IMG/VR virus record: IMGVR_UViG_3300027575_000004
Location: 1-58,054 of that record
Origin: a virus
Lineage: Duplodnaviria; Caudoviricetes
Length of the DNA stretch: 58,054 nucleotides
Direction: 5' to 3' (one strand)
Below, one piece after another: positions 1-58,054 of this stretch. How positions within the stretch are numbered: the first letter of the stretch is position 1; every line of letters starts with the position of its first letter. The position numbers were made by a program, and so were the translations under genes. The notes beneath the pieces are model-generated. The model ran no database searches. It was not told the origin of the DNA and saw only the letters and a list, made by a program, of their open reading frames with translations.

Positions 1-94
1 CTGCACTCGCCCCTTTGGATGCGTGTGCAGAGGCGACACGGCGCAAGTTCGTGTCGGCTGCACCTATTGGGTAACAAAGTAAGGAGCAAAAGTC

Positions 95-481
95 ATGCAG
101 TGGTGGTACAGCCAAGACGAAGAGCGCTGGAACGGACCTTGTGAAACACGCGAAGAGGCAATCTCTGAGGGACGCGGCGAATATGACGATGAAGGTTTTA
201 TGGTCATGGAAGCCGAACAGGGCGACTACGACCTTTCAATTTCTGCCGAGCGCATTTTCGATTTTCTAGCAGATCGCAATGAAGAACTGACCGATCCAGA
301 CGACGGCGCGGTATTCTCCGACGCGAAGCCAGAACAAAAGCGCGACCTTGAAAAAGCCATGGCCGCCACGATCAAGGCGTGGGCCGACGCGCATAAGTTA
401 AGCTATCGCGCCTTCATGTTCACGAAGCAGCGGGCAGCGGAAAGTATTCCCGCGCTGGCTTCGGAAACTACTGAAACATAG
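95..481 (+). CDS. hypothetical early phage protein
   Basis: 128-aa ORF with AGGAG RBS; acidic; no recognised family. Confidence 0.7.
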   Translation: MQWWYSQDEERWNGPCETREEAISEGRGEYDDEGFMVMEAEQGDYDLSISAERIFDFLADRNEELTDPDDGAVFSDAKPEQKRDLEKAMAATIKAWADAHKLSYRAFMFTKQRAAESIPALASETTET

Positions 482-670
482 AAGAGGAGCGCCCATGAAC
501 CCGCGCATAGAACACCTCGCCAAAGCCGCCTGTATGGCTTACGTGCATAATCTTCTCAGCCCAACGGCTTCGGACGAAACCTGGGATAATTCGATCGAGC
601 GGGAGAAAGAGGCTTGGAGGGCTGTTGCTGTGGCGGTTCTAGCAGCGAGCGGAGAAGACTAGGAGCGACC

Positions 671-1114
671 ATGCTTGATCGTGCAATCAATATTATAAGC
701 CGTCGCCTTGCGCCACTGAAAAGCGCAGACAAGGTGCGCGCGGCAGTGGCAGAAGCATTCGATATCGAGACTTTTAAGCGATACGAATCCGCTCTGCGGA
801 CAATCGCACTTCAAAGCGATGCAGCCATGGACGGTCGTGATGCGGGGTCGTGGGCGAAGCTGGTTGCGACCAATGCGCTAAAGCCAACTAGCGGCGGGGG
901 AGCAACCATGCAAACGGAAGCACAATTGATCGCGCATTTGAACGAGACGATTGCGCATCTGAAGATGACGCACACTTGCGTCGTGCGTGGCTACGAGCAG
1001 GCGATGGAGGAACTCGGTCGTCAAGGCGACTACGAAGGCAAGGATTGGTCCGAGCCTTACAACTATCTAAAATCGCGCGTGGAACACTTTCGAACCAACG
1101 CGCCTAAAGGCTAA
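671..1114 (+). CDS. hypothetical protein, possibly two cassettes fused in frame (second RBS+ATG at 908)
   Basis: AGGAGCGACC-ATG at 671; internal GGGGAGCAACC-ATG at 908. Confidence 0.55.
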   Translation: MLDRAINIISRRLAPLKSADKVRAAVAEAFDIETFKRYESALRTIALQSDAAMDGRDAGSWAKLVATNALKPTSGGGATMQTEAQLIAHLNETIAHLKMTHTCVVRGYEQAMEELGRQGDYEGKDWSEPYNYLKSRVEHFRTNAPKG

Positions 1115-1125
1115 GGAGTTCTGAG

Positions 1126-1362
1126 ATGCCAATGCGCTGGCGCAAAGGTAAATCTACAGGTCGTTTTCGTGGTGCGAAAACACACGAACTATGGCTCAAC
1201 GGCAAACAGCTAGCGACGGCCCAATCTCACATGATCGATGGGTGCGAGCTGTGGTTCTGGTATGGTGACGGGAAAAATACTTCGCACATCATGATGGACC
1301 TACCTACTGCGAAGGCTGATGCCATTTCGCATTTCAAGAATCGTGCTTATCCAATTAAGTGA
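1126..1362 (+). CDS. hypothetical protein
   Basis: ORF with AAGGAG RBS. Confidence 0.6.
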   Translation: MPMRWRKGKSTGRFRGAKTHELWLNGKQLATAQSHMIDGCELWFWYGDGKNTSHIMMDLPTAKADAISHFKNRAYPIK

Positions 1363-1372
1363 GGAGGAACGG

Positions 1373-1747
1373 ATGTCGGACGACTTCGATATTCACAAGC
1401 TGAAAGGCCTGAAGCACCGCGATCTGCGGCCCTGCATCTTTTGCGGTCTCGGCATGATGCACGATGCGGCGATCACGTTCTATCGCGTCAAGATCGAACG
1501 ATGTGTTGTCGATGTGCGCGAAGTGCAGCGCGCGGCCGGTCTCGAAATGATGATGGGCGGCCACGCTCTGCTCGCGAACGTGATTGGACCTGACGCCGAT
1601 CTGGCGAAGGTGCTCCCTGAAGCGCCAGAGGTTCTTGTTTGCGATGATTGTGCGTGCAGCCGCAATTCGCCGATTGCCTCGATCATGGAGCGCGCGAGCG
1701 ACGCAGAAGCGAATGACGATCCAGAAGTTGAAGCCGCGACGGCTTAG
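1373..1747 (+). CDS. Cys-containing hypothetical protein (CxxC motifs)
   Basis: GAGGAGG RBS before ATG 1373; CIFC and CDDC motifs. Confidence 0.65.
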   Translation: MSDDFDIHKLKGLKHRDLRPCIFCGLGMMHDAAITFYRVKIERCVVDVREVQRAAGLEMMMGGHALLANVIGPDADLAKVLPEAPEVLVCDDCACSRNSPIASIMERASDAEANDDPEVEAATA

Positions 1748-1764
1748 GATAAAGGGAGCAAATC

Positions 1765-2130
1765 GTGTACGACCTAATCGCACATCTGAAGCGGCAACGT
1801 GAATTTTCGCTGAAGACCTTCGGCCCCGGCGACCGTGGCAAAGGCGTTCGCGACCACATCACTAAAGAGCTTGCCGAGATCGAAGCGGAGCGCGTTGGGC
1901 AGCGTCTTGAAGAATGGGTTGACGTGATCCTGCTTGCGTTGGATGGCGCTTGGCGCGACGGACACGAGCCGGAGGAAATTGTTGAAGCTCTTGTCGATAA
2001 GCTGGCGCGCAACGAACTTCGCTCTTGGCCCGACTGGCGAACGCAATCGCCTGACAAGGCTATCGAGCATGTGCGCACGGGCTGTCCGCAGTGTGGTCAT
2101 CGCCATCCGCCAGACGGCATGTGCGTGTAA
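1765..2130 (+). CDS. DUF550-family dATP/dGTP pyrophosphohydrolase (MazG-like)
   Basis: Motifs FSLKTFGPG, DHITKELAEI, EEWVDVILLALDGAWR, RSWPDWR...AIEHVR typical of DUF550. Confidence 0.85.
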   Translation: MYDLIAHLKRQREFSLKTFGPGDRGKGVRDHITKELAEIEAERVGQRLEEWVDVILLALDGAWRDGHEPEEIVEALVDKLARNELRSWPDWRTQSPDKAIEHVRTGCPQCGHRHPPDGMCV

Positions 2131-2918
2131 CAGCAAGGGAGCGGTCATGTTCGGTCTTATGTCAGCCAAGGTGCTTCTAGATCAAACGTTCCCCTCTGAG
2201 GCGGCGGCGCAGCGATGGGGCGAATGGAATGCGCGCGGGCGTGGGACGTACAAGGTTGTGCCGATTGATGCGCAAGGTCGAGCGGTCCTGCCACCGACCG
2301 CGCCACGAGAGGGTGGCTGCTGCTGCGTCTGGCACGCTGATCGCGGTGACCGCCGATGGGGCTGTCCGCAGCACGGAAGCGTAGAAATATTTTGAGTGGA
2401 GATAGACTTGGACCTCGAGAAAGAATTGGGCGTCAGCAACAGCGAAAACAAGCGGCTTCGGGTTGCTTTGGAAGCTATCGAGGGCGGCTCGTTTCCAAAT
2501 GCCAGCACGCTTGCTATCGCGGGCGATTGGAAAGCGATGTATGAAGCACTTCAGACTCTGGCGAGAAACGCGTTGGACAGATAGGGAGTTTGATCGTGAG
2601 TGATAAGAACATTGAGCGACTCAATTTGTTGCTCCTCGCGTGTGGAACCCTCGCGCTGCTCGAATACGACTGCAAAATGCTTTACGAATTCGTTGTGTGG
2701 ACTAAAACATTTTTCTGAGGAGCAAGGTCATGGAACGCGGCAAAGAAAAGTGTGTGGACTGCGAGAAGGATTGCTCGCAGCATCACATCATGTGTGATGA
2801 AGCGAAGGGCGATATTGTTTGGTGCCCGGAATGCTTCGAGAAGACGGCGTGCGCCGCCGGGGTCCACGGTGAAGGTTGCGCCACTTCTGTATTCCACGAC
2901 GCTAGCTGAGGAGCCGCC

Positions 2919-3164
2919 ATGCCGGAAGCGAAACGCATAGGATTTACATGCTGGCCCGCTGGCGACAGCGCGCACCCTTGCAAGTCGTTCGACATCACGC
3001 TCGCGAAGGGTGAGCGCGCAATCGGTCGGCGCGGACAAGGTTACGACCGCCTGCACAAAGAAGCTGGCGAAGCAGGTTGGGTGATCGGGCACATGGACGG
3101 CCAATCCTATTATGCGTGCCCCGACCATGCTGACACTCTTTATGATCCAATCGTCTTGAGATAA
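2919..3164 (+). CDS. hypothetical protein
   Basis: ORF with GAGGAG RBS. Confidence 0.55.
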   Translation: MPEAKRIGFTCWPAGDSAHPCKSFDITLAKGERAIGRRGQGYDRLHKEAGEAGWVIGHMDGQSYYACPDHADTLYDPIVLR

Positions 3165-3378
3165 GAGGAGTTTTGGCGTGAAGATCACCCGTGACCGTAG
3201 AGGCAAAGCAAACATCACGTTTTCACTCAACGACACTTCATTCGATGACTACATGAAGGAAGTCGAGGTGCCCGGCGTTGGGTTGTTTGAAGCGGCTGAG
3301 AGGGTCGCGAAGAAGCGTGGCGTCAAAACCAAAGTCGTGGATTGTCTCTGCGACGATGACGATAGCTGAGAAGCGGCT

Positions 3379-3600
3379 ATGAAGTATCCAAAGACCGAAG
3401 ATCAGAGCGAAGATTTCCAGATGGGGTTTGTCGCTGGCTTGTTTTTCCAAGCAATGCGAGACGGCCGCACAGAATTCAAACACTCAATCTCGCCGGATGG
3501 TGTCGCTTTCGTTTCGGAAATGGCTGAGACCAATGGATATGACGCGAAAGCAATCGAGCTTGAAGATGGCCTGACGGACGTAACCGTCATGCGCAGATAA
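3379..3600 (+). CDS. hypothetical protein
   Basis: ORF in tightly packed early array. Confidence 0.55.
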   Translation: MKYPKTEDQSEDFQMGFVAGLFFQAMRDGRTEFKHSISPDGVAFVSEMAETNGYDAKAIELEDGLTDVTVMRR

Positions 3601-3611
3601 GGAGCAAAAGC

Positions 3612-3848
3612 GTGAAACTCAAGCCTGTTTTTCGTTACGACAACACCCAGCACAAGTTGCGGCTGTTTCGTCTTTTGTGGACGCGGGGTGTCGTCGGCGA
3701 CGGCTACGGCGGTTACTCTGCAAAACTGTCGATCTCGTTTGTCGCGCGCGCCTTCGGTTTCCAGTACGACAAATATTTTGGCTGGCGCGTGACATTCATG
3801 GGGTTGCAGATTCATCATCTGCGATCCTACGGCGGCACAATCGTTTAG
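3612..3848 (+). CDS. hypothetical protein
   Basis: AAGGAG RBS, GTG start. Confidence 0.55.
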   Translation: MKLKPVFRYDNTQHKLRLFRLLWTRGVVGDGYGGYSAKLSISFVARAFGFQYDKYFGWRVTFMGLQIHHLRSYGGTIV

Positions 3849-3864
3849 GAACAAGGGAGCGAAA

Positions 3865-4350
3865 ATGGAAACGCACGGGCTCGACACTGAAGCGCAAGTG
3901 TTCTTCTATGAACAGGATTTCTACGTCCTGTCGAACTTCAGTGCGTTCAACCTTCGCTGGAATGGGAACGTATTTGCCACGACTGAGCACGCCTATCATT
4001 GGGAAAAATTCCGTCGCAACCCAGACAACGGGCGCGCATATCAAATCCGCGGTCGTATCCTCATCGCTCCGTCTGCTCACGAAGCGTTCAAAATTGGACG
4101 AGACGCAGAACGGAGTGAACGGCGCAGCGATTGGGAGGACGTGAAGGTCGGGATCATGGGGGCGCTGATCCGCGCCAAGGTGAGTCAGCACGAGTACGTC
4201 TATCGAAAATTGCTAGCAACCGGCGACCGCGAACTTGTCGAAAATAGTTGGCGCGACGATTTCTGGGGCTGGGGCCCGAACCGCGACGGCAAGAACATGC
4301 TCGGAAAATTGTGGATGCAGGTGCGCGACGAATTGCGCGCCAGTCACTAG
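3865..4350 (+). CDS. NADAR (YbiA-like) family ADP-ribose hydrolase
   Basis: LSNF, TTEHAYH, DWEDVKVGIM, KLLATGDRELVE, DDFWG, GKNMLGKLWMQVR motifs. Confidence 0.92.
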   Translation: METHGLDTEAQVFFYEQDFYVLSNFSAFNLRWNGNVFATTEHAYHWEKFRRNPDNGRAYQIRGRILIAPSAHEAFKIGRDAERSERRSDWEDVKVGIMGALIRAKVSQHEYVYRKLLATGDRELVENSWRDDFWGWGPNRDGKNMLGKLWMQVRDELRASH

Positions 4351-4984
4351 CAGCAAGGGAGTTCTGAGATGTCCAGCAAAGTGCGCGGCCCATTCATCGA
4401 ATACGAATGTTCGAAGTGCGATTGCATTGTGCAGGAAAATGCGGACATGCCGCGTGACCGCATGAGCGAACGTATTGTCGAATTGAACCTGAACCCCGAG
4501 AAGCGCCGCTGTGCTTCATGTGGGCATAGCTGAGGAGTTTTTCGTGAGCAAACGAATGTACGCGGTATTCCGCGACGATAAAGTGTATCTCATCCGGCCT
4601 TTGAAACGAGAGGCGTTGGAAGAGGCTGCGATTTTTCGAATGTGCGGCAGCAGCAAGCACAAATGGTCCGTGCGGGCCGTTACCGTCAACATCTGAAGAG
4701 CGAAGCCCATGCCTCCATTCTATTATTGGTGGAAGTGGAACATCGGTTTCGGTTCTAACGTATGAGCGTGACGATAGTATGTTCGGAATTGGTCAGTGTC
4801 TCGGAAAATTTATTTTCGCCAAGCAAAATGCTGACATTGAAAGCGAGCGTTCCGCTTTTGTCGCCTCTGAAACCTTTATAATTCCTGTGTCAAGTCGAGC
4901 GCGCACCACGATAAATGCCAGTGTTTTATTGGGCTTTGAGACGTTTATAGGCTATAAACTCGGAAATCGGAAAACCCGGTTTGC

Positions 4985-5054
4985 TATACTAGCCCTGTCA
5001 GCTGGAAGTCCGACTGATGGCCCGACCGCTGAAACGGCCGGGCGCTCTTTGACA
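4985..5054 (+). promoter_or_regulatory. putative -10 box followed by hairpin and boxA-like antitermination site
   Basis: GCTATACT (-10 at 4985-4990); hairpin 5020-5043 with CTGAAA loop; CGCTCTTTGACA at 5043-5054. Confidence 0.5.
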
Positions 5055-5067
5055 AACGAATAGGAGA

Positions 5068-5610
5068 ATGAAGATGGAGACGAATATCGTCCCCGTGGGC
5101 GAGCCTGTCAATCGCAATCGGTACAACGTGGCGGTTAACTCGGTTTGGCCCAAAGAGCTTCCGCCGATGACGGATAACGTGGCCCGGAGAGCATTTAGGG
5201 CGCTATATCATCATCGCTTCGGAAAGCCATGGAGAGGCCATAAGCTGAGGATCGTGCGCGGTCGCAGACGGCGGACTTACTGGAATCGGCTCGCACCTGA
5301 TAGTGGCTGGCACGCTTTCATCCATGACCTCTCGCATGATTTCCATGCTAAGCAGTACCCGAAAGAGAAACCGCATGGCCCAATGCATGGAGCGGTCGAG
5401 CGAGACCTGATCGAACAGGTTCTCGCCCGAGGATGGCTTAACGAGGCTCCCAAAGCCCCGAAGGCCAAGCCGGAACGCAACATCATCGGGGAACGGAAAG
5501 CCGCCGTAGCGCTTCGCCTCGCCAAATGGGAAGCGAAACGAAAGCGGGCGGAAACAGCCATTAAGAAGCTGCGCCGCCAGATGACGTATTACGAGCGCAA
5601 GGTGAACTGA
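5068..5610 (+). CDS. basic SprT-like/zincin-like protein with C-terminal coiled coil
   Basis: HDLSHDFH...KPHG resembles the SprT HExxH...HG motif (E replaced by D); K/R-rich C-terminal helix. Confidence 0.55.
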   Translation: MKMETNIVPVGEPVNRNRYNVAVNSVWPKELPPMTDNVARRAFRALYHHRFGKPWRGHKLRIVRGRRRRTYWNRLAPDSGWHAFIHDLSHDFHAKQYPKEKPHGPMHGAVERDLIEQVLARGWLNEAPKAPKAKPERNIIGERKAAVALRLAKWEAKRKRAETAIKKLRRQMTYYERKVN

Positions 5611-5616
5611 GAAACT

Positions 5617-5648
5617 GCCCCGCTGGGAAACTGGCGGGGCTTTTCTTT
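5617..5648 (+). terminator. intrinsic terminator at the convergence of early and late arms
   Basis: GCCCCGC...GCGGGGC stem followed by TTTTCTTT. Confidence 0.8.
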
Positions 5649-5652
5649 GTCG

Positions 5653-5985
5653 TCAGTGCCGCAAAAAGAATGTCGCCACAGATACGATCAACACGACCGC
5701 GCTGAATATCCATCCTCCCATTTCACGGATACCGGAACCTCGCGCACGATTCTCGCCTACCTGAGTCGTCATGGCTTCAAGACGACTTTCGAGATTTTTG
5801 ATTTGCAGGTTGACTTCTACAGTGCGGGCGAAAGTAGCGCCTTGATCGGCTAGCGTTGCTCGGAATTCATTCATCCCGTCAAGACGTTTTTCAGCCGCTG
5901 CTAATGCTGCTTGGACCGCATCGTGTTGATCGGAGAAGCGGCGGTCTACGTATTCCTTCAGAGTCCATGCGTTCCAGCTCCACAC
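5653..5985 (-). CDS. coiled-coil membrane protein (lysis-cassette type)
   Basis: coiled coil followed by C-terminal hydrophobic helix GGWIFSAVVLIVSVATFFL. Confidence 0.65.
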   Translation of the reverse strand: MWSWNAWTLKEYVDRRFSDQHDAVQAALAAAEKRLDGMNEFRATLADQGATFARTVEVNLQIKNLESRLEAMTTQVGENRARGSGIREMGGWIFSAVVLIVSVATFFLRH

Positions 5986-5989
5986 GATG

Positions 5990-6160
5990 TTAGTCCGTCA
6001 GTTTGGAAAGCCAGAGTTCCATTTTGTCTTTCAACGGCCCGGGATTTAACGAGGCGACCATTTCCGCAAATTCCTCGCGCGTGATTTTAGTCCGGGGATT
6101 ACCTCCGTTGGGGCCATCGTCTAGAAGGATGACGCCGCGCGCTCGTGGTAAGCGAGACAT
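5990..6160 (-). CDS. 56-aa protein absent from the ORF track, paralogue of 6165-6380
   Basis: Hand translation MSRLPRARGVILLDDGPNGGNPRTKITREEFAEMVASLNPGPLKDKMELWLSKLTD; fills the gap between neighbours. Confidence 0.65.
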   Translation of the reverse strand: MSRLPRARGVILLDDGPNGGNPRTKITREEFAEMVASLNPGPLKDKMELWLSKLTD

Positions 6161-6164
6161 TAGC

Positions 6165-6380
6165 TTAGGAAGTCGGCAATCTCGTAAACCACATCTCCAC
6201 GATATCCTTTTCAGGGCTTGGAGGTGCGGAATCGAGAAGTGTTTTCAAATCGGCTCTTGGAAGCGATAGCGCCTTTCCAGAGTGTGTATCCGTCATGACG
6301 ATGGGCCAGTTGTCGGGAGCCTGTTCGTCTCCGAGAATGATCCCGCCGCCGCCGCCTTGCTGTTGTCCACCGCCGCTCAT
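6165..6380 (-). CDS. small hypothetical protein
   Basis: overlaps upstream stop; similar to 5990-6160. Confidence 0.6.
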   Translation of the reverse strand: MSGGGQQQGGGGGIILGDEQAPDNWPIVMTDTHSGKALSLPRADLKTLLDSAPPSPEKDIVEMWFTRLPTS

Positions 6381-6712
6381 TTACGATGCTCCTTCGGTTG
6401 AATCGTTAGATTATGAGGCATGAATGTTGCGGGAATTTGAATGCCATGCTGGACGATCAAGCCTTCGAGATTGTTCATCGTCCAGTTTGCGAGGTCCGCT
6501 TGCCTCTGTGCCCTTGCTGCCGCTTCGTAAGCGTCATCGGCTCTATCGTCGGCGCGAGCCGCGAGCCATATACAGAGCATCATTGCGAGGAAGAATATGG
6601 CTAGGACGATGGCAAAGTATTTGATGCCTTCGAGGCCCGAAACGGAAACATTAACCGACTGCCCCGACCCGTTCGTGCGAGCAGCCATCCCCTCAACTTC
6701 GTCGTCCGTCAC
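6377..6712 (-). CDS. single-pass membrane protein
   Basis: hydrophobic YFAIVLAIFFLAMMLCIWLAA segment. Confidence 0.65.
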   Translation of the reverse strand: MTDDEVEGMAARTNGSGQSVNVSVSGLEGIKYFAIVLAIFFLAMMLCIWLAARADDRADDAYEAAARAQRQADLANWTMNNLEGLIVQHGIQIPATFMPHNLTIQPKEHRK

Positions 6713-6981
6713 TTCAGACTTCCTAGAAACTGAAATAGCTCTTGCGCCGGATGGCTGGTTGCCAAAATGAACGCCCCGAGAAGATACAGCAAAATCTTAA
6801 CCTGCGCTATATCCTTACTTTGCCGCCCGAGTTTGCCAGTGAACATGCGGTAGCGCATGGCGCATCTCTCGACGTGCCGATTTAAGTCCTGCGCCTCAGC
6901 CTGATCGGGCGTTCCCAAATCCATCTCTTGTTCATCGTTTCCATTGGAACGTCCGAGATTGAATATCGACACAGAGACCAT
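6709..6981 (-). CDS. membrane protein (holin/XhlA-like position)
   Basis: HVERCAMRY motif followed by C-terminal TM helix. Confidence 0.55.
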   Translation of the reverse strand: MVSVSIFNLGRSNGNDEQEMDLGTPDQAEAQDLNRHVERCAMRYRMFTGKLGRQSKDIAQVKILLYLLGAFILATSHPAQELFQFLGSLK

Positions 6982-7156
6982 GCCCCAGAGTCCGATTGTT
7001 ACGCCGTCACACTGCCGAAATTTTCTTGCGAATACAACCTATAGCATGTGTTAGGGTGCTTCGGTCATTCACTCCTTAAGCCGCCATTTCACGAGCGCGA
7101 TAAACGCGCCTGCGATAAAGAGCCATGCCAGTACGGCGATGAGTTTCCAGAGCATG

Positions 7157-7372
7157 TCACTGTGGGCCCTTGCACGCTTGGCGCAGGGCTTCGTAGTCCT
7201 CTATCCACACTTGCGTCTCACGAGGGTCTTGGGAAAGTTCGTTGAGCAGGACTTGCTGATCGAGGGCGGAATAATTGACCAGCGGAGGGCAATTGATGGG
7301 AGGGGGTGCGGAAGTGCAGCCAGCGAGCGCGGCGCACGATATCACAAAAACTGCGCCCCGCGCGCTACGCAT
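7157..7372 (-). CDS. lipoprotein, putative outer-membrane spanin (Rz1-like)
   Basis: lipobox ALAGC, then Pro-rich PPPINCPPL and DYEALRQAC. Confidence 0.65.
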   Translation of the reverse strand: MRSARGAVFVISCAALAGCTSAPPPINCPPLVNYSALDQQVLLNELSQDPRETQVWIEDYEALRQACKGPQ

Positions 7373-7477
7373 CGTGCCATTCCCATTTCTTGCCGTTGTG
7401 ATCCTGTAAGATGCAGCGCCAGAAGCCGATACGCTTACCTGTGCGATCATCGCGTGCCCAAATGACTTGCCCGACCA

Positions 7478-7843
7478 TCACGCCTTACCGGCTTGAAGTT
7501 GTGCCACGAGCGAAGCCAGCGCCTTGGGCGAGCCTGACGCGGCGGCTATCTGTGGAATAGCCTGCGGATTTTCTGCTACTGTAGAAGCCCCTGTGGCCGT
7601 GGCAGCGGTGATTTTGCCTTTGACAAGATAAGCGTCGGCAACTGACCATCCGTAACTTCCGAGGGCCACGATGACGCCACCAATTGCCGCCGACATGGCC
7701 GCTGCATCGGCTGCTTTTGCCCCGTGAGCCAGCATCCAAGTGGCAACGAATGTTCCTGCGACCGTTCCGAGCCATCTGGCCCCTTTGGCGATTTGAGCGG
7801 CGATCATGCTGTTACCGCCTAGAGCTTGGAGAATTGACCACAT
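7478..7843 (-). CDS. putative holin
   Basis: GAAGGGG RBS before ATG 7843; two TM helices, second ending YGWS. Confidence 0.6.
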   Translation of the reverse strand: MWSILQALGGNSMIAAQIAKGARWLGTVAGTFVATWMLAHGAKAADAAAMSAAIGGVIVALGSYGWSVADAYLVKGKITAATATGASTVAENPQAIPQIAAASGSPKALASLVAQLQAGKA

Positions 7844-7914
7844 GATTTGCCCCTTCGAAGCTTGGGAGAATGTAGCGCGGGAAATGGGGATTTCATAGGG
7901 GGAGATGGGATTAG

Positions 7915-8210
7915 ACAATAGCCCTCACCCCGCTACCCTGCCTGCCAGAGACGCAGGCGGCGGTATCTTGGGACAGGCTTTAGAACGTATAAGCCGGACT
8001 ACATTTTTTCGAGTGCCGCTCGCTGCCATCGGTCGCTACTCCCGCCGATACCGGGATTCTCTGTGTGCTGGCTTTGTATAGGCCCGGGTTATTCCTAGTT
8101 CACCTGCGAAACTGTCGGACGGTACGGGGGTACTACCGCGCTCTTTTCCGGTCTTGGTTAGCGGGGACCGGCAGCCGTGGGCAGCGATATCGGACCGGCT
8201 GATCTACTAG
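7915..8210 (-). ncRNA. candidate structured non-coding RNA (element A); strand inferred
   Basis: ORF-free; complementary pairs 7992-7997/8195-8200, 8020-8027/8180-8187, 8148-8153/8166-8171, 7940-7945/7953-7958, crossing pair 7928-7935/8159-8166. Confidence 0.5.
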
Positions 8211-8213
8211 GGC

Positions 8214-8325
8214 TTGCGCGAAACACGTCCTGTGGCTATATCAAAGCCTTGGACGAATGAGCGCCCGGCACGGCAAATCATTCGGAAGGGCCGGTCGCTG
8301 GTGGCGATTCCGGCCCTTCTCCATT
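8214..8325 (+). promoter_or_regulatory. sigma70-type promoter and short hairpin-ended transcript antisense to the late arm
   Basis: TTGCGC-17-TATATC (8214-8242); 10-bp stem GAAGGGCCGG/CCGGCCCTTC 8285-8319. Confidence 0.5.
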
Positions 8326-8468
8326 TCTAAGCCCACTTTCTCTCAAAAACAAGCGCGACAAGCGGGCCACTCCAAAGCCCGCGTAGGAGCGCGCGAGACT
8401 CAGAAGGTGAAGACCTATGAACGCCTCGTATGAGGCGACTGTAGGATGACGGGAAGGGCACTGAGGCC

Positions 8469-8500
8469 AAAGAAAACGGCGACCCTTTCGAGCCGCCGCC
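8469..8500 (-). terminator. intrinsic terminator
   Basis: minus strand GCGGCGGCTC-GAAA-GGGTCGCCGT-TTTCTTT. Confidence 0.75.
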
Positions 8501-8548
8501 AAGTTAAGCCGGGTATGGGGGCTGGGTGTCCCGGCGATGGAAAGTGGC

Positions 8549-8911
8549 TTAGGAAGCCGCTGTGGTCGATGGCGTCAGGGAATTCGTCACGGACGATTCC
8601 AGAAGGGTGATAATGGCCCGAATCTCTTTCGCCCCTTCCGCCGTTTCGTCGCTCACGAATTCATTCAGCGTGGCTGTGGAGGCAACACCGATAGCGTCAA
8701 GCGTGGACGATCCCGCCGCTACCGCCGCAGCATATTTTGCTTGCCAATATGCGAGGCATTGCGAGAAGATGGCCCTCTGGTCGGGAAGGAATCCATTCGC
8801 AATGACCATGAAACCAGCGCCGAACGCAGCGCCAATCGAGGCCAGTTTCTGTTCCGCGTAATTTTCCAGAGGCGTGATGAGTGCGCCAAGCGCCGTGAGA
8901 ATCCAAGACAT
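8549..8911 (-). CDS. Ala-rich hypothetical protein
   Basis: AAGGAG RBS before ATG 8911. Confidence 0.65.
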   Translation of the reverse strand: MSWILTALGALITPLENYAEQKLASIGAAFGAGFMVIANGFLPDQRAIFSQCLAYWQAKYAAAVAAGSSTLDAIGVASTATLNEFVSDETAEGAKEIRAIITLLESSVTNSLTPSTTAAS

Positions 8912-8970
8912 TCGTATTTCTCCTTGCAAGGGTTATCCGCGTGGGATCAGGACGCGGGGGAAATAAGTTG

Positions 8971-9064
8971 CGGTATGCCGAGCGGGATTTGAACCCGCGC
9001 TGCCCGGGGTCTTGGGCCACCACGGCTTGCATCCCCGCGCTCTACCAGACTGAGCTATCGGCGA
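8971..9064 (-). tRNA. tRNA-like gene (pseudo/atypical; possible GCA anticodon) with enlarged anticodon loop
   Basis: D arm GCTC-AGTCTGGTA-GAGC, T arm GCGGG-TTCAAAT-CCCGC, anticodon stem CGGGG/CCCCG enclosing 23 nt; only 5-bp acceptor stem; ends ACCG. Confidence 0.65.
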
Positions 9065-9133
9065 CTACGCTGGTTAGACGTAGCCATATACCGCTCCCAT
9101 CATCATGCCCGATTGTTGACACAGGAACAAGGG

Positions 9134-12100
9134 CTAAGGAATATCATACCCTGAAATGCTTGCCGTCAGTGGTGCCCCGCTCCCAGCGGGAGCCCTGTAA
9201 TACATCGTCTGTGGCGTTGCAAGAATAAGCTTTGGGAATGGCTGAACGATCACCACCGCAGACGATCCCTCTACAAAGAATGGAAGCTCGTTTGCTGGCG
9301 CTGTATCAGACGCGAGATACCCATAGAGCGGATCGCTCGTGGCTCCTGAAACATTCCCATACACCGCGATTGCATTCGGAGGAACAGCGCTGGATAGCGA
9401 TACGCTCGTAAGCGATGTCTGGACTCCCCCGCTCAGCACCACCACAGGTGCCATCGTGAAGGACTTCCCTCGCTGATACCCTACAACAAACTGGGAGGCT
9501 ACGTTCGTGGGCCAAGTTCCCAGCAGGAATGATGCCGTGTACCCGGCAGGAAGGTTTGCGCCAGCATAAATCGTGCTTGTCGATGTTGATGAATTACATG
9601 CGAGGATAGACGCAGTTTGCGTCGTCGGGTTGTAAATCGCATATAGCGAAACGAAACCCAGCGATGGCGCTGACCCCGTGTCCATTCCGCCCGCACCCGT
9701 CGTCGCAAGATTAATCGCTTCCGAATAGGACGGGAGACTGTAGAACGTACCGTTAAGCGCTGTCCCGACCGTAACAACGTCCGCTGTGAAGGTCGCCGTT
9801 GCGCTCGCACCCGCATTCGACATAGCCGCATTGATTGGAGGAACTAATGTTTCCGATTCTGCCGTAGCAGTGAGCGGTTGCACCCATGATACTGTTCCGC
9901 CGCTCGTATATGTTCCTGCCCAGATGGAACCGACAAGATCGAAATATCCGCTTCCAGTATTCACATTCGCAATCGGCCAATAACCTGTTGCGTTCGGAAC
10001 TCCATTGAATCCCGAGAGCGTCACGTAATCGCCGTTCGCAAGCCCATTAACCTGCGAAGGCGTACTCATTGTAATGCGGATTAAGCCACTGCCGTTGTTC
10101 GATGGCGTCGCGCCGCTATATGGACCCACGCACGTTCCGAAGTTAGCTGCCCCGATAGTCGCCGTAGGAGCGAGAAACAAATCGGGCGAGACGATACTGG
10201 AAACGACAACGTAGCCTGTTGATCTATACCCGGCTCCACTGTTGTAGGTGGTCCCACCCACATCGAATTGCGTCGAGTTTACAACGCTCGTGATTGTCGC
10301 TTCGAAAACGTCTGCGGAATATGGCGAGGTGCCTCCTACACCACTAACTGTGACGACCGTCCCACCCGCAGCGGCATTGCCTGCTTTCAAGAAGGCAGTC
10401 GATGGCACAGTCAATCGACATCTACCTGAGCCGCCCGAACTTACAGCAGTAACTGGGAGAACAATCGGATTCCCTGTGATGACAAAACCGCCATAAGTCC
10501 ATGCATTTGCATATGGCGTATTTGAGAGTGTGAATTGCGTCGTTGAAATGGAGAGATTGACGGATTGATACCCGGCCGCTCCATTCGTGGGGTTGTTCTG
10601 TGTATTGACCGCAGTGGCACTGTTTGCTTCTGTTGTGCCGCCAACTCCGAAGACATAGACAAGTTGGCCCTGAGTAAGCTGACCGGGAATAGCGTCCGTT
10701 GTGAGTTCAACGTTGCCGTCAATACCCGGCGCTGTGCCTAAGACACGAACAATTGTCGGCACGCCTTGAGATGGAACGACATTCAAGCTGCCGTCTTCAA
10801 GGCGTGTATATATGCTGGAAATATTTCCAACATAGTCGAGAAGCTGAAGTTGATCCTGAGAGTCCTGAACTTTGTAGAACGTGTGCGCCGGATAAGTCTG
10901 GCTTGTGCTCGTCTGCATTTGGTTGAGCAGAGCAATCGTCGCAGAGGTCGCTAAGCTTAACCCCGGCGCGGGATTGAACCAGTTTCCCGAAACCGAAACC
11001 GGAGAGATGGCAGAAAATCCGTAATGGCTTCCGTTGGCCCACCGATAAACAAGTGGCATTGGGCCGGTGAAGACCGTCGCCATGGTCGGCGAACTCACAG
11101 AATTGGAATCCGTTACGATAAACGGCCCACTCGAACTATTGGCCGCGCTTCCAAGAAGCTCAAGCACATTACCAAATGGAGTTTCAGAGTACGGATAAAG
11201 CGCATTGTTGACATAGCGTGCTAGAACGTACGTGCCCCCAGCTCCTGCCGAGAAGCTGTAAAAGTAATTGAAGGCCGCCGCGTTGTTGCCATGTTGCTTG
11301 GCACTGATTTCGGTGTCCTGAAGAACTAAAAATCTTCCAAAATGAGTATGTCCCTCTCGATCATTGTTGGCCGCCATGAATACATTGCTGTTCGTATAGC
11401 CGAGCCTGATTGCGTCGCCGTTCAGATAGTTACACCGCAGATTGTTGAATATGTTTTGCGCGCACGAATTGTCCCACACGATCCCAAGATCGTTGTCGTT
11501 CATCGTCAGGCAGTATGAAGTTGTAGTTACTGTGCCGGTATAACTGGCAGAATTTGCGAATGACCCATACGATACGTCCAGATCAAGATTGTTGAAGATG
11601 TTGTTGGCGGGCGGACTCACATTGTTCGTGTTCCGCATGTCGAGCGCGGAAATCAACGCATTCGTTATCCAAAGATCGTTGTGCGTAGCGCCGTATAGAT
11701 TCACAAGTTGATAGGCATACTCACAGATGCCATTCGCGTCGATCCGCATTCCGCTGCAAGACGTGCCGGAAATCTCAACCCCGGCCGTGTTCATGCCAAG
11801 CAGGAAAAGCGGCGCTGTATTTGTCCCAATGGCTTTGATCCACGTCGAGCCGTCGCCGCCCGAACGTGACCCCGCCCCAACAAGCGTAATGCCGGAATGG
11901 TCTTGAAGATTGTAGCGCCCCGAAGTTGCGAGCGCGCCGGGGCCTCCGGGGATATAGAGTTGACAGCCGCCTGACACCGCAATCGCGGCATTAATACCGG
12001 CGGTTATGGTCGTGTTGTTGTCCGTCACGCCGTCGTAGACGAGAGGCCCAAAATCGGCCAACGAAAGCACGTTCGGATTACCCGAACCGCCGGAAGAGAC

Positions 12101-12391
12101 GGAAATATTATCCCGTGTCCAAATCGGACTTGTGGGTGGGTTTGTATCGGTCGGATTGGTGAATACGAATTTGTAGGCCACGCCTGAGGGCAGCCATATG
12201 TCGGCCTCGCCTAGACTATCTAAAATAATCGGGTTAACGTTGGCAACAGTGCCGGTCGAATCAGTGTAGGTGGCAAGTTGGCTTACGGTTCCAGCGGCAT
12301 AGGTGTAAACTAACCCTCCCACATAGGGGGAGCCTGTCAATGGGTTCAAAAACAACTGCCGAGGGACAGGCGAAAGCGTCGTTGCGGTCAT
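9134..12391 (-). CDS. tailspike/tail fibre: N-terminal virion-binding domain, beta-helix region, C-terminal modules
   Basis: N-term VYTYAAGT...TYTDSTG...[15 protein letters not shown]; DFG...DGVTDN...I..AI pectate-lyase-type start; N-rich beta-helix. Confidence 0.85.
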
Positions 12392-12924
12392 CCTGTCGCC
12401 CCCATACAGCCAAGAATATTTACGCGGTCGGCGCTCGTTTCGGTCGATGGACCCTCGTAGAGAGAGCGCAAAACCTCAAGAAACATATTAGATGGCTCTG
12501 CCAATGTGATTGCGGCAACACGGGACTTGTTCACATTAGCAGTCTCGGAAACGGAGATTCGAAGTCCTGTGGTTGTTTTGGTGCGGAAGGGACGGGAGAC
12601 GCTCACAGAACCCACGGAAAGACAGGCACCCGCATTTATCGCATCTGGAAAGGTATGCTCAACAGATGCCGCAATAGCAATATTCCGCATTTTTGCAACT
12701 ATGGAGGGCGCGGCATCAAAGTTTGCGAGCGTTGGACAGTCTTCGAGAATTTTCTCTCTGACATGGGAGAACCGCCGACCGAGGATATGACTATCGAACG
12801 CATTAATAATGACGGCGACTACGAACCCCAGAACTGCAAATGGGCTACGAGAAAAGAGCAGGCTAACAACCGCCGCCCTGGATGGAAGAGGCGCGGTCGA
12901 AATGAAATGGGCCAATTTGTTTGA
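12340..12924 (+). CDS. HNH homing endonuclease-like protein
   Basis: [50 protein letters not shown]. Confidence 0.85.
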
Positions 12925-12926
12925 AC

Positions 12927-14249
12927 TCACGGCTTCATCTCTAGCGCAAGGCCGAATTCATGGAGCTTTGGAAGGGCAGTAATCACTTTCTCTCCAACAT
13001 CTGTGCGAAACATGGAATTTGGGAATTTAACCTCGTTCACGCTCTTATACACGCGCTCGCGAGCGTCTGAAACGGTTTTCCCCGTCCCTGTCACACACAA
13101 AACATATTCGCCAGTCGTTTGTGTAATCGGGCCTTCGATTACCTTCCCGTCTTCCATCTTAGGCCCCTTGCAGATCATGACGCCGATTGGATGCATGGCG
13201 TCGTCATCGTCTTCAAGCCCTGTAATCGGATTACCCTCAACATCTTCCGGCTTGGAAATCGCATAGGGAAATTTCGGTTGAGCCATCACAACGCCTATAG
13301 CCGCGTCGTATTTGACCTTGAGCGTATCGTCGCCGTCGAGTAAATCGCGCATCCACTGCGCCGGATCGCGGCTTGATTGCATCGCCATGCGAATGAAGAA
13401 GTCGGGCCAGCCCAGACGCGCGGTAAACTCGAAGGGCCACACTTTCCCTTGCTTATCCACCCCACAACCGACAGCGAAGTCTCCCGTGTGGCCGGACTTG
13501 AGCAAGTAGTTTTCCATCGGCTTGAGAAATTGGTCTACTAGCGGGTCCGACTTAACGTAAGCCGTGGCCGTACCCATTTCGCCGGTCGCACATCCGATTT
13601 CGCCGTTCATCAGCTTCTTGTGCTCGAAGCTGATTTCGTATTTGTCTGACAGAAATCCCTGCGGCCCGAACCAGCCTGCAATCCCGATTTCTGCGAGCAT
13701 GTCGATTTTCTCTTGGAGCATACACGGCCCCTTGAGTTTCATGCCACGCTTAATCTGGCGCTCAATCCACCCGACCATTTCAGCAGGATCGCACGATACG
13801 AAAGTGAGGGACTTGTCGTCCTCGTGACCAAGCGGCTTGAAGACAAAGCACTTATCGGATTTGCGTGCGAACTTGGATGCCGCTTCGAGACTGTCAAACA
13901 TCTCGTAAGGCGGAACTGCAATGCCCGCTTCCTTCATCGCTTCCATACCAATACCGCGCTCGATCTCAAGCTGTGCGCTTCGATATGTCGGCCCGAATAT
14001 TTTGAAGCCAAGTTCGCGGAAACGATCTAACTCCCGCATATATTTGCAATTGCCCGATGTAATCACGAGGCCGTCACGTGCCCACCCCATAGATGACCGC
14101 CAGTCGTCTACTTTTTTAAAGCCATGAAACCCGTTACCGTCTTTGGAAGTGCGAGAATCTTGGAACCAGCGAACGTCATGCCCCGCTTCCGTGCAACGCA
14201 ACACAAAATCGAGGAAATGATTCTCGACATCAATGGCAAGAACGCGCAT
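12927..14249 (-). CDS. PurD (GAR synthetase)-like ATP-grasp ligase
   Basis: IFGPT...AQLE, FVFKP, EHKKLMNGEIGCATGEMG, EFTARLGWP, TGTGKTVSDARERVY, FRTDVG. Confidence 0.8.
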   Translation of the reverse strand: MRVLAIDVENHFLDFVLRCTEAGHDVRWFQDSRTSKDGNGFHGFKKVDDWRSSMGWARDGLVITSGNCKYMRELDRFRELGFKIFGPTYRSAQLEIERGIGMEAMKEAGIAVPPYEMFDSLEAASKFARKSDKCFVFKPLGHEDDKSLTFVSCDPAEMVGWIERQIKRGMKLKGPCMLQEKIDMLAEIGIAGWFGPQGFLSDKYEISFEHKKLMNGEIGCATGEMGTATAYVKSDPLVDQFLKPMENYLLKSGHTGDFAVGCGVDKQGKVWPFEFTARLGWPDFFIRMAMQSSRDPAQWMRDLLDGDDTLKVKYDAAIGVVMAQPKFPYAISKPEDVEGNPITGLEDDDDAMHPIGVMICKGPKMEDGKVIEGPITQTTGEYVLCVTGTGKTVSDARERVYKSVNEVKFPNSMFRTDVGEKVITALPKLHEFGLALEMKP

Positions 14250-14317
14250 GTCCTGCCTCTATGACCTTTGACCACGCCGTAGCGCGTATCGCGTCTTTTG
14301 TTCTGTTCGTCTCACTG

Positions 14318-16012
14318 TTACTGGCCTTGAGACTGATCGGGTGGGCGTGTGAAATTGCCAAGCGAGAGTACAGGCGCGCGGCGAGACGCTTCAATAGACC
14401 GCAAGAGGAAGTTTTTACTGCCGGGCGCCCTCGGCTCGTAGTGACGCAGCGCGTTGAGCGCAAGGTTCGCAACAGGATTAGTTACCTGCCGCGCCGCCAA
14501 GGTCGTTAACCCGGACCCGGTTAGGTTTAACCTTTCAGCCGTGCCACTGTCTGGCATATGGTCCCCCAAAACTTCGAGCGCATCTTCGCCGAGTTGCTGC
14601 ATAATGGCGTCTCCGCGAGCAAAGCCTCTGTGGCGAACCGTATTATCCGACTTACGAACAGCGCCGAGCAAATCAGTTGGCTGCACCACGCCGCCAGATT
14701 TTAGCCGCCGTGCGGCGGCGTCTTCGAGCCGCGTAAGCAGAGACCAAGACTCATTTATTGCTTTAAGTTTCGCGCGCACTCCCGGAGCACTAGTCCGCTG
14801 CAAATTCTCGCGCAACTCGTCAATGACTTGATCGAGTGCGTCTCCTATACCACGGTCCTTGACATCGGAGGATGATTTGAGTTCGCGAGCCTTACTAGAA
14901 AGATCGCTTTCGACTGTCTTGAATTCCTCCCCTGTCAGTTTTCCTGTCCGACCCAAAGGTGTGAGAAGGCGATTGTTGAGAATCGCCTCAAGCATCTTCT
15001 CGTGAGGTTCGCCATGCTCTGCGGCCTGAGTGCGAATTTCCGATAGCCGTCCGATCAAAATATCATCTGGGTCCATATTAAGGTCCGGCTTAATTTGATT
15101 GTATGCCTTTGAAACCATATCGCCGACAATTTTGACCGTCTTGCGACCGATGGGCACTCCTTTATTCAGAGTGATACCGATTGGTTTTAGCACGCGATTA
15201 TAGATCGCTCTGTTAAATGTGCGGAGCGCGTGGGCTTCCGTGTCTCGTATCGCCTGACCTACAAGCGGGTCGCTCTTATGTCCTTCCTCAAAACGTCGTA
15301 TCGCACCGCCCCGCTGTTGGCCAGCGGTCGGTTCAACGCCTTCATCTTTCAGGCGCTTCACCTTGGCGGCGTACTCCGCATCTTCCGTACCTTCGAGAAT
15401 TTTTGCGGTATCCCCTACCCCCTTTGCGACCTTCCCCGCTTTCGCTTCGCCCCCTAGTGGAACAAGCGCAGAAATAGCATTACCCGTTATTTCGCGCTTG
15501 AGTCCGGTTGCCTCTTCAACCGGCCGACCAATGAGCGCCGTTGCTGCCCCTGTCAGAGGTGACAGGGCCATGCTCGCCAAGTCCATAAGAGGCTTGTTCG
15601 TACCGGGATTCATGTTTCCAGCCGCTTCGCCAGCGGCAGCAATGGCCTCGGAAATATTCTTCGGGGGTGCGGGGCTAATATCCGAAGCGAACGCAGACGC
15701 GCCAGCTTTGAAGTCCTTAGCTGTTTCCTCGACCACTCCCTCCGCTGCGTTTTTGATTGCTCCGAATGGATTGGCGATAGGGTCAATATCGGGTGACTGA
15801 TAGCGCTGATCTTTGGGAACGAAAACGGCGGCTTTTAGACGGTCCAGAATGCCGGACTGCTTTGGCTGCGCTTGCGTGCCGAGTTTGGCGATGCGAGACG
15901 GCTTTTGCTGCTTAACCGCGTAATCCTTCATCACTTTGCTGATGACTGACGTATCGGTTCCATCGGGGAATTGGTGCTGTACGCCATCGGCGGAAACTGC
16001 GGTGATGGTCAT
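14318..16012 (-). CDS. DNA ejection (internal virion) protein
   Basis: large helical protein, third gene of ejection cluster; MPDSGTAERL motif; P22-like synteny. Confidence 0.65.
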   Translation of the reverse strand: MTITAVSADGVQHQFPDGTDTSVISKVMKDYAVKQQKPSRIAKLGTQAQPKQSGILDRLKAAVFVPKDQRYQSPDIDPIANPFGAIKNAAEGVVEETAKDFKAGASAFASDISPAPPKNISEAIAAAGEAAGNMNPGTNKPLMDLASMALSPLTGAATALIGRPVEEATGLKREITGNAISALVPLGGEAKAGKVAKGVGDTAKILEGTEDAEYAAKVKRLKDEGVEPTAGQQRGGAIRRFEEGHKSDPLVGQAIRDTEAHALRTFNRAIYNRVLKPIGITLNKGVPIGRKTVKIVGDMVSKAYNQIKPDLNMDPDDILIGRLSEIRTQAAEHGEPHEKMLEAILNNRLLTPLGRTGKLTGEEFKTVESDLSSKARELKSSSDVKDRGIGDALDQVIDELRENLQRTSAPGVRAKLKAINESWSLLTRLEDAAARRLKSGGVVQPTDLLGAVRKSDNTVRHRGFARGDAIMQQLGEDALEVLGDHMPDSGTAERLNLTGSGLTTLAARQVTNPVANLALNALRHYEPRAPGSKNFLLRSIEASRRAPVLSLGNFTRPPDQSQGQ

Positions 16013-17946
16013 TGGCTCACCAGATTGCCTTTGGCGTCGTAGTGGAGAACTTTGGGTGCAGCGTCAGCCGCCCCATCAGTTCCCTTAGTCGCATCCGACA
16101 CGCGGCCCTTCTGATCTTCGTACGCCTTATTGATCGCGGCTGTGCGGTTTTTCATGGATTGCTTCATCACCGCGATATTCGCCTTCAATTGATCTTCGGT
16201 GAGATTTGGATTGATATAAGCGTCCGCCTCGCGCCGCGCAGCATCCGAAGACATGCCACCGCTCATGCCGCCGGTGGTAGAGAGAACTTTGACGTATTCG
16301 TTTTTGAAGCTTTCCACAGCAGTCTGAAATGCAGTAACGTTTGGATCGTTGAAAACGCCCGTCCGAATTGATTGTTGCCAGCGGTTCAACATGCTCGGGC
16401 CGCCCTTGGCCGTTCCTTTATCGGCCAGAGACAAAACGAGGTCCGACTCGCGATTTGCGTTGCCTTCAGCCTGCTCGACGCTCGCGCGCATCTTGCCGAG
16501 ATTGGTCAACCCAGCCGCTTCGGCTTTCACGTCCGCTGTTCCACCTACAACCTTTCTCTGATAATCGGCAGCGAAATTCGCAATATCGTCCGCAGTCGCA
16601 TCAGGATGTTCTTGAGCGAATTTCTGCACCGCAAACGCCGCCGGAGATCGGGCGTTGCCTGTCGGGATATTTCCGATGTTCTTCGGCGTGGGAATAGGAT
16701 TGCCCGAAAGATCGGTCGCAATTCCTCTATTAACGTTGTACCGTATGGGCTTGTTCGTATCCAAGTCCATGCGCTCTTGCCAGCCCTTGCCGCCGGTAAT
16801 GGGCACCCGCCCCTCTGCGGGCTCTCCCTCCGCACTGATAGGAGACGCCCCGAACTGTGATGTAAGACCTCCCATGTATTGACCGGCTGTCTGATTTGCC
16901 AATTGCGGATTAGCTGCTATCACTTTCGGCGAGAGAATTTGCGGCAATGGTGTGGAAGGATCGGCCTGAATGACCTTCTCAGCATCGCCCGGCCCGAGTT
17001 TATGAGCCGCTGCCAGATTGGCCCCCGTGACCGGAACGCCCGCGTCGGCCAGCGTGGTCGCGTTCTTTTTGGCATAATCGACCGTGACTTCCTTAGACAG
17101 CTCAGGGTCCGAACGAAGTGCGAGCAACTGATTGTCCGTCAGCGTTTTCCATTCGGGATGCGTGACCCTGACATTATCAATCCATGTTTGATTGAGAAAT
17201 TGACCGTCTCCCGTTGCAGTTGAATTCGGATTCTTCGCGCTCGGATTCCCAGTCGAGTTTTCGCTCGGAATAAGTTTTGCAGCAAAGTCAGAGAACGGAT
17301 CGGAGGACGCCTGTGACACCCCTACTGCACTCGGGGGCGTCAAACCAGCATTGGCATACGCAACGTCTTCGCCCGCTTGCGCTTTCTGCGCCTCGACACG
17401 TTCTTTATTTGCGCTTGCCAGCGCCTTGGCTCCCGCAGGATCGAACGGCCTTCCCGTGATCCCTGCAATGATGTCATCGCCCACAACGCCGCCACTATTC
17501 TCCGCCGCCGCGTTCCGTGCCGCTTGACCCGCCGATACAGCGTCGGGCTCAGATTTTCCTGCCTTCTTCGCTTCGTCGTAAGCATCGTACCCGATGCCTG
17601 CTACCTGCGTCATGAAATCCCAATTGTTCTTGCCAACTTCGGTTTTCGAGTGAGCAATCTCCGCAGCTTTAACCTGTGCCTCTAGCGTTTGGTCGCGGAC
17701 CTTCAGACCCAACTCGGGATCAACCGCCATGACCTCTTGCACGGCTTTATTCGTAGGCATTCCTGTAACGGGATCGACGCTCGCAGGATTCGTGAATATC
17801 TGCTTGAGCGTGTTCGTCGTGGCTTCCTGTTTTTGTTGAGCCTTCACCGCCTGAGCAAATTCCCACATGGACATGATGGATTGCGCGCCGGGAGGCGGCG
17901 TCGTGAAGTTGCCAGCGTCAAGGATGATGCTCGGATCGGTAGGCAT
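16009..17946 (-). CDS. DNA ejection protein with lytic transglycosylase-like domain
   Basis: ENSTGNPSAKNPNSTATGDGQFLNQTW and AHKLGPG motifs; synteny. Confidence 0.7.
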   Translation of the reverse strand: MPTDPSIILDAGNFTTPPPGAQSIMSMWEFAQAVKAQQKQEATTNTLKQIFTNPASVDPVTGMPTNKAVQEVMAVDPELGLKVRDQTLEAQVKAAEIAHSKTEVGKNNWDFMTQVAGIGYDAYDEAKKAGKSEPDAVSAGQAARNAAAENSGGVVGDDIIAGITGRPFDPAGAKALASANKERVEAQKAQAGEDVAYANAGLTPPSAVGVSQASSDPFSDFAAKLIPSENSTGNPSAKNPNSTATGDGQFLNQTWIDNVRVTHPEWKTLTDNQLLALRSDPELSKEVTVDYAKKNATTLADAGVPVTGANLAAAHKLGPGDAEKVIQADPSTPLPQILSPKVIAANPQLANQTAGQYMGGLTSQFGASPISAEGEPAEGRVPITGGKGWQERMDLDTNKPIRYNVNRGIATDLSGNPIPTPKNIGNIPTGNARSPAAFAVQKFAQEHPDATADDIANFAADYQRKVVGGTADVKAEAAGLTNLGKMRASVEQAEGNANRESDLVLSLADKGTAKGGPSMLNRWQQSIRTGVFNDPNVTAFQTAVESFKNEYVKVLSTTGGMSGGMSSDAARREADAYINPNLTEDQLKANIAVMKQSMKNRTAAINKAYEDQKGRVSDATKGTDGAADAAPKVLHYDAKGNLVSQ

Positions 17947-18686
17947 TATGGGTTTGTAAAGCTGGCGTCTCCATACCAGCCATTTCCGCCAGACTGAGGA
18001 TTGAAACCGCTGTTGTTGTTCAAAATCTGATACAGCATCGCCGTGCTGCTCAAGCCGTTCAGGCCCGAACCAGCCGCATTCGCAAGCCCGATTGTTCCTG
18101 CCGCACTCGCATTTCCCGCGCCTACGATATTGTTGCCGACGCTTTGTCCGACTTGGCTACTCAAAGCTCCAAGATTGCCCGCTGCGTTTTGTCCTGACCC
18201 TGCTACAGTCTGAAGCTGATCGAACTTCTGATTTTGCGCGTTGACGTAGGCGTTGTAGGCATTCCAATAGTCCTGATTTGCGACGCCCTCACCGTAACTC
18301 GTGAGGCCCTTAAGGGTGTTACCCGACTTCACACCGCCAGTTGCAGATGCGCTATTCAGGATAGCGTTCTCGCCCTGATTCATCTGGAATTCATAGCCGG
18401 GGGAGTTCTTAAAATCCGCGAGTGTGAAAGGCGCGTTGAGCGGTCCAGTGCCGGTAACATTTCCGCCACCCGTTCCAATACCGGCTTGAAGAAATGGGAG
18501 TGCACCAGTGCCCGCTTGCAGAAATGGCGCTTCGTTCTGTTCGGTTTGTTCGAACATCTGAAGCTGAAGCGCGGATGCGTTATTGGCAGCGTTGGCCTCG
18601 GTGTTGGCCGCGCTTTCCGACGCACTCCCAGAAATCAACGCTCCGCCGATTGTAGCGGCTGCGGCAGCCGCGAATCCCCAAGGAAT
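17946..18686 (-). CDS. gp7-like DNA ejection protein; probable ATT start at 18686
   Basis: SPGYEFQMNQG, GGVKSGNTLKGL motifs; frame extends 16 codons upstream of the TTG to IPWGFAAAAAATIGGA with GGAG RBS. Confidence 0.75.
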   Translation of the reverse strand: MPWGFAAAAAATIGGALISGSASESAANTEANAANNASALQLQMFEQTEQNEAPFLQAGTGALPFLQAGIGTGGGNVTGTGPLNAPFTLADFKNSPGYEFQMNQGENAILNSASATGGVKSGNTLKGLTSYGEGVANQDYWNAYNAYVNAQNQKFDQLQTVAGSGQNAAGNLGALSSQVGQSVGNNIVGAGNASAAGTIGLANAAGSGLNGLSSTAMLYQILNNNSGFNPQSGGNGWYGDASFTNP

Positions 18687-19270
18687 CTTACACTCTCCAT
18701 GCCGTACATTTCAGTACGAACGCATACGATGAGAGTCACCCTTGCCTTGCCGCTTCGGTTGACGACCCAATGTAACTTCCTATTGTCGAAAAGCCAACAC
18801 GAGCCGGGCTTTGGATTAAGCGTTTCTTTCACGCCACCGTGCTCACAGACAAAATCGGCTCCCGGCTCACTTTCAATCGAAATATAGAATTTGCGGTATT
18901 GCTCAACGTGCCAGCCATGATCGACGTGCGGCTTGATCTCACTTCCCGCAGGAACACGAGTAATCAGGACACCCCCAAGCATCTCGCCTTGAACCCGAGC
19001 CATGAGATTAAAGATGATCGGACGTAAGGCTGGGAGCGCGTTCCATGCGGGATACCAGACAGGAACATGCTCATCATTGAATCCGACGAAATCCGGCATC
19101 GCCTTGGCAAGATCGTTGTACCGGACCCAGATATCGTCCGTGCCCCTGAATGGCGTTCCCGGCCTCTGCATTCGGCTGCTATGGACGTTCCAAAGCTCCG
19201 GCTGCACGTCCAACTGATTACGCAGCATTGAAACGTCTATGCCGTCACAGATTTTGAGGAAGTGGCGCAC
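18635..19270 (-). CDS. aspartyl/asparaginyl beta-hydroxylase-like 2OG-Fe(II) dioxygenase
   Basis: IKPHVD (HxD), WLFDNRKLHWVVN, RVTLIVCVR; GTG start at 19270 inferred. Confidence 0.85.
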   Translation of the reverse strand: MRHFLKICDGIDVSMLRNQLDVQPELWNVHSSRMQRPGTPFRGTDDIWVRYNDLAKAMPDFVGFNDEHVPVWYPAWNALPALRPIIFNLMARVQGEMLGGVLITRVPAGSEIKPHVDHGWHVEQYRKFYISIESEPGADFVCEHGGVKETLNPKPGSCWLFDNRKLHWVVNRSGKARVTLIVCVRTEMYGMESVRFLGDSRLPQPLQSAER

Positions 19271-19847
19271 GAGATATGACCTTGAGTTCGTCCGGCAGGT
19301 GCCAGCCGTTATGAGGGGCATTTGCCAATGCCGCGTTGTAATCACGTCGGCTTTGGATATTTAGTCGCATCAACTGCCGAATATCGGGAAATTCTTCGTC
19401 GGGCAACAGCCATTCGAGACAGGCAACAACCGTCTCAAAATCGTCCAGTGCATCATAAGGTACTGATCGGCAAAGCTCATGATGCTTGGCGTAATCAAGC
19501 CATGCAAGCGCGAGGTCGCAATATCGGCTGTAATACGCTCGGCTTTCGCGGCTTGACTGCTGCCAGTAATTCTCGAACGACCTGATTACATCGGCCTTTG
19601 GACGCTCGATTATCAGGGTTCTGGGACCAAGTTCGTCTAGGATGCGCTCAATCTGAAACGCGAGCGACGAATCGGAAATCCCCATCGAGATGCCTACGGA
19701 CGAATGCCAGAATTCAGCCAAGGCCTCGAAGCTGTCGAGATGGGGTGTGGGCTCGTGAAAGCAGGCCGACTCAGGGCCGCTTGTCGCGACCGCGAACCAT
19801 GCCGTCCGCGATCTCGGCAACCCGGTTATCAGGTATCGCCCACTCAT
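19245..19847 (-). CDS. sulfotransferase-like P-loop protein
   Basis: N-terminal ITGLPRSRTAW resembles the PAPS-binding GxPRSGT loop; CFHEP motif. Confidence 0.6.
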   Translation of the reverse strand: MSGRYLITGLPRSRTAWFAVATSGPESACFHEPTPHLDSFEALAEFWHSSVGISMGISDSSLAFQIERILDELGPRTLIIERPKADVIRSFENYWQQSSRESRAYYSRYCDLALAWLDYAKHHELCRSVPYDALDDFETVVACLEWLLPDEEFPDIRQLMRLNIQSRRDYNAALANAPHNGWHLPDELKVISRAPLPQNL

Positions 19848-20452
19848 GTTTTTATCACCTTCAGCACCGTGGCATAAGGCGGCAGAATAGTGATAGGCGC
19901 GCCGCTTCCGGTGTTCTGTATCGTTATCCCCGTTGTCGCGGGAGACGTGTTGCCCGCTTGCGTAGCCCCTACCGCAGTTCCCGTCGTATTAATTGAATCG
20001 GCAACAAGCGAGGCATGAAAGTGGCCCGGATCGGTAACGCCATGAGTATGGGCGGGGAGTTGGGCGGTCGTGAGGGTAATCGCAGATTTGCCCCCGCTTG
20101 ACCCGACCTTATTCGTGCCCGCCCCCATCAAAAACACATTCTGCAAATTCGGAAGATTGAACGTCGTTTTTCCGTCGCCCGTTCCCCAAGATGTGCCGAT
20201 AGCCGAAAACAGCCCAGAATATTGCGCCCGTGCTACCGCTGACCCATCACATGCCAGCCAGCCAGAGGGCGCTACAGTACCCGCAAAATCACCAATCATC
20301 CCGCTAGGAACAGTGAGGTTTCCCTGATACGCGCCTAGCCTAGTCCAGAGACTTTGAAAAAACAGAAACCATGGCCTCGTGATCGTGAAACTCGGCAAGT
20401 TCACGAGAGGCTGTGTGATGTTCGGAACACCCTGATTGCCGGAACTGCTCAT
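19844..20452 (-). CDS. tail protein with phage tail-collar domain (gp26 position)
   Basis: ITRPWFLFF N-term; APSGWLACDGSAVARAQYSGLFSAIGTSWGTGDGKTTFNLPNL collar; LPAHTH. Confidence 0.85.
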   Translation of the reverse strand: MSSSGNQGVPNITQPLVNLPSFTITRPWFLFFQSLWTRLGAYQGNLTVPSGMIGDFAGTVAPSGWLACDGSAVARAQYSGLFSAIGTSWGTGDGKTTFNLPNLQNVFLMGAGTNKVGSSGGKSAITLTTAQLPAHTHGVTDPGHFHASLVADSINTTGTAVGATQAGNTSPATTGITIQNTGSGAPITILPPYATVLKVIKT

Positions 20453-23142
20453 GTGATATTCGCCGCCATGATGCCCACAGCGAAAACATCGGTACTCGAA
20501 AGCCTGAAGATGCGATCTAGCCCTCCCGTTCGCGAAGTCGTTCCCAGGCGCCGGAACATCACGCGAATACCTGTCTCCCCGACCTTACCCGCCGACTGAA
20601 ACCGCTCGTTAGACCACGTATGACCGCCATCGTCGGACCAATCCAAAACCACCTGCGGATTAGTCCCGTCAGGAACGCCGATACCAGTCTGCATGTCTAT
20701 TTGAAGCGCGGAGAACCGAACCGGATCATAAACAGCTTTTGGCAATGCCCGCCATGACCGCACCCATTTTCGTCGCACGCCATTGTCCGTTTGTGCGTTT
20801 TGATCGAGCAAGTACAAATTGCCGTTGAGGTAGTCACCCACGATAGGTTGACCGTTGAAGAATGAAAAGCAATTCGAGTTGTGGCGATTGAATGCGCCAT
20901 TTAAGAACCCGGCCCACGAGTGCCAGAGTTTTGTCGATAGATCGTAGACCCAAGTTGCATTCGCATTGGGAAATATCAGGACATAGAAGCAATGCCCGGC
21001 AATGAGGACAGAATACGCTCTGGCGTCCGACACCTTCTCGTACTGCGAAATCGCGTACTCAATCGCGAACGTTGAAATCTTTATCGGCTCATAGCCTGTG
21101 ACCATGACGACCGTGCAATTACCCTCGACAAATTGAGCGAGCCAGATGAGAGACTCGCCACATTTCGCGAGTGAAAATGGAGCCGCACACCCAGTCTCGG
21201 AAAAGACGCCAGACTCTCTCTGAAACGTAAAACCGGGCAGTCCTGCATTCGCCCAGACTTCCGTATCGTACTGCTTGATGAGAAAAAATTGATTGTGCAG
21301 ATTTCCGATGGCGACAACATCATCAGGTAGTCCATCCGCACTCGAAAAATTCAGCGCATCCCAATAGGACAGGTCGAACAGATTGGATTGCCACCACTGA
21401 TCGGTCCCCGATTGGTTCACAACCCCAAATCCATCCTGATATGACGCGGAAACAGGACCAGAAAAGGGGAGAGTCAGGGGATAAAGATGAACGAGAGACC
21501 CAAATGTAGGCAGCGCAAGTACGAGACCGCTTCCGCTTCCAGAAGTCGAAGCCTGCGTAAATGCCGGTGCGGTTGTCATTGTTGTACTGCTGACGTTCAA
21601 AGTCAGATCGCTCGTTGTCCACGTCGAGCCCGAACCTGAAACAATCGTCACTGTGGCTGGGATTGTGCCATTGAAATCTATAAGCGATTGTCCGGCTGCA
21701 ATCGTACCCGTAATACCGGATGCAGTCAGGATTCCATTGAGAATAGAGCCGGTAAAATCCGCCCCATCGGAAGGTTTGGGATTGAAAGCGCCTGTTAGCG
21801 TGACAGTGTAGGTGCCGACGACGCCTGAAGAAACCGGCGTGCCGAACGTCGGCGATGTCAGAGTAAACCCCGTGCCTGATCCAGATGTGGAGGCCTGTGT
21901 GAAGCTTGTCGGGTTCGAGGAAAATGAGCCCGGCAAAGAGACTTCAATTCCCGTCACAACACCATTAGCGCCTGCGCTTCCGAAGGTTGGATTGATGAAC
22001 TCCAAGCCTGTTCCAGACCCCGAGGTAGATGCCTGCGTGAAAAGCGCGGGCGTGGGATTGAAGAATCCTCCGCTCGTGATCGAAACTCCATTGGGCACAC
22101 CACTTGTTCCAAGTGGCCCGTAAACCGGATGCTCGACAATGAACCCTGTTCCGCCTCCCGATGTTGCGGACTGGAAGAAGCCCGTTGGCTTGACCGTAAA
22201 GGCTCCGGGAATAGTCACGCTCGCGGATGTAACAGCCCCGCTCGATGTTCCTGTCACCGTCAACTCGGCAGTGGAAAGTTGCGTGCCGCTCGAATTGGCG
22301 TTCAGAGTGATTGTGTCGCCATTTGTATATCCCGTCCCTAATGGCGGCGAGATTGTGACCGATGCGAGAGGATAGGCTTGAGCAAGAGATGTAACTGTTA
22401 GGACTGCGGCCTCGAATTGCGTGCCGCCAGAGTTTTGAAGCGTGATCGTATCGTTGATGGCATAATTTGCCATCGAACTGCCCGCTATCGCGCCTCCGGT
22501 TAACGGATACGAGGCAGAAGCGACTTCGGTAACTTCAACTTGTGCCGCCTGAATTTGCGTGCCGCCAACGGCGACAAGATTTATGATGTCTCCGATGTTG
22601 TAATTCGTATTGGTTCCGCCAATAGCTCCGCCCAAGAGCGGCGCGCCTGTGGGGACTGAGGTAACCGTAAGTTCGGCACTTGCGTTCTGAGTACCGTTAG
22701 TGGCTTGGAGCAGTACTGTGTCTCCCACAGCATATTCCTGCATGGGACCGCCAAGCGTCCCGCCCGATAGCGGATACCCTCCCGGAACGAGGTAACCATT
22801 CTGCCCGTCGAATATGACAAGCTGCGAACCGTTTTGAATGATGCTGACAGCGCCTCCGCTCGTGCCTATCGTGCCGAGCAACGTGACATTCCATGAAGTC
22901 GTGACGGAATAAACCTGATTGCCGCTCACCGCGTAAAGCGTAGTGCCTAACGCACCAATTCCTCGAACGGGGCCGGAACCGACTATGGCTTGGAGCGTGA
23001 GGCCGGGAGTTGTGTAGAGCGCACCAATTGAGCGGCCCGTTTTTGTCTCGACAAATTCGGGGAACAAATTGATGCAAATCTGGTTGGCTTCGTTAAGCGT
23101 TCGCGCTTGGTAGAAGCCGCCGAAGATGGGACTCTCAGGCAT
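20449..23142 (-). CDS. P22 gp10-like tail hub / packaged DNA stabilisation protein with ~430-aa repeat insertion
   Basis: ICINLFPE, LYTTPGL, TWVYDLSTKLWH, WSDDGGHTWSNE, FRRLG motifs. Confidence 0.85.
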   Translation of the reverse strand: MPESPIFGGFYQARTLNEANQICINLFPEFVETKTGRSIGALYTTPGLTLQAIVGSGPVRGIGALGTTLYAVSGNQVYSVTTSWNVTLLGTIGTSGGAVSIIQNGSQLVIFDGQNGYLVPGGYPLSGGTLGGPMQEYAVGDTVLLQATNGTQNASAELTVTSVPTGAPLLGGAIGGTNTNYNIGDIINLVAVGGTQIQAAQVEVTEVASASYPLTGGAIAGSSMANYAINDTITLQNSGGTQFEAAVLTVTSLAQAYPLASVTISPPLGTGYTNGDTITLNANSSGTQLSTAELTVTGTSSGAVTSASVTIPGAFTVKPTGFFQSATSGGGTGFIVEHPVYGPLGTSGVPNGVSITSGGFFNPTPALFTQASTSGSGTGLEFINPTFGSAGANGVVTGIEVSLPGSFSSNPTSFTQASTSGSGTGFTLTSPTFGTPVSSGVVGTYTVTLTGAFNPKPSDGADFTGSILNGILTASGITGTIAAGQSLIDFNGTIPATVTIVSGSGSTWTTSDLTLNVSSTTMTTAPAFTQASTSGSGSGLVLALPTFGSLVHLYPLTLPFSGPVSASYQDGFGVVNQSGTDQWWQSNLFDLSYWDALNFSSADGLPDDVVAIGNLHNQFFLIKQYDTEVWANAGLPGFTFQRESGVFSETGCAAPFSLAKCGESLIWLAQFVEGNCTVVMVTGYEPIKISTFAIEYAISQYEKVSDARAYSVLIAGHCFYVLIFPNANATWVYDLSTKLWHSWAGFLNGAFNRHNSNCFSFFNGQPIVGDYLNGNLYLLDQNAQTDNGVRRKWVRSWRALPKAVYDPVRFSALQIDMQTGIGVPDGTNPQVVLDWSDDGGHTWSNERFQSAGKVGETGIRVMFRRLGTTSRTGGLDRIFRLSSTDVFAVGIMAANIT

Positions 23143-23162
23143 GTGTTATACGCCCCATGCCG

Positions 23163-23909
23163 CTAGATGCTGCGCGAACTTCTGTCCGTATACACGTTGT
23201 ACGGGACTTGTGCTCTACTTACAATCTCAGGTTCCATCACCGCCACATTCGGACGCATGTTCTTGCGCTTGATATCGCCCAGCGTCTTTAGAGCTTCAGC
23301 AACCACAAGCGGATCAATCTGTGCCGTCGAATAATACGGCTTCAACATCACAGCGAGATTGGTCACGATGGCTCGCTTATATCCGGGGGGGAGTTCAAGC
23401 GACGAATAGAGTGTCGATAGTTCTGCCAATTGTGCCGTGGTCGTCAGAAACATCGTATAGGCGATAGTCGGGAACGGGCAGACATTGACGATACCGAGCG
23501 GAAATTGAGGATCGTAGAAAACCGTATCGGGGAAGTCGGATGTGACAAGGCTCGAATTGTTTCCAATCATGTTCCATTGGTCGAGCGGAACGACGCTGAC
23601 GCCGTACTTATTTCCGTTCGTGTCGATCACGTAAGCGCAGCCGGGGCCACTGATGAGCTTTAACGGCCTCTGAACATTAATCTGGCCGCCTATGCCGATA
23701 GTATATTGGTTCTGCATCGGAACGAGCGGGAACGAAATCTGTTGAATGTAGAAGCACGCAAGCGTGAGGTTAGACCAATTGTCCAAAAGGTCGTTCAGGA
23801 CCGAAAGCCCCGTGTCGCCATCGGCACCGTCAATCTGCTCCCCGGGGCCATAGACGCCTAGGAGGTTAAGAGCATCTGTGAAGATGGAAAGCGCTGTGGG
23901 CGTGGTCAT
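23163..23909 (-). CDS. P22 gp4-like head-to-tail adaptor
   Basis: ALNLLGV...GLSVLNDLLDNWS, LPPGYKRAIVTNLAVML; synteny. Confidence 0.75.
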   Translation of the reverse strand: MTTPTALSIFTDALNLLGVYGPGEQIDGADGDTGLSVLNDLLDNWSNLTLACFYIQQISFPLVPMQNQYTIGIGGQINVQRPLKLISGPGCAYVIDTNGNKYGVSVVPLDQWNMIGNNSSLVTSDFPDTVFYDPQFPLGIVNVCPFPTIAYTMFLTTTAQLAELSTLYSSLELPPGYKRAIVTNLAVMLKPYYSTAQIDPLVVAEALKTLGDIKRKNMRPNVAVMEPEIVSRAQVPYNVYTDRSSRSI

Positions 23910-24805
23910 TATTCAGCCTGTTTGGCTCCGCGTCCCGGACGCTTCTTCGGTGTACCGTCTTTCTTGCGGCCGAACGGCGCGTCAGCATCGGGAACAGGGC
24001 TTGGACTTAGTTTCTCCAAGGCTGCGTTCACTTCCTCGGACACGAAGACTTCCCCGGAATGTTTCTCGACCTTGGAGGGAACCATGTGCGCCAGATGATA
24101 CTTACCCATCGGGCCTTCACCAGCAGGGTCGTCATCGCCGATTCCGTCGCCGCAGATGACGCACTTCTCGACGACCTTGGGCTTGAGGCCTAACAGTTTT
24201 GCTTCCTCGGCGGCGCTATTCACGATCTTGTCGCCGACCCATTTGGGATATTCTTGAACGCCATTGCGAGACGCAGCGCCCGGATCAATCAGTGTGCCGT
24301 TGACCCATTTCGGGAATTCCTGCGTAACTGCGCTCGGATCGAAAGGTGCTGCGTGGGCTGTCCGAACTGCGTCGGGGTCCGCAACCCCAGCCCGCTTGTA
24401 ACCGTTCTGCTCAAGCGCTTTTTCTTCGGTCGGGTTGTTTGCGGCACGAGGCGGAAACTTCTCGGGACGACCCGGAATTTTGTTGAATACAATGCCCTGA
24501 TCGGTCTTGATCGGAACCGTCTCGTCGGGAACGGCGTCAACGTGGTCAGGATGCACAAGCATGACCGGATATTCGGACCACTCGGGAGGCGGGGGAGGCG
24601 ATTCGCTAGGCATGAAGTAGCCTTTGGAACGATAAAGCGCTTCCTGATCGGCGGTTTCGACCGTCACGGGCGGAAACAACTCGGGAGTACCGACGTAATC
24701 TTTGAACGGCCTACCGGACGAAGCATCAACGGATTCAATCGCCTGCGGCACGCTCTTGCGATATTGCGGATGATGCATCGTCTTGGGTTGATATTTCTCG
24801 GTCAT
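23909..24805 (-). CDS. hypothetical protein with repeated E(Y/F)PKW-type modules
   Basis: EYPVML, QEFPKWV, QEYPKWV repeats; basic C-terminal tail. Confidence 0.65.
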   Translation of the reverse strand: MTEKYQPKTMHHPQYRKSVPQAIESVDASSGRPFKDYVGTPELFPPVTVETADQEALYRSKGYFMPSESPPPPPEWSEYPVMLVHPDHVDAVPDETVPIKTDQGIVFNKIPGRPEKFPPRAANNPTEEKALEQNGYKRAGVADPDAVRTAHAAPFDPSAVTQEFPKWVNGTLIDPGAASRNGVQEYPKWVGDKIVNSAAEEAKLLGLKPKVVEKCVICGDGIGDDDPAGEGPMGKYHLAHMVPSKVEKHSGEVFVSEEVNAALEKLSPSPVPDADAPFGRKKDGTPKKRPGRGAKQAE

Positions 24806-25524
24806 GCCGCGTCCTTCGCGCTATGTTCGCGAGCAAGCTTAGCCTTTTGCCGGAATGTTTCCAAATGGTCCGAGAGTTTGCCCGACCATGTTTTACCGCC
24901 GCGATGTTTGAACTCGATATTCGGGTCCACCCAAGTTTCGAAGCCCATCGCTCGGGCATACCGACAGAACGCTACATCCTCCCCGCACCACCACCCGTCC
25001 GCATCCAACCCCGCATTGAATATAAGCGGGTAATCCGCCACTTCGCCATCCATCTCTATGTCTTTGAACCGAGCGGCGTTGGCTGCGAGGCTTTCCAATA
25101 CCTCGCGCTTGATCCGCATGAAACCGGCGCTCGCAAACCCTGCACGAAACAGCCCTTGGTCTGTAATCAATTCTCCGGTCTCAACGTCGGATTCGAGACC
25201 CACGGGCCAATCGAGACTGTCAGACTTCTTCGGATATATGCCTGCCAGTATCGGCTCTGGACGAAGGCAGAATTCGACGACCTTTTCGGGCTCCCATCCT
25301 ATATCGTCGTCAAGGGAGAAAAAATCCGTGCCATCGCCATCAAGGAACTGCTGTACAAGTTTGTTCCTCGCCTTGGCGACAAAGCAGTCGCCGCCACGGT
25401 CTATGTACCCGTGCGGAATGCCGTTGTCCTTTAAGAGCCAAATCGTTCGCGTCCACGAGCGCTTGAAATCGAGCGAGACGGAATGACTCAATGACGGCGT
25501 TGCAAATATAACCATCTGGCTCAT
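24802..25524 (-). CDS. GT-A fold glycosyltransferase-like protein
   Basis: ARNKLVQQFL, FFSLDDDIGW (DxD), AGFMRIKREV, GEDVAFC, WVDPNIEFKHRG. Confidence 0.8.
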   Translation of the reverse strand: MSQMVIFATPSLSHSVSLDFKRSWTRTIWLLKDNGIPHGYIDRGGDCFVAKARNKLVQQFLDGDGTDFFSLDDDIGWEPEKVVEFCLRPEPILAGIYPKKSDSLDWPVGLESDVETGELITDQGLFRAGFASAGFMRIKREVLESLAANAARFKDIEMDGEVADYPLIFNAGLDADGWWCGEDVAFCRYARAMGFETWVDPNIEFKHRGGKTWSGKLSDHLETFRQKAKLAREHSAKDAA

Positions 25525-25751
25525 TCACTCACCGCCTGACCGAGATAGACGTTCCCAATAGCTTTGAGAACATCGGCCGTGATCGCGCGCGACATTCGAG
25601 CGACGTAAGCGGCTTCCGCCGCTTCTTCACTAAGCGGGACCGGGTGACCATTTGCGTTGAAGAGCGTCGCGGCTGGATCGGGCCGTCTTCGCATTTCGTC
25701 CGATGCTGCGAGAAATGCGTTTGCGAGACTGCCTAAAACATTGTCGCTCAT
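25521..25751 (-). CDS. hypothetical protein
   Basis: short ORF coupled to the glycosyltransferase gene. Confidence 0.55.
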   Translation of the reverse strand: MSDNVLGSLANAFLAASDEMRRRPDPAATLFNANGHPVPLSEEAAEAAYVARMSRAITADVLKAIGNVYLGQAVSE

Positions 25752-25875
25752 ATGCTTGCCTCATTGAGCTTCGGGGAAATCACTTATAGGCAACCGCCGG
25801 ATATGGGGCAAGCCACACCCGGCGGTCCCCTCAATGAGTGGGCCTAGAGGAGCGCAACACTCACGAGCCCACAGA

Positions 25876-26943
25876 TTACGGACCAGCGAGAAGCCCGAGA
25901 GAAACCATCGCGCCGTGGTCGCCGCCGCCTGCGGCGGCATTGAACGCCGTGCTGGAACCGGCTGCCGGGGCCGCAGTCGGGAACGAGCCGATAGTGTAGG
26001 TTTCCGCAGGCGGGACAATCGCCGCCGCCGTATCGTTGGAATAATTGATCGCCAGTGTATTGAGCGCGGAGACGCGAGCGCCCGCGATGGCAAGTCCCGG
26101 CGTCACGCTCGGCTTGTTCACAAATACCGGCGTATTGGCAGGGAGCCCAGCGACCGTGAATGTCTGCTCTGCCGTTGTATTCGCAGCGACCGAAACGGGC
26201 GTAAGCGCGGCGGTCAAAACCTGCTCAACCGGAGCAAGCCCAAGCCCTGCCTGTGCAAACACAAGATAGGATTCCGAAGCAGTAGGGGTAATCGTCGCAG
26301 CCGTGAAGTTCTGGAACGTGATCGCAATGGAGCCCGCAGCCACAACACGCGCGCCAAGGATCGCAAGGCCCGCCTGTGCAGTGGGCTTGTTGACCGCAAC
26401 AGCGGCCCCTGCGCCAACACCAGCGACCGCGAAGATTTGCTCGGCCGTGATGTTGGGACCAACCGCCGCCGGGCTCAGAACCGCCGTATAAAGCATCGAC
26501 GCGGGAATTGCCGTCACATAGTAGGTTTCGGAAGCGGTCGGAGTGATTGCCGCAGCCGTATCATTACCGAACGTGATCTGCACCGTATTGGTCGCAGACA
26601 CACGCGCTGTCGCCACAACAAGTCCAGCCTGCGAAGTCGGCTTATTGACGATAACAAGCTGGCCCGTCGCCACGCCGGTAACGGTGATCGCCTGTTCGGC
26701 CGATGTATTGGCCGCAACTGAAGTCGGGGACTGCGTTGTCGCATAAACGGTCACGGTGCCAGTCGCGCCGCGAAGCGAGCCGGTAGAGCCGGGTTGCTGG
26801 ATCGGAGTTTTCCCAAAAAAACCAATCTCATCGAGAGGGCTGACGCCCAATAGCGTCCCGCCCCCTCCCTGAAGCCCGTTGCCGTCAGAAAGCTGCTTGG
26901 TGGTAACGTCGAGGCCCAACGGGGCGGCTGTAACAACGGGCAT
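25876..26943 (-). CDS. putative capsid decoration protein with three tandem beta-rich repeats
   Basis: IGFFGKTPIQQP N-term; 3x ~70-aa repeat P.SV.AN..AEQ.F.V.G...VNKP...GL....ARV; downstream of coat. Confidence 0.7.
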   Translation of the reverse strand: MPVVTAAPLGLDVTTKQLSDGNGLQGGGGTLLGVSPLDEIGFFGKTPIQQPGSTGSLRGATGTVTVYATTQSPTSVAANTSAEQAITVTGVATGQLVIVNKPTSQAGLVVATARVSATNTVQITFGNDTAAAITPTASETYYVTAIPASMLYTAVLSPAAVGPNITAEQIFAVAGVGAGAAVAVNKPTAQAGLAILGARVVAAGSIAITFQNFTAATITPTASESYLVFAQAGLGLAPVEQVLTAALTPVSVAANTTAEQTFTVAGLPANTPVFVNKPSVTPGLAIAGARVSALNTLAINYSNDTAAAIVPPAETYTIGSFPTAAPAAGSSTAFNAAAGGGDHGAMVSLGLLAGP

Positions 26944-26954
26944 ATGTATGCTCC

Positions 26955-27239
26955 TTAATGACTGGTGATCGGTTCAAGCCGGGCATTGCCCCATGTCGGC
27001 AACTTACCCAACGCAATTTGAGAATTCACGGCGACTAGGATCATTTCCGCCGCTTCCTGCCCAATCTTCGGGCCAACAGGATACGGCAACGGTTCACCCT
27101 TCACGTCCACATGGACCTGAAAGAGCGGCTGAATTTCCTTCGGCTGCGTAAAGCGCGATGAAATCTCGCGGGGTATAGGTTCTCCCGCTTCATGGATCGG
27201 CTTCAAACGAACGCCGCGATGGTCACGCATTTTTCGCAT
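26955..27239 (-). CDS. hypothetical protein
   Basis: TGATG coupling to HNH gene. Confidence 0.55.
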   Translation of the reverse strand: MRKMRDHRGVRLKPIHEAGEPIPREISSRFTQPKEIQPLFQVHVDVKGEPLPYPVGPKIGQEAAEMILVAVNSQIALGKLPTWGNARLEPITSH

Positions 27240-28018
27240 CAGTTGACGTTTCTCCAAGAACGACGCTTGCGAATATCACAAATCGTCGCCGCACTCACGC
27301 CATAAGCTTCAGCCAATAGCACGCCGGAGATATTCGTGTCACGAATGGCCGTGATGTCGCGCTCAGTAAACACTTCGGAACGCTGCTCTCCCGCCGCGCC
27401 GCGCTTGTTACGGACAATCGTATCGGCTTGGACTTCTTGCCGAGTCGTGCGGGCTTTGATCGCGAGGACCGTCTGCTTGTGAACACCGTATTCGGCGGCG
27501 ATTACAGCATAGGGGCGAGCATCAGCGAGAATGGCCACAACCTGCTCGTCCGATAGTTTTGCTACCTTCTGGGCCTGCACGAGTCTGCCATAACGGTCGC
27601 GACCCTTACGCATCATGTCGGCGGTGTTTTCGGCTGGCGTACCAGCGTCCAAGTGAGCCGGATTCACGCACTGCGGATTGTCGCAAGAGTGCATGATGAG
27701 TTGATGGCGACCGAGAATTTCTCCGGTCGCAAGCATGTATGAAAAACGATGCGCCTTTCGGACCTTTACACCATGAATTTCGGCCGAGAAGATACCGTAG
27801 CCATCACCGTCCTTGCCTAAAGTCCAAAGCCAGCAACCGTCCGTCTTTTGGACACCCTTCCAAAAACGTTCCTCGGCGGGCAAGCCACGGTTAGCAGCCG
27901 ACAATGGGCGGACAGACACGGGCGAGCCGTGTTTTTTGTTCATCCGCCAATGGTTGACGCACATTCCCATTGCTAACACGACGTTCTCACATCCTTTGAT
28001 GCAGCAAAAATCTGACAT
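27239..28018 (-). CDS. HNH homing endonuclease
   Basis: CWLW, KAHRFSY, MHSCDNPQCVNPAHL..GT..EN..DM..KGR plus two C-terminal HTH-like repeats. Confidence 0.9.
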   Translation of the reverse strand: MSDFCCIKGCENVVLAMGMCVNHWRMNKKHGSPVSVRPLSAANRGLPAEERFWKGVQKTDGCWLWTLGKDGDGYGIFSAEIHGVKVRKAHRFSYMLATGEILGRHQLIMHSCDNPQCVNPAHLDAGTPAENTADMMRKGRDRYGRLVQAQKVAKLSDEQVVAILADARPYAVIAAEYGVHKQTVLAIKARTTRQEVQADTIVRNKRGAAGEQRSEVFTERDITAIRDTNISGVLLAEAYGVSAATICDIRKRRSWRNVN

Positions 28019-28094
28019 AAATACCTCCTTCGGTTTGGAGGATAATCATGCCCGAGATTAGTCTGCGGTGTCAATACTATCCCGAGACGAGCGG

Positions 28095-29279
28095 CTAATT
28101 CGTCAGTCTACAGCCGAGTTCTCCATAATAGGTCGCGGTGCCATACATTATATCGATTCTCGTGGGCAGGACATCATTGTTTATGTCGTACTGCCGTATG
28201 ATACGCATGGAGATGTTTTTCCACATCTCGCGCGCTGCGAAGTCCACGCCGCCGGGAAGTTCGAGCGGCACGGTCACGAGCCCGAACGTATCCTTCACGA
28301 AGCCGATATTTTGGGCGTAAGTGGTGGATGCAGAGCCTTTGACGGTGATAGCCGACAGATTTGCGGGTGCGCCAGTGACGTTCTGATACGCTCCGGTTGT
28401 GGTGATCGCGGGCGAAATCTGGATTGTCGAGTTGCCGCCCGAGTCCGAATTTGCAGCCGTGACCACAACGAAGTTCTGTAACGCTCCAGTAGACTGACGG
28501 TTCTGCGGATTGACGGCAAAGACGCCCGCGATTGTGAACACGTCGCCGACGTTCAGAAGCCCCGTGATGGAAGCTGTCCACCCGTTCGTGATGAGTGACG
28601 AGCCTGTCTGACCAGCGCCGTTAACGACACCCGTACCAGCATATGCGCCGACAGTCTGGCTTTGGATGTTCTGGTCCAGATAGATTTCGAAGTTCGCAAT
28701 ATTGGCGAGGAAGCCCTTCAATGCCGGTTCCGCAACCGCCTTCACGAACACGCCGATGAACGCGGCGGCAAGGGACCAATAAGCTGCCGAATTGAGGATG
28801 AGAACGCGCCCGTCCTGCGGGACCGCGCCTTCGTCCATGCGCTGCCCGACATTGGCGAGCGAGGTAAACGACGCAGGAACCGTACCGGGCGTGCCGACCT
28901 CGTTCCAAATCTGATTGTAGTTCGTGAGAACTTGGTAATCGAGCTGGTTCGCCAGTGCAGCCGCAGCCGGTTTGCAATAGCGCTCGCTGAATTCCTCTAT
29001 GACGAGCGTGAGGTCCGCCGAACTGAACTGGAAATCGACGTGCTGCTGGTTCGAAATCGTGATGGAGGTAGACGGTTCAACCACGTTCTGAATGTTCAGC
29101 CCCGGCCCGTTCGTAATCAGGAAGCGGTTCGGCTTGCGGATCGTCAGAGACGCGCCGATCTTCATAAACTGATTTTCGAACTTGCGATTGACCTTGCCTG
29201 CGGCGACGAGGTTGTTTTCGAGAATCGCGAGTGTTTCCGCCGTGATGATGCTCGGGGTTATCAGTGAGTTCGCAGACAT
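28095..29279 (-). CDS. major capsid protein, P22 gp5 coat family
   Basis: ETLAILENNL, KIGASLTIRKP, EEFSERYCKPA, GDVFTIAGVFAVNP, RIDIMYG. Confidence 0.92.
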   Translation of the reverse strand: MSANSLITPSIITAETLAILENNLVAAGKVNRKFENQFMKIGASLTIRKPNRFLITNGPGLNIQNVVEPSTSITISNQQHVDFQFSSADLTLVIEEFSERYCKPAAAALANQLDYQVLTNYNQIWNEVGTPGTVPASFTSLANVGQRMDEGAVPQDGRVLILNSAAYWSLAAAFIGVFVKAVAEPALKGFLANIANFEIYLDQNIQSQTVGAYAGTGVVNGAGQTGSSLITNGWTASITGLLNVGDVFTIAGVFAVNPQNRQSTGALQNFVVVTAANSDSGGNSTIQISPAITTTGAYQNVTGAPANLSAITVKGSASTTYAQNIGFVKDTFGLVTVPLELPGGVDFAAREMWKNISMRIIRQYDINNDVLPTRIDIMYGTATYYGELGCRLTN

Positions 29280-29315
29280 GATCTCCTTAATGCCGCAGGC
29301 TTACGCTTACGGTCC

Positions 29316-30341
29316 TTAATGCGCCGAGGCACCATTAAACCGCGCGAGCTTTTCGGCTCTCATTTCCTGAGTGCGGCGCGTGCAATATTCGGCAGTCGTT
29401 TCCGGTACCTTGGTTGCAGTCGCAGAACCAGTCTTGAGCGGTGTAATCGGTGCAGGCTTGGTTGATGGTTTCGGCTTGGCATTCAAACGTGCGGAAATGC
29501 GGCCCATTTCGTAAACCGCATTGATGGGATCAAGCTTGGAAATACGCGATGCTTCGTCAGGATTCTGGCCGAGGTAATAGGCCATCGCTGGCCCGTCTTC
29601 GCTCGTCAGAATCGCGTGAGACATCGGCGTGGAAATCTGGATTTCGTCGTTCTCGACAACATCCTCGAAGTCGGGGTGATCCTTGATGAACTTGTCTTTG
29701 CGGGATTCGTAGGCCTCGACAGTCGCGCGGTTGCGAGCCTCTGTGGCCTTCTGATCCTCGGTCTTGCGAGTCTTGGCCTGCTCGGCTTCAATCTTGGCGG
29801 CCGTGGCCTGTGCAGCCCTGCGGCTCGACCATTCAATCAGGGCCGCTTCATGAGCTTCGGGCGTGTCGAATTTCTCTCGGACAGGCTTGGGATCATTTGC
29901 CTCGGTGACCTTGAGCGTTTCGGACGCCTTGTCGCCCCCGGACTTCTCAAGCGCCGTCAATGCGCTCTTGAGGTTCGCTTCCGTCTCGGTCGCGCGGGTC
30001 TCGGCGGCTCGTTTAGCATTGCGGGCCTTGGTAAGCTCACGCTTCGCCCACGCGGGTAAATCTTCGAAGCTCTTGGCTTCGGTCGTTTGCGGAGTTTCTG
30101 TCTCGCCTTCTGCGGCAGGGGTCTCGACGGCAGCGGCTTCTTCAGCGGCCTTCGCAGCATTTGCGGCGGCTTGCGCTTCGGCAAGCTCGACTGATTCTTG
30201 CGGCTGGTCCTTGGATGTGTGCTGCGCGGATAGTGCAGGCGCAATTGCGGCAGCGCGCGGCTCATCGGACGTGGCGGAAAGCGCCGGTCCAGTGATGGGT
30301 TGCGGGTCAGCGATAGGCGCAGTTTTGGCAGCAGCAGTCAT
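29316..30341 (-). CDS. scaffolding protein
   Basis: A/E/K-rich coiled coil; HPDFEDVV, GPAMAYYLGQNPDEA; between portal and coat. Confidence 0.8.
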   Translation of the reverse strand: MTAAAKTAPIADPQPITGPALSATSDEPRAAAIAPALSAQHTSKDQPQESVELAEAQAAANAAKAAEEAAAVETPAAEGETETPQTTEAKSFEDLPAWAKRELTKARNAKRAAETRATETEANLKSALTALEKSGGDKASETLKVTEANDPKPVREKFDTPEAHEAALIEWSSRRAAQATAAKIEAEQAKTRKTEDQKATEARNRATVEAYESRKDKFIKDHPDFEDVVENDEIQISTPMSHAILTSEDGPAMAYYLGQNPDEASRISKLDPINAVYEMGRISARLNAKPKPSTKPAPITPLKTGSATATKVPETTAEYCTRRTQEMRAEKLARFNGASAH

Positions 30342-30523
30342 GGTGATTTTCCTTTTGGGTGCCCGGTTTGATCCCCGGTGGATTCAGCGGTTGTTCCCGA
30401 CGCTGGGCGGTCTGTCCCGGATAACACTCTCCGGTAGAGTTGTCGCTTTTTGGCTCCGACGACAAAGCGGATGAAAAATCATTATGCGATTTCAGATTGT
30501 TCCGCAAGCATGTTCGTATGTAA

Positions 30524-32848
30524 TCACTCGGTATCACCACCGCTTTGATTACCGGATTTGTCCGGCTTCGGCTTGTTCGCCTGCTCTAACGATGCGGTGA
30601 GGTCTTTCACATCTCGCGCAAGATTCTGAACGTGGAAGCCGATGTGCTTCTGGAAATCGCCTTCGGCCTTCTGGACAACGCCAAACATCTTCGCTTCGAA
30701 ATCCTTCTGGATTTTTTCGAGTGCGACCGCGCGGTCCTTGTCCTTGTCGTTCAATGCAGCCATTGCGCCTTGTAGCTGTTGAGTAAGCTGTTTGATCTGC
30801 GCTTCCATGTGCTGCATGACGGCCTGAATTTGCGGCGGGATATCTTTCTGATCGGGCGTCAAAAGCTGCGGCGGGACAGCCTTCGCCAAACGTGCGGCCA
30901 TTTCTTCCGCACCAGGCCAGTCCTGATACTTGGCGATAAGGTCCGCAACGAGTTGAGCCGTATTCGGCATCGCCTTCGCGAACGCCATCATGGACTCGGC
31001 GGCTTCGATGCGTTTTGTGGCATAAGACGGACCAATCGTAACCGTCACGCCATACTTGCCGAACTTCGGATTGAATATCTTAAGTTTCTTCGTCTCTTGC
31101 TGAACTTCTTTGTACGCTTGTGGCGCGTGCGGGTCGATTTGGATTTGTTCCTCCGTATCGTCCTCGCGAAGGATCGTCATGACCTGTTTTTTGTCGTAAA
31201 TCTTGGGAATGAGGTCGATAAATTGAGCGCCTAGAAAATGCAGAGACCTTCCAAGATTATCGACGTAATGAGACGAGCCGAGGTCGGATGACCGGCGCAT
31301 CTCGCGAATAGCGCGCCCCGAATCATCAACACGCTTTTCGCTGTTTGTCGGGTCGAAGCGAATGCCTGTCGTCGCCATCAAATCTTGCGAGGCTTGCAAC
31401 TTAAGATTTACAAACCCTGCCGGACTCCCGACCATAGCCTGACGCTGTGGTGCCGGGGCCGGTCTGCCCGCTACGCTTGTTCCCTTATAAGACAGGTACG
31501 GGAAATTGACGATGTTAGCCTGTTTCCATTCGTCCTCGTGACCTTCAATCTGCCCTTCCTCAACGATCCACGGGGCCTTGGGAGCGAGCCCGACAGTCTC
31601 GATTTCAGCATTTACCGCGTAATTATAAATGCGCTGCGCCCCCTTCGCATCCCGAATTATGCCTGAAAGTGTGACCTTGCCTTCAATGTCGATTTCGTTG
31701 CCGATGACTGGAATAATCGGTATCCACTGACCCAGCCAGATATTGCGCTCAAGAATTTCCTTAGCGGTGACTTTGTACCAGTGGATTGTCGGCGTGTGTG
31801 TCTCGCGCTCTTGCTCGACCAGCATACGCTTAGATGCGATCTTTTCCGCTACGTCGTCGTCAAGTTCGTCTTCGAACCCGGTCCAGCCGTTTTCAAGCTC
31901 AACCAGCTTACGCTTGCGATTCTTGATCTCGAAATATTCGGCAATCCGAACGCTGTCTTTTGACGACCAATCTTTGTAGCCTTCGCCCACCGATTGCTGA
32001 TCGAACGGCATGATATCGGCGTCAGGCCATTCTTCCTTAAATTCGTCGCGCGGAATAATCTCGGTGACAAATCCGAAGCGGCAGTCCGACCCATCCGGCT
32101 CTTGGTGGTCAGGGTCCAGATAGACCGTGAAGGGATTACGGATGCGCTTGACGACAATAATCTGGTTGAAACTGTCTGGAGCTTCAAACTCGGTGAGTAG
32201 TCGGAAATATCCAAAGCCACTAGTCACCGCGTCGTCAAACGCCGTATCGTAGGCGATATCGGCTTTACTATCCCGCTCAATAGCGCGGATCATGCCGCGA
32301 AACATCTTTGCGCCTTCGGGATCGCCCTTATCTCCTACCGGGCTGATATTGATGGCGGGCCTGTTCTGGCGCTGATCGTTGGTGACTTGTCGAACGAAAA
32401 CCGGGATTTTGTTAACAACCTCGCAAGGTCGTTTGTCAGCATTCCTCTGCGCCGCGACATCGGCAGAGTACTGATCGCCTTTCTTAAACTTACGGTCGCT
32501 GACGGCCTCTTTACGGTTCTCTGCTTCCCACGCCACGCAACGGTCGAAACGCTTACGTATCCGAGTGAGAATGTCTGCGTCGGATTCGTCCTCGTCCGGC
32601 GTGTTATCGGGCTTTTGAGATACCGACGTGATGTCTTTCGCTTCGGTCTTGTCCTCCGGCGAGTCTCCGTCTTCATACTCGGGTTCGTTGGTTTCCGAGT
32701 AAGCGGGGGGAGCATTAGCCGGGCGAGGGTCTTTGACCTTGCGCTTGCGTTTCTTATTTTTGACAGGGCCGACGCGGTTCATCCCATTATCAATTCTCGG
32801 CATTGAAATTTTACCGTCATCTGGCGGCTTGTCAGGGGAGTTTTTCAT
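30524..32848 (-). CDS. portal protein, P22 type
   Basis: RPCEVVNKI, QRQNRP, GFGYFRL, IPIIPVIG, GIIRDAKGAQRIYNY, GPSYATKRIEA. Confidence 0.92.
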   Translation of the reverse strand: MKNSPDKPPDDGKISMPRIDNGMNRVGPVKNKKRKRKVKDPRPANAPPAYSETNEPEYEDGDSPEDKTEAKDITSVSQKPDNTPDEDESDADILTRIRKRFDRCVAWEAENRKEAVSDRKFKKGDQYSADVAAQRNADKRPCEVVNKIPVFVRQVTNDQRQNRPAINISPVGDKGDPEGAKMFRGMIRAIERDSKADIAYDTAFDDAVTSGFGYFRLLTEFEAPDSFNQIIVVKRIRNPFTVYLDPDHQEPDGSDCRFGFVTEIIPRDEFKEEWPDADIMPFDQQSVGEGYKDWSSKDSVRIAEYFEIKNRKRKLVELENGWTGFEDELDDDVAEKIASKRMLVEQERETHTPTIHWYKVTAKEILERNIWLGQWIPIIPVIGNEIDIEGKVTLSGIIRDAKGAQRIYNYAVNAEIETVGLAPKAPWIVEEGQIEGHEDEWKQANIVNFPYLSYKGTSVAGRPAPAPQRQAMVGSPAGFVNLKLQASQDLMATTGIRFDPTNSEKRVDDSGRAIREMRRSSDLGSSHYVDNLGRSLHFLGAQFIDLIPKIYDKKQVMTILREDDTEEQIQIDPHAPQAYKEVQQETKKLKIFNPKFGKYGVTVTIGPSYATKRIEAAESMMAFAKAMPNTAQLVADLIAKYQDWPGAEEMAARLAKAVPPQLLTPDQKDIPPQIQAVMQHMEAQIKQLTQQLQGAMAALNDKDKDRAVALEKIQKDFEAKMFGVVQKAEGDFQKHIGFHVQNLARDVKDLTASLEQANKPKPDKSGNQSGGDTE

Positions 32849-33360
32849 TATGCCGCCGTCTTGAAGTTTAAGACCGCGAACTCGCCGTGAATTTTCTTGG
32901 CTGCCTTATCGTAAGCACGAGCGGCTTCTTCTTGGGTTCCAAATGAACCTAAGAATACCTTCTTTCCGCCAGAACAGATGCGCGCTTGCCACCTCTTTCG
33001 TTTCGGATGGACGCCCAAATAAATGGACTTTCCTGTCCACTTCCGTCTGTTCGCCATGTTTTGAAGTCTTGTGGCTGCTCGCAAGTTTGTAAAAATATCG
33101 TTCGCTTTATTGTGATCCCGATGGTCAATATCGCCAGACGGCCACTCTCCGGTCATATAAAGCCACGCGAGGCGGCTACCAAGCCACAGCCCGCCAGCTA
33201 ACCCAATCTGCAAGCGTTTATCTGGCCTCCGCGAGCCAGCCCTTGCTCCGGGCATATTGCTCGACATTTTTTTCAGCCACGTCCACTCGCCGGTCAGGGG
33301 GTCATAGTGAATGGCTTCGCGCAGCCACTCAGCGGTGAAAGACCCATTGCGAGGAACCAT
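32848..33360 (-). CDS. HNH endonuclease with AP2 DNA-binding domain
   Basis: [49 protein letters not shown]. Confidence 0.9.
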
Positions 33361-33368
33361 GCGTCACG

Positions 33369-33572
33369 TCAGCCCGTAAACACCGATTGAGCCAGCGCGC
33401 TGGCGTAGCCTTGTGGGGGCGTAGCGCCTTCGTTGCTCGCAAGCGTGGTCTTGAGTGTCGCAATCCATGCGTTCGCTGTCGTATCGTTGGTTTGCTGGGC
33501 GTAGAACTGCATCGCCTGGATCTGGCACTTGAGGTTCTGAAGGGATGTGCTGATCGAAACGGGGTCACTCAT
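33369..33572 (-). CDS. hypothetical protein
   Basis: small ORF in late arm. Confidence 0.5.
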   Translation of the reverse strand: MSDPVSISTSLQNLKCQIQAMQFYAQQTNDTTANAWIATLKTTLASNEGATPPQGYASALAQSVFTG

Positions 33573-33770
33573 GAGGCTTCCTTCCGGCCAAAGTTCTTAC
33601 ACGAGATTCGTCCATAGCCTTCCTGATTTCTTGGAAGGCTGTTGAATAATTGTGAAGCGCCAGAAACACCTGATCGACATCCCCTTGCGTGACGGTACGA
33701 AAATCGTCGGTCGCAATGTCGTACATGCGAAGCTCGGTCGGATGCTCGACGCGATATTTTTCCTCTGGCG

Positions 33771-34139
33771 TCATGCTGCCATCGTGACTGTCGCGGCTGC
33801 GCCTGTACCGCTTATCGCAGTCAGTAACGCGCCGTAGTGTTTGAAGCTCGCCTGCATCGTCGTGGTGTATGTGGCGGTGAGATAAGTGCTTGGAGCGATG
33901 AGCGGGTCGCCAAGGTTTACCCAATTCTTGACAGACGCAGGATCGCCCGGATCGTTAGATGCGACAAGCTGAACTGTGCCGCCGACGTTTCCTGCCGTGC
34001 CGATAATTTCGACAACGAAAGTTTCTTGGGATGGCGGCGTGGTCGGGTTTGTCGCTCCCCACGGCGAGACGTAGCTAGGCGGGGCTGCGCCCGCTGCCTG
34101 CGTCGCTGTCGCCTTCGTCAGAAGATAATAGACGCTCAT
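33771..34139 (-). CDS. putative small virion beta-sandwich protein
   Basis: T/A-rich; GTVQLVASND...WVNLG pattern; upstream of portal. Confidence 0.55.
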   Translation of the reverse strand: MSVYYLLTKATATQAAGAAPPSYVSPWGATNPTTPPSQETFVVEIIGTAGNVGGTVQLVASNDPGDPASVKNWVNLGDPLIAPSTYLTATYTTTMQASFKHYGALLTAISGTGAAATVTMAA

Positions 34140-34280
34140 GTGGAACTGATACAGCCTTTCGGGCCTGTGCGTCTAGTCTCGCTTTCAATCCGTGCATGAC
34201 TGTTTCATGTGAAGGCGGATTGATTACAAGCGCCTCTATGAGAGCGTGGCTTGATGTGTTCTTGAGTGCGCGTGCGGTAA

Positions 34281-34811
34281 TCATTTTGTCCGAACGTCGA
34301 AGCGGATAACCAAAGCGTCGGGGTCTTCAACGTAGTAAGCGAGTTCTTCTTCAGTCGCATCATCAGGTGGGAATAGACGATGTTTAGCGATGCACACTCG
34401 CATCGCGCACCCATGCCACTTGTCACGCCACACGCCTATTAGGCCCCGAGGGGCTTCCAAATATTCTTCGCTCATGGCGACGCCGATTGGGAGATGACCT
34501 GCAAGTGTCGTCATGGCTGGGAAAATTACGCGGGCGCTGAAATCGTCAAGTTCCCAATCGAGCCACTGTTTTTTGATTACGGCTTCGACATGGTATTGCG
34601 GACCATGGCCGGGTTCGACACCCATGTGCTGAAGGTTCCCGAGAATACGAAGCGCCTCGCGGCAAATTATCGTGGCGTCGAGAGGCAACCGCTTGATGTC
34701 GTCGGTGACGGGGTGATCGTTAGATGAGCCAAGTATAGCGTTGAATGCCCGCCGCAAACTACGACGAAGCCATGCCCTATCCTCTGGCGAACCGACGACG
34801 GTGTTAATCAT
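34281..34811 (-). CDS. miniature paralogue of the major capsid protein
   Basis: four colinear blocks resembling coat 28095-29279 (see findings). Confidence 0.6.
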   Translation of the reverse strand: MINTVVGSPEDRAWLRRSLRRAFNAILGSSNDHPVTDDIKRLPLDATIICREALRILGNLQHMGVEPGHGPQYHVEAVIKKQWLDWELDDFSARVIFPAMTTLAGHLPIGVAMSEEYLEAPRGLIGVWRDKWHGCAMRVCIAKHRLFPPDDATEEELAYYVEDPDALVIRFDVRTK

Positions 34812-35110
34812 TCATCACTCTCCATCTCCATCGCCTCTAACCTTGCCGTCTCGCGTAATCGCTGCGCTGTAATCTCTTGCGCCCGTGCCTCAACATCATC
34901 GGCAATAACTTCGCCGGGCTCAAGCTTCATGTCGATTGCTGTCTCTACGGCTTCAAGATATGCAGCCCTGCGGTCACGCCAGCGTCGGCCTTTGTCCCAT
35001 GCGACGATGCTGAAATATTCCTGTTGTCTGTCGTTGCACATGGATAGCCGCACCGCATCCTCGTTCATGATCGGAGACCAGAAGCGGAATTGAGAGTAGT
35101 AGCGAGTCAC
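34808..35110 (-). CDS. hypothetical protein
   Basis: ORF overlapping both neighbours. Confidence 0.6.
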   Translation of the reverse strand: MTRYYSQFRFWSPIMNEDAVRLSMCNDRQQEYFSIVAWDKGRRWRDRRAAYLEAVETAIDMKLEPGEVIADDVEARAQEITAQRLRETARLEAMEMESDE

Positions 35111-35349
35111 AGGCTACGCTCGCCATTGCGGCCGATTAACTTCGTTTGTCCGACTTCCGGCATCAGAAACGCTTCAGCCTTAACAACATCGCGAAGATTG
35201 GTACTATACGGTATTTTGCATTTGTCGCGCGCTCCGTGGCATTCGACAATAAAGACGTAGTGATCGTCCAATGGACTTTCCCATCGTTCCAATCGTTCCC
35301 AGCGGTCAACGAGTTTGCCGCACTTGTTGCACCAAATATCAGGGATCAT
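35107..35349 (-). CDS. hypothetical protein with CxxC and CHG motifs
   Basis: WCNKCGK...VECHG. Confidence 0.55.
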   Translation of the reverse strand: MIPDIWCNKCGKLVDRWERLERWESPLDDHYVFIVECHGARDKCKIPYSTNLRDVVKAEAFLMPEVGQTKLIGRNGERSL

Positions 35350-35593
35350 TTTTTCTTCGCGGCGTGCAGATACTTCCCGAGATTGCCGCCGGGATGCGTG
35401 TCTTTCTTTGCGGGCGGCTTCGTGCCTGAGCGTTTGACGGGATTGTTCGGCCTCATCTGTGGCGTGGGCTTGGCTTTCGAATCCATGTCATTCCTCCGTG
35501 CTGCTGTCCCAATAATCTTGCTCGTCCCTGTCGTCTACAGGTTCGTCTACTGTGTCGGCAATCTCGAAATAGCCGCCGCCACAGTCGTCTTCG

Positions 35594-35869
35594 TCATCCA
35601 TCGAATGAGCCGACTTTAGGGAGGACGGGCGGCGGATCGGCAAGCGCTGCATTTATCATAGCATCCCAAACATCCTGTGGCCCATAATCGTTCGGGTCGT
35701 TGATGACGGGGCCTGCATCCCACATTGCATCGGTCGGTTCACGCATCGCCTCGATAGCGGCGCGGGCGGCGCTCATCGCCTCCTCGTCACTCATGTAGTA
35801 ACGAAGATCGCCGAGGGGGCCAAGATTATTTGCAATTGCCCGCGCGACACGCTCAACCATCTCGCTCAT
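35594..35869 (-). CDS. conserved phage protein (ERVARAI...ARAAIEAMREPT type), similar to 41471-41749
   Basis: motifs shared with 41471-41749. Confidence 0.65.
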   Translation of the reverse strand: MSEMVERVARAIANNLGPLGDLRYYMSDEEAMSAARAAIEAMREPTDAMWDAGPVINDPNDYGPQDVWDAMINAALADPPPVLPKVGSFDG

Positions 35870-36591
35870 TTGAAATGCCTCCGCTTCAGATTATCCAACG
35901 CCGCAAGCACGAGGTTCGTATCGCATTTGAGACAGCCTAGAACAGGGCCGCGTTCGATGTGAGAGTGAGCCAAGTCATCTTTGAAAGCGACCAGCGGACG
36001 CGTTGCAGCTTCGAACTTTTGGCGACGGGAGGGACTTTGGACAGCGACGGTCCTAAGCGGCCTGAAACTTCCCGTCGCACAGTCGCCTAGATCGATGACT
36101 TCGGACGGCCTGCCGTTGCTCGGCCCCTTCATAATGTCGCTTCCTTCTTCTGCTCGCGGTAATTGGCAACAGCTTCGAGGATTTCAACGGCCACGCGGCG
36201 CGGACTCGTGAATCTGCTGTCCCAAAGTTCGACAATCTCGGCGATCTCGTCCAAGAGTTTGTTGTCCTCCTCGCTCATTTTGCCTCCTTCGCTTTGGGCA
36301 CAACTCGTAGCCCATGCTTCGTTAGCCATGCCTGAACATCGGCAGGGACGATTACCTTGGGCTTGCGACCGGGCTTAGAGACGGGGATCGAGGGGGATTT
36401 ATCGCGTTTACCCCCTCGTCCTTTTCCGGCTGCATTTTGCACATCCACTGGCGGCTCGATGCAAATCGAGTAGTCCGGCGGCGGCTCACGGGTAGCTAGC
36501 GCACCCAATAGCTTTGGACGATAAATGTCTGTCAATTCGATCCGCTTGCCCATATGTGCATATAACGCCGCGATATGGACAATTGCAAGTC

Positions 36592-37932
36592 CTACGTCCC
36601 CATCCATCCCTGTCCGACTTCGCTGCCTATTTGGATAGTGCGGACGGCGGGACGGGATGGCGTGCGTTTGTCCGGCACCCTGTAGCCCGTGGCGAGGTAG
36701 CGGAAGGCGTCGGAACCGTTTGAAGACCAATCATGATACGGCTCGGTCGAGAACATCTTGCGGGCCTCGATCCATTGATAATGATAGCTCACGAGGGCGA
36801 GCCTGCCGCGTTCGGTCTTGGCTCTATCGAAATAGCATCGAGCGATGAAAGCGCGGGCTATGTTGATACCTTCCTGCTTGTCTCCACGCTCTAACACACT
36901 GAATTTGAAGCCAAAAGACTTCGCAACCTCGAATGTGGATTTACCGCCCGCTGCAAATTGGTGCGCGTCAAGATCGTGCGGGCCAGTGTGCGTACCCCAG
37001 AGATACGGCAGGCTTTGAAGGTGTTTAATGTAGTGGTCTATGCCCACGCCTACGCCAGAATTCTCATAATAATCAATGACATGAACTTCACGGCCCGCCG
37101 TCTGTGTGAACCAGATTGCAGTCGGGTCGCCCGTCCCAATGTCCCACCATGTATCGACGGGTAGCTCGGGCTGCCACGGTACAGCGCAAATGCGCCCGTC
37201 TTGCTCGGCTTTTTCCATCTGCTTGCCGAAGATGGAGCCTTGCTGAACGCCTTCGAACGAGCAGTAATACTCTTGTTGGATCATGTCTTCCGACATGCCT
37301 TCGCGGCGCTCTGCGTCCATGTCAGCGTCGGTTAAGACGCCCGTATCTCGGATCGTGAGCTTTTGACAAAACCATGCCGGATCGCCAGCTTGCATGAGCT
37401 TTTGGGCGGTTTCGTACAGCGTATGTCCATGATTCTTGCCGCGGGGCGTGTAATCGAATATGGCCCAGCCGCCATTTTCTCTTAGGATCGGGCGCACATA
37501 ATCCCATGCTGAAGGGTCTTGGAGGCTGTATTCGGCGAAGACAACGCCAATCGGGTTTGTGGACATGATGGCGTCGATTGAATCGGAACCGACAAGCTGA
37601 AATATCGAGCCGTTCTTGAGGGTTAGCTTGAGTTCCGTCTCATTCTTGGCATTGATGATTTCAGGGGGGAAGTGGCCTAGAAACGGGAAGCCTTCACGGT
37701 CCATGCCGTCCCAGATGGCCTTTTTTGCCTGTTTGTAAGTAGGAAACAGGTAAAAATATGTCCCAACACGCTCGAATGCCCGCTTGGCTGTGAAGTTGAT
37801 GAATGTTTTTTCCTTACCGGAGCGGCGATGCCAAACGGCGACCGCGCGAGTAGCACCATTATCGAGCGCAGATAAGACCGGCAACTGATAGAAGCGCGGC
37901 GTGAACCTATGCGGGAGGGTTATGAGCGGCAT
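36592..37932 (-). CDS. terL: terminase large subunit
   Basis: Walker A WHRRSGK, Walker B-like VVFAEY, YTPRGKNH, nuclease WDIG..D.TAIW, HDWSSNGSDAFRY. Confidence 0.95.
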   Translation of the reverse strand: MPLITLPHRFTPRFYQLPVLSALDNGATRAVAVWHRRSGKEKTFINFTAKRAFERVGTYFYLFPTYKQAKKAIWDGMDREGFPFLGHFPPEIINAKNETELKLTLKNGSIFQLVGSDSIDAIMSTNPIGVVFAEYSLQDPSAWDYVRPILRENGGWAIFDYTPRGKNHGHTLYETAQKLMQAGDPAWFCQKLTIRDTGVLTDADMDAERREGMSEDMIQQEYYCSFEGVQQGSIFGKQMEKAEQDGRICAVPWQPELPVDTWWDIGTGDPTAIWFTQTAGREVHVIDYYENSGVGVGIDHYIKHLQSLPYLWGTHTGPHDLDAHQFAAGGKSTFEVAKSFGFKFSVLERGDKQEGINIARAFIARCYFDRAKTERGRLALVSYHYQWIEARKMFSTEPYHDWSSNGSDAFRYLATGYRVPDKRTPSRPAVRTIQIGSEVGQGWMGT

Positions 37933-38158
37933 AGCTCACAACATGGACCTTTAGCGGCTCGCCGTCACCACCTGTAAGCTGAAGGGGGAGAACTTTGCCC
38001 ACTAAAGTCATGAATGCTGTGGGGTTAGCCTCGGCTTGGGCTTGGAGATATTCAATGCCGCCCACGTTATCGAGGGCCTTCAATATCATGTCTTTGAGCA
38101 GGCCCGTGTTCTTGTTCGGTGTGCCCGCAACCCGTCCGCCTGTCTTTTGGCCTTTCAT
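37907..38158 (-). CDS. terS: terminase small subunit
   Basis: GGRVAGTPNK...GGIEYL...NPTAFMTLVGKVLPLQ; overlaps terL start. Confidence 0.75.
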   Translation of the reverse strand: MKGQKTGGRVAGTPNKNTGLLKDMILKALDNVGGIEYLQAQAEANPTAFMTLVGKVLPLQLTGGDGEPLKVHVVSYAAHNPPA

Positions 38159-38638
38159 GTTCTAGCAGGCTCTACTTTAGATGATTACGCCACAGCGTCC
38201 GATTGCGCCTGTCTCTGCCTGTCACGGAAGCGTCTGACGGCATCTCTGACTTGTTCGCGTCTTTTGACGCGCTTTGGATCGTCAGGCGTGGATGAGGCTT
38301 GGGGGGCGTCTGAGAGGGGTTGCGTGTCCGACATTGGCTTGCCCCGTCTTATTTCATGTAGCTTGGGACTTTGCGTGCTAGCTTATGCGGATGCTTTGGG
38401 GCCGTGGTCGGAATCTCGTGCTTTGAGGTTGTGGGGCGCGAGCCGGAGCCGACATGCTTGTGGACCTTCGCGGAGCCGCCAACATCCGTGGGCTTCACGC
38501 CGTGGCCTGTCATGCTTTTCTTGAACATGGGGGAGAATTCCTTTGCTTCGAAGCGATTGAGTTATAGCGCGGGATTTGTGTGTAAACAACGGGTTGATGT
38601 AATCATTGTGCTACGCACTCGAATCGAAGCCTTCGGTG

Positions 38639-38887
38639 TCACGGTTTCTTTTCGTCCCTTAGCTTTTGTGCGTCGAATATAGCCTTGACCTTAGCATAAA
38701 CCGCTTTGCTGTCAGCGCCCGCCTGACATGCCGCGACAGCATCTCCATTGCAGTGCGAACCAACGACGGAAAGTGCGGCCCCAATATCCGCCAAGTCCTG
38801 TTGCGTCAGCTTTGGTGCCGCGTCGTCGGCGAGCGCGGGAGTTCCTAAGATGGACGAAAGTAGGATGGCTGTGACGAGTTTTTTCAT
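38639..38887 (-). CDS. secreted helical protein (signal peptide, 2 Cys)
   Basis: MKKLVTAILLSSILGTPALA|DD; ATGA overlap with upstream gene. Confidence 0.75.
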   Translation of the reverse strand: MKKLVTAILLSSILGTPALADDAAPKLTQQDLADIGAALSVVGSHCNGDAVAACQAGADSKAVYAKVKAIFDAQKLRDEKKP

Positions 38888-39213
38888 GACACAATCCATG
38901 CCGTTCCGTTGCAGGTAACGCTTGCGATAACAGCACCGCCGCCAGTCGCCGTTCCCAGCGCAACGGGAGTCAGCAGATCGGTAGCGAGATATTGTATGCC
39001 CTTCGCGGCGCTGTTGCATGTCGGAAGACTTCCGACGACGGATTGCGGGAGTGGCATCACTCCGCACGTAATTGATGATCCGTTGTAGTAAAGTTGCTGG
39101 CTTGATCCCGTGCAGCCCATATCGGCGTTCACGGCAGGAACGAGACCGGAGGCGTGCGCGGGCAAACAGAGCGTTACGATAGATAACAGCAAAATTCCAA
39201 AAAGGATTTTCAT
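38884..39213 (-). CDS. secreted protein with tail-fibre-tip-like domain (signal peptide, 4 mature Cys)
   Basis: MKILFGILLLSIVTLCLPAHA|SG; VGSLPTC...ATD...GGGAV...CNGTAWIV. Confidence 0.75.
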   Translation of the reverse strand: MKILFGILLLSIVTLCLPAHASGLVPAVNADMGCTGSSQQLYYNGSSITCGVMPLPQSVVGSLPTCNSAAKGIQYLATDLLTPVALGTATGGGAVIASVTCNGTAWIVS

Positions 39214-40289
39214 CAGCATCCACTCCCAACGGTTGATGCGATTGTCACTGGCGTTGCGGAAGTGCCCGCGTATGCAATCAAATTGCAGCTAGTGCCCGGG
39301 CCAGCTACCCACTTCAGCACGGCATATCCGGCACCCGGAGCAGCGGCAGCATCGGTTTCTTTAATCTGTCCAAGGTCGCCAGATTGACCAGCCGCTATCG
39401 TCAAAGAACCAACAGTGACACGATTTACGAACCCGGCAGCTTGTGAGCCGCCCTTTAGAATTTCTGCCGTAACGAGAGAATTCTGTGTCGTCGAACCGGC
39501 GCTATTTGCGGTCGTCTGTAAGGCCAAATCGGACGAGGCGTTACCAGTTGAGGCTCCCGAAGCAATCGTCTGCGATGCGCCTGGGCAATTCGCAGTCGTG
39601 ATGCAGCCTTGCGCGCCGAGGGTTTGGTTGACGGCGACCGTCGTATCGGCTGCGCCAAGATGAAGGGTTGCTGTCGTAGGGGACGTAATCTGAGCCTGAT
39701 CTGCACTCCATCCGAAACGTGACGCCTCGAATGGCTGATACGAGGAATTTGTCGAATTCACAGATGAAAGAATATTACTCCCGTTTGGATACAGCCCGGC
39801 CAGATTTGAAAAAGCTTCACCTGTCCCTATAGTGAGCCGTCCGTCCGACCTGACGCTAAATACACTTGAATTATTGACCTCCAAATCCTCTAAAAGGCTG
39901 CTGATGCTGCTAGCGGTATTCGTGATGTTCACGAAGATCGGCGCATCAAATGTCATGCCGGAGGCGTTCCATGTCGCCGTGATGTTGATGGCGTCGATGT
40001 TGGTGGTGATCGTGCCGAGCGCGATGTTGTTCGTGCTGCTGTAATTGCTTGTTCCCTTCACGCACAAGGCATTCGAGCCTATTGTGCAGCCGCCGAGGGC
40101 GAGAGAGGTTGAAATCGCCTCGACGCCAGCACCATTGGTCGTGAAGCCAGAGTCGCCTCCAAACGCCCCTGAATTATTGTACTGAAGCTGCGTATTAGAG
40201 CCGCCGGGAAGGGCTGGGCCAGAATAATCAGCGTAGCTTGGCGACGCACACAGCAAAAACGCGGCCAATATACTTGTGCTTGGGCGCAT
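39213..40289 (-). CDS. secreted fibre-like protein (signal peptide, 6 mature Cys)
   Basis: MRPSTSILAAFLLCASPSYA|DY; PGGSNTQLQYNNSGAFGG fibre motif; S/T/G/N-rich. Confidence 0.75.
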   Translation of the reverse strand: MRPSTSILAAFLLCASPSYADYSGPALPGGSNTQLQYNNSGAFGGDSGFTTNGAGVEAISTSLALGGCTIGSNALCVKGTSNYSSTNNIALGTITTNIDAINITATWNASGMTFDAPIFVNITNTASSISSLLEDLEVNNSSVFSVRSDGRLTIGTGEAFSNLAGLYPNGSNILSSVNSTNSSYQPFEASRFGWSADQAQITSPTTATLHLGAADTTVAVNQTLGAQGCITTANCPGASQTIASGASTGNASSDLALQTTANSAGSTTQNSLVTAEILKGGSQAAGFVNRVTVGSLTIAAGQSGDLGQIKETDAAAAPGAGYAVLKWVAGPGTSCNLIAYAGTSATPVTIASTVGSGC

Positions 40290-40831
40290 CACTTCGCGCC
40301 TACAGTCGCAGGCGTCGAAGCGGCAGATGAGATCGCGCTGATCGCATCGGACGGAACGTAGTCCGCCTCCCATGAGCGGTGCCAGTAGGGGGGCAGGGTG
40401 ATTTCACCGGCCGGGCAGACACCTGCGGTCGGCGCAGTGGCCGTGCCGCCCACGTTCACGCATACGGTTGCGGTCGCACTATTGTTTAGTATGTCACAAA
40501 ACACCTTGCACGCGGCAGCGGCGATAACAGTCGATGCGCTGGTGCCGATGGTGACAGACGAATATGCGCCGGAGGAATTCGTAGGCAAAATTGTGGTCGA
40601 GCCCCCACCCCCGCCGCCACCTGTTGTTTTCAGATTACCGTTTTGATCGCATGATAGGGTTGCCTGCTGCCCCGCGCTCAATGTCGGGGACTGGTAAATA
40701 CACCCGGCCCCGGTAGACTGATTACCAGCCTGCCCGCCTATCGCAGACCCTTGAGAATCGGCAAAAGCAAAGTCGGATATGACCAGAAGTGCCGCGATGA
40801 TTACAAGACAGCGCGCAAGCAATAATTTCAT
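40289..40831 (-). CDS. secreted beta-sandwich virion-like protein (signal peptide, 6 mature Cys)
   Basis: AGGGGGAG RBS; MKLLLARCLVIIAALLVISDFAFA|DS; Gly linker then beta-rich domain. Confidence 0.75.
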   Translation of the reverse strand: MKLLLARCLVIIAALLVISDFAFADSQGSAIGGQAGNQSTGAGCIYQSPTLSAGQQATLSCDQNGNLKTTGGGGGGGSTTILPTNSSGAYSSVTIGTSASTVIAAAACKVFCDILNNSATATVCVNVGGTATAPTAGVCPAGEITLPPYWHRSWEADYVPSDAISAISSAASTPATVGAK

Positions 40832-40965
40832 GGAAACACTCCCCCTGAAACCGCCTTGCCGCGATTTGTGAAGATAGAATTGTCTCTCTCTCACTGTAGA
40901 GTAAGGTATGGGGGAAGGGAAGTGGCTTAGAAGTGGTTGAAGTGATTGTGTTATTTGCCTTAATG

Positions 40966-41292
40966 TCAGCGCCGCTTACCTTGGTTGCTATCGAAAACAA
41001 TTTTGCGGCGGTCAGGATAATCCTCGATGATCTCAATCCGAAATACCGAGCGCCGCACGATTGCCGATGGGGGAACTGCTTCATCAACGCGCATCTGCCA
41101 ATTTCCTTTGTGAACGGGGCGATGTCTGAGCATCACTTCGAAGACATGACAGCCACCAAACTCAATGGCGTCTTCTTGCCTGTCGGCGAACCACGAAGAA
41201 GCAGCAAATCCTTCGCGTGAAATTTTATCCGCGACTGCCGTGTCCTTTGTTCCATGATACCAGAGGCGCATGGATTCCGTATCTCCCGTCAT
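40966..41292 (-). CDS. small ADP-ribosyltransferase-fold protein
   Basis: WYHGT...I..EGF...WFA....A..FG..VFEV...VPPSAI pattern of PARP/Tpt1-like ARTs. Confidence 0.55.
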   Translation of the reverse strand: MTGDTESMRLWYHGTKDTAVADKISREGFAASSWFADRQEDAIEFGGCHVFEVMLRHRPVHKGNWQMRVDEAVPPSAIVRRSVFRIEIIEDYPDRRKIVFDSNQGKRR

Positions 41293-41474
41293 GGGTTCTC
41301 CTGTGGAACGCGAGCCTCTTTTTCGGCCCATTCGTAGCCGAAATTCCAAGTTCTCCAGTTCAAATCCATCGCACTTGTCGCGCGGTGATATGGGTTATCG
41401 CTCTTAGGAGCGCCACGCTTGAATGCAGCCTGCCCTTTGCCAAAAGCTTTGCTGTCGCCTTTGCGGCCGCTCAC
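41289..41474 (-). CDS. ribosome modulation factor (Rmf/CrpP)-like small protein
   Basis: G..AF..G.....NPY......W..W..GY pattern. Confidence 0.55.
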   Translation of the reverse strand: MSGRKGDSKAFGKGQAAFKRGAPKSDNPYHRATSAMDLNWRTWNFGYEWAEKEARVPQENP

Positions 41475-41749
41475 GATTCTTTCTCCTGTAGGGCGGTGTC
41501 GATAAATTCGGCTATTAAAAACTTGACTTGAATGTCTGACCCGTAAGTTACGTCATTGTTGAAATGACCTGCTAGCCGTTCCGCGATTTTGTCGGGAACC
41601 GGAAGCATGGCTGCGATAGCGGCGCGGGCATATTCCTCGAAAGTTCTCCGATTCGACAAATACATATCGGCCACGGTTTTAGCATTGTAGCCGCTGTAAA
41701 CAGACTTCGCGAAAATCGCCTTCGCTACCCGCTCGATGATGTCGGTCAT
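41471..41749 (-). CDS. conserved phage protein (ERVAKAI...ARAAIAAM)
   Basis: similar to 35594-35869. Confidence 0.6.
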   Translation of the reverse strand: MTDIIERVAKAIFAKSVYSGYNAKTVADMYLSNRRTFEEYARAAIAAMLPVPDKIAERLAGHFNNDVTYGSDIQVKFLIAEFIDTALQEKES

Positions 41750-41762
41750 GGGGGCGCGTACC

Positions 41763-41951
41763 TTATTGGTTTGGTTGAGGGGATGGTTTGGAGCGGCGGG
41801 ATTTGGTCGATTGCGCGAGCAAAAGACCGGCGTCGATCAGAAATGGGCCAAGCGATTTCTTGGCGGCATTAGCTGCGCCTTCAAGCGTGCGTTTTTCGAC
41901 CTTTGACATGCGAAGCTCGAAACGCTCGGTCCTGATTTTGAAGCGAGCCAT
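41763..41951 (-). CDS. ribbon-helix-helix protein, DUF1778/TacA-like
   Basis: RTERFELRMSKVEKRTLEGAA....SLGPFLIDA. Confidence 0.6.
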   Translation of the reverse strand: MARFKIRTERFELRMSKVEKRTLEGAANAAKKSLGPFLIDAGLLLAQSTKSRRSKPSPQPNQ

Positions 41952-41952
41952 C

Positions 41953-42618
41953 TCAGGCTTCCGTGAGGTCAAGCCACTGACAGCCTGGCGCTTTCATGTC
42001 GATCAGGATTTGAACTACCCCCTCGGCAAAAGCCGCGAGGGACTTGTCCCGAGCGACCGCGGCGGCGGCGTAGGCGGCGGCGGCGTAGGCGGCGGCGGCG
42101 TAGGCGGCGGCGGCGTAGGCGGCGGCGGCGTAGGCGGCGGCGGCGACGGCGGCGCGAGCCACTTCCCGCGCATCCAGCGCCGATTGTTTCGTGCCATCAG
42201 CCTCACAGACCTTCGCAGCGTCCAGAAGCGCAGCAGCGTGGTGCTTATACTTTTGGACAGACGCGGCGGCACGTAACGCTTGCGGAACGCTTGTGCGAAT
42301 CGCCAATTCTGCGACGCGCCGGGTAAACTCCTTGTCGTCGAGATGTCCCACGCTTCCGAGTTGGGCTACAGCCAACCTGCGAAGGCCCTTGGCGCGGGCT
42401 TCATTGGACGACCACCTCGAATCATTCAGCCGAATTTTGAGAGCCCTAAGAGCACGAGATACGCAATCAGGATCATCGCCGTGCGGCAAGCCAAGCGCAT
42501 AGCAGACTGCGGCCTCAACACACATTTTACCCGGCTCGGCAATACCGACACCCGAAACGAGCCCGGCGTCCACAACCGTCAAAACCTTCTTGGCGACTTC
42601 TGCCGTAATAGCGTGCAT
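41953..42618 (-). CDS. hypothetical protein with (AAAAY)5 tract
   Basis: AAGGGAG RBS; MCVEAAV...HGDDPDCV...IRLND. Confidence 0.7.
   Translation of the reverse strand: MHAITAEVAKKVLTVVDAGLVSGVGIAEPGKMCVEAAVCYALGLPHGDDPDCVSRALRALKIRLNDSRWSSNEARAKGLRRLAVAQLGSVGHLDDKEFTRRVAELAIRTSVPQALRAAASVQKYKHHAAALLDAAKVCEADGTKQSALDAREVARAAVAAAAYAAAAYAAAAYAAAAYAAAAYAAAAVARDKSLAAFAEGVVQILIDMKAPGCQWLDLTEA
42058..42144. repeat. 15-bp tandem repeat ((GCC)4 TAC on minus strand) x5
   Basis: GTA recurs at 42070, 42085, 42100, 42115, 42130. Confidence 0.9.
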
Positions 42619-42990
42619 TTCTGGCTCCCTTGCGATTTGATGGGGTTAAAAAGCACGAAATAATTACGGCGTCAAGTACGTAATCGCGCTTGACACGGTA
42701 CGTACACCTATGCTTTCCTCCCCTCACCCCGCCGATCATGGTGGGGGTTGGAGGCGAGGAAAATGAAACGTGGCGAAGCACAGCAAGTGGTCGCGAAACT
42801 TCTTGAAGATTTTTGCGCCGATGACGTGAAGTGCTGGCTCGTGACAGCTTGTCGTTTCAAGGCAGCCGAATATGAGCGCGAAGCTGGCTCAACCGCTTCC
42901 GAAGAAATCCGAGCCCTCAACGTGTTTGCGGAAAAACTCGAAGCTGTTGAGAACCAGGGCGTCTAACCCCTCCCCACTGATGAAGGAGAA

Positions 42991-43449
42991 ATGAAGATGA
43001 CTTTGGAAGAAGAAAAATCGCCGTTCGTGCCCGGAATCAAGGTCGCCATCTATCACTATGCCCGCTGGGATCACTCGCGCGAAATCAGGTCCAGCGTAGT
43101 TGAGAAAGTCTACAAGAACGGCCGCTTCACTCTTGTAGGTGATACTAACTACAACGGGCGCGCGAAGCAATACATCCCGCGCCTAGACCGCTTTTGGGGA
43201 GACGACAACCGCGCTCCGCGTTGGGAGGCAACCGAAACTGGCTACCGTAATTCCGGCACGATCCATCTTTGGGATGAACGGGTCGAGAAGGACATTCTGG
43301 CAGACCGAGCCATTCGCGCCCATCAGCGCCGCTGCAAGGCACTTGAAGACGCTTGGAACAAGTCGCACACCCAGTTGTCGCCGCTGCTTTCGCAGCAGGT
43401 CTGTGACCTGATGGTTTGCCACGCGATTTGCGGGACGGCTTATCCGTAA
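42991..43449 (+). CDS. hypothetical protein in plus-strand islet (~42750-43968)
   Basis: AAGGAG RBS. Confidence 0.65.
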   Translation: MKMTLEEEKSPFVPGIKVAIYHYARWDHSREIRSSVVEKVYKNGRFTLVGDTNYNGRAKQYIPRLDRFWGDDNRAPRWEATETGYRNSGTIHLWDERVEKDILADRAIRAHQRRCKALEDAWNKSHTQLSPLLSQQVCDLMVCHAICGTAYP

Positions 43450-43485
43450 TCCCTAACACTCCCCGCTGGGGAAGGAGGAAGTGAG

Positions 43486-43716
43486 ATGGACGTTTATTTC
43501 TCAGTGTTCAACGGACACAAAAATAATGCCGACAAACGGGCGCGCGAATTAATGTCTCGCGAGTGTCCCGATGCGCTCGCCGAAGTTGAAAAGATCGAAC
43601 GCGAAGAGGGCGGCATTATGGCCATCTTCCATTGTGCGCCATGCTTTGCAACTGCAACATATGCTGGGGCCGTGTTTGCATACGTGAATGAGCTACAGCC
43701 AGATACCACACCCTAA
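43486..43716 (+). CDS. hypothetical protein
   Basis: AGGAGG RBS. Confidence 0.55.
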   Translation: MDVYFSVFNGHKNNADKRARELMSRECPDALAEVEKIEREEGGIMAIFHCAPCFATATYAGAVFAYVNELQPDTTP

Positions 43717-43734
43717 CACACTTGGAGATGGAAG

Positions 43735-43968
43735 ATGGTGAAGATGAGCGCATCGGAAATCGTCTACTTTGCGCTCGTTTGGGCGGACGAGAATGTTGAA
43801 GCGATGATGACCGCTTGTCGCGAGTCCGACCCCGAACTTGTGAAAACCCTCGCCGACAACCTACGACAGATGCGAGCCTATCGTATCAAACGCTTTGGAA
43901 AGCCCGCCAACCCGATGGCAGATGCCAAACTTGTCGATGCCGTCACTTTCCGTTGGCCTCCGCGCTAA
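43735..43968 (+). CDS. hypothetical protein
   Basis: GGAG RBS. Confidence 0.55.
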   Translation: MVKMSASEIVYFALVWADENVEAMMTACRESDPELVKTLADNLRQMRAYRIKRFGKPANPMADAKLVDAVTFRWPPR

Positions 43969-43971
43969 TCT

Positions 43972-44490
43972 CTACCCCTCCCTGATCGTTACTTCGCCAA
44001 GGGCGCGGTGAATTTGGTTGATGAAGTTCTCGCGTACCCATTTGGCTTTGAAGGGGCTTTGGAATGTGATCGTGGCGGGAGGGCCTTCGCTGAACTCCGT
44101 ACCGCCGAACCACGCATCGAAGATCGCCGGATTCCCAAGCTGTTGAATGAGCTTACTCGCCTTCCCGTTCCATTGCAATCTTGTGGCGTCGTTAATTGCT
44201 GTGTTTTGTTGGGTTTGGGCTTCGACGACTGGTAGGAACCCCTCCCAGCGATTTTGATTGAGCCATGTCGAGAAATGAGCGCGCCGAATGTGCTGGTGAA
44301 CTGGCCGTCCCTGATTCTGCTTCACGAGATCGCGCAAGTAGGCTTGGATGCACAGAACGATTGTGTTGATGTCGGGCCGTTCCTTCTCGCTTTTGTTCCA
44401 CGCTTTGAAAGCTGTTTTCTTTGGGTCCGCTGGGGGTGCGCCGTAGGCTTTCCATGCGCGCGAAAAATCTATCGGATATTCGATCATCAT
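43972..44490 (-). CDS. replication protein: replisome-organiser/DnaT-like module fused to DnaA domain I-like C-terminus
   Basis: F..AW..Y...KKTAFKAW, HFSTWLNQNRWE; C-term IFDAWF...SPFKAKWVRENF..QI; TAATG coupling at 44490. Confidence 0.7.
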   Translation of the reverse strand: MMIEYPIDFSRAWKAYGAPPADPKKTAFKAWNKSEKERPDINTIVLCIQAYLRDLVKQNQGRPVHQHIRRAHFSTWLNQNRWEGFLPVVEAQTQQNTAINDATRLQWNGKASKLIQQLGNPAIFDAWFGGTEFSEGPPATITFQSPFKAKWVRENFINQIHRALGEVTIREG

Positions 44491-44735
44491 TAGCGCGTGC
44501 CCCATCCCGAAAAAGGCGCGTTCGGATGCGAGCGTGAAAATGCCTTTCCTTTGCCGTGGTTTTTCTTTTTCCAAACGGCTCCAGTACGACCAGTTTTCTC
44601 GCGGTGCGCTCGCACTGCAGAAATATTCTTGATACGAAGTTTTTCGCGGCGACGCTTTCGTTTCGCGGTTTGCTTGTTCATCGGATCGGCACCGTTGCCA
44701 TAAGAATCTTCTGGGTCAATTTTCTGTTTTCGCAT
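44490..44735 (-). CDS. highly basic small protein
   Basis: KRKRRREKLR, WKKKNHGKGK; stop overlaps replication gene start. Confidence 0.5.
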   Translation of the reverse strand: MRKQKIDPEDSYGNGADPMNKQTAKRKRRREKLRIKNISAVRAHREKTGRTGAVWKKKNHGKGKAFSRSHPNAPFSGWGTR

Positions 44736-44774
44736 GGGCGTTTGCAGATTTTCGAGGTCGTTATGCCTACTGAG

Positions 44775-45135
44775 TATTAATCTTCTAGGTGCTCATGCCC
44801 TTTGGTGAGTTCCGTTGTGATGGGCAGAAGACTCCTAGTCCCAAAATCGCTCGCGCGAAATTTGGTTGGAGTCCCTGCCCGGTGCCGACATGCCCACTGG
44901 AGCCGTCCGCCGCTTAGGGCAACCGCCTAGCCGCGTATGGCTGGCGGTCGGGGGTTTTTCTTCAGAGGTTTACGCCCCTCTTGCAGGCCGGTATGAGCCC
45001 CTTACAAGACTACCGTCAGCCCCTATGCCCGCGTCCCGACAGTGGGGCCTTCTCCATTCCGCGTGCTGTCAGGAACCCGTCAGAATGCCTCTGACGCCGA
45101 GATCAAGTCTCGGGCGCGGAAGCCGATGGGATTTA
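44775..45135 (-). ncRNA. candidate structured non-coding RNA (element B) upstream of replication genes; strand inferred
   Basis: hairpins 45097-45113, 45078-45096, 44822-44880; closing pair 45057-45063/45115-45121; crossing pair 45034-45042/45066-45074. Confidence 0.55.
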
Positions 45136-45141
45136 GAGGGG

Positions 45142-45260
45142 TTGACCTTGGAGGGTACTACGGCTAGATAAAAACCAGCGTCGCCTCTTGGCCTTCCGAT
45201 CTCTACCATCGGATGAGAGGCGAGCGGCGCGAACCGCAAAGCCTCGACGCAATTTATTCA
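45142..45260 (+). promoter_or_regulatory. sigma70-type promoter and short structured antisense transcript
   Basis: TTGACC-17-TAGATA (45142-45170); stem TCGCCTCT/AGAGGCGA with inner TCCGAT/ATCGGA. Confidence 0.5.
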
Positions 45261-45318
45261 CGATGCGCCCCAACGCTGTCAAGTGGCCCGATCAAAAATC
45301 GGGTCGCTTGGCCGCGCA

Positions 45319-45609
45319 TCACAGAATGACACTTTCCACGTATTCCTTTAGTCCATCCCAATCTTCTTCATTCCCGTAATGTTCGATTCGACCCATCTTG
45401 ACGCGGAGTTCGTCAAGTTCGTCGGAACAATCTTCGTCTATCCAATAATCTTCGGGGCCGAGAGAGGCCCAGCGAGCTTGCAGGGCGCGATCTACATCTT
45501 CCATGCCGATGGAACGCAGAAGCTCCGAAATCGCCTCCATGGCCTGCTCCATGCCGCCTGCGCCCATTCGGGTTAAGACTTGCACTTCCGTCATCGGAAC
45601 CATTGTCAC
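45319..45609 (-). CDS. acidic hypothetical protein
   Basis: ORF coupled to upstream gene. Confidence 0.55.
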   Translation of the reverse strand: MTMVPMTEVQVLTRMGAGGMEQAMEAISELLRSIGMEDVDRALQARWASLGPEDYWIDEDCSDELDELRVKMGRIEHYGNEEDWDGLKEYVESVIL

Positions 45610-45866
45610 TCAACCTTGTCGGAGCTTCGGGCCAGAACGAAAGTCTGAGAAGTAGAATTGAGGCCGTCGAATAGCGCGTCTTCGGTCGGACGAATCAATC
45701 CGTCCGCAAGCAACCGCTCGACAAGCTGCCTTCTGATCGCACGATTGTTTGAACTTAACCGATAGCCTCTCCATACTGCGGAAGGCGGCTCATTGATTTG
45801 CTCGTAGAAAATGTAAGCGCCCTTACCAAGGGCAGTCAGGATTGAACCTTGCGTGTCAGCTTTCAT
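45606..45866 (-). CDS. hypothetical protein
   Basis: AGGAGG RBS. Confidence 0.6.
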   Translation of the reverse strand: MKADTQGSILTALGKGAYIFYEQINEPPSAVWRGYRLSSNNRAIRRQLVERLLADGLIRPTEDALFDGLNSTSQTFVLARSSDKVE

Positions 45867-46034
45867 TTAAACCTCCTGATTTTCCAGTCAGTTTCTCGCG
45901 CGCTTGGATGTACCATTTCTCCCGATCGGCAAACGACATGAAGCCGAACCCATCGGGATATAGCGCGCCGTTACGCCTGTTGTGTTCGACGAATAATTTG
46001 CGAGCGAGAGATTTTTCGTCTTCGGTGTAGGATG

Positions 46035-46331
46035 TCACAACGGCAAATCCATTTGTCCGCGCGGCAGGACCAGTCTGTAATGATGCAAGCCGCGAACGAT
46101 ATACTTCCGCTCGACTGTGATTCCCAAGGCTCGGATATCCCGCAAGCGTGCGGAAATAGATGCTTCTGGATCGCCGGTTAAAAGCCGTATATCGGACAAG
46201 CCTCGCCATATGCCATCGGACATTGCGTTGTAAACACGGAGGGCTTGGGAATTAAGCCGCGCCGCATCGCGTGACGGCTCGAATGTAACGCCGTGGCGTG
46301 GGCCAGCGAGCGAGGATTCGAGGGTCGTCAT
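46035..46331 (-). CDS. winged-HTH DNA-binding protein
   Basis: DGIWRGLSDI...EASISARLRDIR...VER...HYRL. Confidence 0.7.
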   Translation of the reverse strand: MTTLESSLAGPRHGVTFEPSRDAARLNSQALRVYNAMSDGIWRGLSDIRLLTGDPEASISARLRDIRALGITVERKYIVRGLHHYRLVLPRGQMDLPL

Positions 46332-46849
46332 GGACGCAACGCCGCGAATGTAAATCCGCAATTCTGTAGAAACTCGCTCACACTCACTGCCGCATCAATT
46401 TCACGCGGCAATGATAATCGACGAACGGGCGCATGGGGAAGGGCGTCAATCAGCATCTTGCGCCGTAGTGCCCACGAGGCTTCTGTGCTACATTTTGTAG
46501 CCATCGCTTTGAATGAGTGGATTCCGGTCGAATGGTCCCGTCCACCAAACGCCAGCCCGATTTGCGGGTAGCTCGCTTTCGTATGCGTGCGGGCTACATA
46601 CATGGCGAGTTGCCGGTAATGAACCAAGGGGCGCTTTCTGTCGTGCCCCGTCAAATCCCTCACCGAGACGCGAAATAAGCACGCTGTAGCCACGATCACG
46701 TCACGGCAGGTAGGTTTGTGGTTTTCCATGACAAACCCCGCTGGCAAGTCGTAGGAAGGCAGAGAACGGCAGAACGCATCTAACGATTTTCCCAAGGCGA
46801 TTTCGTGAACCTGTGGGCCGGTATATTCACGCGCCATTGCGAAGCTCAT
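46328..46849 (-). CDS. stand-alone DnaA C-terminal (domain IV) HTH protein
   Basis: RKRPLVHYRQLAMYVARTHTKASYPQIGLAFGGRDHSTGIH matches the DnaA domain IV signature. Confidence 0.88.
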   Translation of the reverse strand: MSFAMAREYTGPQVHEIALGKSLDAFCRSLPSYDLPAGFVMENHKPTCRDVIVATACLFRVSVRDLTGHDRKRPLVHYRQLAMYVARTHTKASYPQIGLAFGGRDHSTGIHSFKAMATKCSTEASWALRRKMLIDALPHAPVRRLSLPREIDAAVSVSEFLQNCGFTFAALRP

Positions 46850-47042
46850 CGTAACCAATTCCTTTTCTCGAACTCATTCCAGAGCGACGCTATAGTGTCG
46901 GAAATAACCCGCTGGCGCTGCGATACCGTCAAAGCGTCAAGAGAAGAGCGATCATGGGGCCAATTTCCGACTTGCCACGGAAGCGGATCATAGGCGTCCG
47001 CGAGCGTCGCTTTCCGAATGTTGCGGCCTATGGCGAAGTCAC

Positions 47043-47372
47043 TCACTTGTGAATTTCCCTCAGTTCGATCTTCGGATAGAGCGCACGGAACAGATTGGCT
47101 TTGATGCGAAATACATCGGTCCTTACGCCTTTGGCGTCTTCCGCGACGCGCTTCCCATGCTCTAGATATTCAAAATCCGCCACGAAAGTACAAATAAGGC
47201 AATCATTCACGGATAGCGGGTGACGTGGCTGCAATTCGAGGTTTGAAATCTGACCGGCCTTCTGCAACAATTTCAGTTCGCCATATCGTTTCGCCTCTAG
47301 TTTGGAAGCAAAGCGATGGCCGTCAACCTCGGTCGGCGTGTTTCGGTATTTGTTGCGGCGAATTGAAATCAC
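47043..47372 (-). CDS. DUF1064-family endonuclease
   Basis: NKY.N...VDGHRFASKLEAKRY, LELQP, FVADFEY, EDAKG. Confidence 0.88.
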   Translation of the reverse strand: MISIRRNKYRNTPTEVDGHRFASKLEAKRYGELKLLQKAGQISNLELQPRHPLSVNDCLICTFVADFEYLEHGKRVAEDAKGVRTDVFRIKANLFRALYPKIELREIHK

Positions 47373-47562
47373 CGCGCCCCCACCTTCCTAAGCGATGCAA
47401 TAACAGGCTCTGGCTTTTGAACACTCGCCCTTACAAACGGCCATGCTCCGGCAGATACAGGGCTTGGATTGGGATAGCGCATGATACAGATGATATCGAC
47501 AAATCGTTCGTCGGTTAGGGTTTCGTTGAGTTCGGACATTTTGCGGCGGTTTTCGTAGGGGA

Positions 47563-47742
47563 TCATGCCGATACCCGTTCCGACAACTGTTCTAGGAGTC
47601 TGGAAAGCGGCCCCGGAATTTTGCGTCCCGGCTTTTCAAGGCGGCAGATCGTACTCTGATGCACGCCCAATTCCTCGGCAAGCCGCTCTTGGCTCCAATC
47701 CAATTGAGCCCGAAGCTTCGTGATATTTATTTTCTTGGGCAT
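47563..47742 (-). CDS. Cro/XRE-type HTH regulator
   Basis: LRAQLDWSQERLAEELGVHQSTICRLE. Confidence 0.85.
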   Translation of the reverse strand: MPKKINITKLRAQLDWSQERLAEELGVHQSTICRLEKPGRKIPGPLSRLLEQLSERVSA

Positions 47743-47969
47743 TATGTATGCCAAGTTGTGCGCGGAGGAAGGCGAGGCCCATCGTAGTCCGATTGTTCAA
47801 TCCCACGAGATTCGTGGCGCGGCTTCATGGGGACAACGCGATCTTGTGGTGTGCGCGCCGTCGCGCCGCAGGACAAGCAGAATGGGGTAGGCGGGAAAAT
47901 TCCGTACCAAACAGTAGGGACGACAACCCGTCCGCCGCACTCCGAACACGTTCCAATGACGCGATGCAT
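47742..47969 (-). CDS. zinc-ribbon-like small protein
   Basis: CSECGG...CLSCG; GGAG RBS; TAATG coupling. Confidence 0.6.
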   Translation of the reverse strand: MHRVIGTCSECGGRVVVPTVWYGIFPPTPFCLSCGATARTPQDRVVPMKPRHESRGIEQSDYDGPRLPPRTTWHT

Positions 47970-48016
47970 GAGATATTCTCCGAATGACGCCCCATGAATG
48001 CATACTTTCACATTCC

Positions 48017-48065
48017 ATGCAAGCCGCATTATTCGCTTGACATGCAAAATGCATAGCCCTACCTT
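48017..48065 (+). promoter_or_regulatory. early promoter at the divergence point with operator-like palindromes
   Basis: TTGACA-17-TACCTT (48037-48065); ATGC-N5-GCAT at 48017-48029 and 48042-48054. Confidence 0.65.
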
Positions 48066-48070
48066 CCTCT

Positions 48071-48111
48071 CAAGACACAAGACACAAGACACAAGACACA
48101 AGACACAAGAC
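48071..48111 (+). repeat. heptamer tandem repeat (CAAGACA) x5 plus CAAGAC
   Basis: read directly; lies between promoter and GAGGA RBS. Confidence 0.95.
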
Positions 48112-48617
48112 GCTAGAGGAAGCAAAACATGGACATGTTAGTCAGCGAACACTTTCCGCTTCGTCCATACGAGACATTTACCGTCAAGGACGGCGAAGGC
48201 CGCGTGGTCGAAACTTGGAGTTACACAGGCTCGACAAAGCAGCATTGTCCGAAGGGCAAGGTTCGCGCTTCCTTCCATGTTCGCGGCTATCGCGGCTATC
48301 GCGGCGCTCAGGCGATCTAAGCCCATGACACACCGCATCCAAATCGAATCCCCTGACGATACAGGACGCTGGCTCAATACGGGAGACAGCTTTGAAGTGG
48401 ATTGCGACCCGGAGGATTTGCCTCATCATGCGAGGCTGGCGCTTTCCGAAGCCATTTGTTTCGAGGGCTTTAGAGGCGGTCCATTACGTGCCGTCATCAT
48501 CCCCAGCGAAGAAGGCTATCCCATGCAAACCATTATGGGAACGGGGCCAGAAGCCGATCCGCGCTTGAACGAATATATCGCACGGGAAGAGGAACGACAA
48601 TCGGAAAGGGCGATGTC

Positions 48618-48887
48618 ATGAGCGAGTGGCTAGACATTTCTACAGCGCCGAAGGATGGGACTGCGATTTGGCTCTTTTATGAAGGCGAAATCGTGATCGG
48701 ATACTTTCAACCTCCTGAGCCTTGGGACGAAAAAGGGGCGTGGTTTGCAAAAGCTTCGTTTCGGCGGCGCTCGCATGAGCGCAATCAGCCAGACGACATT
48801 TTCGGCACCTACACTTTCGGCGCAACGCCAACCCACTGGCAACCCCTCCCCGCTCCTCCATCCCAAGCCCGTGGAGATGGGGAATGA
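48618..48887 (+). CDS. DUF551-family protein
   Basis: W.DISTAPKDGT...PTHWQPLPAPP. Confidence 0.8.
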   Translation: MSEWLDISTAPKDGTAIWLFYEGEIVIGYFQPPEPWDEKGAWFAKASFRRRSHERNQPDDIFGTYTFGATPTHWQPLPAPPSQARGDGE

Positions 48888-49186
48888 GCGAGACGAAGCA
48901 CACGCCGACACCTTGGACCGTCAAGCATGGCGAACACGAAAGCGAACTGTTTGCCGAAAAGTACCGTGGTGACATCGCCGCATTCAACCAATACACGGGA
49001 GCGCTTGAGGCCGATGAGTGCCGGGCTAATGCGGCGCGCAACGGCTTCACGGCAGAGTCGCCGCCAACAGAAATTCCCGTTCGCCTCGCCGACGTAATGG
49101 ACTGCCTTCTCCCGGCGGCCGATCCGAACAAGCACTTGTGCAGCATCGCCGACGTGCTGAATCCGAAAGCGGAGAAGGAAGGGTGA
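48884..49186 (+). CDS. hypothetical phage protein
   Basis: KHTPTPW...ANA motif common in phage early proteins. Confidence 0.6.
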   Translation: MSETKHTPTPWTVKHGEHESELFAEKYRGDIAAFNQYTGALEADECRANAARNGFTAESPPTEIPVRLADVMDCLLPAADPNKHLCSIADVLNPKAEKEG

Positions 49187-49187
49187 G

Positions 49188-49550
49188 ATGAAAAAGACCG
49201 CAGAGCAATCCGAATTCAACAGCAGGGATTTGGTTGCGCGCCTTCGCTTTTGGTCCGAGACAATGGCCCAAGGCGATTGTGGAGCAGCCGCCGACGAAAT
49301 CTCCCGCCTCCGTGCGCGCGTGGCGAAGCTGGAGGGGGCGCTGAGGCCATTCGTGAGATTAGCCGAACGAGAACTTGTAGATGGTGGTCCGTTGTTTGGG
49401 GAATATCTAAAGCTTCGCCGCGTCCAAATTATTTGGGAAGGCGAGCACGATATTACGCCTGCTGCCCTCCGCGCCGCCTCCGCCACGCTGGCAGGCGAGA
49501 CAGAACAGACCGAGCTTGAGCGGGTGGGACGGGGAGAGGCTTTGAAATGA
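49188..49550 (+). CDS. hypothetical phage protein
   Basis: DLVARLR...AADEISRLR motif. Confidence 0.6.
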   Translation: MKKTAEQSEFNSRDLVARLRFWSETMAQGDCGAAADEISRLRARVAKLEGALRPFVRLAERELVDGGPLFGEYLKLRRVQIIWEGEHDITPAALRAASATLAGETEQTELERVGRGEALK

Positions 49551-49907
49551 CAACGCAAGAGGCTTACGAAGCTGGCTATTATGAGGCAAAAAACAGCTGC
49601 CTGCGATTGCTCGCGAAATGGTTTTTCATGAAGAACAAGGACGCGAGATCGTGCCGTGATGAAATGTTAGCGCTTTCGCCCATGAGGCTCAAGCCATGAC
49701 CGCGAAAATCTATCTGCTATCCAATGCCATCACGGAATCGGAAATCCGCCGTCGTGCGAAACCTCGATTCATTTCGGATCGCATTATGAGCGGTGCAGGA
49801 TATGCTCTAGCTGCTGCTATTGTAGCTCTTGCAATGGGAGGGATGGTGTTTGATTCCGCTGTGTTGTCAGAGTGGCTTTGGAATGCGTTTGCGGAGGCGA
49901 TTCGGTA

Positions 49908-50483
49908 ATGTCCGCGACCTCAGAATATCTCAATCAGAAACCGCGCACATTGGCGCAAGCGACGGGTGACAGAATGACGGCAACAGCCGAGCGGAATCTT
50001 GCTCGTGAGACTGCGGCGGCGAACGCTCTGCGTCAAGCCCTTATGGCCCTAACGGACGATCCGGAAGCCGTTCGCGATACTATCGAAGGCGAGACAACGC
50101 TACGCGAAGATATCGTATCTGTGATGGCCTCTATCCGCGAGGATGAGGTTTTCGAGCTTGGCCTAGATGCTATGATCGACAAACTCGCCGAGCGCCAACA
50201 GCGTATTCAGGAGCGTATCGAGCGGAAACGCACGGCTATCTTGCAGGCAATGGTAATCGGGGAAATTCCTTCCCTAGAATTGGCGGACGCGACTTTGTTC
50301 GTTCGCAAGGTTCCACGCAAGGTGGAAATCTCGGACGAGGCTTTGATACCGTCCGAATATTGGAAGCAGCCGGACCCGACGCTGGACAAGTCGGCGCTCG
50401 CATCGGCGCTCAAGGAAGGTAAAGACGTTCCGGGAGCAACGCTCGATAACGGCGGAATCGGTTTGACAATCAGGAGAGCATGA
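49908..50483 (+). CDS. siphovirus Gp157-family protein
   Basis: DTIEGET, coiled coil, ISDEALIPSEYW...LDK..L..ALK.G..VPGA.L. Confidence 0.85.
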   Translation: MSATSEYLNQKPRTLAQATGDRMTATAERNLARETAAANALRQALMALTDDPEAVRDTIEGETTLREDIVSVMASIREDEVFELGLDAMIDKLAERQQRIQERIERKRTAILQAMVIGEIPSLELADATLFVRKVPRKVEISDEALIPSEYWKQPDPTLDKSALASALKEGKDVPGATLDNGGIGLTIRRA

Positions 50484-50743
50484 TGGGCGAATACGCGGAA
50501 ATGATACTTGACGGAACCATGTGTTCCGGCTGCGGCGAATTCCTACACGACGGCAACGATGGTCCCGGCTATCCCGGCCTGTGTTCTTTATGTGCCAGAG
50601 AAGCGACGAACTTGGAAAAGCGAGAGCGTCCTACGTCGGACAAAAAGACGATGCAGTGTCCAGATTGTACGCGGCGCTTTGCAACACACGAATCATATTT
50701 GCAGCACTACCGCGACAGACACGAAAAGAAAACGGGGAAATAA
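50480..50743 (+). CDS. C2H2 zinc-finger protein
   Basis: CPDCTRRFATHESYLQHYRDRH plus N-terminal CxxC pairs. Confidence 0.7.
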   Translation: MMGEYAEMILDGTMCSGCGEFLHDGNDGPGYPGLCSLCAREATNLEKRERPTSDKKTMQCPDCTRRFATHESYLQHYRDRHEKKTGK

Positions 50744-50744
50744 G

Positions 50745-51689
50745 ATGGGCGACGTAACAACATTACACCAAGGCTCTTTGACCTATACGGGCAAGCAGCT
50801 AGACCTTATTCGGCGTACGGTTGCGAGCGATTGCAACGGGACCGAATTCGACCTGTATCTGGAAGTCGCGCGCCGCGTCGGGCTCGATCCTTTCCGCAAG
50901 CAGATTTACGCGGTGATTTATTCCAAAGACAACCCCGACAAGCGAAAAATGTCGATCATTACCGGCATTGACGGCTATCGGGCCATTGCCGCGCGGAACA
51001 AGGATTACCGTCCCGACGAAAACGCGCCCACATTCGAGTATGACGCGAATCTCAAAAGCGAATTGAACCCGGCCGAGATTGTAAGCGCCACGGTTCGGTG
51101 CTGGAAGCTCGCGCCCGATGGACAATGGCACCCCGTCGCTGGAATTGCCTTCTGGGATGAATTCGTGCCGCTCACAGAACAGTGGGCTTTCGACCGGGAA
51201 CAGAACCGGCGTGCGCCTACTGGCGTGTATGAACTTTCCAAGAATTCCAATTGGTACAAAATGCCACGCGTGATGATCGCAAAGGCGGCAGAGGCTATTG
51301 CGCTTCGTAAGGGCTGGCCCGAAGACCTTTCGGGCATTTATACCGAAGACGAAATGGCCCGCACTACGGCGCAGGATATGACGGCCAGCGAGGCTATTGA
51401 CGCTTATACCAAAGACCAGCGGCTTGCCCTCACGAATGCCAAGGACTGCATCACGGTCCAATGGGAGCCTAGCGCGGCCCTAGAGGCCGTCCCGGTCGGG
51501 CAGTTCGCAGACCGTGCCGCCGCTTTCGTTCGGGCCTGTACGACCATCCCTGACCTTGTGGGGTGGGCAGATACGAACGCCGCATCCCTGCGTCAATTTT
51601 GGGCGCATTCCAAGAGCGATGCACTGGAACTGAAAAAGCTGATCGAAGGCCGAACGGCAGAGATCGCAGAGGCTAACAAGGTCGCATGA
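50745..51689 (+). CDS. bet: Red-beta/RecT-family single-strand annealing recombinase
   Basis: GLDPFRKQIY, IDGYRAIA, W.KMPRVMIAKAAEAIALRKGWPE.LSGIY..DEM. Confidence 0.9.
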   Translation: MGDVTTLHQGSLTYTGKQLDLIRRTVASDCNGTEFDLYLEVARRVGLDPFRKQIYAVIYSKDNPDKRKMSIITGIDGYRAIAARNKDYRPDENAPTFEYDANLKSELNPAEIVSATVRCWKLAPDGQWHPVAGIAFWDEFVPLTEQWAFDREQNRRAPTGVYELSKNSNWYKMPRVMIAKAAEAIALRKGWPEDLSGIYTEDEMARTTAQDMTASEAIDAYTKDQRLALTNAKDCITVQWEPSAALEAVPVGQFADRAAAFVRACTTIPDLVGWADTNAASLRQFWAHSKSDALELKKLIEGRTAEIAEANKVA

Positions 51690-52123
51690 GCGACGAACTG
51701 GAACGCCAGCTTTACGTCAAATCGCTATCTGGGTTCATTCCTGATAGCGAGGCAGCGCGGACGTTCCATCGTCGGGTCAAAGTCGGCAGCACAATCGAAC
51801 TAAAAGGCTCAGCATCTCGCAACATTCAGCACCACAAAAAATTCTTCGCCATGCTCAAAATCATCTTCGAAAATCAGGAGCATTATGCGAGCATGGACGT
51901 GCTGTTAGGCGTGTGCAAATTGGCGGTCGGGCACTGCGACGTAATCGAAACGCCGCGTGGAACCGTGAGGCTTCCGAAGTCTATCAGCTTTTCGGCGTTG
52001 AGTCAGAGTCAATTCGAGGATTTTTATGACCGCGCGGTGCAGTGGGCGACTACCGATGTAATCGCAGGGCTTTCCAAGCAACATCTGGACGAGGCTGTTG
52101 AACAAGAGCTTCTAAGATTCTAA
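51686..52123 (+). CDS. DUF1367 (NinB-like) protein
   Basis: RN..HHKKFFAML, PKSISF..LSQ..FEDFY. Confidence 0.8.
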   Translation: MSDELERQLYVKSLSGFIPDSEAARTFHRRVKVGSTIELKGSASRNIQHHKKFFAMLKIIFENQEHYASMDVLLGVCKLAVGHCDVIETPRGTVRLPKSISFSALSQSQFEDFYDRAVQWATTDVIAGLSKQHLDEAVEQELLRF

Positions 52124-52386
52124 CCACCCACTCACACCATATAGCGGGGAGATAGAGAATGGTATCGAAATGCTTTTGCGATAACTGCGGTTCCGAGGGC
52201 GCTGGTCGCGTCACTCTGTCCGTCGCTCGCAGCATCCCGTTGCAAATGATCGGGGATGGCAAGGATATGGACGCCGACCTATGCCAGAAATGCTTTGACA
52301 AATTCTTGGCAGCCGTCCGCGAAATTAGGATCATAGACAGCCGCGCCCGCATTATGGCGGCGCAACAATTCAAGGAAGGCTAACCC

Positions 52387-52758
52387 ATGCCCATCCGTAT
52401 CACAATCGAGCGTATCTTGCGCGATGAAGACGACGCAATCGGACAATCAATCCGCGAGTGGAAGATTGAGGTCGAAGATGCTTCAATCATGCTTCGTGGG
52501 CGCGAGAAGGCCGGATTTGTCCATTTGCGCGCCAATGATATTCTTGTCCTCATCGCCGATCTAGAGCGCGCAAAAGCGGTTGCGGGGACTTTCGATGAAA
52601 GCGAGCCTGCCCCTCCCAAGCCCGCTACAAGACGGGGAAGAAAGAAGAAGTTGGGAACGGCAATAGCCTCGGAAGCGCGCGAATCAGATACACCGCTCAA
52701 GCTTCCCGACCCCGACAAAATACCCTCTCACATGCTGCGTATACCGGAGAAGGGGTGA
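52387..52758 (+). CDS. hypothetical protein
   Basis: ORF in early arm. Confidence 0.55.
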   Translation: MPIRITIERILRDEDDAIGQSIREWKIEVEDASIMLRGREKAGFVHLRANDILVLIADLERAKAVAGTFDESEPAPPKPATRRGRKKKLGTAIASEARESDTPLKLPDPDKIPSHMLRIPEKG

Positions 52759-52762
52759 GGGG

Positions 52763-52984
52763 ATGGCTCGCACAGCCCAGTGTCCAAACTGTTCGCGGAA
52801 GTTCGGCGATAATAACGCCGTCTATCTGCATATAAAGGCGAAGCATGGCGGCAAAGGTAAGGCTGCGTTTGCGCCCGAGGAAGATGAATCATTCGCGGAT
52901 CGTGCAATTCGAGCCAGCCTCGATCATGCGATGGGCATTCCCAACGATGATTACGATTGGCTTGTAGAGCCTTGGGAAGCGTGA
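52763..52984 (+). CDS. C2H2 zinc-finger protein
   Basis: CPNCSRKFGDNNAVYLHIKAKH. Confidence 0.7.
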   Translation: MARTAQCPNCSRKFGDNNAVYLHIKAKHGGKGKAAFAPEEDESFADRAIRASLDHAMGIPNDDYDWLVEPWEA

Positions 52985-52985
52985 C

Positions 52986-53414
52986 GTGCCCAAGCGTCGC
53001 GCCATTCCTGCCTATATCAAACGCCTAGTCAGAAACCGTCAGAACGACGCATGTGGCTGTCGTGGGAATTGCGGGTATGTTCTACCTCCCGATGGCCTTG
53101 GGCTTGTGCAGTACCAGCATGAGCCGCCATTGGCGCTCCGGCAAGTGTTGCCAGATGATTCGGACTGGCTACCCTCGCAACACGATCCGCGTTACATCTA
53201 TGCCGAATTGAAAGAGTGCCATCGCGTTGAAACCTACGGCGCATCCAAAGCCACTTCTTTAGGTTCCGACCGGCACGCCATCGACAAGATGAAACGCCTT
53301 ACCGGCGTAACCTGCAACGGCCCAAAGAAGAAAATCCAAGGCCGCACAAGACTACAATCCCGCCCCTTCCGTAACGACTGGAAGCCGAATGTGAGAGACA
53401 TAAACGATGGCTGA
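52986..53414 (+). CDS. degenerate HNH-like protein
   Basis: QH.PPL.LR, CH..ET.G, SD...I.K.KRL, basic tail. Confidence 0.55.
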   Translation: MPKRRAIPAYIKRLVRNRQNDACGCRGNCGYVLPPDGLGLVQYQHEPPLALRQVLPDDSDWLPSQHDPRYIYAELKECHRVETYGASKATSLGSDRHAIDKMKRLTGVTCNGPKKKIQGRTRLQSRPFRNDWKPNVRDINDG

Positions 53415-53447
53415 ACCCATGACCACCCGCCACAGAAACAGGTGAGA

Positions 53448-53807
53448 TCAGTGACCACCGGGGTGTGCGACCGGCCAGCCACACAGATGCGCGTGCTCGT
53501 GGGCCATCAGGCAGGCAATGAAATCGTCGCCGCCACGATCTGGCAGCACGATCCAGCGGCCAAGTTCGTTCGAGCACCCCCATACGTCTTGGTCGCCGCA
53601 ATGCGAAGGCACTTCGTCCCACGGCACAACATGGACATACGGGACATAGGTTAGAGTGCAGTTGTATTGTGGTGGCGGCTCTAGGATGCCATGGCAGTAC
53701 GCGACAGCCTTTTCGGGAAAGACGAACCAGATAACCGCGAGCGTGAAGAGTACCACGGCTGCGATGCAGTAGCGGCGAGTGCTGGGGCTAATCGGTTCGA
53801 GATACAT
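53448..53807 (-). CDS. exported/membrane-anchored Cys-rich mini-zincin
   Basis: N-terminal hydrophobic helix ending AVA; AHEHAH (HExxH); several Cys. Confidence 0.6.
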   Translation of the reverse strand: MYLEPISPSTRRYCIAAVVLFTLAVIWFVFPEKAVAYCHGILEPPPQYNCTLTYVPYVHVVPWDEVPSHCGDQDVWGCSNELGRWIVLPDRGGDDFIACLMAHEHAHLCGWPVAHPGGH

Positions 53808-53817
53808 GCGGCCCTTC

Positions 53818-54095
53818 CTATAAAGCTGCGATGGCAGACTGTATCATCGCGTCTCCGTGCTTCTGATCCACCTCGATAAGATCGCCGTCCTGAATCTTTC
53901 CGTCGATGACGTGTGCCCTCACGAGCGCAAAATAAACGTCAAACTGCCAGCCACTATTCCCGAACGGTCGCTTACCATTGAAGCCTTCTTCCTCGCGCCA
54001 AAGTTCGGAAAGTAGTGCTTTGAGATAGTCCTTGACGGTCTTGGCGTCCGCGTCGTTTGGCGGCATTGGTGCCATCAGAATGCGTTCCGCGCTCA
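53818..54095 (-). CDS. conserved hypothetical phage protein
   Basis: LWREEEGFNGKRPFGNSGW motif. Confidence 0.65.
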
Positions 54096-54103
54096 TTTCG
54101 GCC

Positions 54104-54367
54104 TCACTTCGCAGAAAGGGGAACGAGCGCACCATCGATAAAACGATGGCGTTTCGTGACGGACTGAAACCTTCCCCAATCGAGCTTTCCGTCCGTTGGA
54201 TGCGCCCGCTCGATCAAGTCACTGTATCGTGCCCGGCAGTCGCTGATGTTTGGGCCAGCCGAACTCATTTGGAACACAGCAAGGCAATGATCGAATCCTC
54301 GTTCTTCGGCCAACTCGATCTCGGCAAGAGCGTTGCGTAACTGCTCGGCATTGATGCAAAAGTCCAT
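54104..54367 (-). CDS. hypothetical protein
   Basis: ORF in minus-strand islet. Confidence 0.55.
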   Translation of the reverse strand: MDFCINAEQLRNALAEIELAEERGFDHCLAVFQMSSAGPNISDCRARYSDLIERAHPTDGKLDWGRFQSVTKRHRFIDGALVPLSAK

Positions 54368-54784
54368 TTCGGCCTCATTTCATAAGAGTTGATTCGATCA
54401 GCGCCGCAGCGTCAGCGAGAGCACCTTCGGTCGGCATGAGATTGTGGGCACGATCCATCTGCCAATGCCGAACCCACGCCGCCATTTTTTCAAGCGCACT
54501 ATGGAGCCGCTCGATTTCATCCGACGCCTCAGCCATATCGACCTGCGCCGGATGGTCAATACTGAGCGACGCTGGCGCGGTGTGCGCAAGCTGCCAGCGC
54601 GCTAGGTTCTTGGCGTATTGATTGCGGAGTAACGGCATTTCTAGCACTTTCTAAATCTGGCGGCCCTACCGACCTCGCATCGGCTCCGCAGGCGATATCA
54701 GTTCCCGCAACGGTCTGGCACCCCGGGCCTGCGTCTCAATTATTCCTGCTTGACTTGGCTGTCAATATATAAATCCAGCGCCGC

Positions 54785-54813
54785 TTGACATAGTTCGCAT
54801 TGCCGCAGATAAT
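54785..54813 (+). promoter_or_regulatory. promoter predicted to give a leaderless mRNA
   Basis: TTGACA-17-GATAAT, 6 nt before ATG 54820; no SD. Confidence 0.7.
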
Positions 54814-54819
54814 TCCGCC

Positions 54820-55020
54820 ATGAAACTTGGTGAACTCATAAATCTGTCGCGGGAACTCAAGCGCATGAGCCTGCGTGACCTCGAAAAGCAGTCAGGCGTT
54901 TCCAACGCCCTGATTTCTCAAATTGAGACCGGGCACGTCAAAGACCCTGGCTTCCGAACGCTATGCAAAATAGCAGATGCGTTGGGGCTATCTCTCAAAA
55001 GATTGGCCGCGACCGAATGA
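54820..55020 (+). CDS. XRE-family HTH regulator
   Basis: MSLRDLEKQSGVSNALISQIETG...P.F.TL.KIADALG. Confidence 0.9.
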   Translation: MKLGELINLSRELKRMSLRDLEKQSGVSNALISQIETGHVKDPGFRTLCKIADALGLSLKRLAATE

Positions 55021-55406
55021 GCATCTATTTCGCCCTAGCCTCAAACGGCCTGATGAAGATCGGGTTCTCCGAGAATCCGCGTGTTCGGATGCACGGCTTG
55101 CGCGGCGAATGTGGAGGCCGAACCGTCAGACTAAAGGCCGTAATCGACGGCACGCTTGCCGAGGAACGCGGCTGGCACATGCGGTTCGGCCATCTCTATC
55201 ATCACGGCGAATGGTTCCACTATCGCGGACGATTGAAGCGCTTTGTTGAGGCGCGCTCACATACTGTCCCAAAGCGGAAACGCCGCAAGGGCTACAAGGT
55301 GTTCAAAAATATCAGCCCTGAAGCCCTTCCTGAGATGTTGCGCGACCGTAAGTTCGTGAGGCTAAGGAATGGTAGTTACATGCTCTACAATCGGAAGCAG
55401 CGCTGA
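55017..55406 (+). CDS. GIY-YIG / T5orf172-like domain protein
   Basis: IYF...KIGFSENP..R...EE...H.RF......GEWF. Confidence 0.8.
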   Translation: MSIYFALASNGLMKIGFSENPRVRMHGLRGECGGRTVRLKAVIDGTLAEERGWHMRFGHLYHHGEWFHYRGRLKRFVEARSHTVPKRKRRKGYKVFKNISPEALPEMLRDRKFVRLRNGSYMLYNRKQR

Positions 55407-55744
55407 TGTACGTCGCTGCCTACAAGCGCGTTCACGACATGGGCGCGACGATCGTGGACGCCGAGACGAAACATAACAGCCGCGAGCATGGCGTCGAAAT
55501 GCTCGGCGAAGCATTGAAGCCTCCAAAGCCGAGCGCCGAACACATGCGACTGATGCAGGAGAAGGCGGCAGCGCTGAAGCGCAAAGAGCGCATACCCAAG
55601 GCCGAAGCGCTGTCTTACTGGCGCAACCCGAAACTCTCTGTACAGGAAGCTTTGGAGTTGATGGCGGGGTGGACGCAGAGTGCGGCCTACAAGGAATTTA
55701 AGTCTCGCGGCTTCGGCGCAGGCCGCCGCCGCGCGCAACGATAA
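55406..55744 (+). CDS. hypothetical protein
   Basis: TGATG-coupled ORF. Confidence 0.6.
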   Translation: MYVAAYKRVHDMGATIVDAETKHNSREHGVEMLGEALKPPKPSAEHMRLMQEKAAALKRKERIPKAEALSYWRNPKLSVQEALELMAGWTQSAAYKEFKSRGFGAGRRRAQR

Positions 55745-55931
55745 AGGGAGCGAAGTCATGAGCAAGGTTCGAAAAATTGCCGAGCGGCTGTTCCGGGACG
55801 AACACCCCGATCCGCATCCAATGTCGGTGTGGGGGCGTCGTCCGCAACTCACAGACCTGTGGGAATGCGATCAAGAAAAATATGTTCGGCGCGCGGAAGA
55901 ACTTTATCGCGCCGGGATCGAAAGCTGAGGA

Positions 55932-56156
55932 ATGAGAATGAAAACGATTACGATGATGGAGTTGCGAGCATCGCCGGGCGAGTACGCCTTCCGAGTGCGC
56001 GCCGATGGCGAAAGCTTTCTCGTCACCTATCAGGGCAAGCCGTGCTTCAAGATGGTGCCGGTCGATGACGTGACAATCGTTCGGCCTGACGGCACGTTCA
56101 AAGGCCCAAAGCCGCTTACGTTTGGGCTCAAGCTCGGTGACGAGTACGCACAATGA
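55932..56156 (+). CDS. Phd/YefM antitoxin-like protein
   Basis: MKTITMMELR...GESFLVTYQGKP..KMVPV. Confidence 0.7.
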   Translation: MRMKTITMMELRASPGEYAFRVRADGESFLVTYQGKPCFKMVPVDDVTIVRPDGTFKGPKPLTFGLKLGDEYAQ

Positions 56157-56491
56157 ATACTCCGCGCGTGGGCGATACCGTCTGTCTCAAAGAGAACTTG
56201 GAGCGCGAAGGAGTCGTAACGACGTGGGATGGCGACAAAGTTCGGATCGAATGGGATAGCATTCATTCGAGTTGGCATCCCGGCGACACCGTGCGTATCA
56301 AATCGTGGGCGCGGACAGTGCCATGTCACAACATACCAGAATCCGGGTGTCCGTGCGCGCATTGCGTGAAATCGCGCGCTGAGTACAAAGCAATCACTGG
56401 CCGTGAATGTCCGATCATCGGGCAGAAAGAGTTTGACGAGGAAGTAGACCAAGGCGTCAGTGACTTTTTCAAATCCGTTGGTCTCAAATGA
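56153..56491 (+). CDS. hypothetical protein
   Basis: ATGA-coupled ORF. Confidence 0.55.
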   Translation: MNTPRVGDTVCLKENLEREGVVTTWDGDKVRIEWDSIHSSWHPGDTVRIKSWARTVPCHNIPESGCPCAHCVKSRAEYKAITGRECPIIGQKEFDEEVDQGVSDFFKSVGLK

Positions 56492-56811
56492 GGAGTTTGA
56501 AAATGTCTGTGCGTCAAAAATCAAAGAAGGCCCGCAAGCGCGCTGAGCGTTTTGCCCGTCCGCGCCTTCTCACATCGAACGAGATTCGGTCTCTGCACGC
56601 TGACGCGGTACGCGTGAGTGCGGAAGCAAAACGCTTGATCGCAAAGCGCGGTCTATAGAAGAGGAGCGGTTGTGCTTGGCGAGCATCAAATGAAGTGTCC
56701 ACGCTGTCGGCACAATACGAAACTGGCGACGCCAGCGCGCTCGTGCCCCGTGTGTAACGGTTCTGGATACATTTACTATCGGCCAGGCGATAAAGAAGTG
56801 AGAGACGAGAC

Positions 56812-57108
56812 GTGGACTGGTACGAAGAACATATAGAGCCCGGCATTCGGAAACAAGTTCGGCTGCTCCGCGACAACGGGTTCAACACGCTGTCATCATG
56901 CGAACATCGCATGGAGATTGATTGCGATTTTCTGCCGGACGGCGAAGTGAAGCGACTCCACGATCTACTTTTCAACAATGGCTATCGCGATTACGAATTG
57001 CTATTCAAGATCGAGGTCAAAGACGGCAAGATGTTCTGCGATTGCCTTGTGAAATTTCCGGGCGCGGAGCCGGGACACAAAAGTCTTGGCACCTTCGCCA
57101 ATACATGA
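56812..57108 (+). CDS. hypothetical phage protein
   Basis: IEPGIR..V.LL..NGF.T.SSC motif. Confidence 0.6.
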   Translation: MDWYEEHIEPGIRKQVRLLRDNGFNTLSSCEHRMEIDCDFLPDGEVKRLHDLLFNNGYRDYELLFKIEVKDGKMFCDCLVKFPGAEPGHKSLGTFANT

Positions 57109-57119
57109 GGAGTTTTGCC

Positions 57120-57386
57120 GTGACCGAATTTCATCCGTTCCAATTGAAAGCGAGCGAGTTCGATCACCGCAATCCTGTGCTGCCGTCAGAAGTCACGCTG
57201 CGCGCCTACGAAGTTTATTGTGAGGTCTTTGGCCCGCAGCCCGCGATGGTCGATCTCGCTGGGCGTGGCTGTCGTGGCGGCTTCGGCGTCGGCGAACTGA
57301 TCGCGTTCCTCTATGCTCGTTCGTTCCCGAAAGAGGAATGGGAGAAACGTGTTGAGGAAGCTTTTCGTAAACCACTAGCAACGTGA
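57120..57386 (+). CDS. hypothetical phage protein
   Basis: GAGGAG RBS, GTG start. Confidence 0.55.
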   Translation: MTEFHPFQLKASEFDHRNPVLPSEVTLRAYEVYCEVFGPQPAMVDLAGRGCRGGFGVGELIAFLYARSFPKEEWEKRVEEAFRKPLAT

Positions 57387-57581
57387 GGAGCGGCGACGTG
57401 AAACGCTGGACGAAACGTGAGGTCAAAATCCAGGTGTTGCAAAACGTGATCAGTTATCTCGGAAAAGAGAGCCAGTGCGACGTTGACGATCAGGCGTTCA
57501 TCGAGATGGCGGTTGTTGAACAAGAGCGTTTGGCGCGGAAGCTTCAGCGCGATTTGAACAAGTTGATGTGAGGAGCAAGCC

Positions 57582-57851
57582 GTGAGCGTCACCGTGATTT
57601 GGAGTGCCGTTGAGCCGAACAACGAAGATGTTCTGGTCAAGGAATGTGTGACGATCCTGCAAGGTGAGTGGGCAGACTGCGAAGGCAATGCCGAAAGCGC
57701 TGTTCAAGAAATCTGCGAGGCTTATTTCAAGGGTTCGGAGTACGACGGTCTCGATGATATCGACGTGACCGTCACGGCCCCAGCGTCAATCGCTGGCAAG
57801 TACGAAGTGTCACTGCGCCGCGTCGTCAAGGCGAGCGTAACCAAGAAATGA
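57582..57851 (+). CDS. acidic hypothetical protein
   Basis: GAGGAG RBS, GTG start. Confidence 0.6.
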   Translation: MSVTVIWSAVEPNNEDVLVKECVTILQGEWADCEGNAESAVQEICEAYFKGSEYDGLDDIDVTVTAPASIAGKYEVSLRRVVKASVTKK

Positions 57852-58054
57852 GGAATTTTTTAAATGCCGCGAGAGACACGACCTGTCTGCGAAGCGATGT
57901 TGGCGAAACTCCGCTACCGCATGGACGAAGATACCGGGCCGGCACCGATCATGTCGGACAAAGAGACAGTACGCGAATGCGTGAGCATGGAGGATATGGC
58001 GGCGCTGTTGAAAGTCGCCGAGGCGCATGGCTGGTCGCCTCCATTAACGGGCCA

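Follow-up and report, generated by a model that had tools for sequence, protein, structure and literature searches.

The locus described here is a gap without genes near 8 kb in a complete viral record of 58,054 nt from soil metagenomes, the whole of which was analyzed and is referred to below as the window. A block of minus-strand genes extends from about 47 kb down to position 5653, and the order within it is tail fibre, tRNA-like gene, ORF126, gap and a row of small ORFs. The tail fibre gene (9134-12391, minus strand) was recognized by its match to a PHROG tail fibre family (E 2.9e-31). ORF126 occupies 8549-8911 on the minus strand, and the first gene below the gap is a minus-strand holin-like gene at 7478-7843, the product of which has 109-146 aa depending on the start chosen. 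Elsewhere in the window, a P22-type portal gene (30524-32848, E 5e-168), coat and scaffold genes, a large terminase gene (36592-37932), a RecT gene and a replication-initiator-like gene at 44 kb (43972-44574) were detected, and a six-frame search of the whole record for a tyrosine integrase found none. Two free-standing, minus-strand HNH homing-endonuclease-like genes (27239-28018 and 32848-33360) lie among the head genes; the one adjoining the portal gene matches a PHROG HNH endonuclease (E 3.8e-53), and the one beside the coat gene has weak HNH_3 and HTH matches. Two minus-strand genes among the tail genes (12927-14249 and 18635-19345) encode unusual enzymes; one is an ATP-grasp protein whose C-domain is of the GARS type (E 2.4e-13), and the other resembles an Asp/Asn beta-hydroxylase (E 8e-8). 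Two DNA data sets that contain the stretch gave an identical 11,619-nt contig, at depths of 12 and 11.9, and are probably one data set or the very source of the record; the DNA reads of this contig showed no variants and no joints.

Between the tail fibre gene and ORF126 lies the tRNA-like gene (8972-9064, minus strand), the only tRNA call in the record (Cys, anticodon GCA, 93 nt, 41.2 bits with Rfam). Its anticodon loop is enlarged by about 19 bases, and the top of its acceptor stem has two non-standard pairs; it may represent a tRNA-like relic or else a tRNA that carries a very short insert.

The gap had originally been placed upstream of the lysis genes, a reasonable description given the holin-like and spanin-like ORFs that lie directly downstream of it. 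A comparison of Atlas features (0.92, 181 shared) brought up Phage_holin_10 in 14 of 30 matches for the holin-like protein, which we take as a lead only, and a Pfam search with this protein gave no match. The product of ORF 7157-7450 has a match in phrog_26778 (E 2.7e-5) and a weak one in an Rz-like spanin family (E 0.0071); it appears from its sequence to bear a lipoprotein-type signal and resembles an o-spanin. That of ORF 6377-6712 appears to have a single membrane segment with a charged helical tail behind it and resembles an i-spanin. Paralogy of the two flanking membrane proteins was considered and rejected (E 33). Endolysins of the Phage_lysozyme, Amidase_2, SLT, GH19, GH108 and Peptidase_M15_4 families were sought in six frames over the whole record without a match, and the lytic enzyme of this phage may be of an unrecognized kind.

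The lower border of the gap depends on where the holin-like gene starts. If the ORF is lengthened in frame up to the TTG at 7918, the summed codon score goes from about 28.5 to 35.7 and the product has 146 aa (7478-7918), with 25 additional codons at the N-terminus. The public protein set starts the gene at Met 7807. Positions 7844-7918 may be coding, in which case the gap may begin at 7919; on the minus strand they would represent either a 5' leader of the holin-like gene or an N-terminal extension of it. The minus strand is C-rich at 7844-7903 (23 C vs 9 G). On the plus strand, 7880-7912 holds a G-quadruplex-like motif with G-runs of 3, 4, 5 and 3 spaced by 4, 8 and 4 bases; the minus strand of this segment is C-rich and G-poor, and lies just upstream of the holin-like gene or inside its start.

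Reading frames and codon usage both confirmed the earlier observation that no credible ORF lies between ORF126 and the holin-like gene. The longest stop-to-stop frames in the gap, both on the plus strand, span 76 and 69 aa, and a minus-strand frame of 98 aa overlaps the terminator and runs into the end of ORF126. Codon usage was assessed in 150-nt windows with a log-odds score trained on 19 long genes of the same phage. Coding windows score 0.277 ± 0.134 (5th percentile 0.06), the holin-like gene 0.234 and ORF126 0.272; among windows starting at 7850-8400 the score is 0.05 or lower in every frame, and six candidate ORFs in the gap score from -0.14 to -0.39. None of the 10 longest gap frames matched Pfam at E values up to 1, and three of the 10 matched PHROGs with E values of 0.049-0.23 only, which is chance level. 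The gap is non-coding. A decayed gene, such as the endolysin remnant named as a possibility at the outset, was looked for and none was detected, as judged by the lack of family similarity and of residual codon bias. The possibility of a MITE or other insertion was rejected, as there are no terminal inverted repeats of at least 15 nt, and an 8-nt direct repeat at 7990/8505 is attributable to chance.

At the upper end of the gap, the minus-strand terminator of the original prediction is present, with its U-run, at 8500-8475. This predicted intrinsic terminator (T1; 8465-8500, minus strand) lies 48 nt downstream of ORF126 and comprises 11 pairs, including 7 G-C pairs, a 4-nt loop and a U-rich tail holding the 5 or more T in 8 by which the terminator scan defines a tail. 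Its folding energy is -18.8 kcal/mol (z -2.70; one of 200 shuffles was as good). Only two sites in the genome, T1 and a plus-strand site at 5617-5640, have 10 or more pairs of which 7 or more are G-C. The latter is the strongest terminator of the genome (10 pairs, 8 G-C, z -4.4) and closes the plus-strand block; it sits where two gene blocks converge, with an A-run before it and a U-run after it, and may act in both directions. Terminator-like sites in general occur genome-wide at the frequency seen in shuffled sequence (26 vs 22.8, 22 vs 23.6 and 21 vs 21.5). Judged by its letters, T1 is a canonical, textbook intrinsic terminator: it shares with the intrinsic terminators of phage operons a G+C-rich stem, a 4-nt loop, a U-rich tail and a position on the strand of the upstream gene, and its tail resembles that of the site at 5617-5640. 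Unlike standard terminators, T1 has behind it another 230 nt or so of stable hairpins, among them a branched unit that has no U-tract. Another terminator-like hairpin (T2; 8345-8394, minus strand) has a U5 tail, and its inner part is listed by the scan; its stability does not exceed chance (z -0.77; equalled by 37 of 200 shuffles).

Real excess structure in the gap is confined to 8245-8500. The segment 8200-8505 has a z-score of -2.57 on the minus strand, reached by 0 of 100 shuffles, and of -2.22 on the plus strand, reached by 2 of 100. Its most prominent component is a Y-shaped unit at 8247-8333, in which a 6-bp closing stem surrounds two adjacent hairpins, one with a 7-bp arm (8254-8260/8278-8284) and one with a perfect 10-bp arm (8285-8294/8310-8319). 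Positions 8245-8335 give z -3.26 on the plus strand and -3.29 on the minus strand (one of 200 shuffles each), and 8236-8340 gives -3.19 on the minus strand. The 10-bp stem has a pair probability of 0.93-0.96 on both strands, and the double hairpin lacks a proper U-tract on either. Between the Y-shaped unit and T1, further small hairpins lie at 8336-8470, for example a 6-bp stem at 8422-8437; the excess here is modest and limited to the plus strand (z -2.44, 3 of 200 shuffles, vs -0.60, 55 of 200, on the minus strand). The folding energies of 2316 windows of 200 nt, covering both strands of the whole genome, were regressed on base composition, and the plus-strand window starting at 8251 is the second most stable of all (z -4.09).

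The remainder of the gap does not bear out the large structured element that had been proposed for 7850-8470, most of which folds no better than shuffled controls. The complementary words cited in its favor do exist in the letters, both the nested pairs (7992-7997/8195-8200 and 8020-8027/8180-8187) and the 8-mer that crosses them (7928-7935/8159-8166). The domain that encloses the long-range pairs (7985-8207) has z -1.30 on the plus strand and +0.43 on the minus strand, and its stability is reached by 23 and 131 of 200 shuffles, respectively. The plus strand of 7850-8140 gives z +0.68. The minus strand, which is the gene strand, is at or below shuffle level throughout 7850-8245, with z +0.13 at 7850-7990, +1.91 at 7990-8139 (198 of 200 shuffles fold at least as well) and +1.41 at 8100-8245. 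Composition-corrected stability in windows starting at 7851-8101 ranges from z -0.80 to +1.40. Over the whole 705 nt, the minus strand has z -1.11 and the plus strand z -2.27 (20 shuffles each), the latter value being carried by 8245-8500. The two nested helices have pair probabilities of 0.98-0.99 on the plus strand and only 0.006 and 0.08 on the minus strand, where the flanking genes lie; that of the crossing helix is 0. Inverted repeats in 7850-8470 were counted against 500 dinucleotide shuffles. There are 6 perfect inverted 8-mers, vs 3.5 ± 2.4 in shuffles (fraction reaching this number 0.176), and one inverted 10-mer, vs 0.23 (0.156); repeats of 7 to 10 nt are within shuffle expectation, and only 6-mers are enriched (80 vs 55; 0.004). 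The long-range pairs are real letters, yet they are what DNA of 58% G+C yields by chance. As a corrective, complementary words of 6-8 bp in DNA rich in G+C do not amount to a large RNA structure.

The gap had also been likened to a non-coding stretch at 45 kb. Downstream of this second large gap (44736-45318, about 583 nt) are a small basic ORF and a gene for a 200-aa protein whose similarity to replication-initiator profiles is limited to their C-terminal half. The gross arrangement is indeed common to the two gaps: each runs from a minus-strand gene through a hairpin-rich unit of 90-250 nt and a non-coding spacer of about 400 nt to another minus-strand gene. At 45 kb the hairpin unit comes immediately after ORF 45319-45609, in the corresponding end of its gap, and the plus-strand window starting at 45151 is the most stable of the 2316 (z -4.46). 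The two most stable windows of the genome are thereby the hairpin units of its two largest gaps. No kinship in sequence or structure was found behind this likeness. As originally stated, there is no primary-sequence similarity, blastn of the gap against 44736-45318 giving no match; a covariance model of 8245-8335 reached at best 9.2 bits near the 45-kb unit (E 2.7), and one unit is a three-way junction and the other a four-way junction. The hairpin at 45262-45325 folds with -35.0 kcal/mol (z -6.5) on the plus strand vs -24.9 kcal/mol (z -1.7) on the minus strand, a difference of 10 kcal/mol.

The plus-strand promoter that had been proposed beside the structured element was confirmed in its letters, with TTGCGC at 8214-8219, TATATC at 8237-8242 and 17 nt between them. 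It is nevertheless a weak match that fails both promoter scans. Its hexamers agree with consensus at 3/6 and 4/6 positions, or 7/12 in all, and the consensus used may not be that of the host. By this measure the scan of 7300-9300 found no sigma-70-like sites (shuffle mean 1.0), and a looser 8-of-12 scan returned only three sites, none of them the TTGCGC/TATATC pair. Neither these scans nor a motif search located a promoter for the lysis cassette, and no 10-mer, with up to one mismatch, was shared with more than two of 24 other intergenic stretches. In both gaps an A/T-rich "-10" box directly abuts the closing stem of the hairpin unit, and these boxes could equally be taken for the U-rich tails of minus-strand hairpins; the 45-kb box corresponds on the minus strand to a U5 run that follows the stem by two bases.

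No RNA family was found for the gap. Among the Rfam 15 models, only the tRNA model (8974-9064) passes its gathering threshold, and a search of 7300-9200 with 4227 models at E values up to 10 gave three other matches of 15.9-21.5 bits, vs thresholds of 35-65.7. The covariance model of 8245-8335 found no second copy in the window, the next match (19.7 bits) lying inside a coding region, and no copy in 13 related records (best E 0.18). The search for nucleotide homologues that had been suggested as a check likewise gave none in the collections covered, which were of phages, plasmids, viral contigs and metagenomes. Blastn of the gap DNA against INPHARED phages and PLSDB plasmids gave no match, nor did blastn and nhmmer against a further set of loci; against 12 portal relatives (50-66% portal identity) the only match was 16 nt long (E 0.028), and the 10-bp hairpin, searched as one exact IUPAC pattern in metagenome contigs, gave 0 matches. 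Neither the holin-like protein nor the tail fibre matched IMG/VR proteins. ORF126 had one IMG/VR match, of 35% over 43 residues, on a 4-kb contig, and none was found in metagenome contigs. The holin-like protein retrieved only itself among 92 candidates from a set of 5.8 billion proteins, and it was present in 0 of the 12 portal relatives. Judged by these comparisons the flanking proteins are orphans, so that synteny could not be used. With no homologues found, no covariation can be demonstrated for the long-range helices.

Several known systems resemble the gap in part. The large RNAs GOLLD, ROOL and HEARO likewise involve several hundred non-coding bases in a phage beside a tRNA-like gene; the gap differs from them in matching none of the 4227 Rfam models, in folding mostly at shuffle level and in having no homologues found. 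Lambda oop and P22 sar are short phage antisense RNAs. The RNA proposed here is similar to them in that it would be about 70-80 nt long, end in a hairpin and lie on the strand opposite to its neighbors in a P22-like phage. It differs from them in having no convincing promoter or terminator tail and no sequence or Rfam relation, and the feature that it would overlap is a leader, 400 nt away from the start codon, and not a ribosome-binding site or the 3' end of a gene. Type I toxin-antitoxin loci (PMC2887945, PMC6563280) have in common with the gap a gene for a hydrophobic membrane protein, an extended non-coding stretch ahead of it and, possibly, a small RNA on the opposite strand; the protein here, of 109-146 aa, is too large, and it is holin-like and part of a lysis cassette with spanin-like genes.

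With moderate confidence, we interpret the gap as an ordinary operon boundary in a P22-like soil phage and not as a large structured RNA. Minus-strand transcription of the tail fibre gene, the tRNA-like gene and ORF126 would end at the predicted intrinsic terminator (8500-8475). The hairpins at 8247-8470, above all the Y-shaped unit, could add to termination, protect the 3' end or block read-through, and would act on minus-strand RNA. The spacer from 7919 (or 7844) to 8246, 330-400 nt of DNA that is non-coding, without excess structure and the site of the long-range pairs, would carry a promoter and a long 5' leader. These would serve the lysis cassette, composed of the holin-like protein, the o-spanin-like lipoprotein and the i-spanin-like membrane/coiled-coil protein. 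If the late unit ends at the terminator, the seven small minus-strand ORFs at 7843-5653 need a promoter of their own, and the only non-coding DNA upstream of these seven ORFs is the 8-kb gap. Consistent with this interpretation, T1 is one of only two strong terminators in the genome and is on the strand of the upstream gene, the gap is non-coding and without a Pfam family, structure is confined to 8245-8500, the layout recurs at 45 kb, and the genes downstream resemble holin and spanin genes. Against it, no promoter was located, T2 is at chance level, the double hairpin has no U-tract, and the hairpins at 8336-8470 and 45262-45325 are more stable on the plus strand, which would fit plus-strand RNAs better. 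A promoter and leader of 400 nt is also long for a phage. Nothing in the gap is outside the known kinds of phage intergenic region.

Alternatively, the spacer at 7919-8246 might have no function of its own, as a relic of a gene since lost or a scar that recombination left at a module junction; the terminator and the hairpins would then be part of the upstream unit. This is unlikely but has several points in its favor: the spacer is like random sequence in coding, folding and repeats, both flanking genes are orphans, as is expected at a mosaic junction, and the gap has the size of an endolysin gene in a genome in which six-frame searches with six Pfam families detected no endolysin. Against it, the 10 longest frames show no protein-family trace (Pfam 0/10; best PHROGs E 0.049), and there is no residual codon bias; the minus strand of 7990-8139 folds worse than 198 of 200 shuffles, which hints at selection for open RNA, and the cassette downstream would still need a promoter. 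It is distinctly unlikely that the upper part of the gap encodes a plus-strand small RNA of about 80 nt (8249 to approximately 8330) or longer, ending in the double hairpin and antisense to the minus-strand leader or to read-through, with a counterpart at 45.18-45.31 kb. The two hairpin units do constitute the top two plus-strand windows of the genome, the segments 8336-8470 and 45262-45325 are clearly more stable on that strand, and promoter-like hexamers with 17-nt spacing occur just upstream in both gaps. Yet the hexamers are weak (7/12 here) and pass neither scan, the tail that follows the 10-bp stem falls short of the scan's definition of a terminator, the double hairpin at the core has the same stability on the two strands and so carries no strand information, and there is no Rfam family, no homologue found and no similarity between the two units. 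We see a slim chance that the Y-shaped unit (8247-8333, perhaps to 8470) and the branched unit at 45.18-45.31 kb form an orphan pair of stable small phage RNAs. Such a pair, made from the plus strand and antisense to the late transcripts and to those of replication, would set the timing of lysis and of replication, with the 8-kb member acting on the long leader of the holin-like gene; it would represent a new regulatory RNA pair without relatives in Rfam.

A lysis-timing leader was also considered, in which a minus-strand 10-mer (8281-8272) in the first hairpin pairs with the start region of the holin-like gene (7851-7842) and keeps it closed until the leader is remodelled or cleaved. The complement between 8272-8281 and 7842-7851 is perfect over 10 nt, covers the ATG at 7843, appears to extend to 13 of 14 positions, and is matched in length in only 2.1% of 1000 shuffled gaps (P = 0.021). 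This explanation is nonetheless very unlikely, given that the observation is post hoc, that the pairing has a probability of 0.000 in the minus-strand ensemble, that the 45-kb gap offers nothing comparable (its longest complement is 6 nt, P 0.98), and that the true start may be at 7918 or 7807, which would place the target inside the coding region. Highly improbable, too, is a site that functions as DNA, be it for attachment, origin, packaging or an operator array, with inverted repeats bound by a dimeric protein. The equal stability of the hairpins on both strands is as expected of DNA palindromes, an odd tRNA-like gene is nearby, and lambdoid phages carry attP downstream of the tail-fibre gene; but six-frame searches found no tyrosine integrase, the gap has no iterons or repeated motifs and no AT-rich block, and the replication-initiator gene is at 44 kb. 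The suggestion of an origin RNA likewise found no support. The new large structured RNA of about 600 nt, as first proposed, can point to the high plus-strand pair probability of its nested helices (0.98-0.99) and to the plus-strand z of -2.27 for the whole 705 nt. It retains hardly any probability and is already close to refuted, with the enclosing domain (7985-8207) at chance level, the plus-strand z carried by 8245-8500, no Rfam match at E values up to 10 and no homologues found.

As a probable operon boundary, the gap matters little as it stands; it marks where the late structural unit probably ends and the lysis cassette begins. If the phage or a relative is cultured, two of its features could repay experiment, namely a holin-like and spanin-like cassette without a recognizable endolysin, and the placement of the two most stable hairpin units of the genome at the same relative position in its two largest gaps.

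Two tandem repeats were observed elsewhere in the minus-strand block and at its edge. At 42044-42163, inside a minus-strand ORF (41953-42618), a 15-nt unit occurs about eight times head to tail, with six overlapping copies of 45 nt. At 48071-48119, where the minus- and plus-strand blocks diverge, a 7-nt unit occurs about seven times in tandem, and this repeat could be an operator or iteron array.

What the first reader, a model, noticed from the sequence alone, without database searches (positions are those of the whole stretch)
43972..45260. Structured ~360-nt non-coding element plus Arg-rich peptide in front of a replication protein lacking its DNA-binding HTH
Seen: 44775-45135 has no credible ORF but is densely paired. 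Hairpins CCGAGA/TCTCGG and CGTCAGA/TCTGACG sit inside a TTCCGCG/CGCGGAA stem, a 9-bp helix (45034-45042 with 45066-45074) crosses that stem as a pseudoknot, and a long hairpin spans 44822-44880. Downstream come a very basic 81-aa ORF and a coupled 172-aa protein that starts directly at the replisome-organiser C-terminal module. No N-terminal wHTH and no iterons were visible. A plus-strand promoter (45142-45170) drives a short hairpin RNA antisense to the upstream leader. Established: lambdoid initiators usually carry an HTH with internal iterons, and ColE1 uses a primer RNA controlled by an antisense RNA. Inference: an RNA (or folded ssDNA) may specify or prime the origin.
Basis: partly seen in the sequence, partly recalled or inferred. 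Interest (0 to 1): 0.75.

Follow-up and report, generated by a model that had tools for sequence, protein, structure and literature searches.

The report
Orphan hairpin-rich gap before phage replication gene
A 583-base stretch without genes sits in front of a soil phage's replication gene and holds several strong hairpins, but it has no relatives in any collection searched, so it most likely tunes how much replication protein is made and cannot be shown to be an RNA-made origin.

Summary
The window is a complete 58-kb lambdoid-type soil phage.

Measured against the phage's own genome, foldability is high but not unique:
- The 361-nt block ranks 5 of 357 on the minus strand.
- Two local hairpins are extreme: 44822-44880 and 45262-45319.
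- The 'pseudoknot' block is not beyond chance.
- The plus-strand promoter falls below the scan's threshold.

There is no Rfam match. No relative was found in any collection, so covariation cannot be tested, and no RNA run exists.

The 81-aa basic ORF is what chance gives (1163 of 2000 shuffles) and has no Shine-Dalgarno.

The HTH-less Rep is a common stand-alone form: 66 of the 150 best family representatives, query included. It is a helical domain plus a DnaA domain I fold. A DnaA domain IV protein lies 1.8 kb upstream, so DNA recognition need not come from RNA.

Best reading (0.4): a structured leader or spacer of the early operon that controls Rep expression. An origin, RNA-primed or not, stays possible (0.2).

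The parts
44736..45318 (.). 583-nt non-coding gap between orf96 (45319-45609, minus) and the 81-aa ORF
   Evidence: No Pfam hit in 10 open frames. No similarity to the Rep family's N-terminal domains. G+C up to 0.627.
45262..45319 (.). Long imperfect hairpin (arms 45274-45292 and 45298-45316 plus outer GATGCGC/GCGCATC) that overlaps the stop codon of orf96
   Evidence: Inverted repeat I1. Fold -20.2 kcal/mol. The 67-nt window 45257-45323 is the most stable on the plus strand genome-wide (z -4.26).
45166..45250 (-). Branched hairpin (outer stem 45246-45250 with 45178-45182) followed by UGGUUUUUAU on the minus strand; terminator-like but not canonical. On the plus strand the same stem is followed by AAUUUAUU.
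   Evidence: minus -38.4, z -1.63; plus -34.3, z -2.57. Not picked up by the terminator scan, whose loop limit is 3-8.
45142..45170 (+).
   Evidence: Read: 8 of 12 matches, no T at the last -10 position. 0 promoter-like sites in 43500-46000.
45252..45282 (-). Perfect TTGACA with only poor -10 candidates (GAATAA at 17, AATAAA at 18, ATAAAT at 19 nt); it faces the plus-strand site across the hairpin
   Evidence: Below the scan's threshold. Convergent TTGAC pairs 100-180 nt apart occur 8 times in the genome.
45029..45121 (-).
   Evidence: z -1.26 minus, -2.02 plus: not significant. Repeat D7 gives the two alternative CGCG partners.
44921..44950 (.). 12-bp hairpin; on the plus strand it is followed by CGGGGGTTTTTCTTC
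   Evidence: 56-nt context: minus -21.2, z -3.88; plus -20.5, z -1.05.
44822..44880 (.). 59-nt imperfect palindrome or long hairpin, the strongest single element
   Evidence: z -6.63 minus, -4.71 plus. Rank 2 (minus) and 8 (plus) among the non-overlapping top windows of 7249 67-nt windows.
44896..44906 (-). 11-mer perfectly complementary to 44575-44585, which holds the GGAG in front of the alternative TTG start (44574) of Rep
   Evidence: Inverted repeat I4. The helix is present in both the MFE and the centroid of the 696-nt fold. Only weakly unusual: -33.7 kcal/mol, rank 3 of 83 gene starts, matched or beaten by 3.9% of 1852 random windows.
44490..44735 (-). 81-aa very basic ORF; coding status open
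   Evidence: Called by gene finders in 3 contigs. No Shine-Dalgarno. Codon score 0.009 per codon. No family. Atlas model pLDDT 0.43. Expected by chance. The RNA around its start is among the least structured of the genome (200-nt window 44601-44800, rank 1098 of 1158).
43972..44490 (-). Rep, 172 aa (or 200 aa from TTG 44574): helical N-domain plus a DnaA domain I fold, no HTH
   Evidence: PHROG 270 (3.6e-10) and Pfam DnaA_N (1e-6). AlphaFold pLDDT 95.5. Foldseek best hits are DnaA domain I (4tps, 2e0g; E 0.05-0.12, C-terminal half only).
46328..46858 (-). Stand-alone DnaA domain IV (HTH) protein in the same operon; candidate DNA-binding partner
   Evidence: Pfam Bac_DnaA_C 3e-21. SYPQIG...GRDHST signature invariant in 8 of 8 aligned relatives.

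Best explanation
The gap is the untranslated spacer and leader of the minus-strand early operon (cro-like gene, DUF1064 resolvase, DnaA-domain-IV protein, three small ORFs, gap, Rep). It acts as RNA in cis to set how much Rep is made.

Inferred order of events:
1. Transcripts leaving orf96 meet two long hairpins, the second followed by a U run, which stop or pause part of them.
2. Read-through RNA carries a G+C-rich hairpin block whose strongest member (44822-44880) is the kind of long irregular duplex that serves as a processing or stability site.
3. An unusually unstructured A-rich tail then lets ribosomes load without a Shine-Dalgarno.
4. Rep is translated in one of two ways. Either it is coupled to the upstream 81-codon frame (TAATG overlap), or it starts at the TTG at 44574, whose GGAG is masked by an 11-nt long-range pairing that ribosomes in the upstream frame would melt.

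Rep itself is a stand-alone adaptor with a DnaA domain I fold. It probably recruits the host helicase or DnaA, while DNA recognition is supplied in trans.

Shown: the anatomy, the non-coding state, the hairpins, the domain make-up. Inferred: every functional step.
For: - Position inside a co-directional operon, directly upstream of Rep.
- No coding signal.
- G+C in the top 1.2% of windows.
- The 361-nt block ranks 5 of 357 on the minus strand.
- Two of the genome's most stable local hairpins lie in the gap.
- A hairpin plus U5 lies downstream of orf96 on the minus strand.
- The least-structured RNA lies just around the ATG at 44735.
- TAATG stop-start overlap.
- The phage's genes otherwise use AGGAG-type sites, and the TTG at 44574 has GGAG 4 nt upstream.
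- The anti-SD helix appears in both the MFE and the centroid fold.
- Precedent: rep genes coupled to a leader ORF that overlaps their start, under RNA control (R1, IncI1, IncI2; passages of PMC8053102 read).
Against: - No transcript data and no relatives, so no covariation.
- The whole 696-nt leader is not more structured than shuffles (z -1.09).
- No strand preference, so the hairpins could equally be DNA palindromes.
- The anti-SD pairing is only at the 4% level.
- The terminator is not canonical.
- No clear second promoter was found.
- The leader ORF is 81 codons, far longer than the 19-aa leader peptide of the IncI2 plasmid in PMC8053102, and may be a chance frame.
Confidence: 0.4

Rival explanations
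1. The gap is, or holds, the phage origin of replication. This includes the first reader's version, in which a structured transcript or folded single strand primes or marks the start site, as transcripts do at ColE1, at T4 R-loop origins and in the non-coding ori of Lactococcus c2-type phages.
For: - It is the largest gene-free stretch of the replication module, between the DnaA-IV protein and Rep.
- Strong palindromes work equally on both strands.
- A G+C-rich block is followed by a strand-asymmetric A-rich stretch (A 0.33-0.38, T 0.15-0.17 on the minus strand).
- No phage helicase or primase was found among the proteins scanned, so host machinery must be recruited.
- Precedent: a non-coding, transcript-dependent phage ori (PE1-T of c2; passages of PMC7150918 read).
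Against: - No iterons or enriched words beyond GGTTTTT three times.
- DnaA-box-like words occur at chance frequency in the window (106 found, 107 expected) and do not cluster here.
- The region is G+C-rich where origins are usually A+T-rich.
- The promoters needed for a primer and an antisense RNA are below threshold.
- Cumulative skews follow gene direction only.
- A DNA-binding protein is available, so an RNA specifier is not required.
Confidence: 0.2
2. The gap encodes one or more free-standing small RNAs. One candidate is an ~80-nt plus-strand RNA (about 45177-45260) from the TTGACC site, antisense to the early transcript. In position it is comparable to lambda oop RNA, which lies just upstream of the replication genes (recalled, not tested). 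Another candidate is a larger trans-acting RNA from 44790-45165.
For: - Face-to-face TTGAC(A/C) sites bracket a stable branched hairpin. Each strand has a T-rich tail after the stem (plus-strand fold z -2.57).
- On the plus strand, hairpin 44921-44950 is followed by T5.
- G+C enrichment is typical of structured RNA genes.
Against: - Both promoters fail the scan.
- Convergent TTGAC pairs are common: 8 in 58 kb.
- No Rfam family at E<=10.
- No second copy or relative was found.
Confidence: 0.15
3. The gap has no dedicated function. It is a mosaic joint or decayed remnant between exchanged modules, and its hairpins are chance or leftover terminators.
For: - The closest phage by terminase (72% identity, L023) has an unrelated early region, so modules are exchanged.
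- The replication genes are orphans.
- Overall foldability lies within the genome's own tail, and the leader as a whole has z -1.09.
- A stand-alone Rep homologue works without any leader (L105).
Against: - No trace of a decayed gene.
- Two of the genome's most extreme local hairpins fall within 583 nt.
- G+C is in the top 1.2% of windows.
- Phage genomes rarely keep 0.6 kb of useless DNA (general knowledge).
Confidence: 0.2

Closest known systems
Leader-peptide-coupled, antisense-RNA-controlled rep genes of IncFII (R1 tap-repA/CopA), IncI1/IncB (repY-repZ, Inc RNA, pseudoknot) and IncI2 (repR-repA) plasmids (PMC8053102, passages read)
   Same: An upstream ORF whose end overlaps the start codon of the replication gene, a structured leader, and a candidate short antisense RNA with stem-loops in the leader.
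   Different: The leader ORF is 81 codons, not 19 as in the IncI2 plasmid of PMC8053102, and may be a chance frame. The candidate antisense RNA lies about 440 nt upstream of that ORF and its promoter is below threshold. This is a phage, not a plasmid, and Rep belongs to an unrelated family.
Non-coding, transcript-dependent origin of Lactococcus Ceduovirus (c2-type) phages, PE1-T (PMC7150918, passages read)
   Same: A gene-free, ribosome-site-free stretch of a few hundred bases in a phage early region, proposed to act through a structured non-coding transcript.
   Different: The c2 ori sits between two mapped early promoters at the early/late divergence and works without phage proteins. Here there are no credible promoters, the gap lies inside an operon beside dedicated replication proteins, and there is no sequence likeness.
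ColE1 RNA II primer / RNA I antisense
   Same: A structured RNA of some hundred bases with a short antisense partner is conceivable.
   Different: ColE1 needs no plasmid initiator, whereas this phage encodes two replication proteins. No promoter, RNase H site or G-rich/C-rich hybrid element could be identified, and there is no Rfam match.
Lambda early-right region: tR1 terminator, oop antisense RNA just upstream of O and P (recalled, not tested)
   Same: The same place in a lambdoid operon: after the cro-side genes and before the replication genes, with a terminator-like hairpin and a possible ~80-nt antisense RNA.
   Different: Lambda's origin lies inside O, with iterons and an HTH-bearing O protein. 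Here Rep has no HTH, there are no iterons, and the antisense RNA would not overlap a coding gene.
Phage replication proteins with DUF1376, HTH_36 or Phage_rep_org_N heads and a DnaA_N-like tail
   Same: Rep172 aligns end to end with the C-terminal 160-170 residues of these proteins. DnaA_N was found in 33 of the 84 longer members.
   Different: Rep172 lacks the head domain, as do 66 of the 150 best representatives, query included.

Membership tests
Any Rfam 15 RNA family | Match to a covariance model at the gathering score, or at least a suggestive E-value | tested here: not met
   The only hit in the whole window is a tRNA at 8974-9064. In 44400-45700 at E<=10 there were three chance hits with E 5-9.
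Iteron-type phage/plasmid origin | Three or more direct repeats of 15-22 bp at regular spacing | tested here: not met
   Only two-copy, 65-92% identical short repeats were found. The word-enrichment scan gave only GGTTTTT three times.
DnaA-box origin | Cluster of TTATCCACA-like boxes (consensus recalled) | tested here: not met
   106 matches with up to 2 mismatches against 107 expected in the window. Only two 2-mismatch sites (44567, 45254) lie in 44490-45320. The phage protein's own specificity is unknown.
ColE1-type RNA-primed origin | Promoter for a ~500-nt primer RNA and an opposed promoter for a ~100-nt antisense RNA with terminator | tested here: inconclusive
   Only sub-threshold sites were found. 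The host's promoter rules are unknown, although one 11-of-12 sigma-70-like site exists elsewhere in the phage.
ColE1-type RNA-primed origin | Persistent RNA-DNA hybrid and RNase H cut at the start site | not testable with these tools
   Needs biochemistry or replication-start mapping.
R1/IncI-type leader-peptide-coupled rep control | Leader ORF ending at or over the rep start codon | tested here: met
   TAATG overlap at 44490-44494.
R1/IncI-type leader-peptide-coupled rep control | The leader ORF is translated and is needed for Rep synthesis | tested here: inconclusive
   No Shine-Dalgarno. Codon score near 0. The frame is preferred by 8.4 and 16.8 bits over the other two frames, but an ORF of this length is expected by chance.
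R1/IncI-type leader-peptide-coupled rep control | Constitutive antisense RNA complementary to the leader near the leader ORF's start | tested here: not met
   No plus-strand promoter-like site in 43500-46000. The only candidate RNA lies about 440 nt upstream of the ATG at 44735.
Conserved structured RNA (any new class) | Compensatory base changes across relatives | not testable with these tools
   No relative in the phage database, IMG/VR, metagenome contigs, genome contigs or 401 genomes. A covariance model over 1,149,338 bases of related loci found only itself. The two DNA runs are identical.
Replisome-organiser/DUF1376-type phage initiators | N-terminal (winged) HTH DNA-binding head | tested here: not met
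   Pfam and PHROG matches cover only the tail. The AlphaFold model is all tail. No decayed head was found upstream.
Replisome-organiser/DUF1376-type phage initiators | C-terminal helical module plus DnaA domain I-like fold | tested here: met
   PHROG 270 at 3.6e-10 and DnaA_N at 1e-6. 224 relatives at E<=1e-3. Foldseek best hits are DnaA domain I (E only 0.05-0.12).

The most novel reading that the evidence does not exclude
The hairpin block is an RNA (or extruded DNA) landmark of a protein-poor origin. The disordered Arg/Lys-rich 81-aa product binds the hairpins, as arginine-rich peptides of lambdoid N proteins bind boxB (recalled analogy). It is made in a fixed ratio with the HTH-less Rep through TAATG coupling. 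Rep's DnaA domain I fold then brings in the host helicase. On this reading a nucleic-acid structure, not an iteron array, specifies where replication starts.
Probability: 0.07. Interest if true: 0.85.

Novelty: new member of a known kind. Interest (0 to 1): 0.3.

Why it matters
If the gap is a cis-acting leader, it is one more case of RNA-level control of a replication gene, in a phage lineage with no cultured relatives. That is of modest interest.

The more useful by-product concerns the proteins. A widespread replication module, a helical domain plus a DnaA domain I fold, occurs about as often alone as fused to interchangeable HTH heads. In this phage it is accompanied by a separate DnaA domain IV protein. 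This suggests initiators assembled from separate DnaA-like pieces. How such HTH-less modules find their start site is an open and testable question.

If the gap proved to be a structure-specified origin, that would be a real surprise. Nothing here shows it.

Tried and rejected
- **Decayed N-terminal head or other pseudogene in the gap.** tblastn of all 151 held family proteins against 44400-45700 gave only noise (best E 0.003 in a tiny search space). Pfam on 10 open frames gave 0 hits. hhalign of the 81-aa product against the long forms gave probability 0.3%.
- **Relatives for covariation.**
  - Rep in genome contigs: 0 confirmed of 102 candidates.
  - Rep in IMG/VR: 6 loci at 33-38% identity, or 68% over 22 residues, ordinary 220-266-aa proteins where inspected.
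  - Rep in metagenome contigs: 10 remote loci.
  - Word-indexed protein search: only itself.
  - tblastn of Rep against phages: none.
  - DnaA-IV protein: 0 in IMG/VR and 0 in genome contigs.
  - Homologues P0005 and P0153 in IMG/VR: 0. P0003 in genome contigs: 1 remote locus.
  - orf96: 1 remote locus.
  - Profile A1 in 400 and 401 genomes: 2 and 11 matches, of which 5 are long frames of 475-567 aa matched only over the DnaA_N part and probably chromosomal DnaA.
  - Terminase relatives: 80 loci, but their early regions are unrelated.
  - Hairpin pattern in IMG/VR: 0.
  - Covariance model R1 was built from the window sequence entered twice, so it is a single-sequence model of low reach. It found only itself.
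  - blastn against 401 genomes: 6 short matches with E 0.003-0.007 per genome. Two lie over the tandem hairpins and look like common GCCGAGATCAAGG coding words. I judged them chance.
- **RNA evidence.** No RNA holder is listed. The 2 DNA runs look like one data set and show no variants.
- **Complex prediction of the DnaA-IV protein with Rep.** No verdict.
- **Atlas look-up of the 81-aa product.** No named relative.
- **Origin by skew.** Skews follow transcription only.
- **Strand of the structure.** The energy difference between strands is ordinary.
- **Symmetric TTGAC pair as a designed convergent promoter pair.** Such pairs are common.
Full report
**What the window is.** The window is a whole virus record of 58,054 bases, rated complete. 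It was recovered from soil metagenome DNA. Two DNA runs hold it, they are identical to each other over the stretch laid, and no RNA run is listed.

It has a lambdoid layout. A cro-like HTH gene (47563-47754) heads a minus-strand early operon. That operon runs through a DUF1064/resolvase gene, a DnaA domain IV protein (46328-46858), three small ORFs, the gap in question, an 81-aa ORF and Rep. Terminase, portal, head and tail genes follow further down. A divergent arm carries Gam-like, RecT-like and NinB-like genes. No helicase or primase turned up among the 30 proteins I scanned.

The gap 44736-45318 (583 nt) is non-coding as far as can be told:
- The only long frame, 101 aa on the plus strand, has a negative codon score (-0.118).
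- Ten open frames gave no Pfam match at E<=1.
- No family protein aligns to it.

The gap is longer than any gap left by a greedy tiling with ORFs of 60 aa or more (largest other gap 359 nt). That tiling itself fills this stretch with two plus-strand frames that I judge spurious. G+C reaches 0.627, against a genome mean of 0.549 (sd 0.033). Only 1.2% of 300-nt windows are as high.

**Is it more structured than chance?** Partly. Natural sequence often beats shuffles, so I also used the phage itself as background, regressing energy on G+C:
- The 361-nt block ranks 5 of 357 on the minus strand and 31 of 357 on the plus strand.
- The best 200-nt windows rank 31-37 of 1158 on the minus strand, and 5 and 13 on the plus strand.
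- The whole 696-nt leader has z -1.09.
- The energy difference between strands ranks 90 of 357, so nothing says which strand, or whether RNA rather than DNA, is meant.

Piece by piece:
- The three-hairpin block that carries the proposed pseudoknot is not significant (z -1.26 and -2.02). A nested fold with the second CGCGG copy accounts for it.
- The hairpin 44818-44884 is outstanding (z -6.6 and -4.7).
- The hairpin 44921-44950 is strong on the minus strand (z -3.9).

Genome-wide, 44817-44883 is the second most stable 67-nt window on the minus strand, and 45257-45323 is the most stable on the plus strand. So the gap is truly rich in long hairpins, but the elaborate fold is not established.

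**Promoters and terminators.** The scan found no promoter-like site in 43500-46000. A perfect TTGACA on the minus strand (45282-45277) faces it across the branched hairpin 45178-45250, but its -10 candidates are poor. Convergent TTGAC pairs at this distance occur 8 times in the genome.

On the minus strand the branched hairpin is followed by UGGUUUUUAU. On the plus strand it is followed by AAUUUAUU. This looks like a two-way terminator whose A+T-rich flanks mimic -10 boxes. It could also be a pair of short complementary RNAs. I cannot decide between these.

**The 81-aa basic ORF.**
- Gene finders called it in three contigs.
- It has no Shine-Dalgarno, although this phage's genes commonly have AGGAG-type sites.
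- Its codon score is 0.009 per codon, though its frame is preferred over the other two by 8 and 17 bits.
- It has no relative or family, and its Atlas model is disordered (pLDDT 0.43).
- The minus strand here is T-poor. An ORF of 81 codons or more therefore arises in 1163 of 2000 shuffles of the 829-nt leader, in 652 of 2000 with ATG only, and in 128 of 2000 shuffles of the A-rich 331 nt alone.

Its reality is open. The TAATG overlap with Rep's ATG is there.

There is an alternative Rep start at TTG 44574 (200 aa), which has GGAG 4 nt upstream. That site is perfectly complementary over 11 nt to 44896-44906 in the hairpin block. The helix appears in both the MFE and the centroid fold. However, a duplex this good is matched or beaten by 3.9% of 1852 random windows and ranks 3 of 83 gene starts. 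It is a lead, no more.

**Rep.** The 172-aa protein matches the C-terminal part of phage replication initiators (PHROG 270, 3.6e-10) and Pfam DnaA_N (1e-6). A full HMMER pass over 1.84 billion representatives found 224 relatives at E<=1e-3.

Of the 150 best, 66 (query included) are 210 aa or shorter and align end to end; 84 are longer. Among those 84, Pfam finds:
- DnaA_N in 33
- DUF1376 in 20
- HTH_36 in 13
- HTH_5 in 2
- Phage_rep_org_N in 2
- Bac_DnaA_C in none

The module is therefore a cassette that occurs alone about as often as behind interchangeable HTH heads. Some short entries may be fragments or miscalled starts.

The AlphaFold model is confident (pLDDT 95.5). Its C-terminal half is most like DnaA domain I (4tps, 2e0g, 2jmp, 2wp0; Foldseek E only 0.05-2.7). 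Its N-terminal helices match nothing solved. DnaA domain I is the part through which oriC-bound DnaA binds DnaB helicase stably (abstract of PMC6127211, seen in the listing).

One stand-alone homologue in a bacterial genome (L105) follows a DUF3164 gene, which I recall as typical of Mu-like phages. It overlaps that gene's end with no leader at all. So neither the missing HTH nor a structured leader is a family trait.

**A DNA-binding candidate.** The 176-aa protein at 46328-46858 carries DnaA domain IV (3e-21). The SYPQIG...GRDHST motif is invariant in its 8 aligned relatives. Similar stand-alone domain IV proteins occur in 24 phage records, with partial coverage only. This removes the need for an RNA to specify the origin, although I could not show that it binds Rep (complex prediction gave no verdict; see tried and rejected). 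E. coli-type DnaA boxes are at chance frequency and not clustered in the gap.

**No relatives.** Every route to comparative data failed; the list is under tried and rejected. The nearest phage by terminase (72% identity, L023) has a different early region. A covariance model of 44815-44955 found only itself in 1,149,338 bases of related loci. Rfam has no match. Covariation, the decisive computational test, therefore cannot be run with what is held here.

**Reading.** I put 0.4 on a cis-acting RNA spacer and leader that gates and tunes Rep expression. The closest known logic is the leader-ORF-coupled, RNA-controlled rep genes of R1, IncI1 and IncI2 plasmids (PMC8053102, passages).

I put 0.2 on an origin. 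I put 0.15 on free-standing small RNA(s) and 0.2 on no dedicated function.

Two of its premises are weakened: no DNA-binding module on hand, and a significant pseudoknotted fold.

**Limits.** The host is unknown and there are no transcripts. The analogies to lambda oop/tR1, N-boxB, T4 R-loops, RNase III sites and ColE1 are recalled, not tested.

Noticed in passing
window 46328-46858 (minus): Stand-alone DnaA domain IV protein with the DNA-contact signature intact. Together with Rep's DnaA domain I fold, the phage carries the two end domains of DnaA as separate genes and lacks the AAA+ core.
   Followed up: partly
window 8972-9064 (minus): tRNA-Cys(GCA) of 93 nt. Infernal skips 19 nt after the anticodon stem, so it has an unusually long insertion or an intron-like insert.
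   Followed up: no
window 41953-42618 (minus): 221-aa protein with six tandem AAAAY repeats (the opposite strand reads GGGGV repeats). Local G+C is up to 0.745. No family match.
   Followed up: no
window 42748-43968 (plus): Four small plus-strand genes with good Shine-Dalgarno sites converge head-on on the 3' end of Rep. A promoter-like site lies at 42637-42664 and a terminator-like hairpin at 43993-44012 inside Rep's end. Antisense transcription into Rep is possible.
   Followed up: no
window 25777-25843: The most stable 67-nt local structure of the genome on the minus strand (z -5.0). It lies in the 124-nt gap between structural genes 25521-25751 and 25876-26943.
   Followed up: no
window 54785-54813 (plus): The only near-consensus sigma-70-type site in 40000-58054 (TTGACA-17-GATAAT, 11 of 12). 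It suggests the host reads E. coli-like promoters.
   Followed up: no
L023 (IMG/VR contig of 59,747 bases): The terminase is 72% identical to the window's, but none of the 22 early-region proteins tested is shared except a weak cro-like match. This is module exchange between otherwise related phages.
   Followed up: partly
L105 1486-2666 (minus): A stand-alone Rep-module homologue (164 aa, DnaA_N) directly follows a DUF3164 gene in a bacterial genome. This suggests the module also serves phages that replicate by transposition.
   Followed up: partly
window 5281-5600 and 8251-8500: Further windows among the most stable folds of the genome on the minus strand (z -2.8 to -3.2 at 200 nt). The second lies in a 359-nt gene-free gap near the tRNA.
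   Followed up: no
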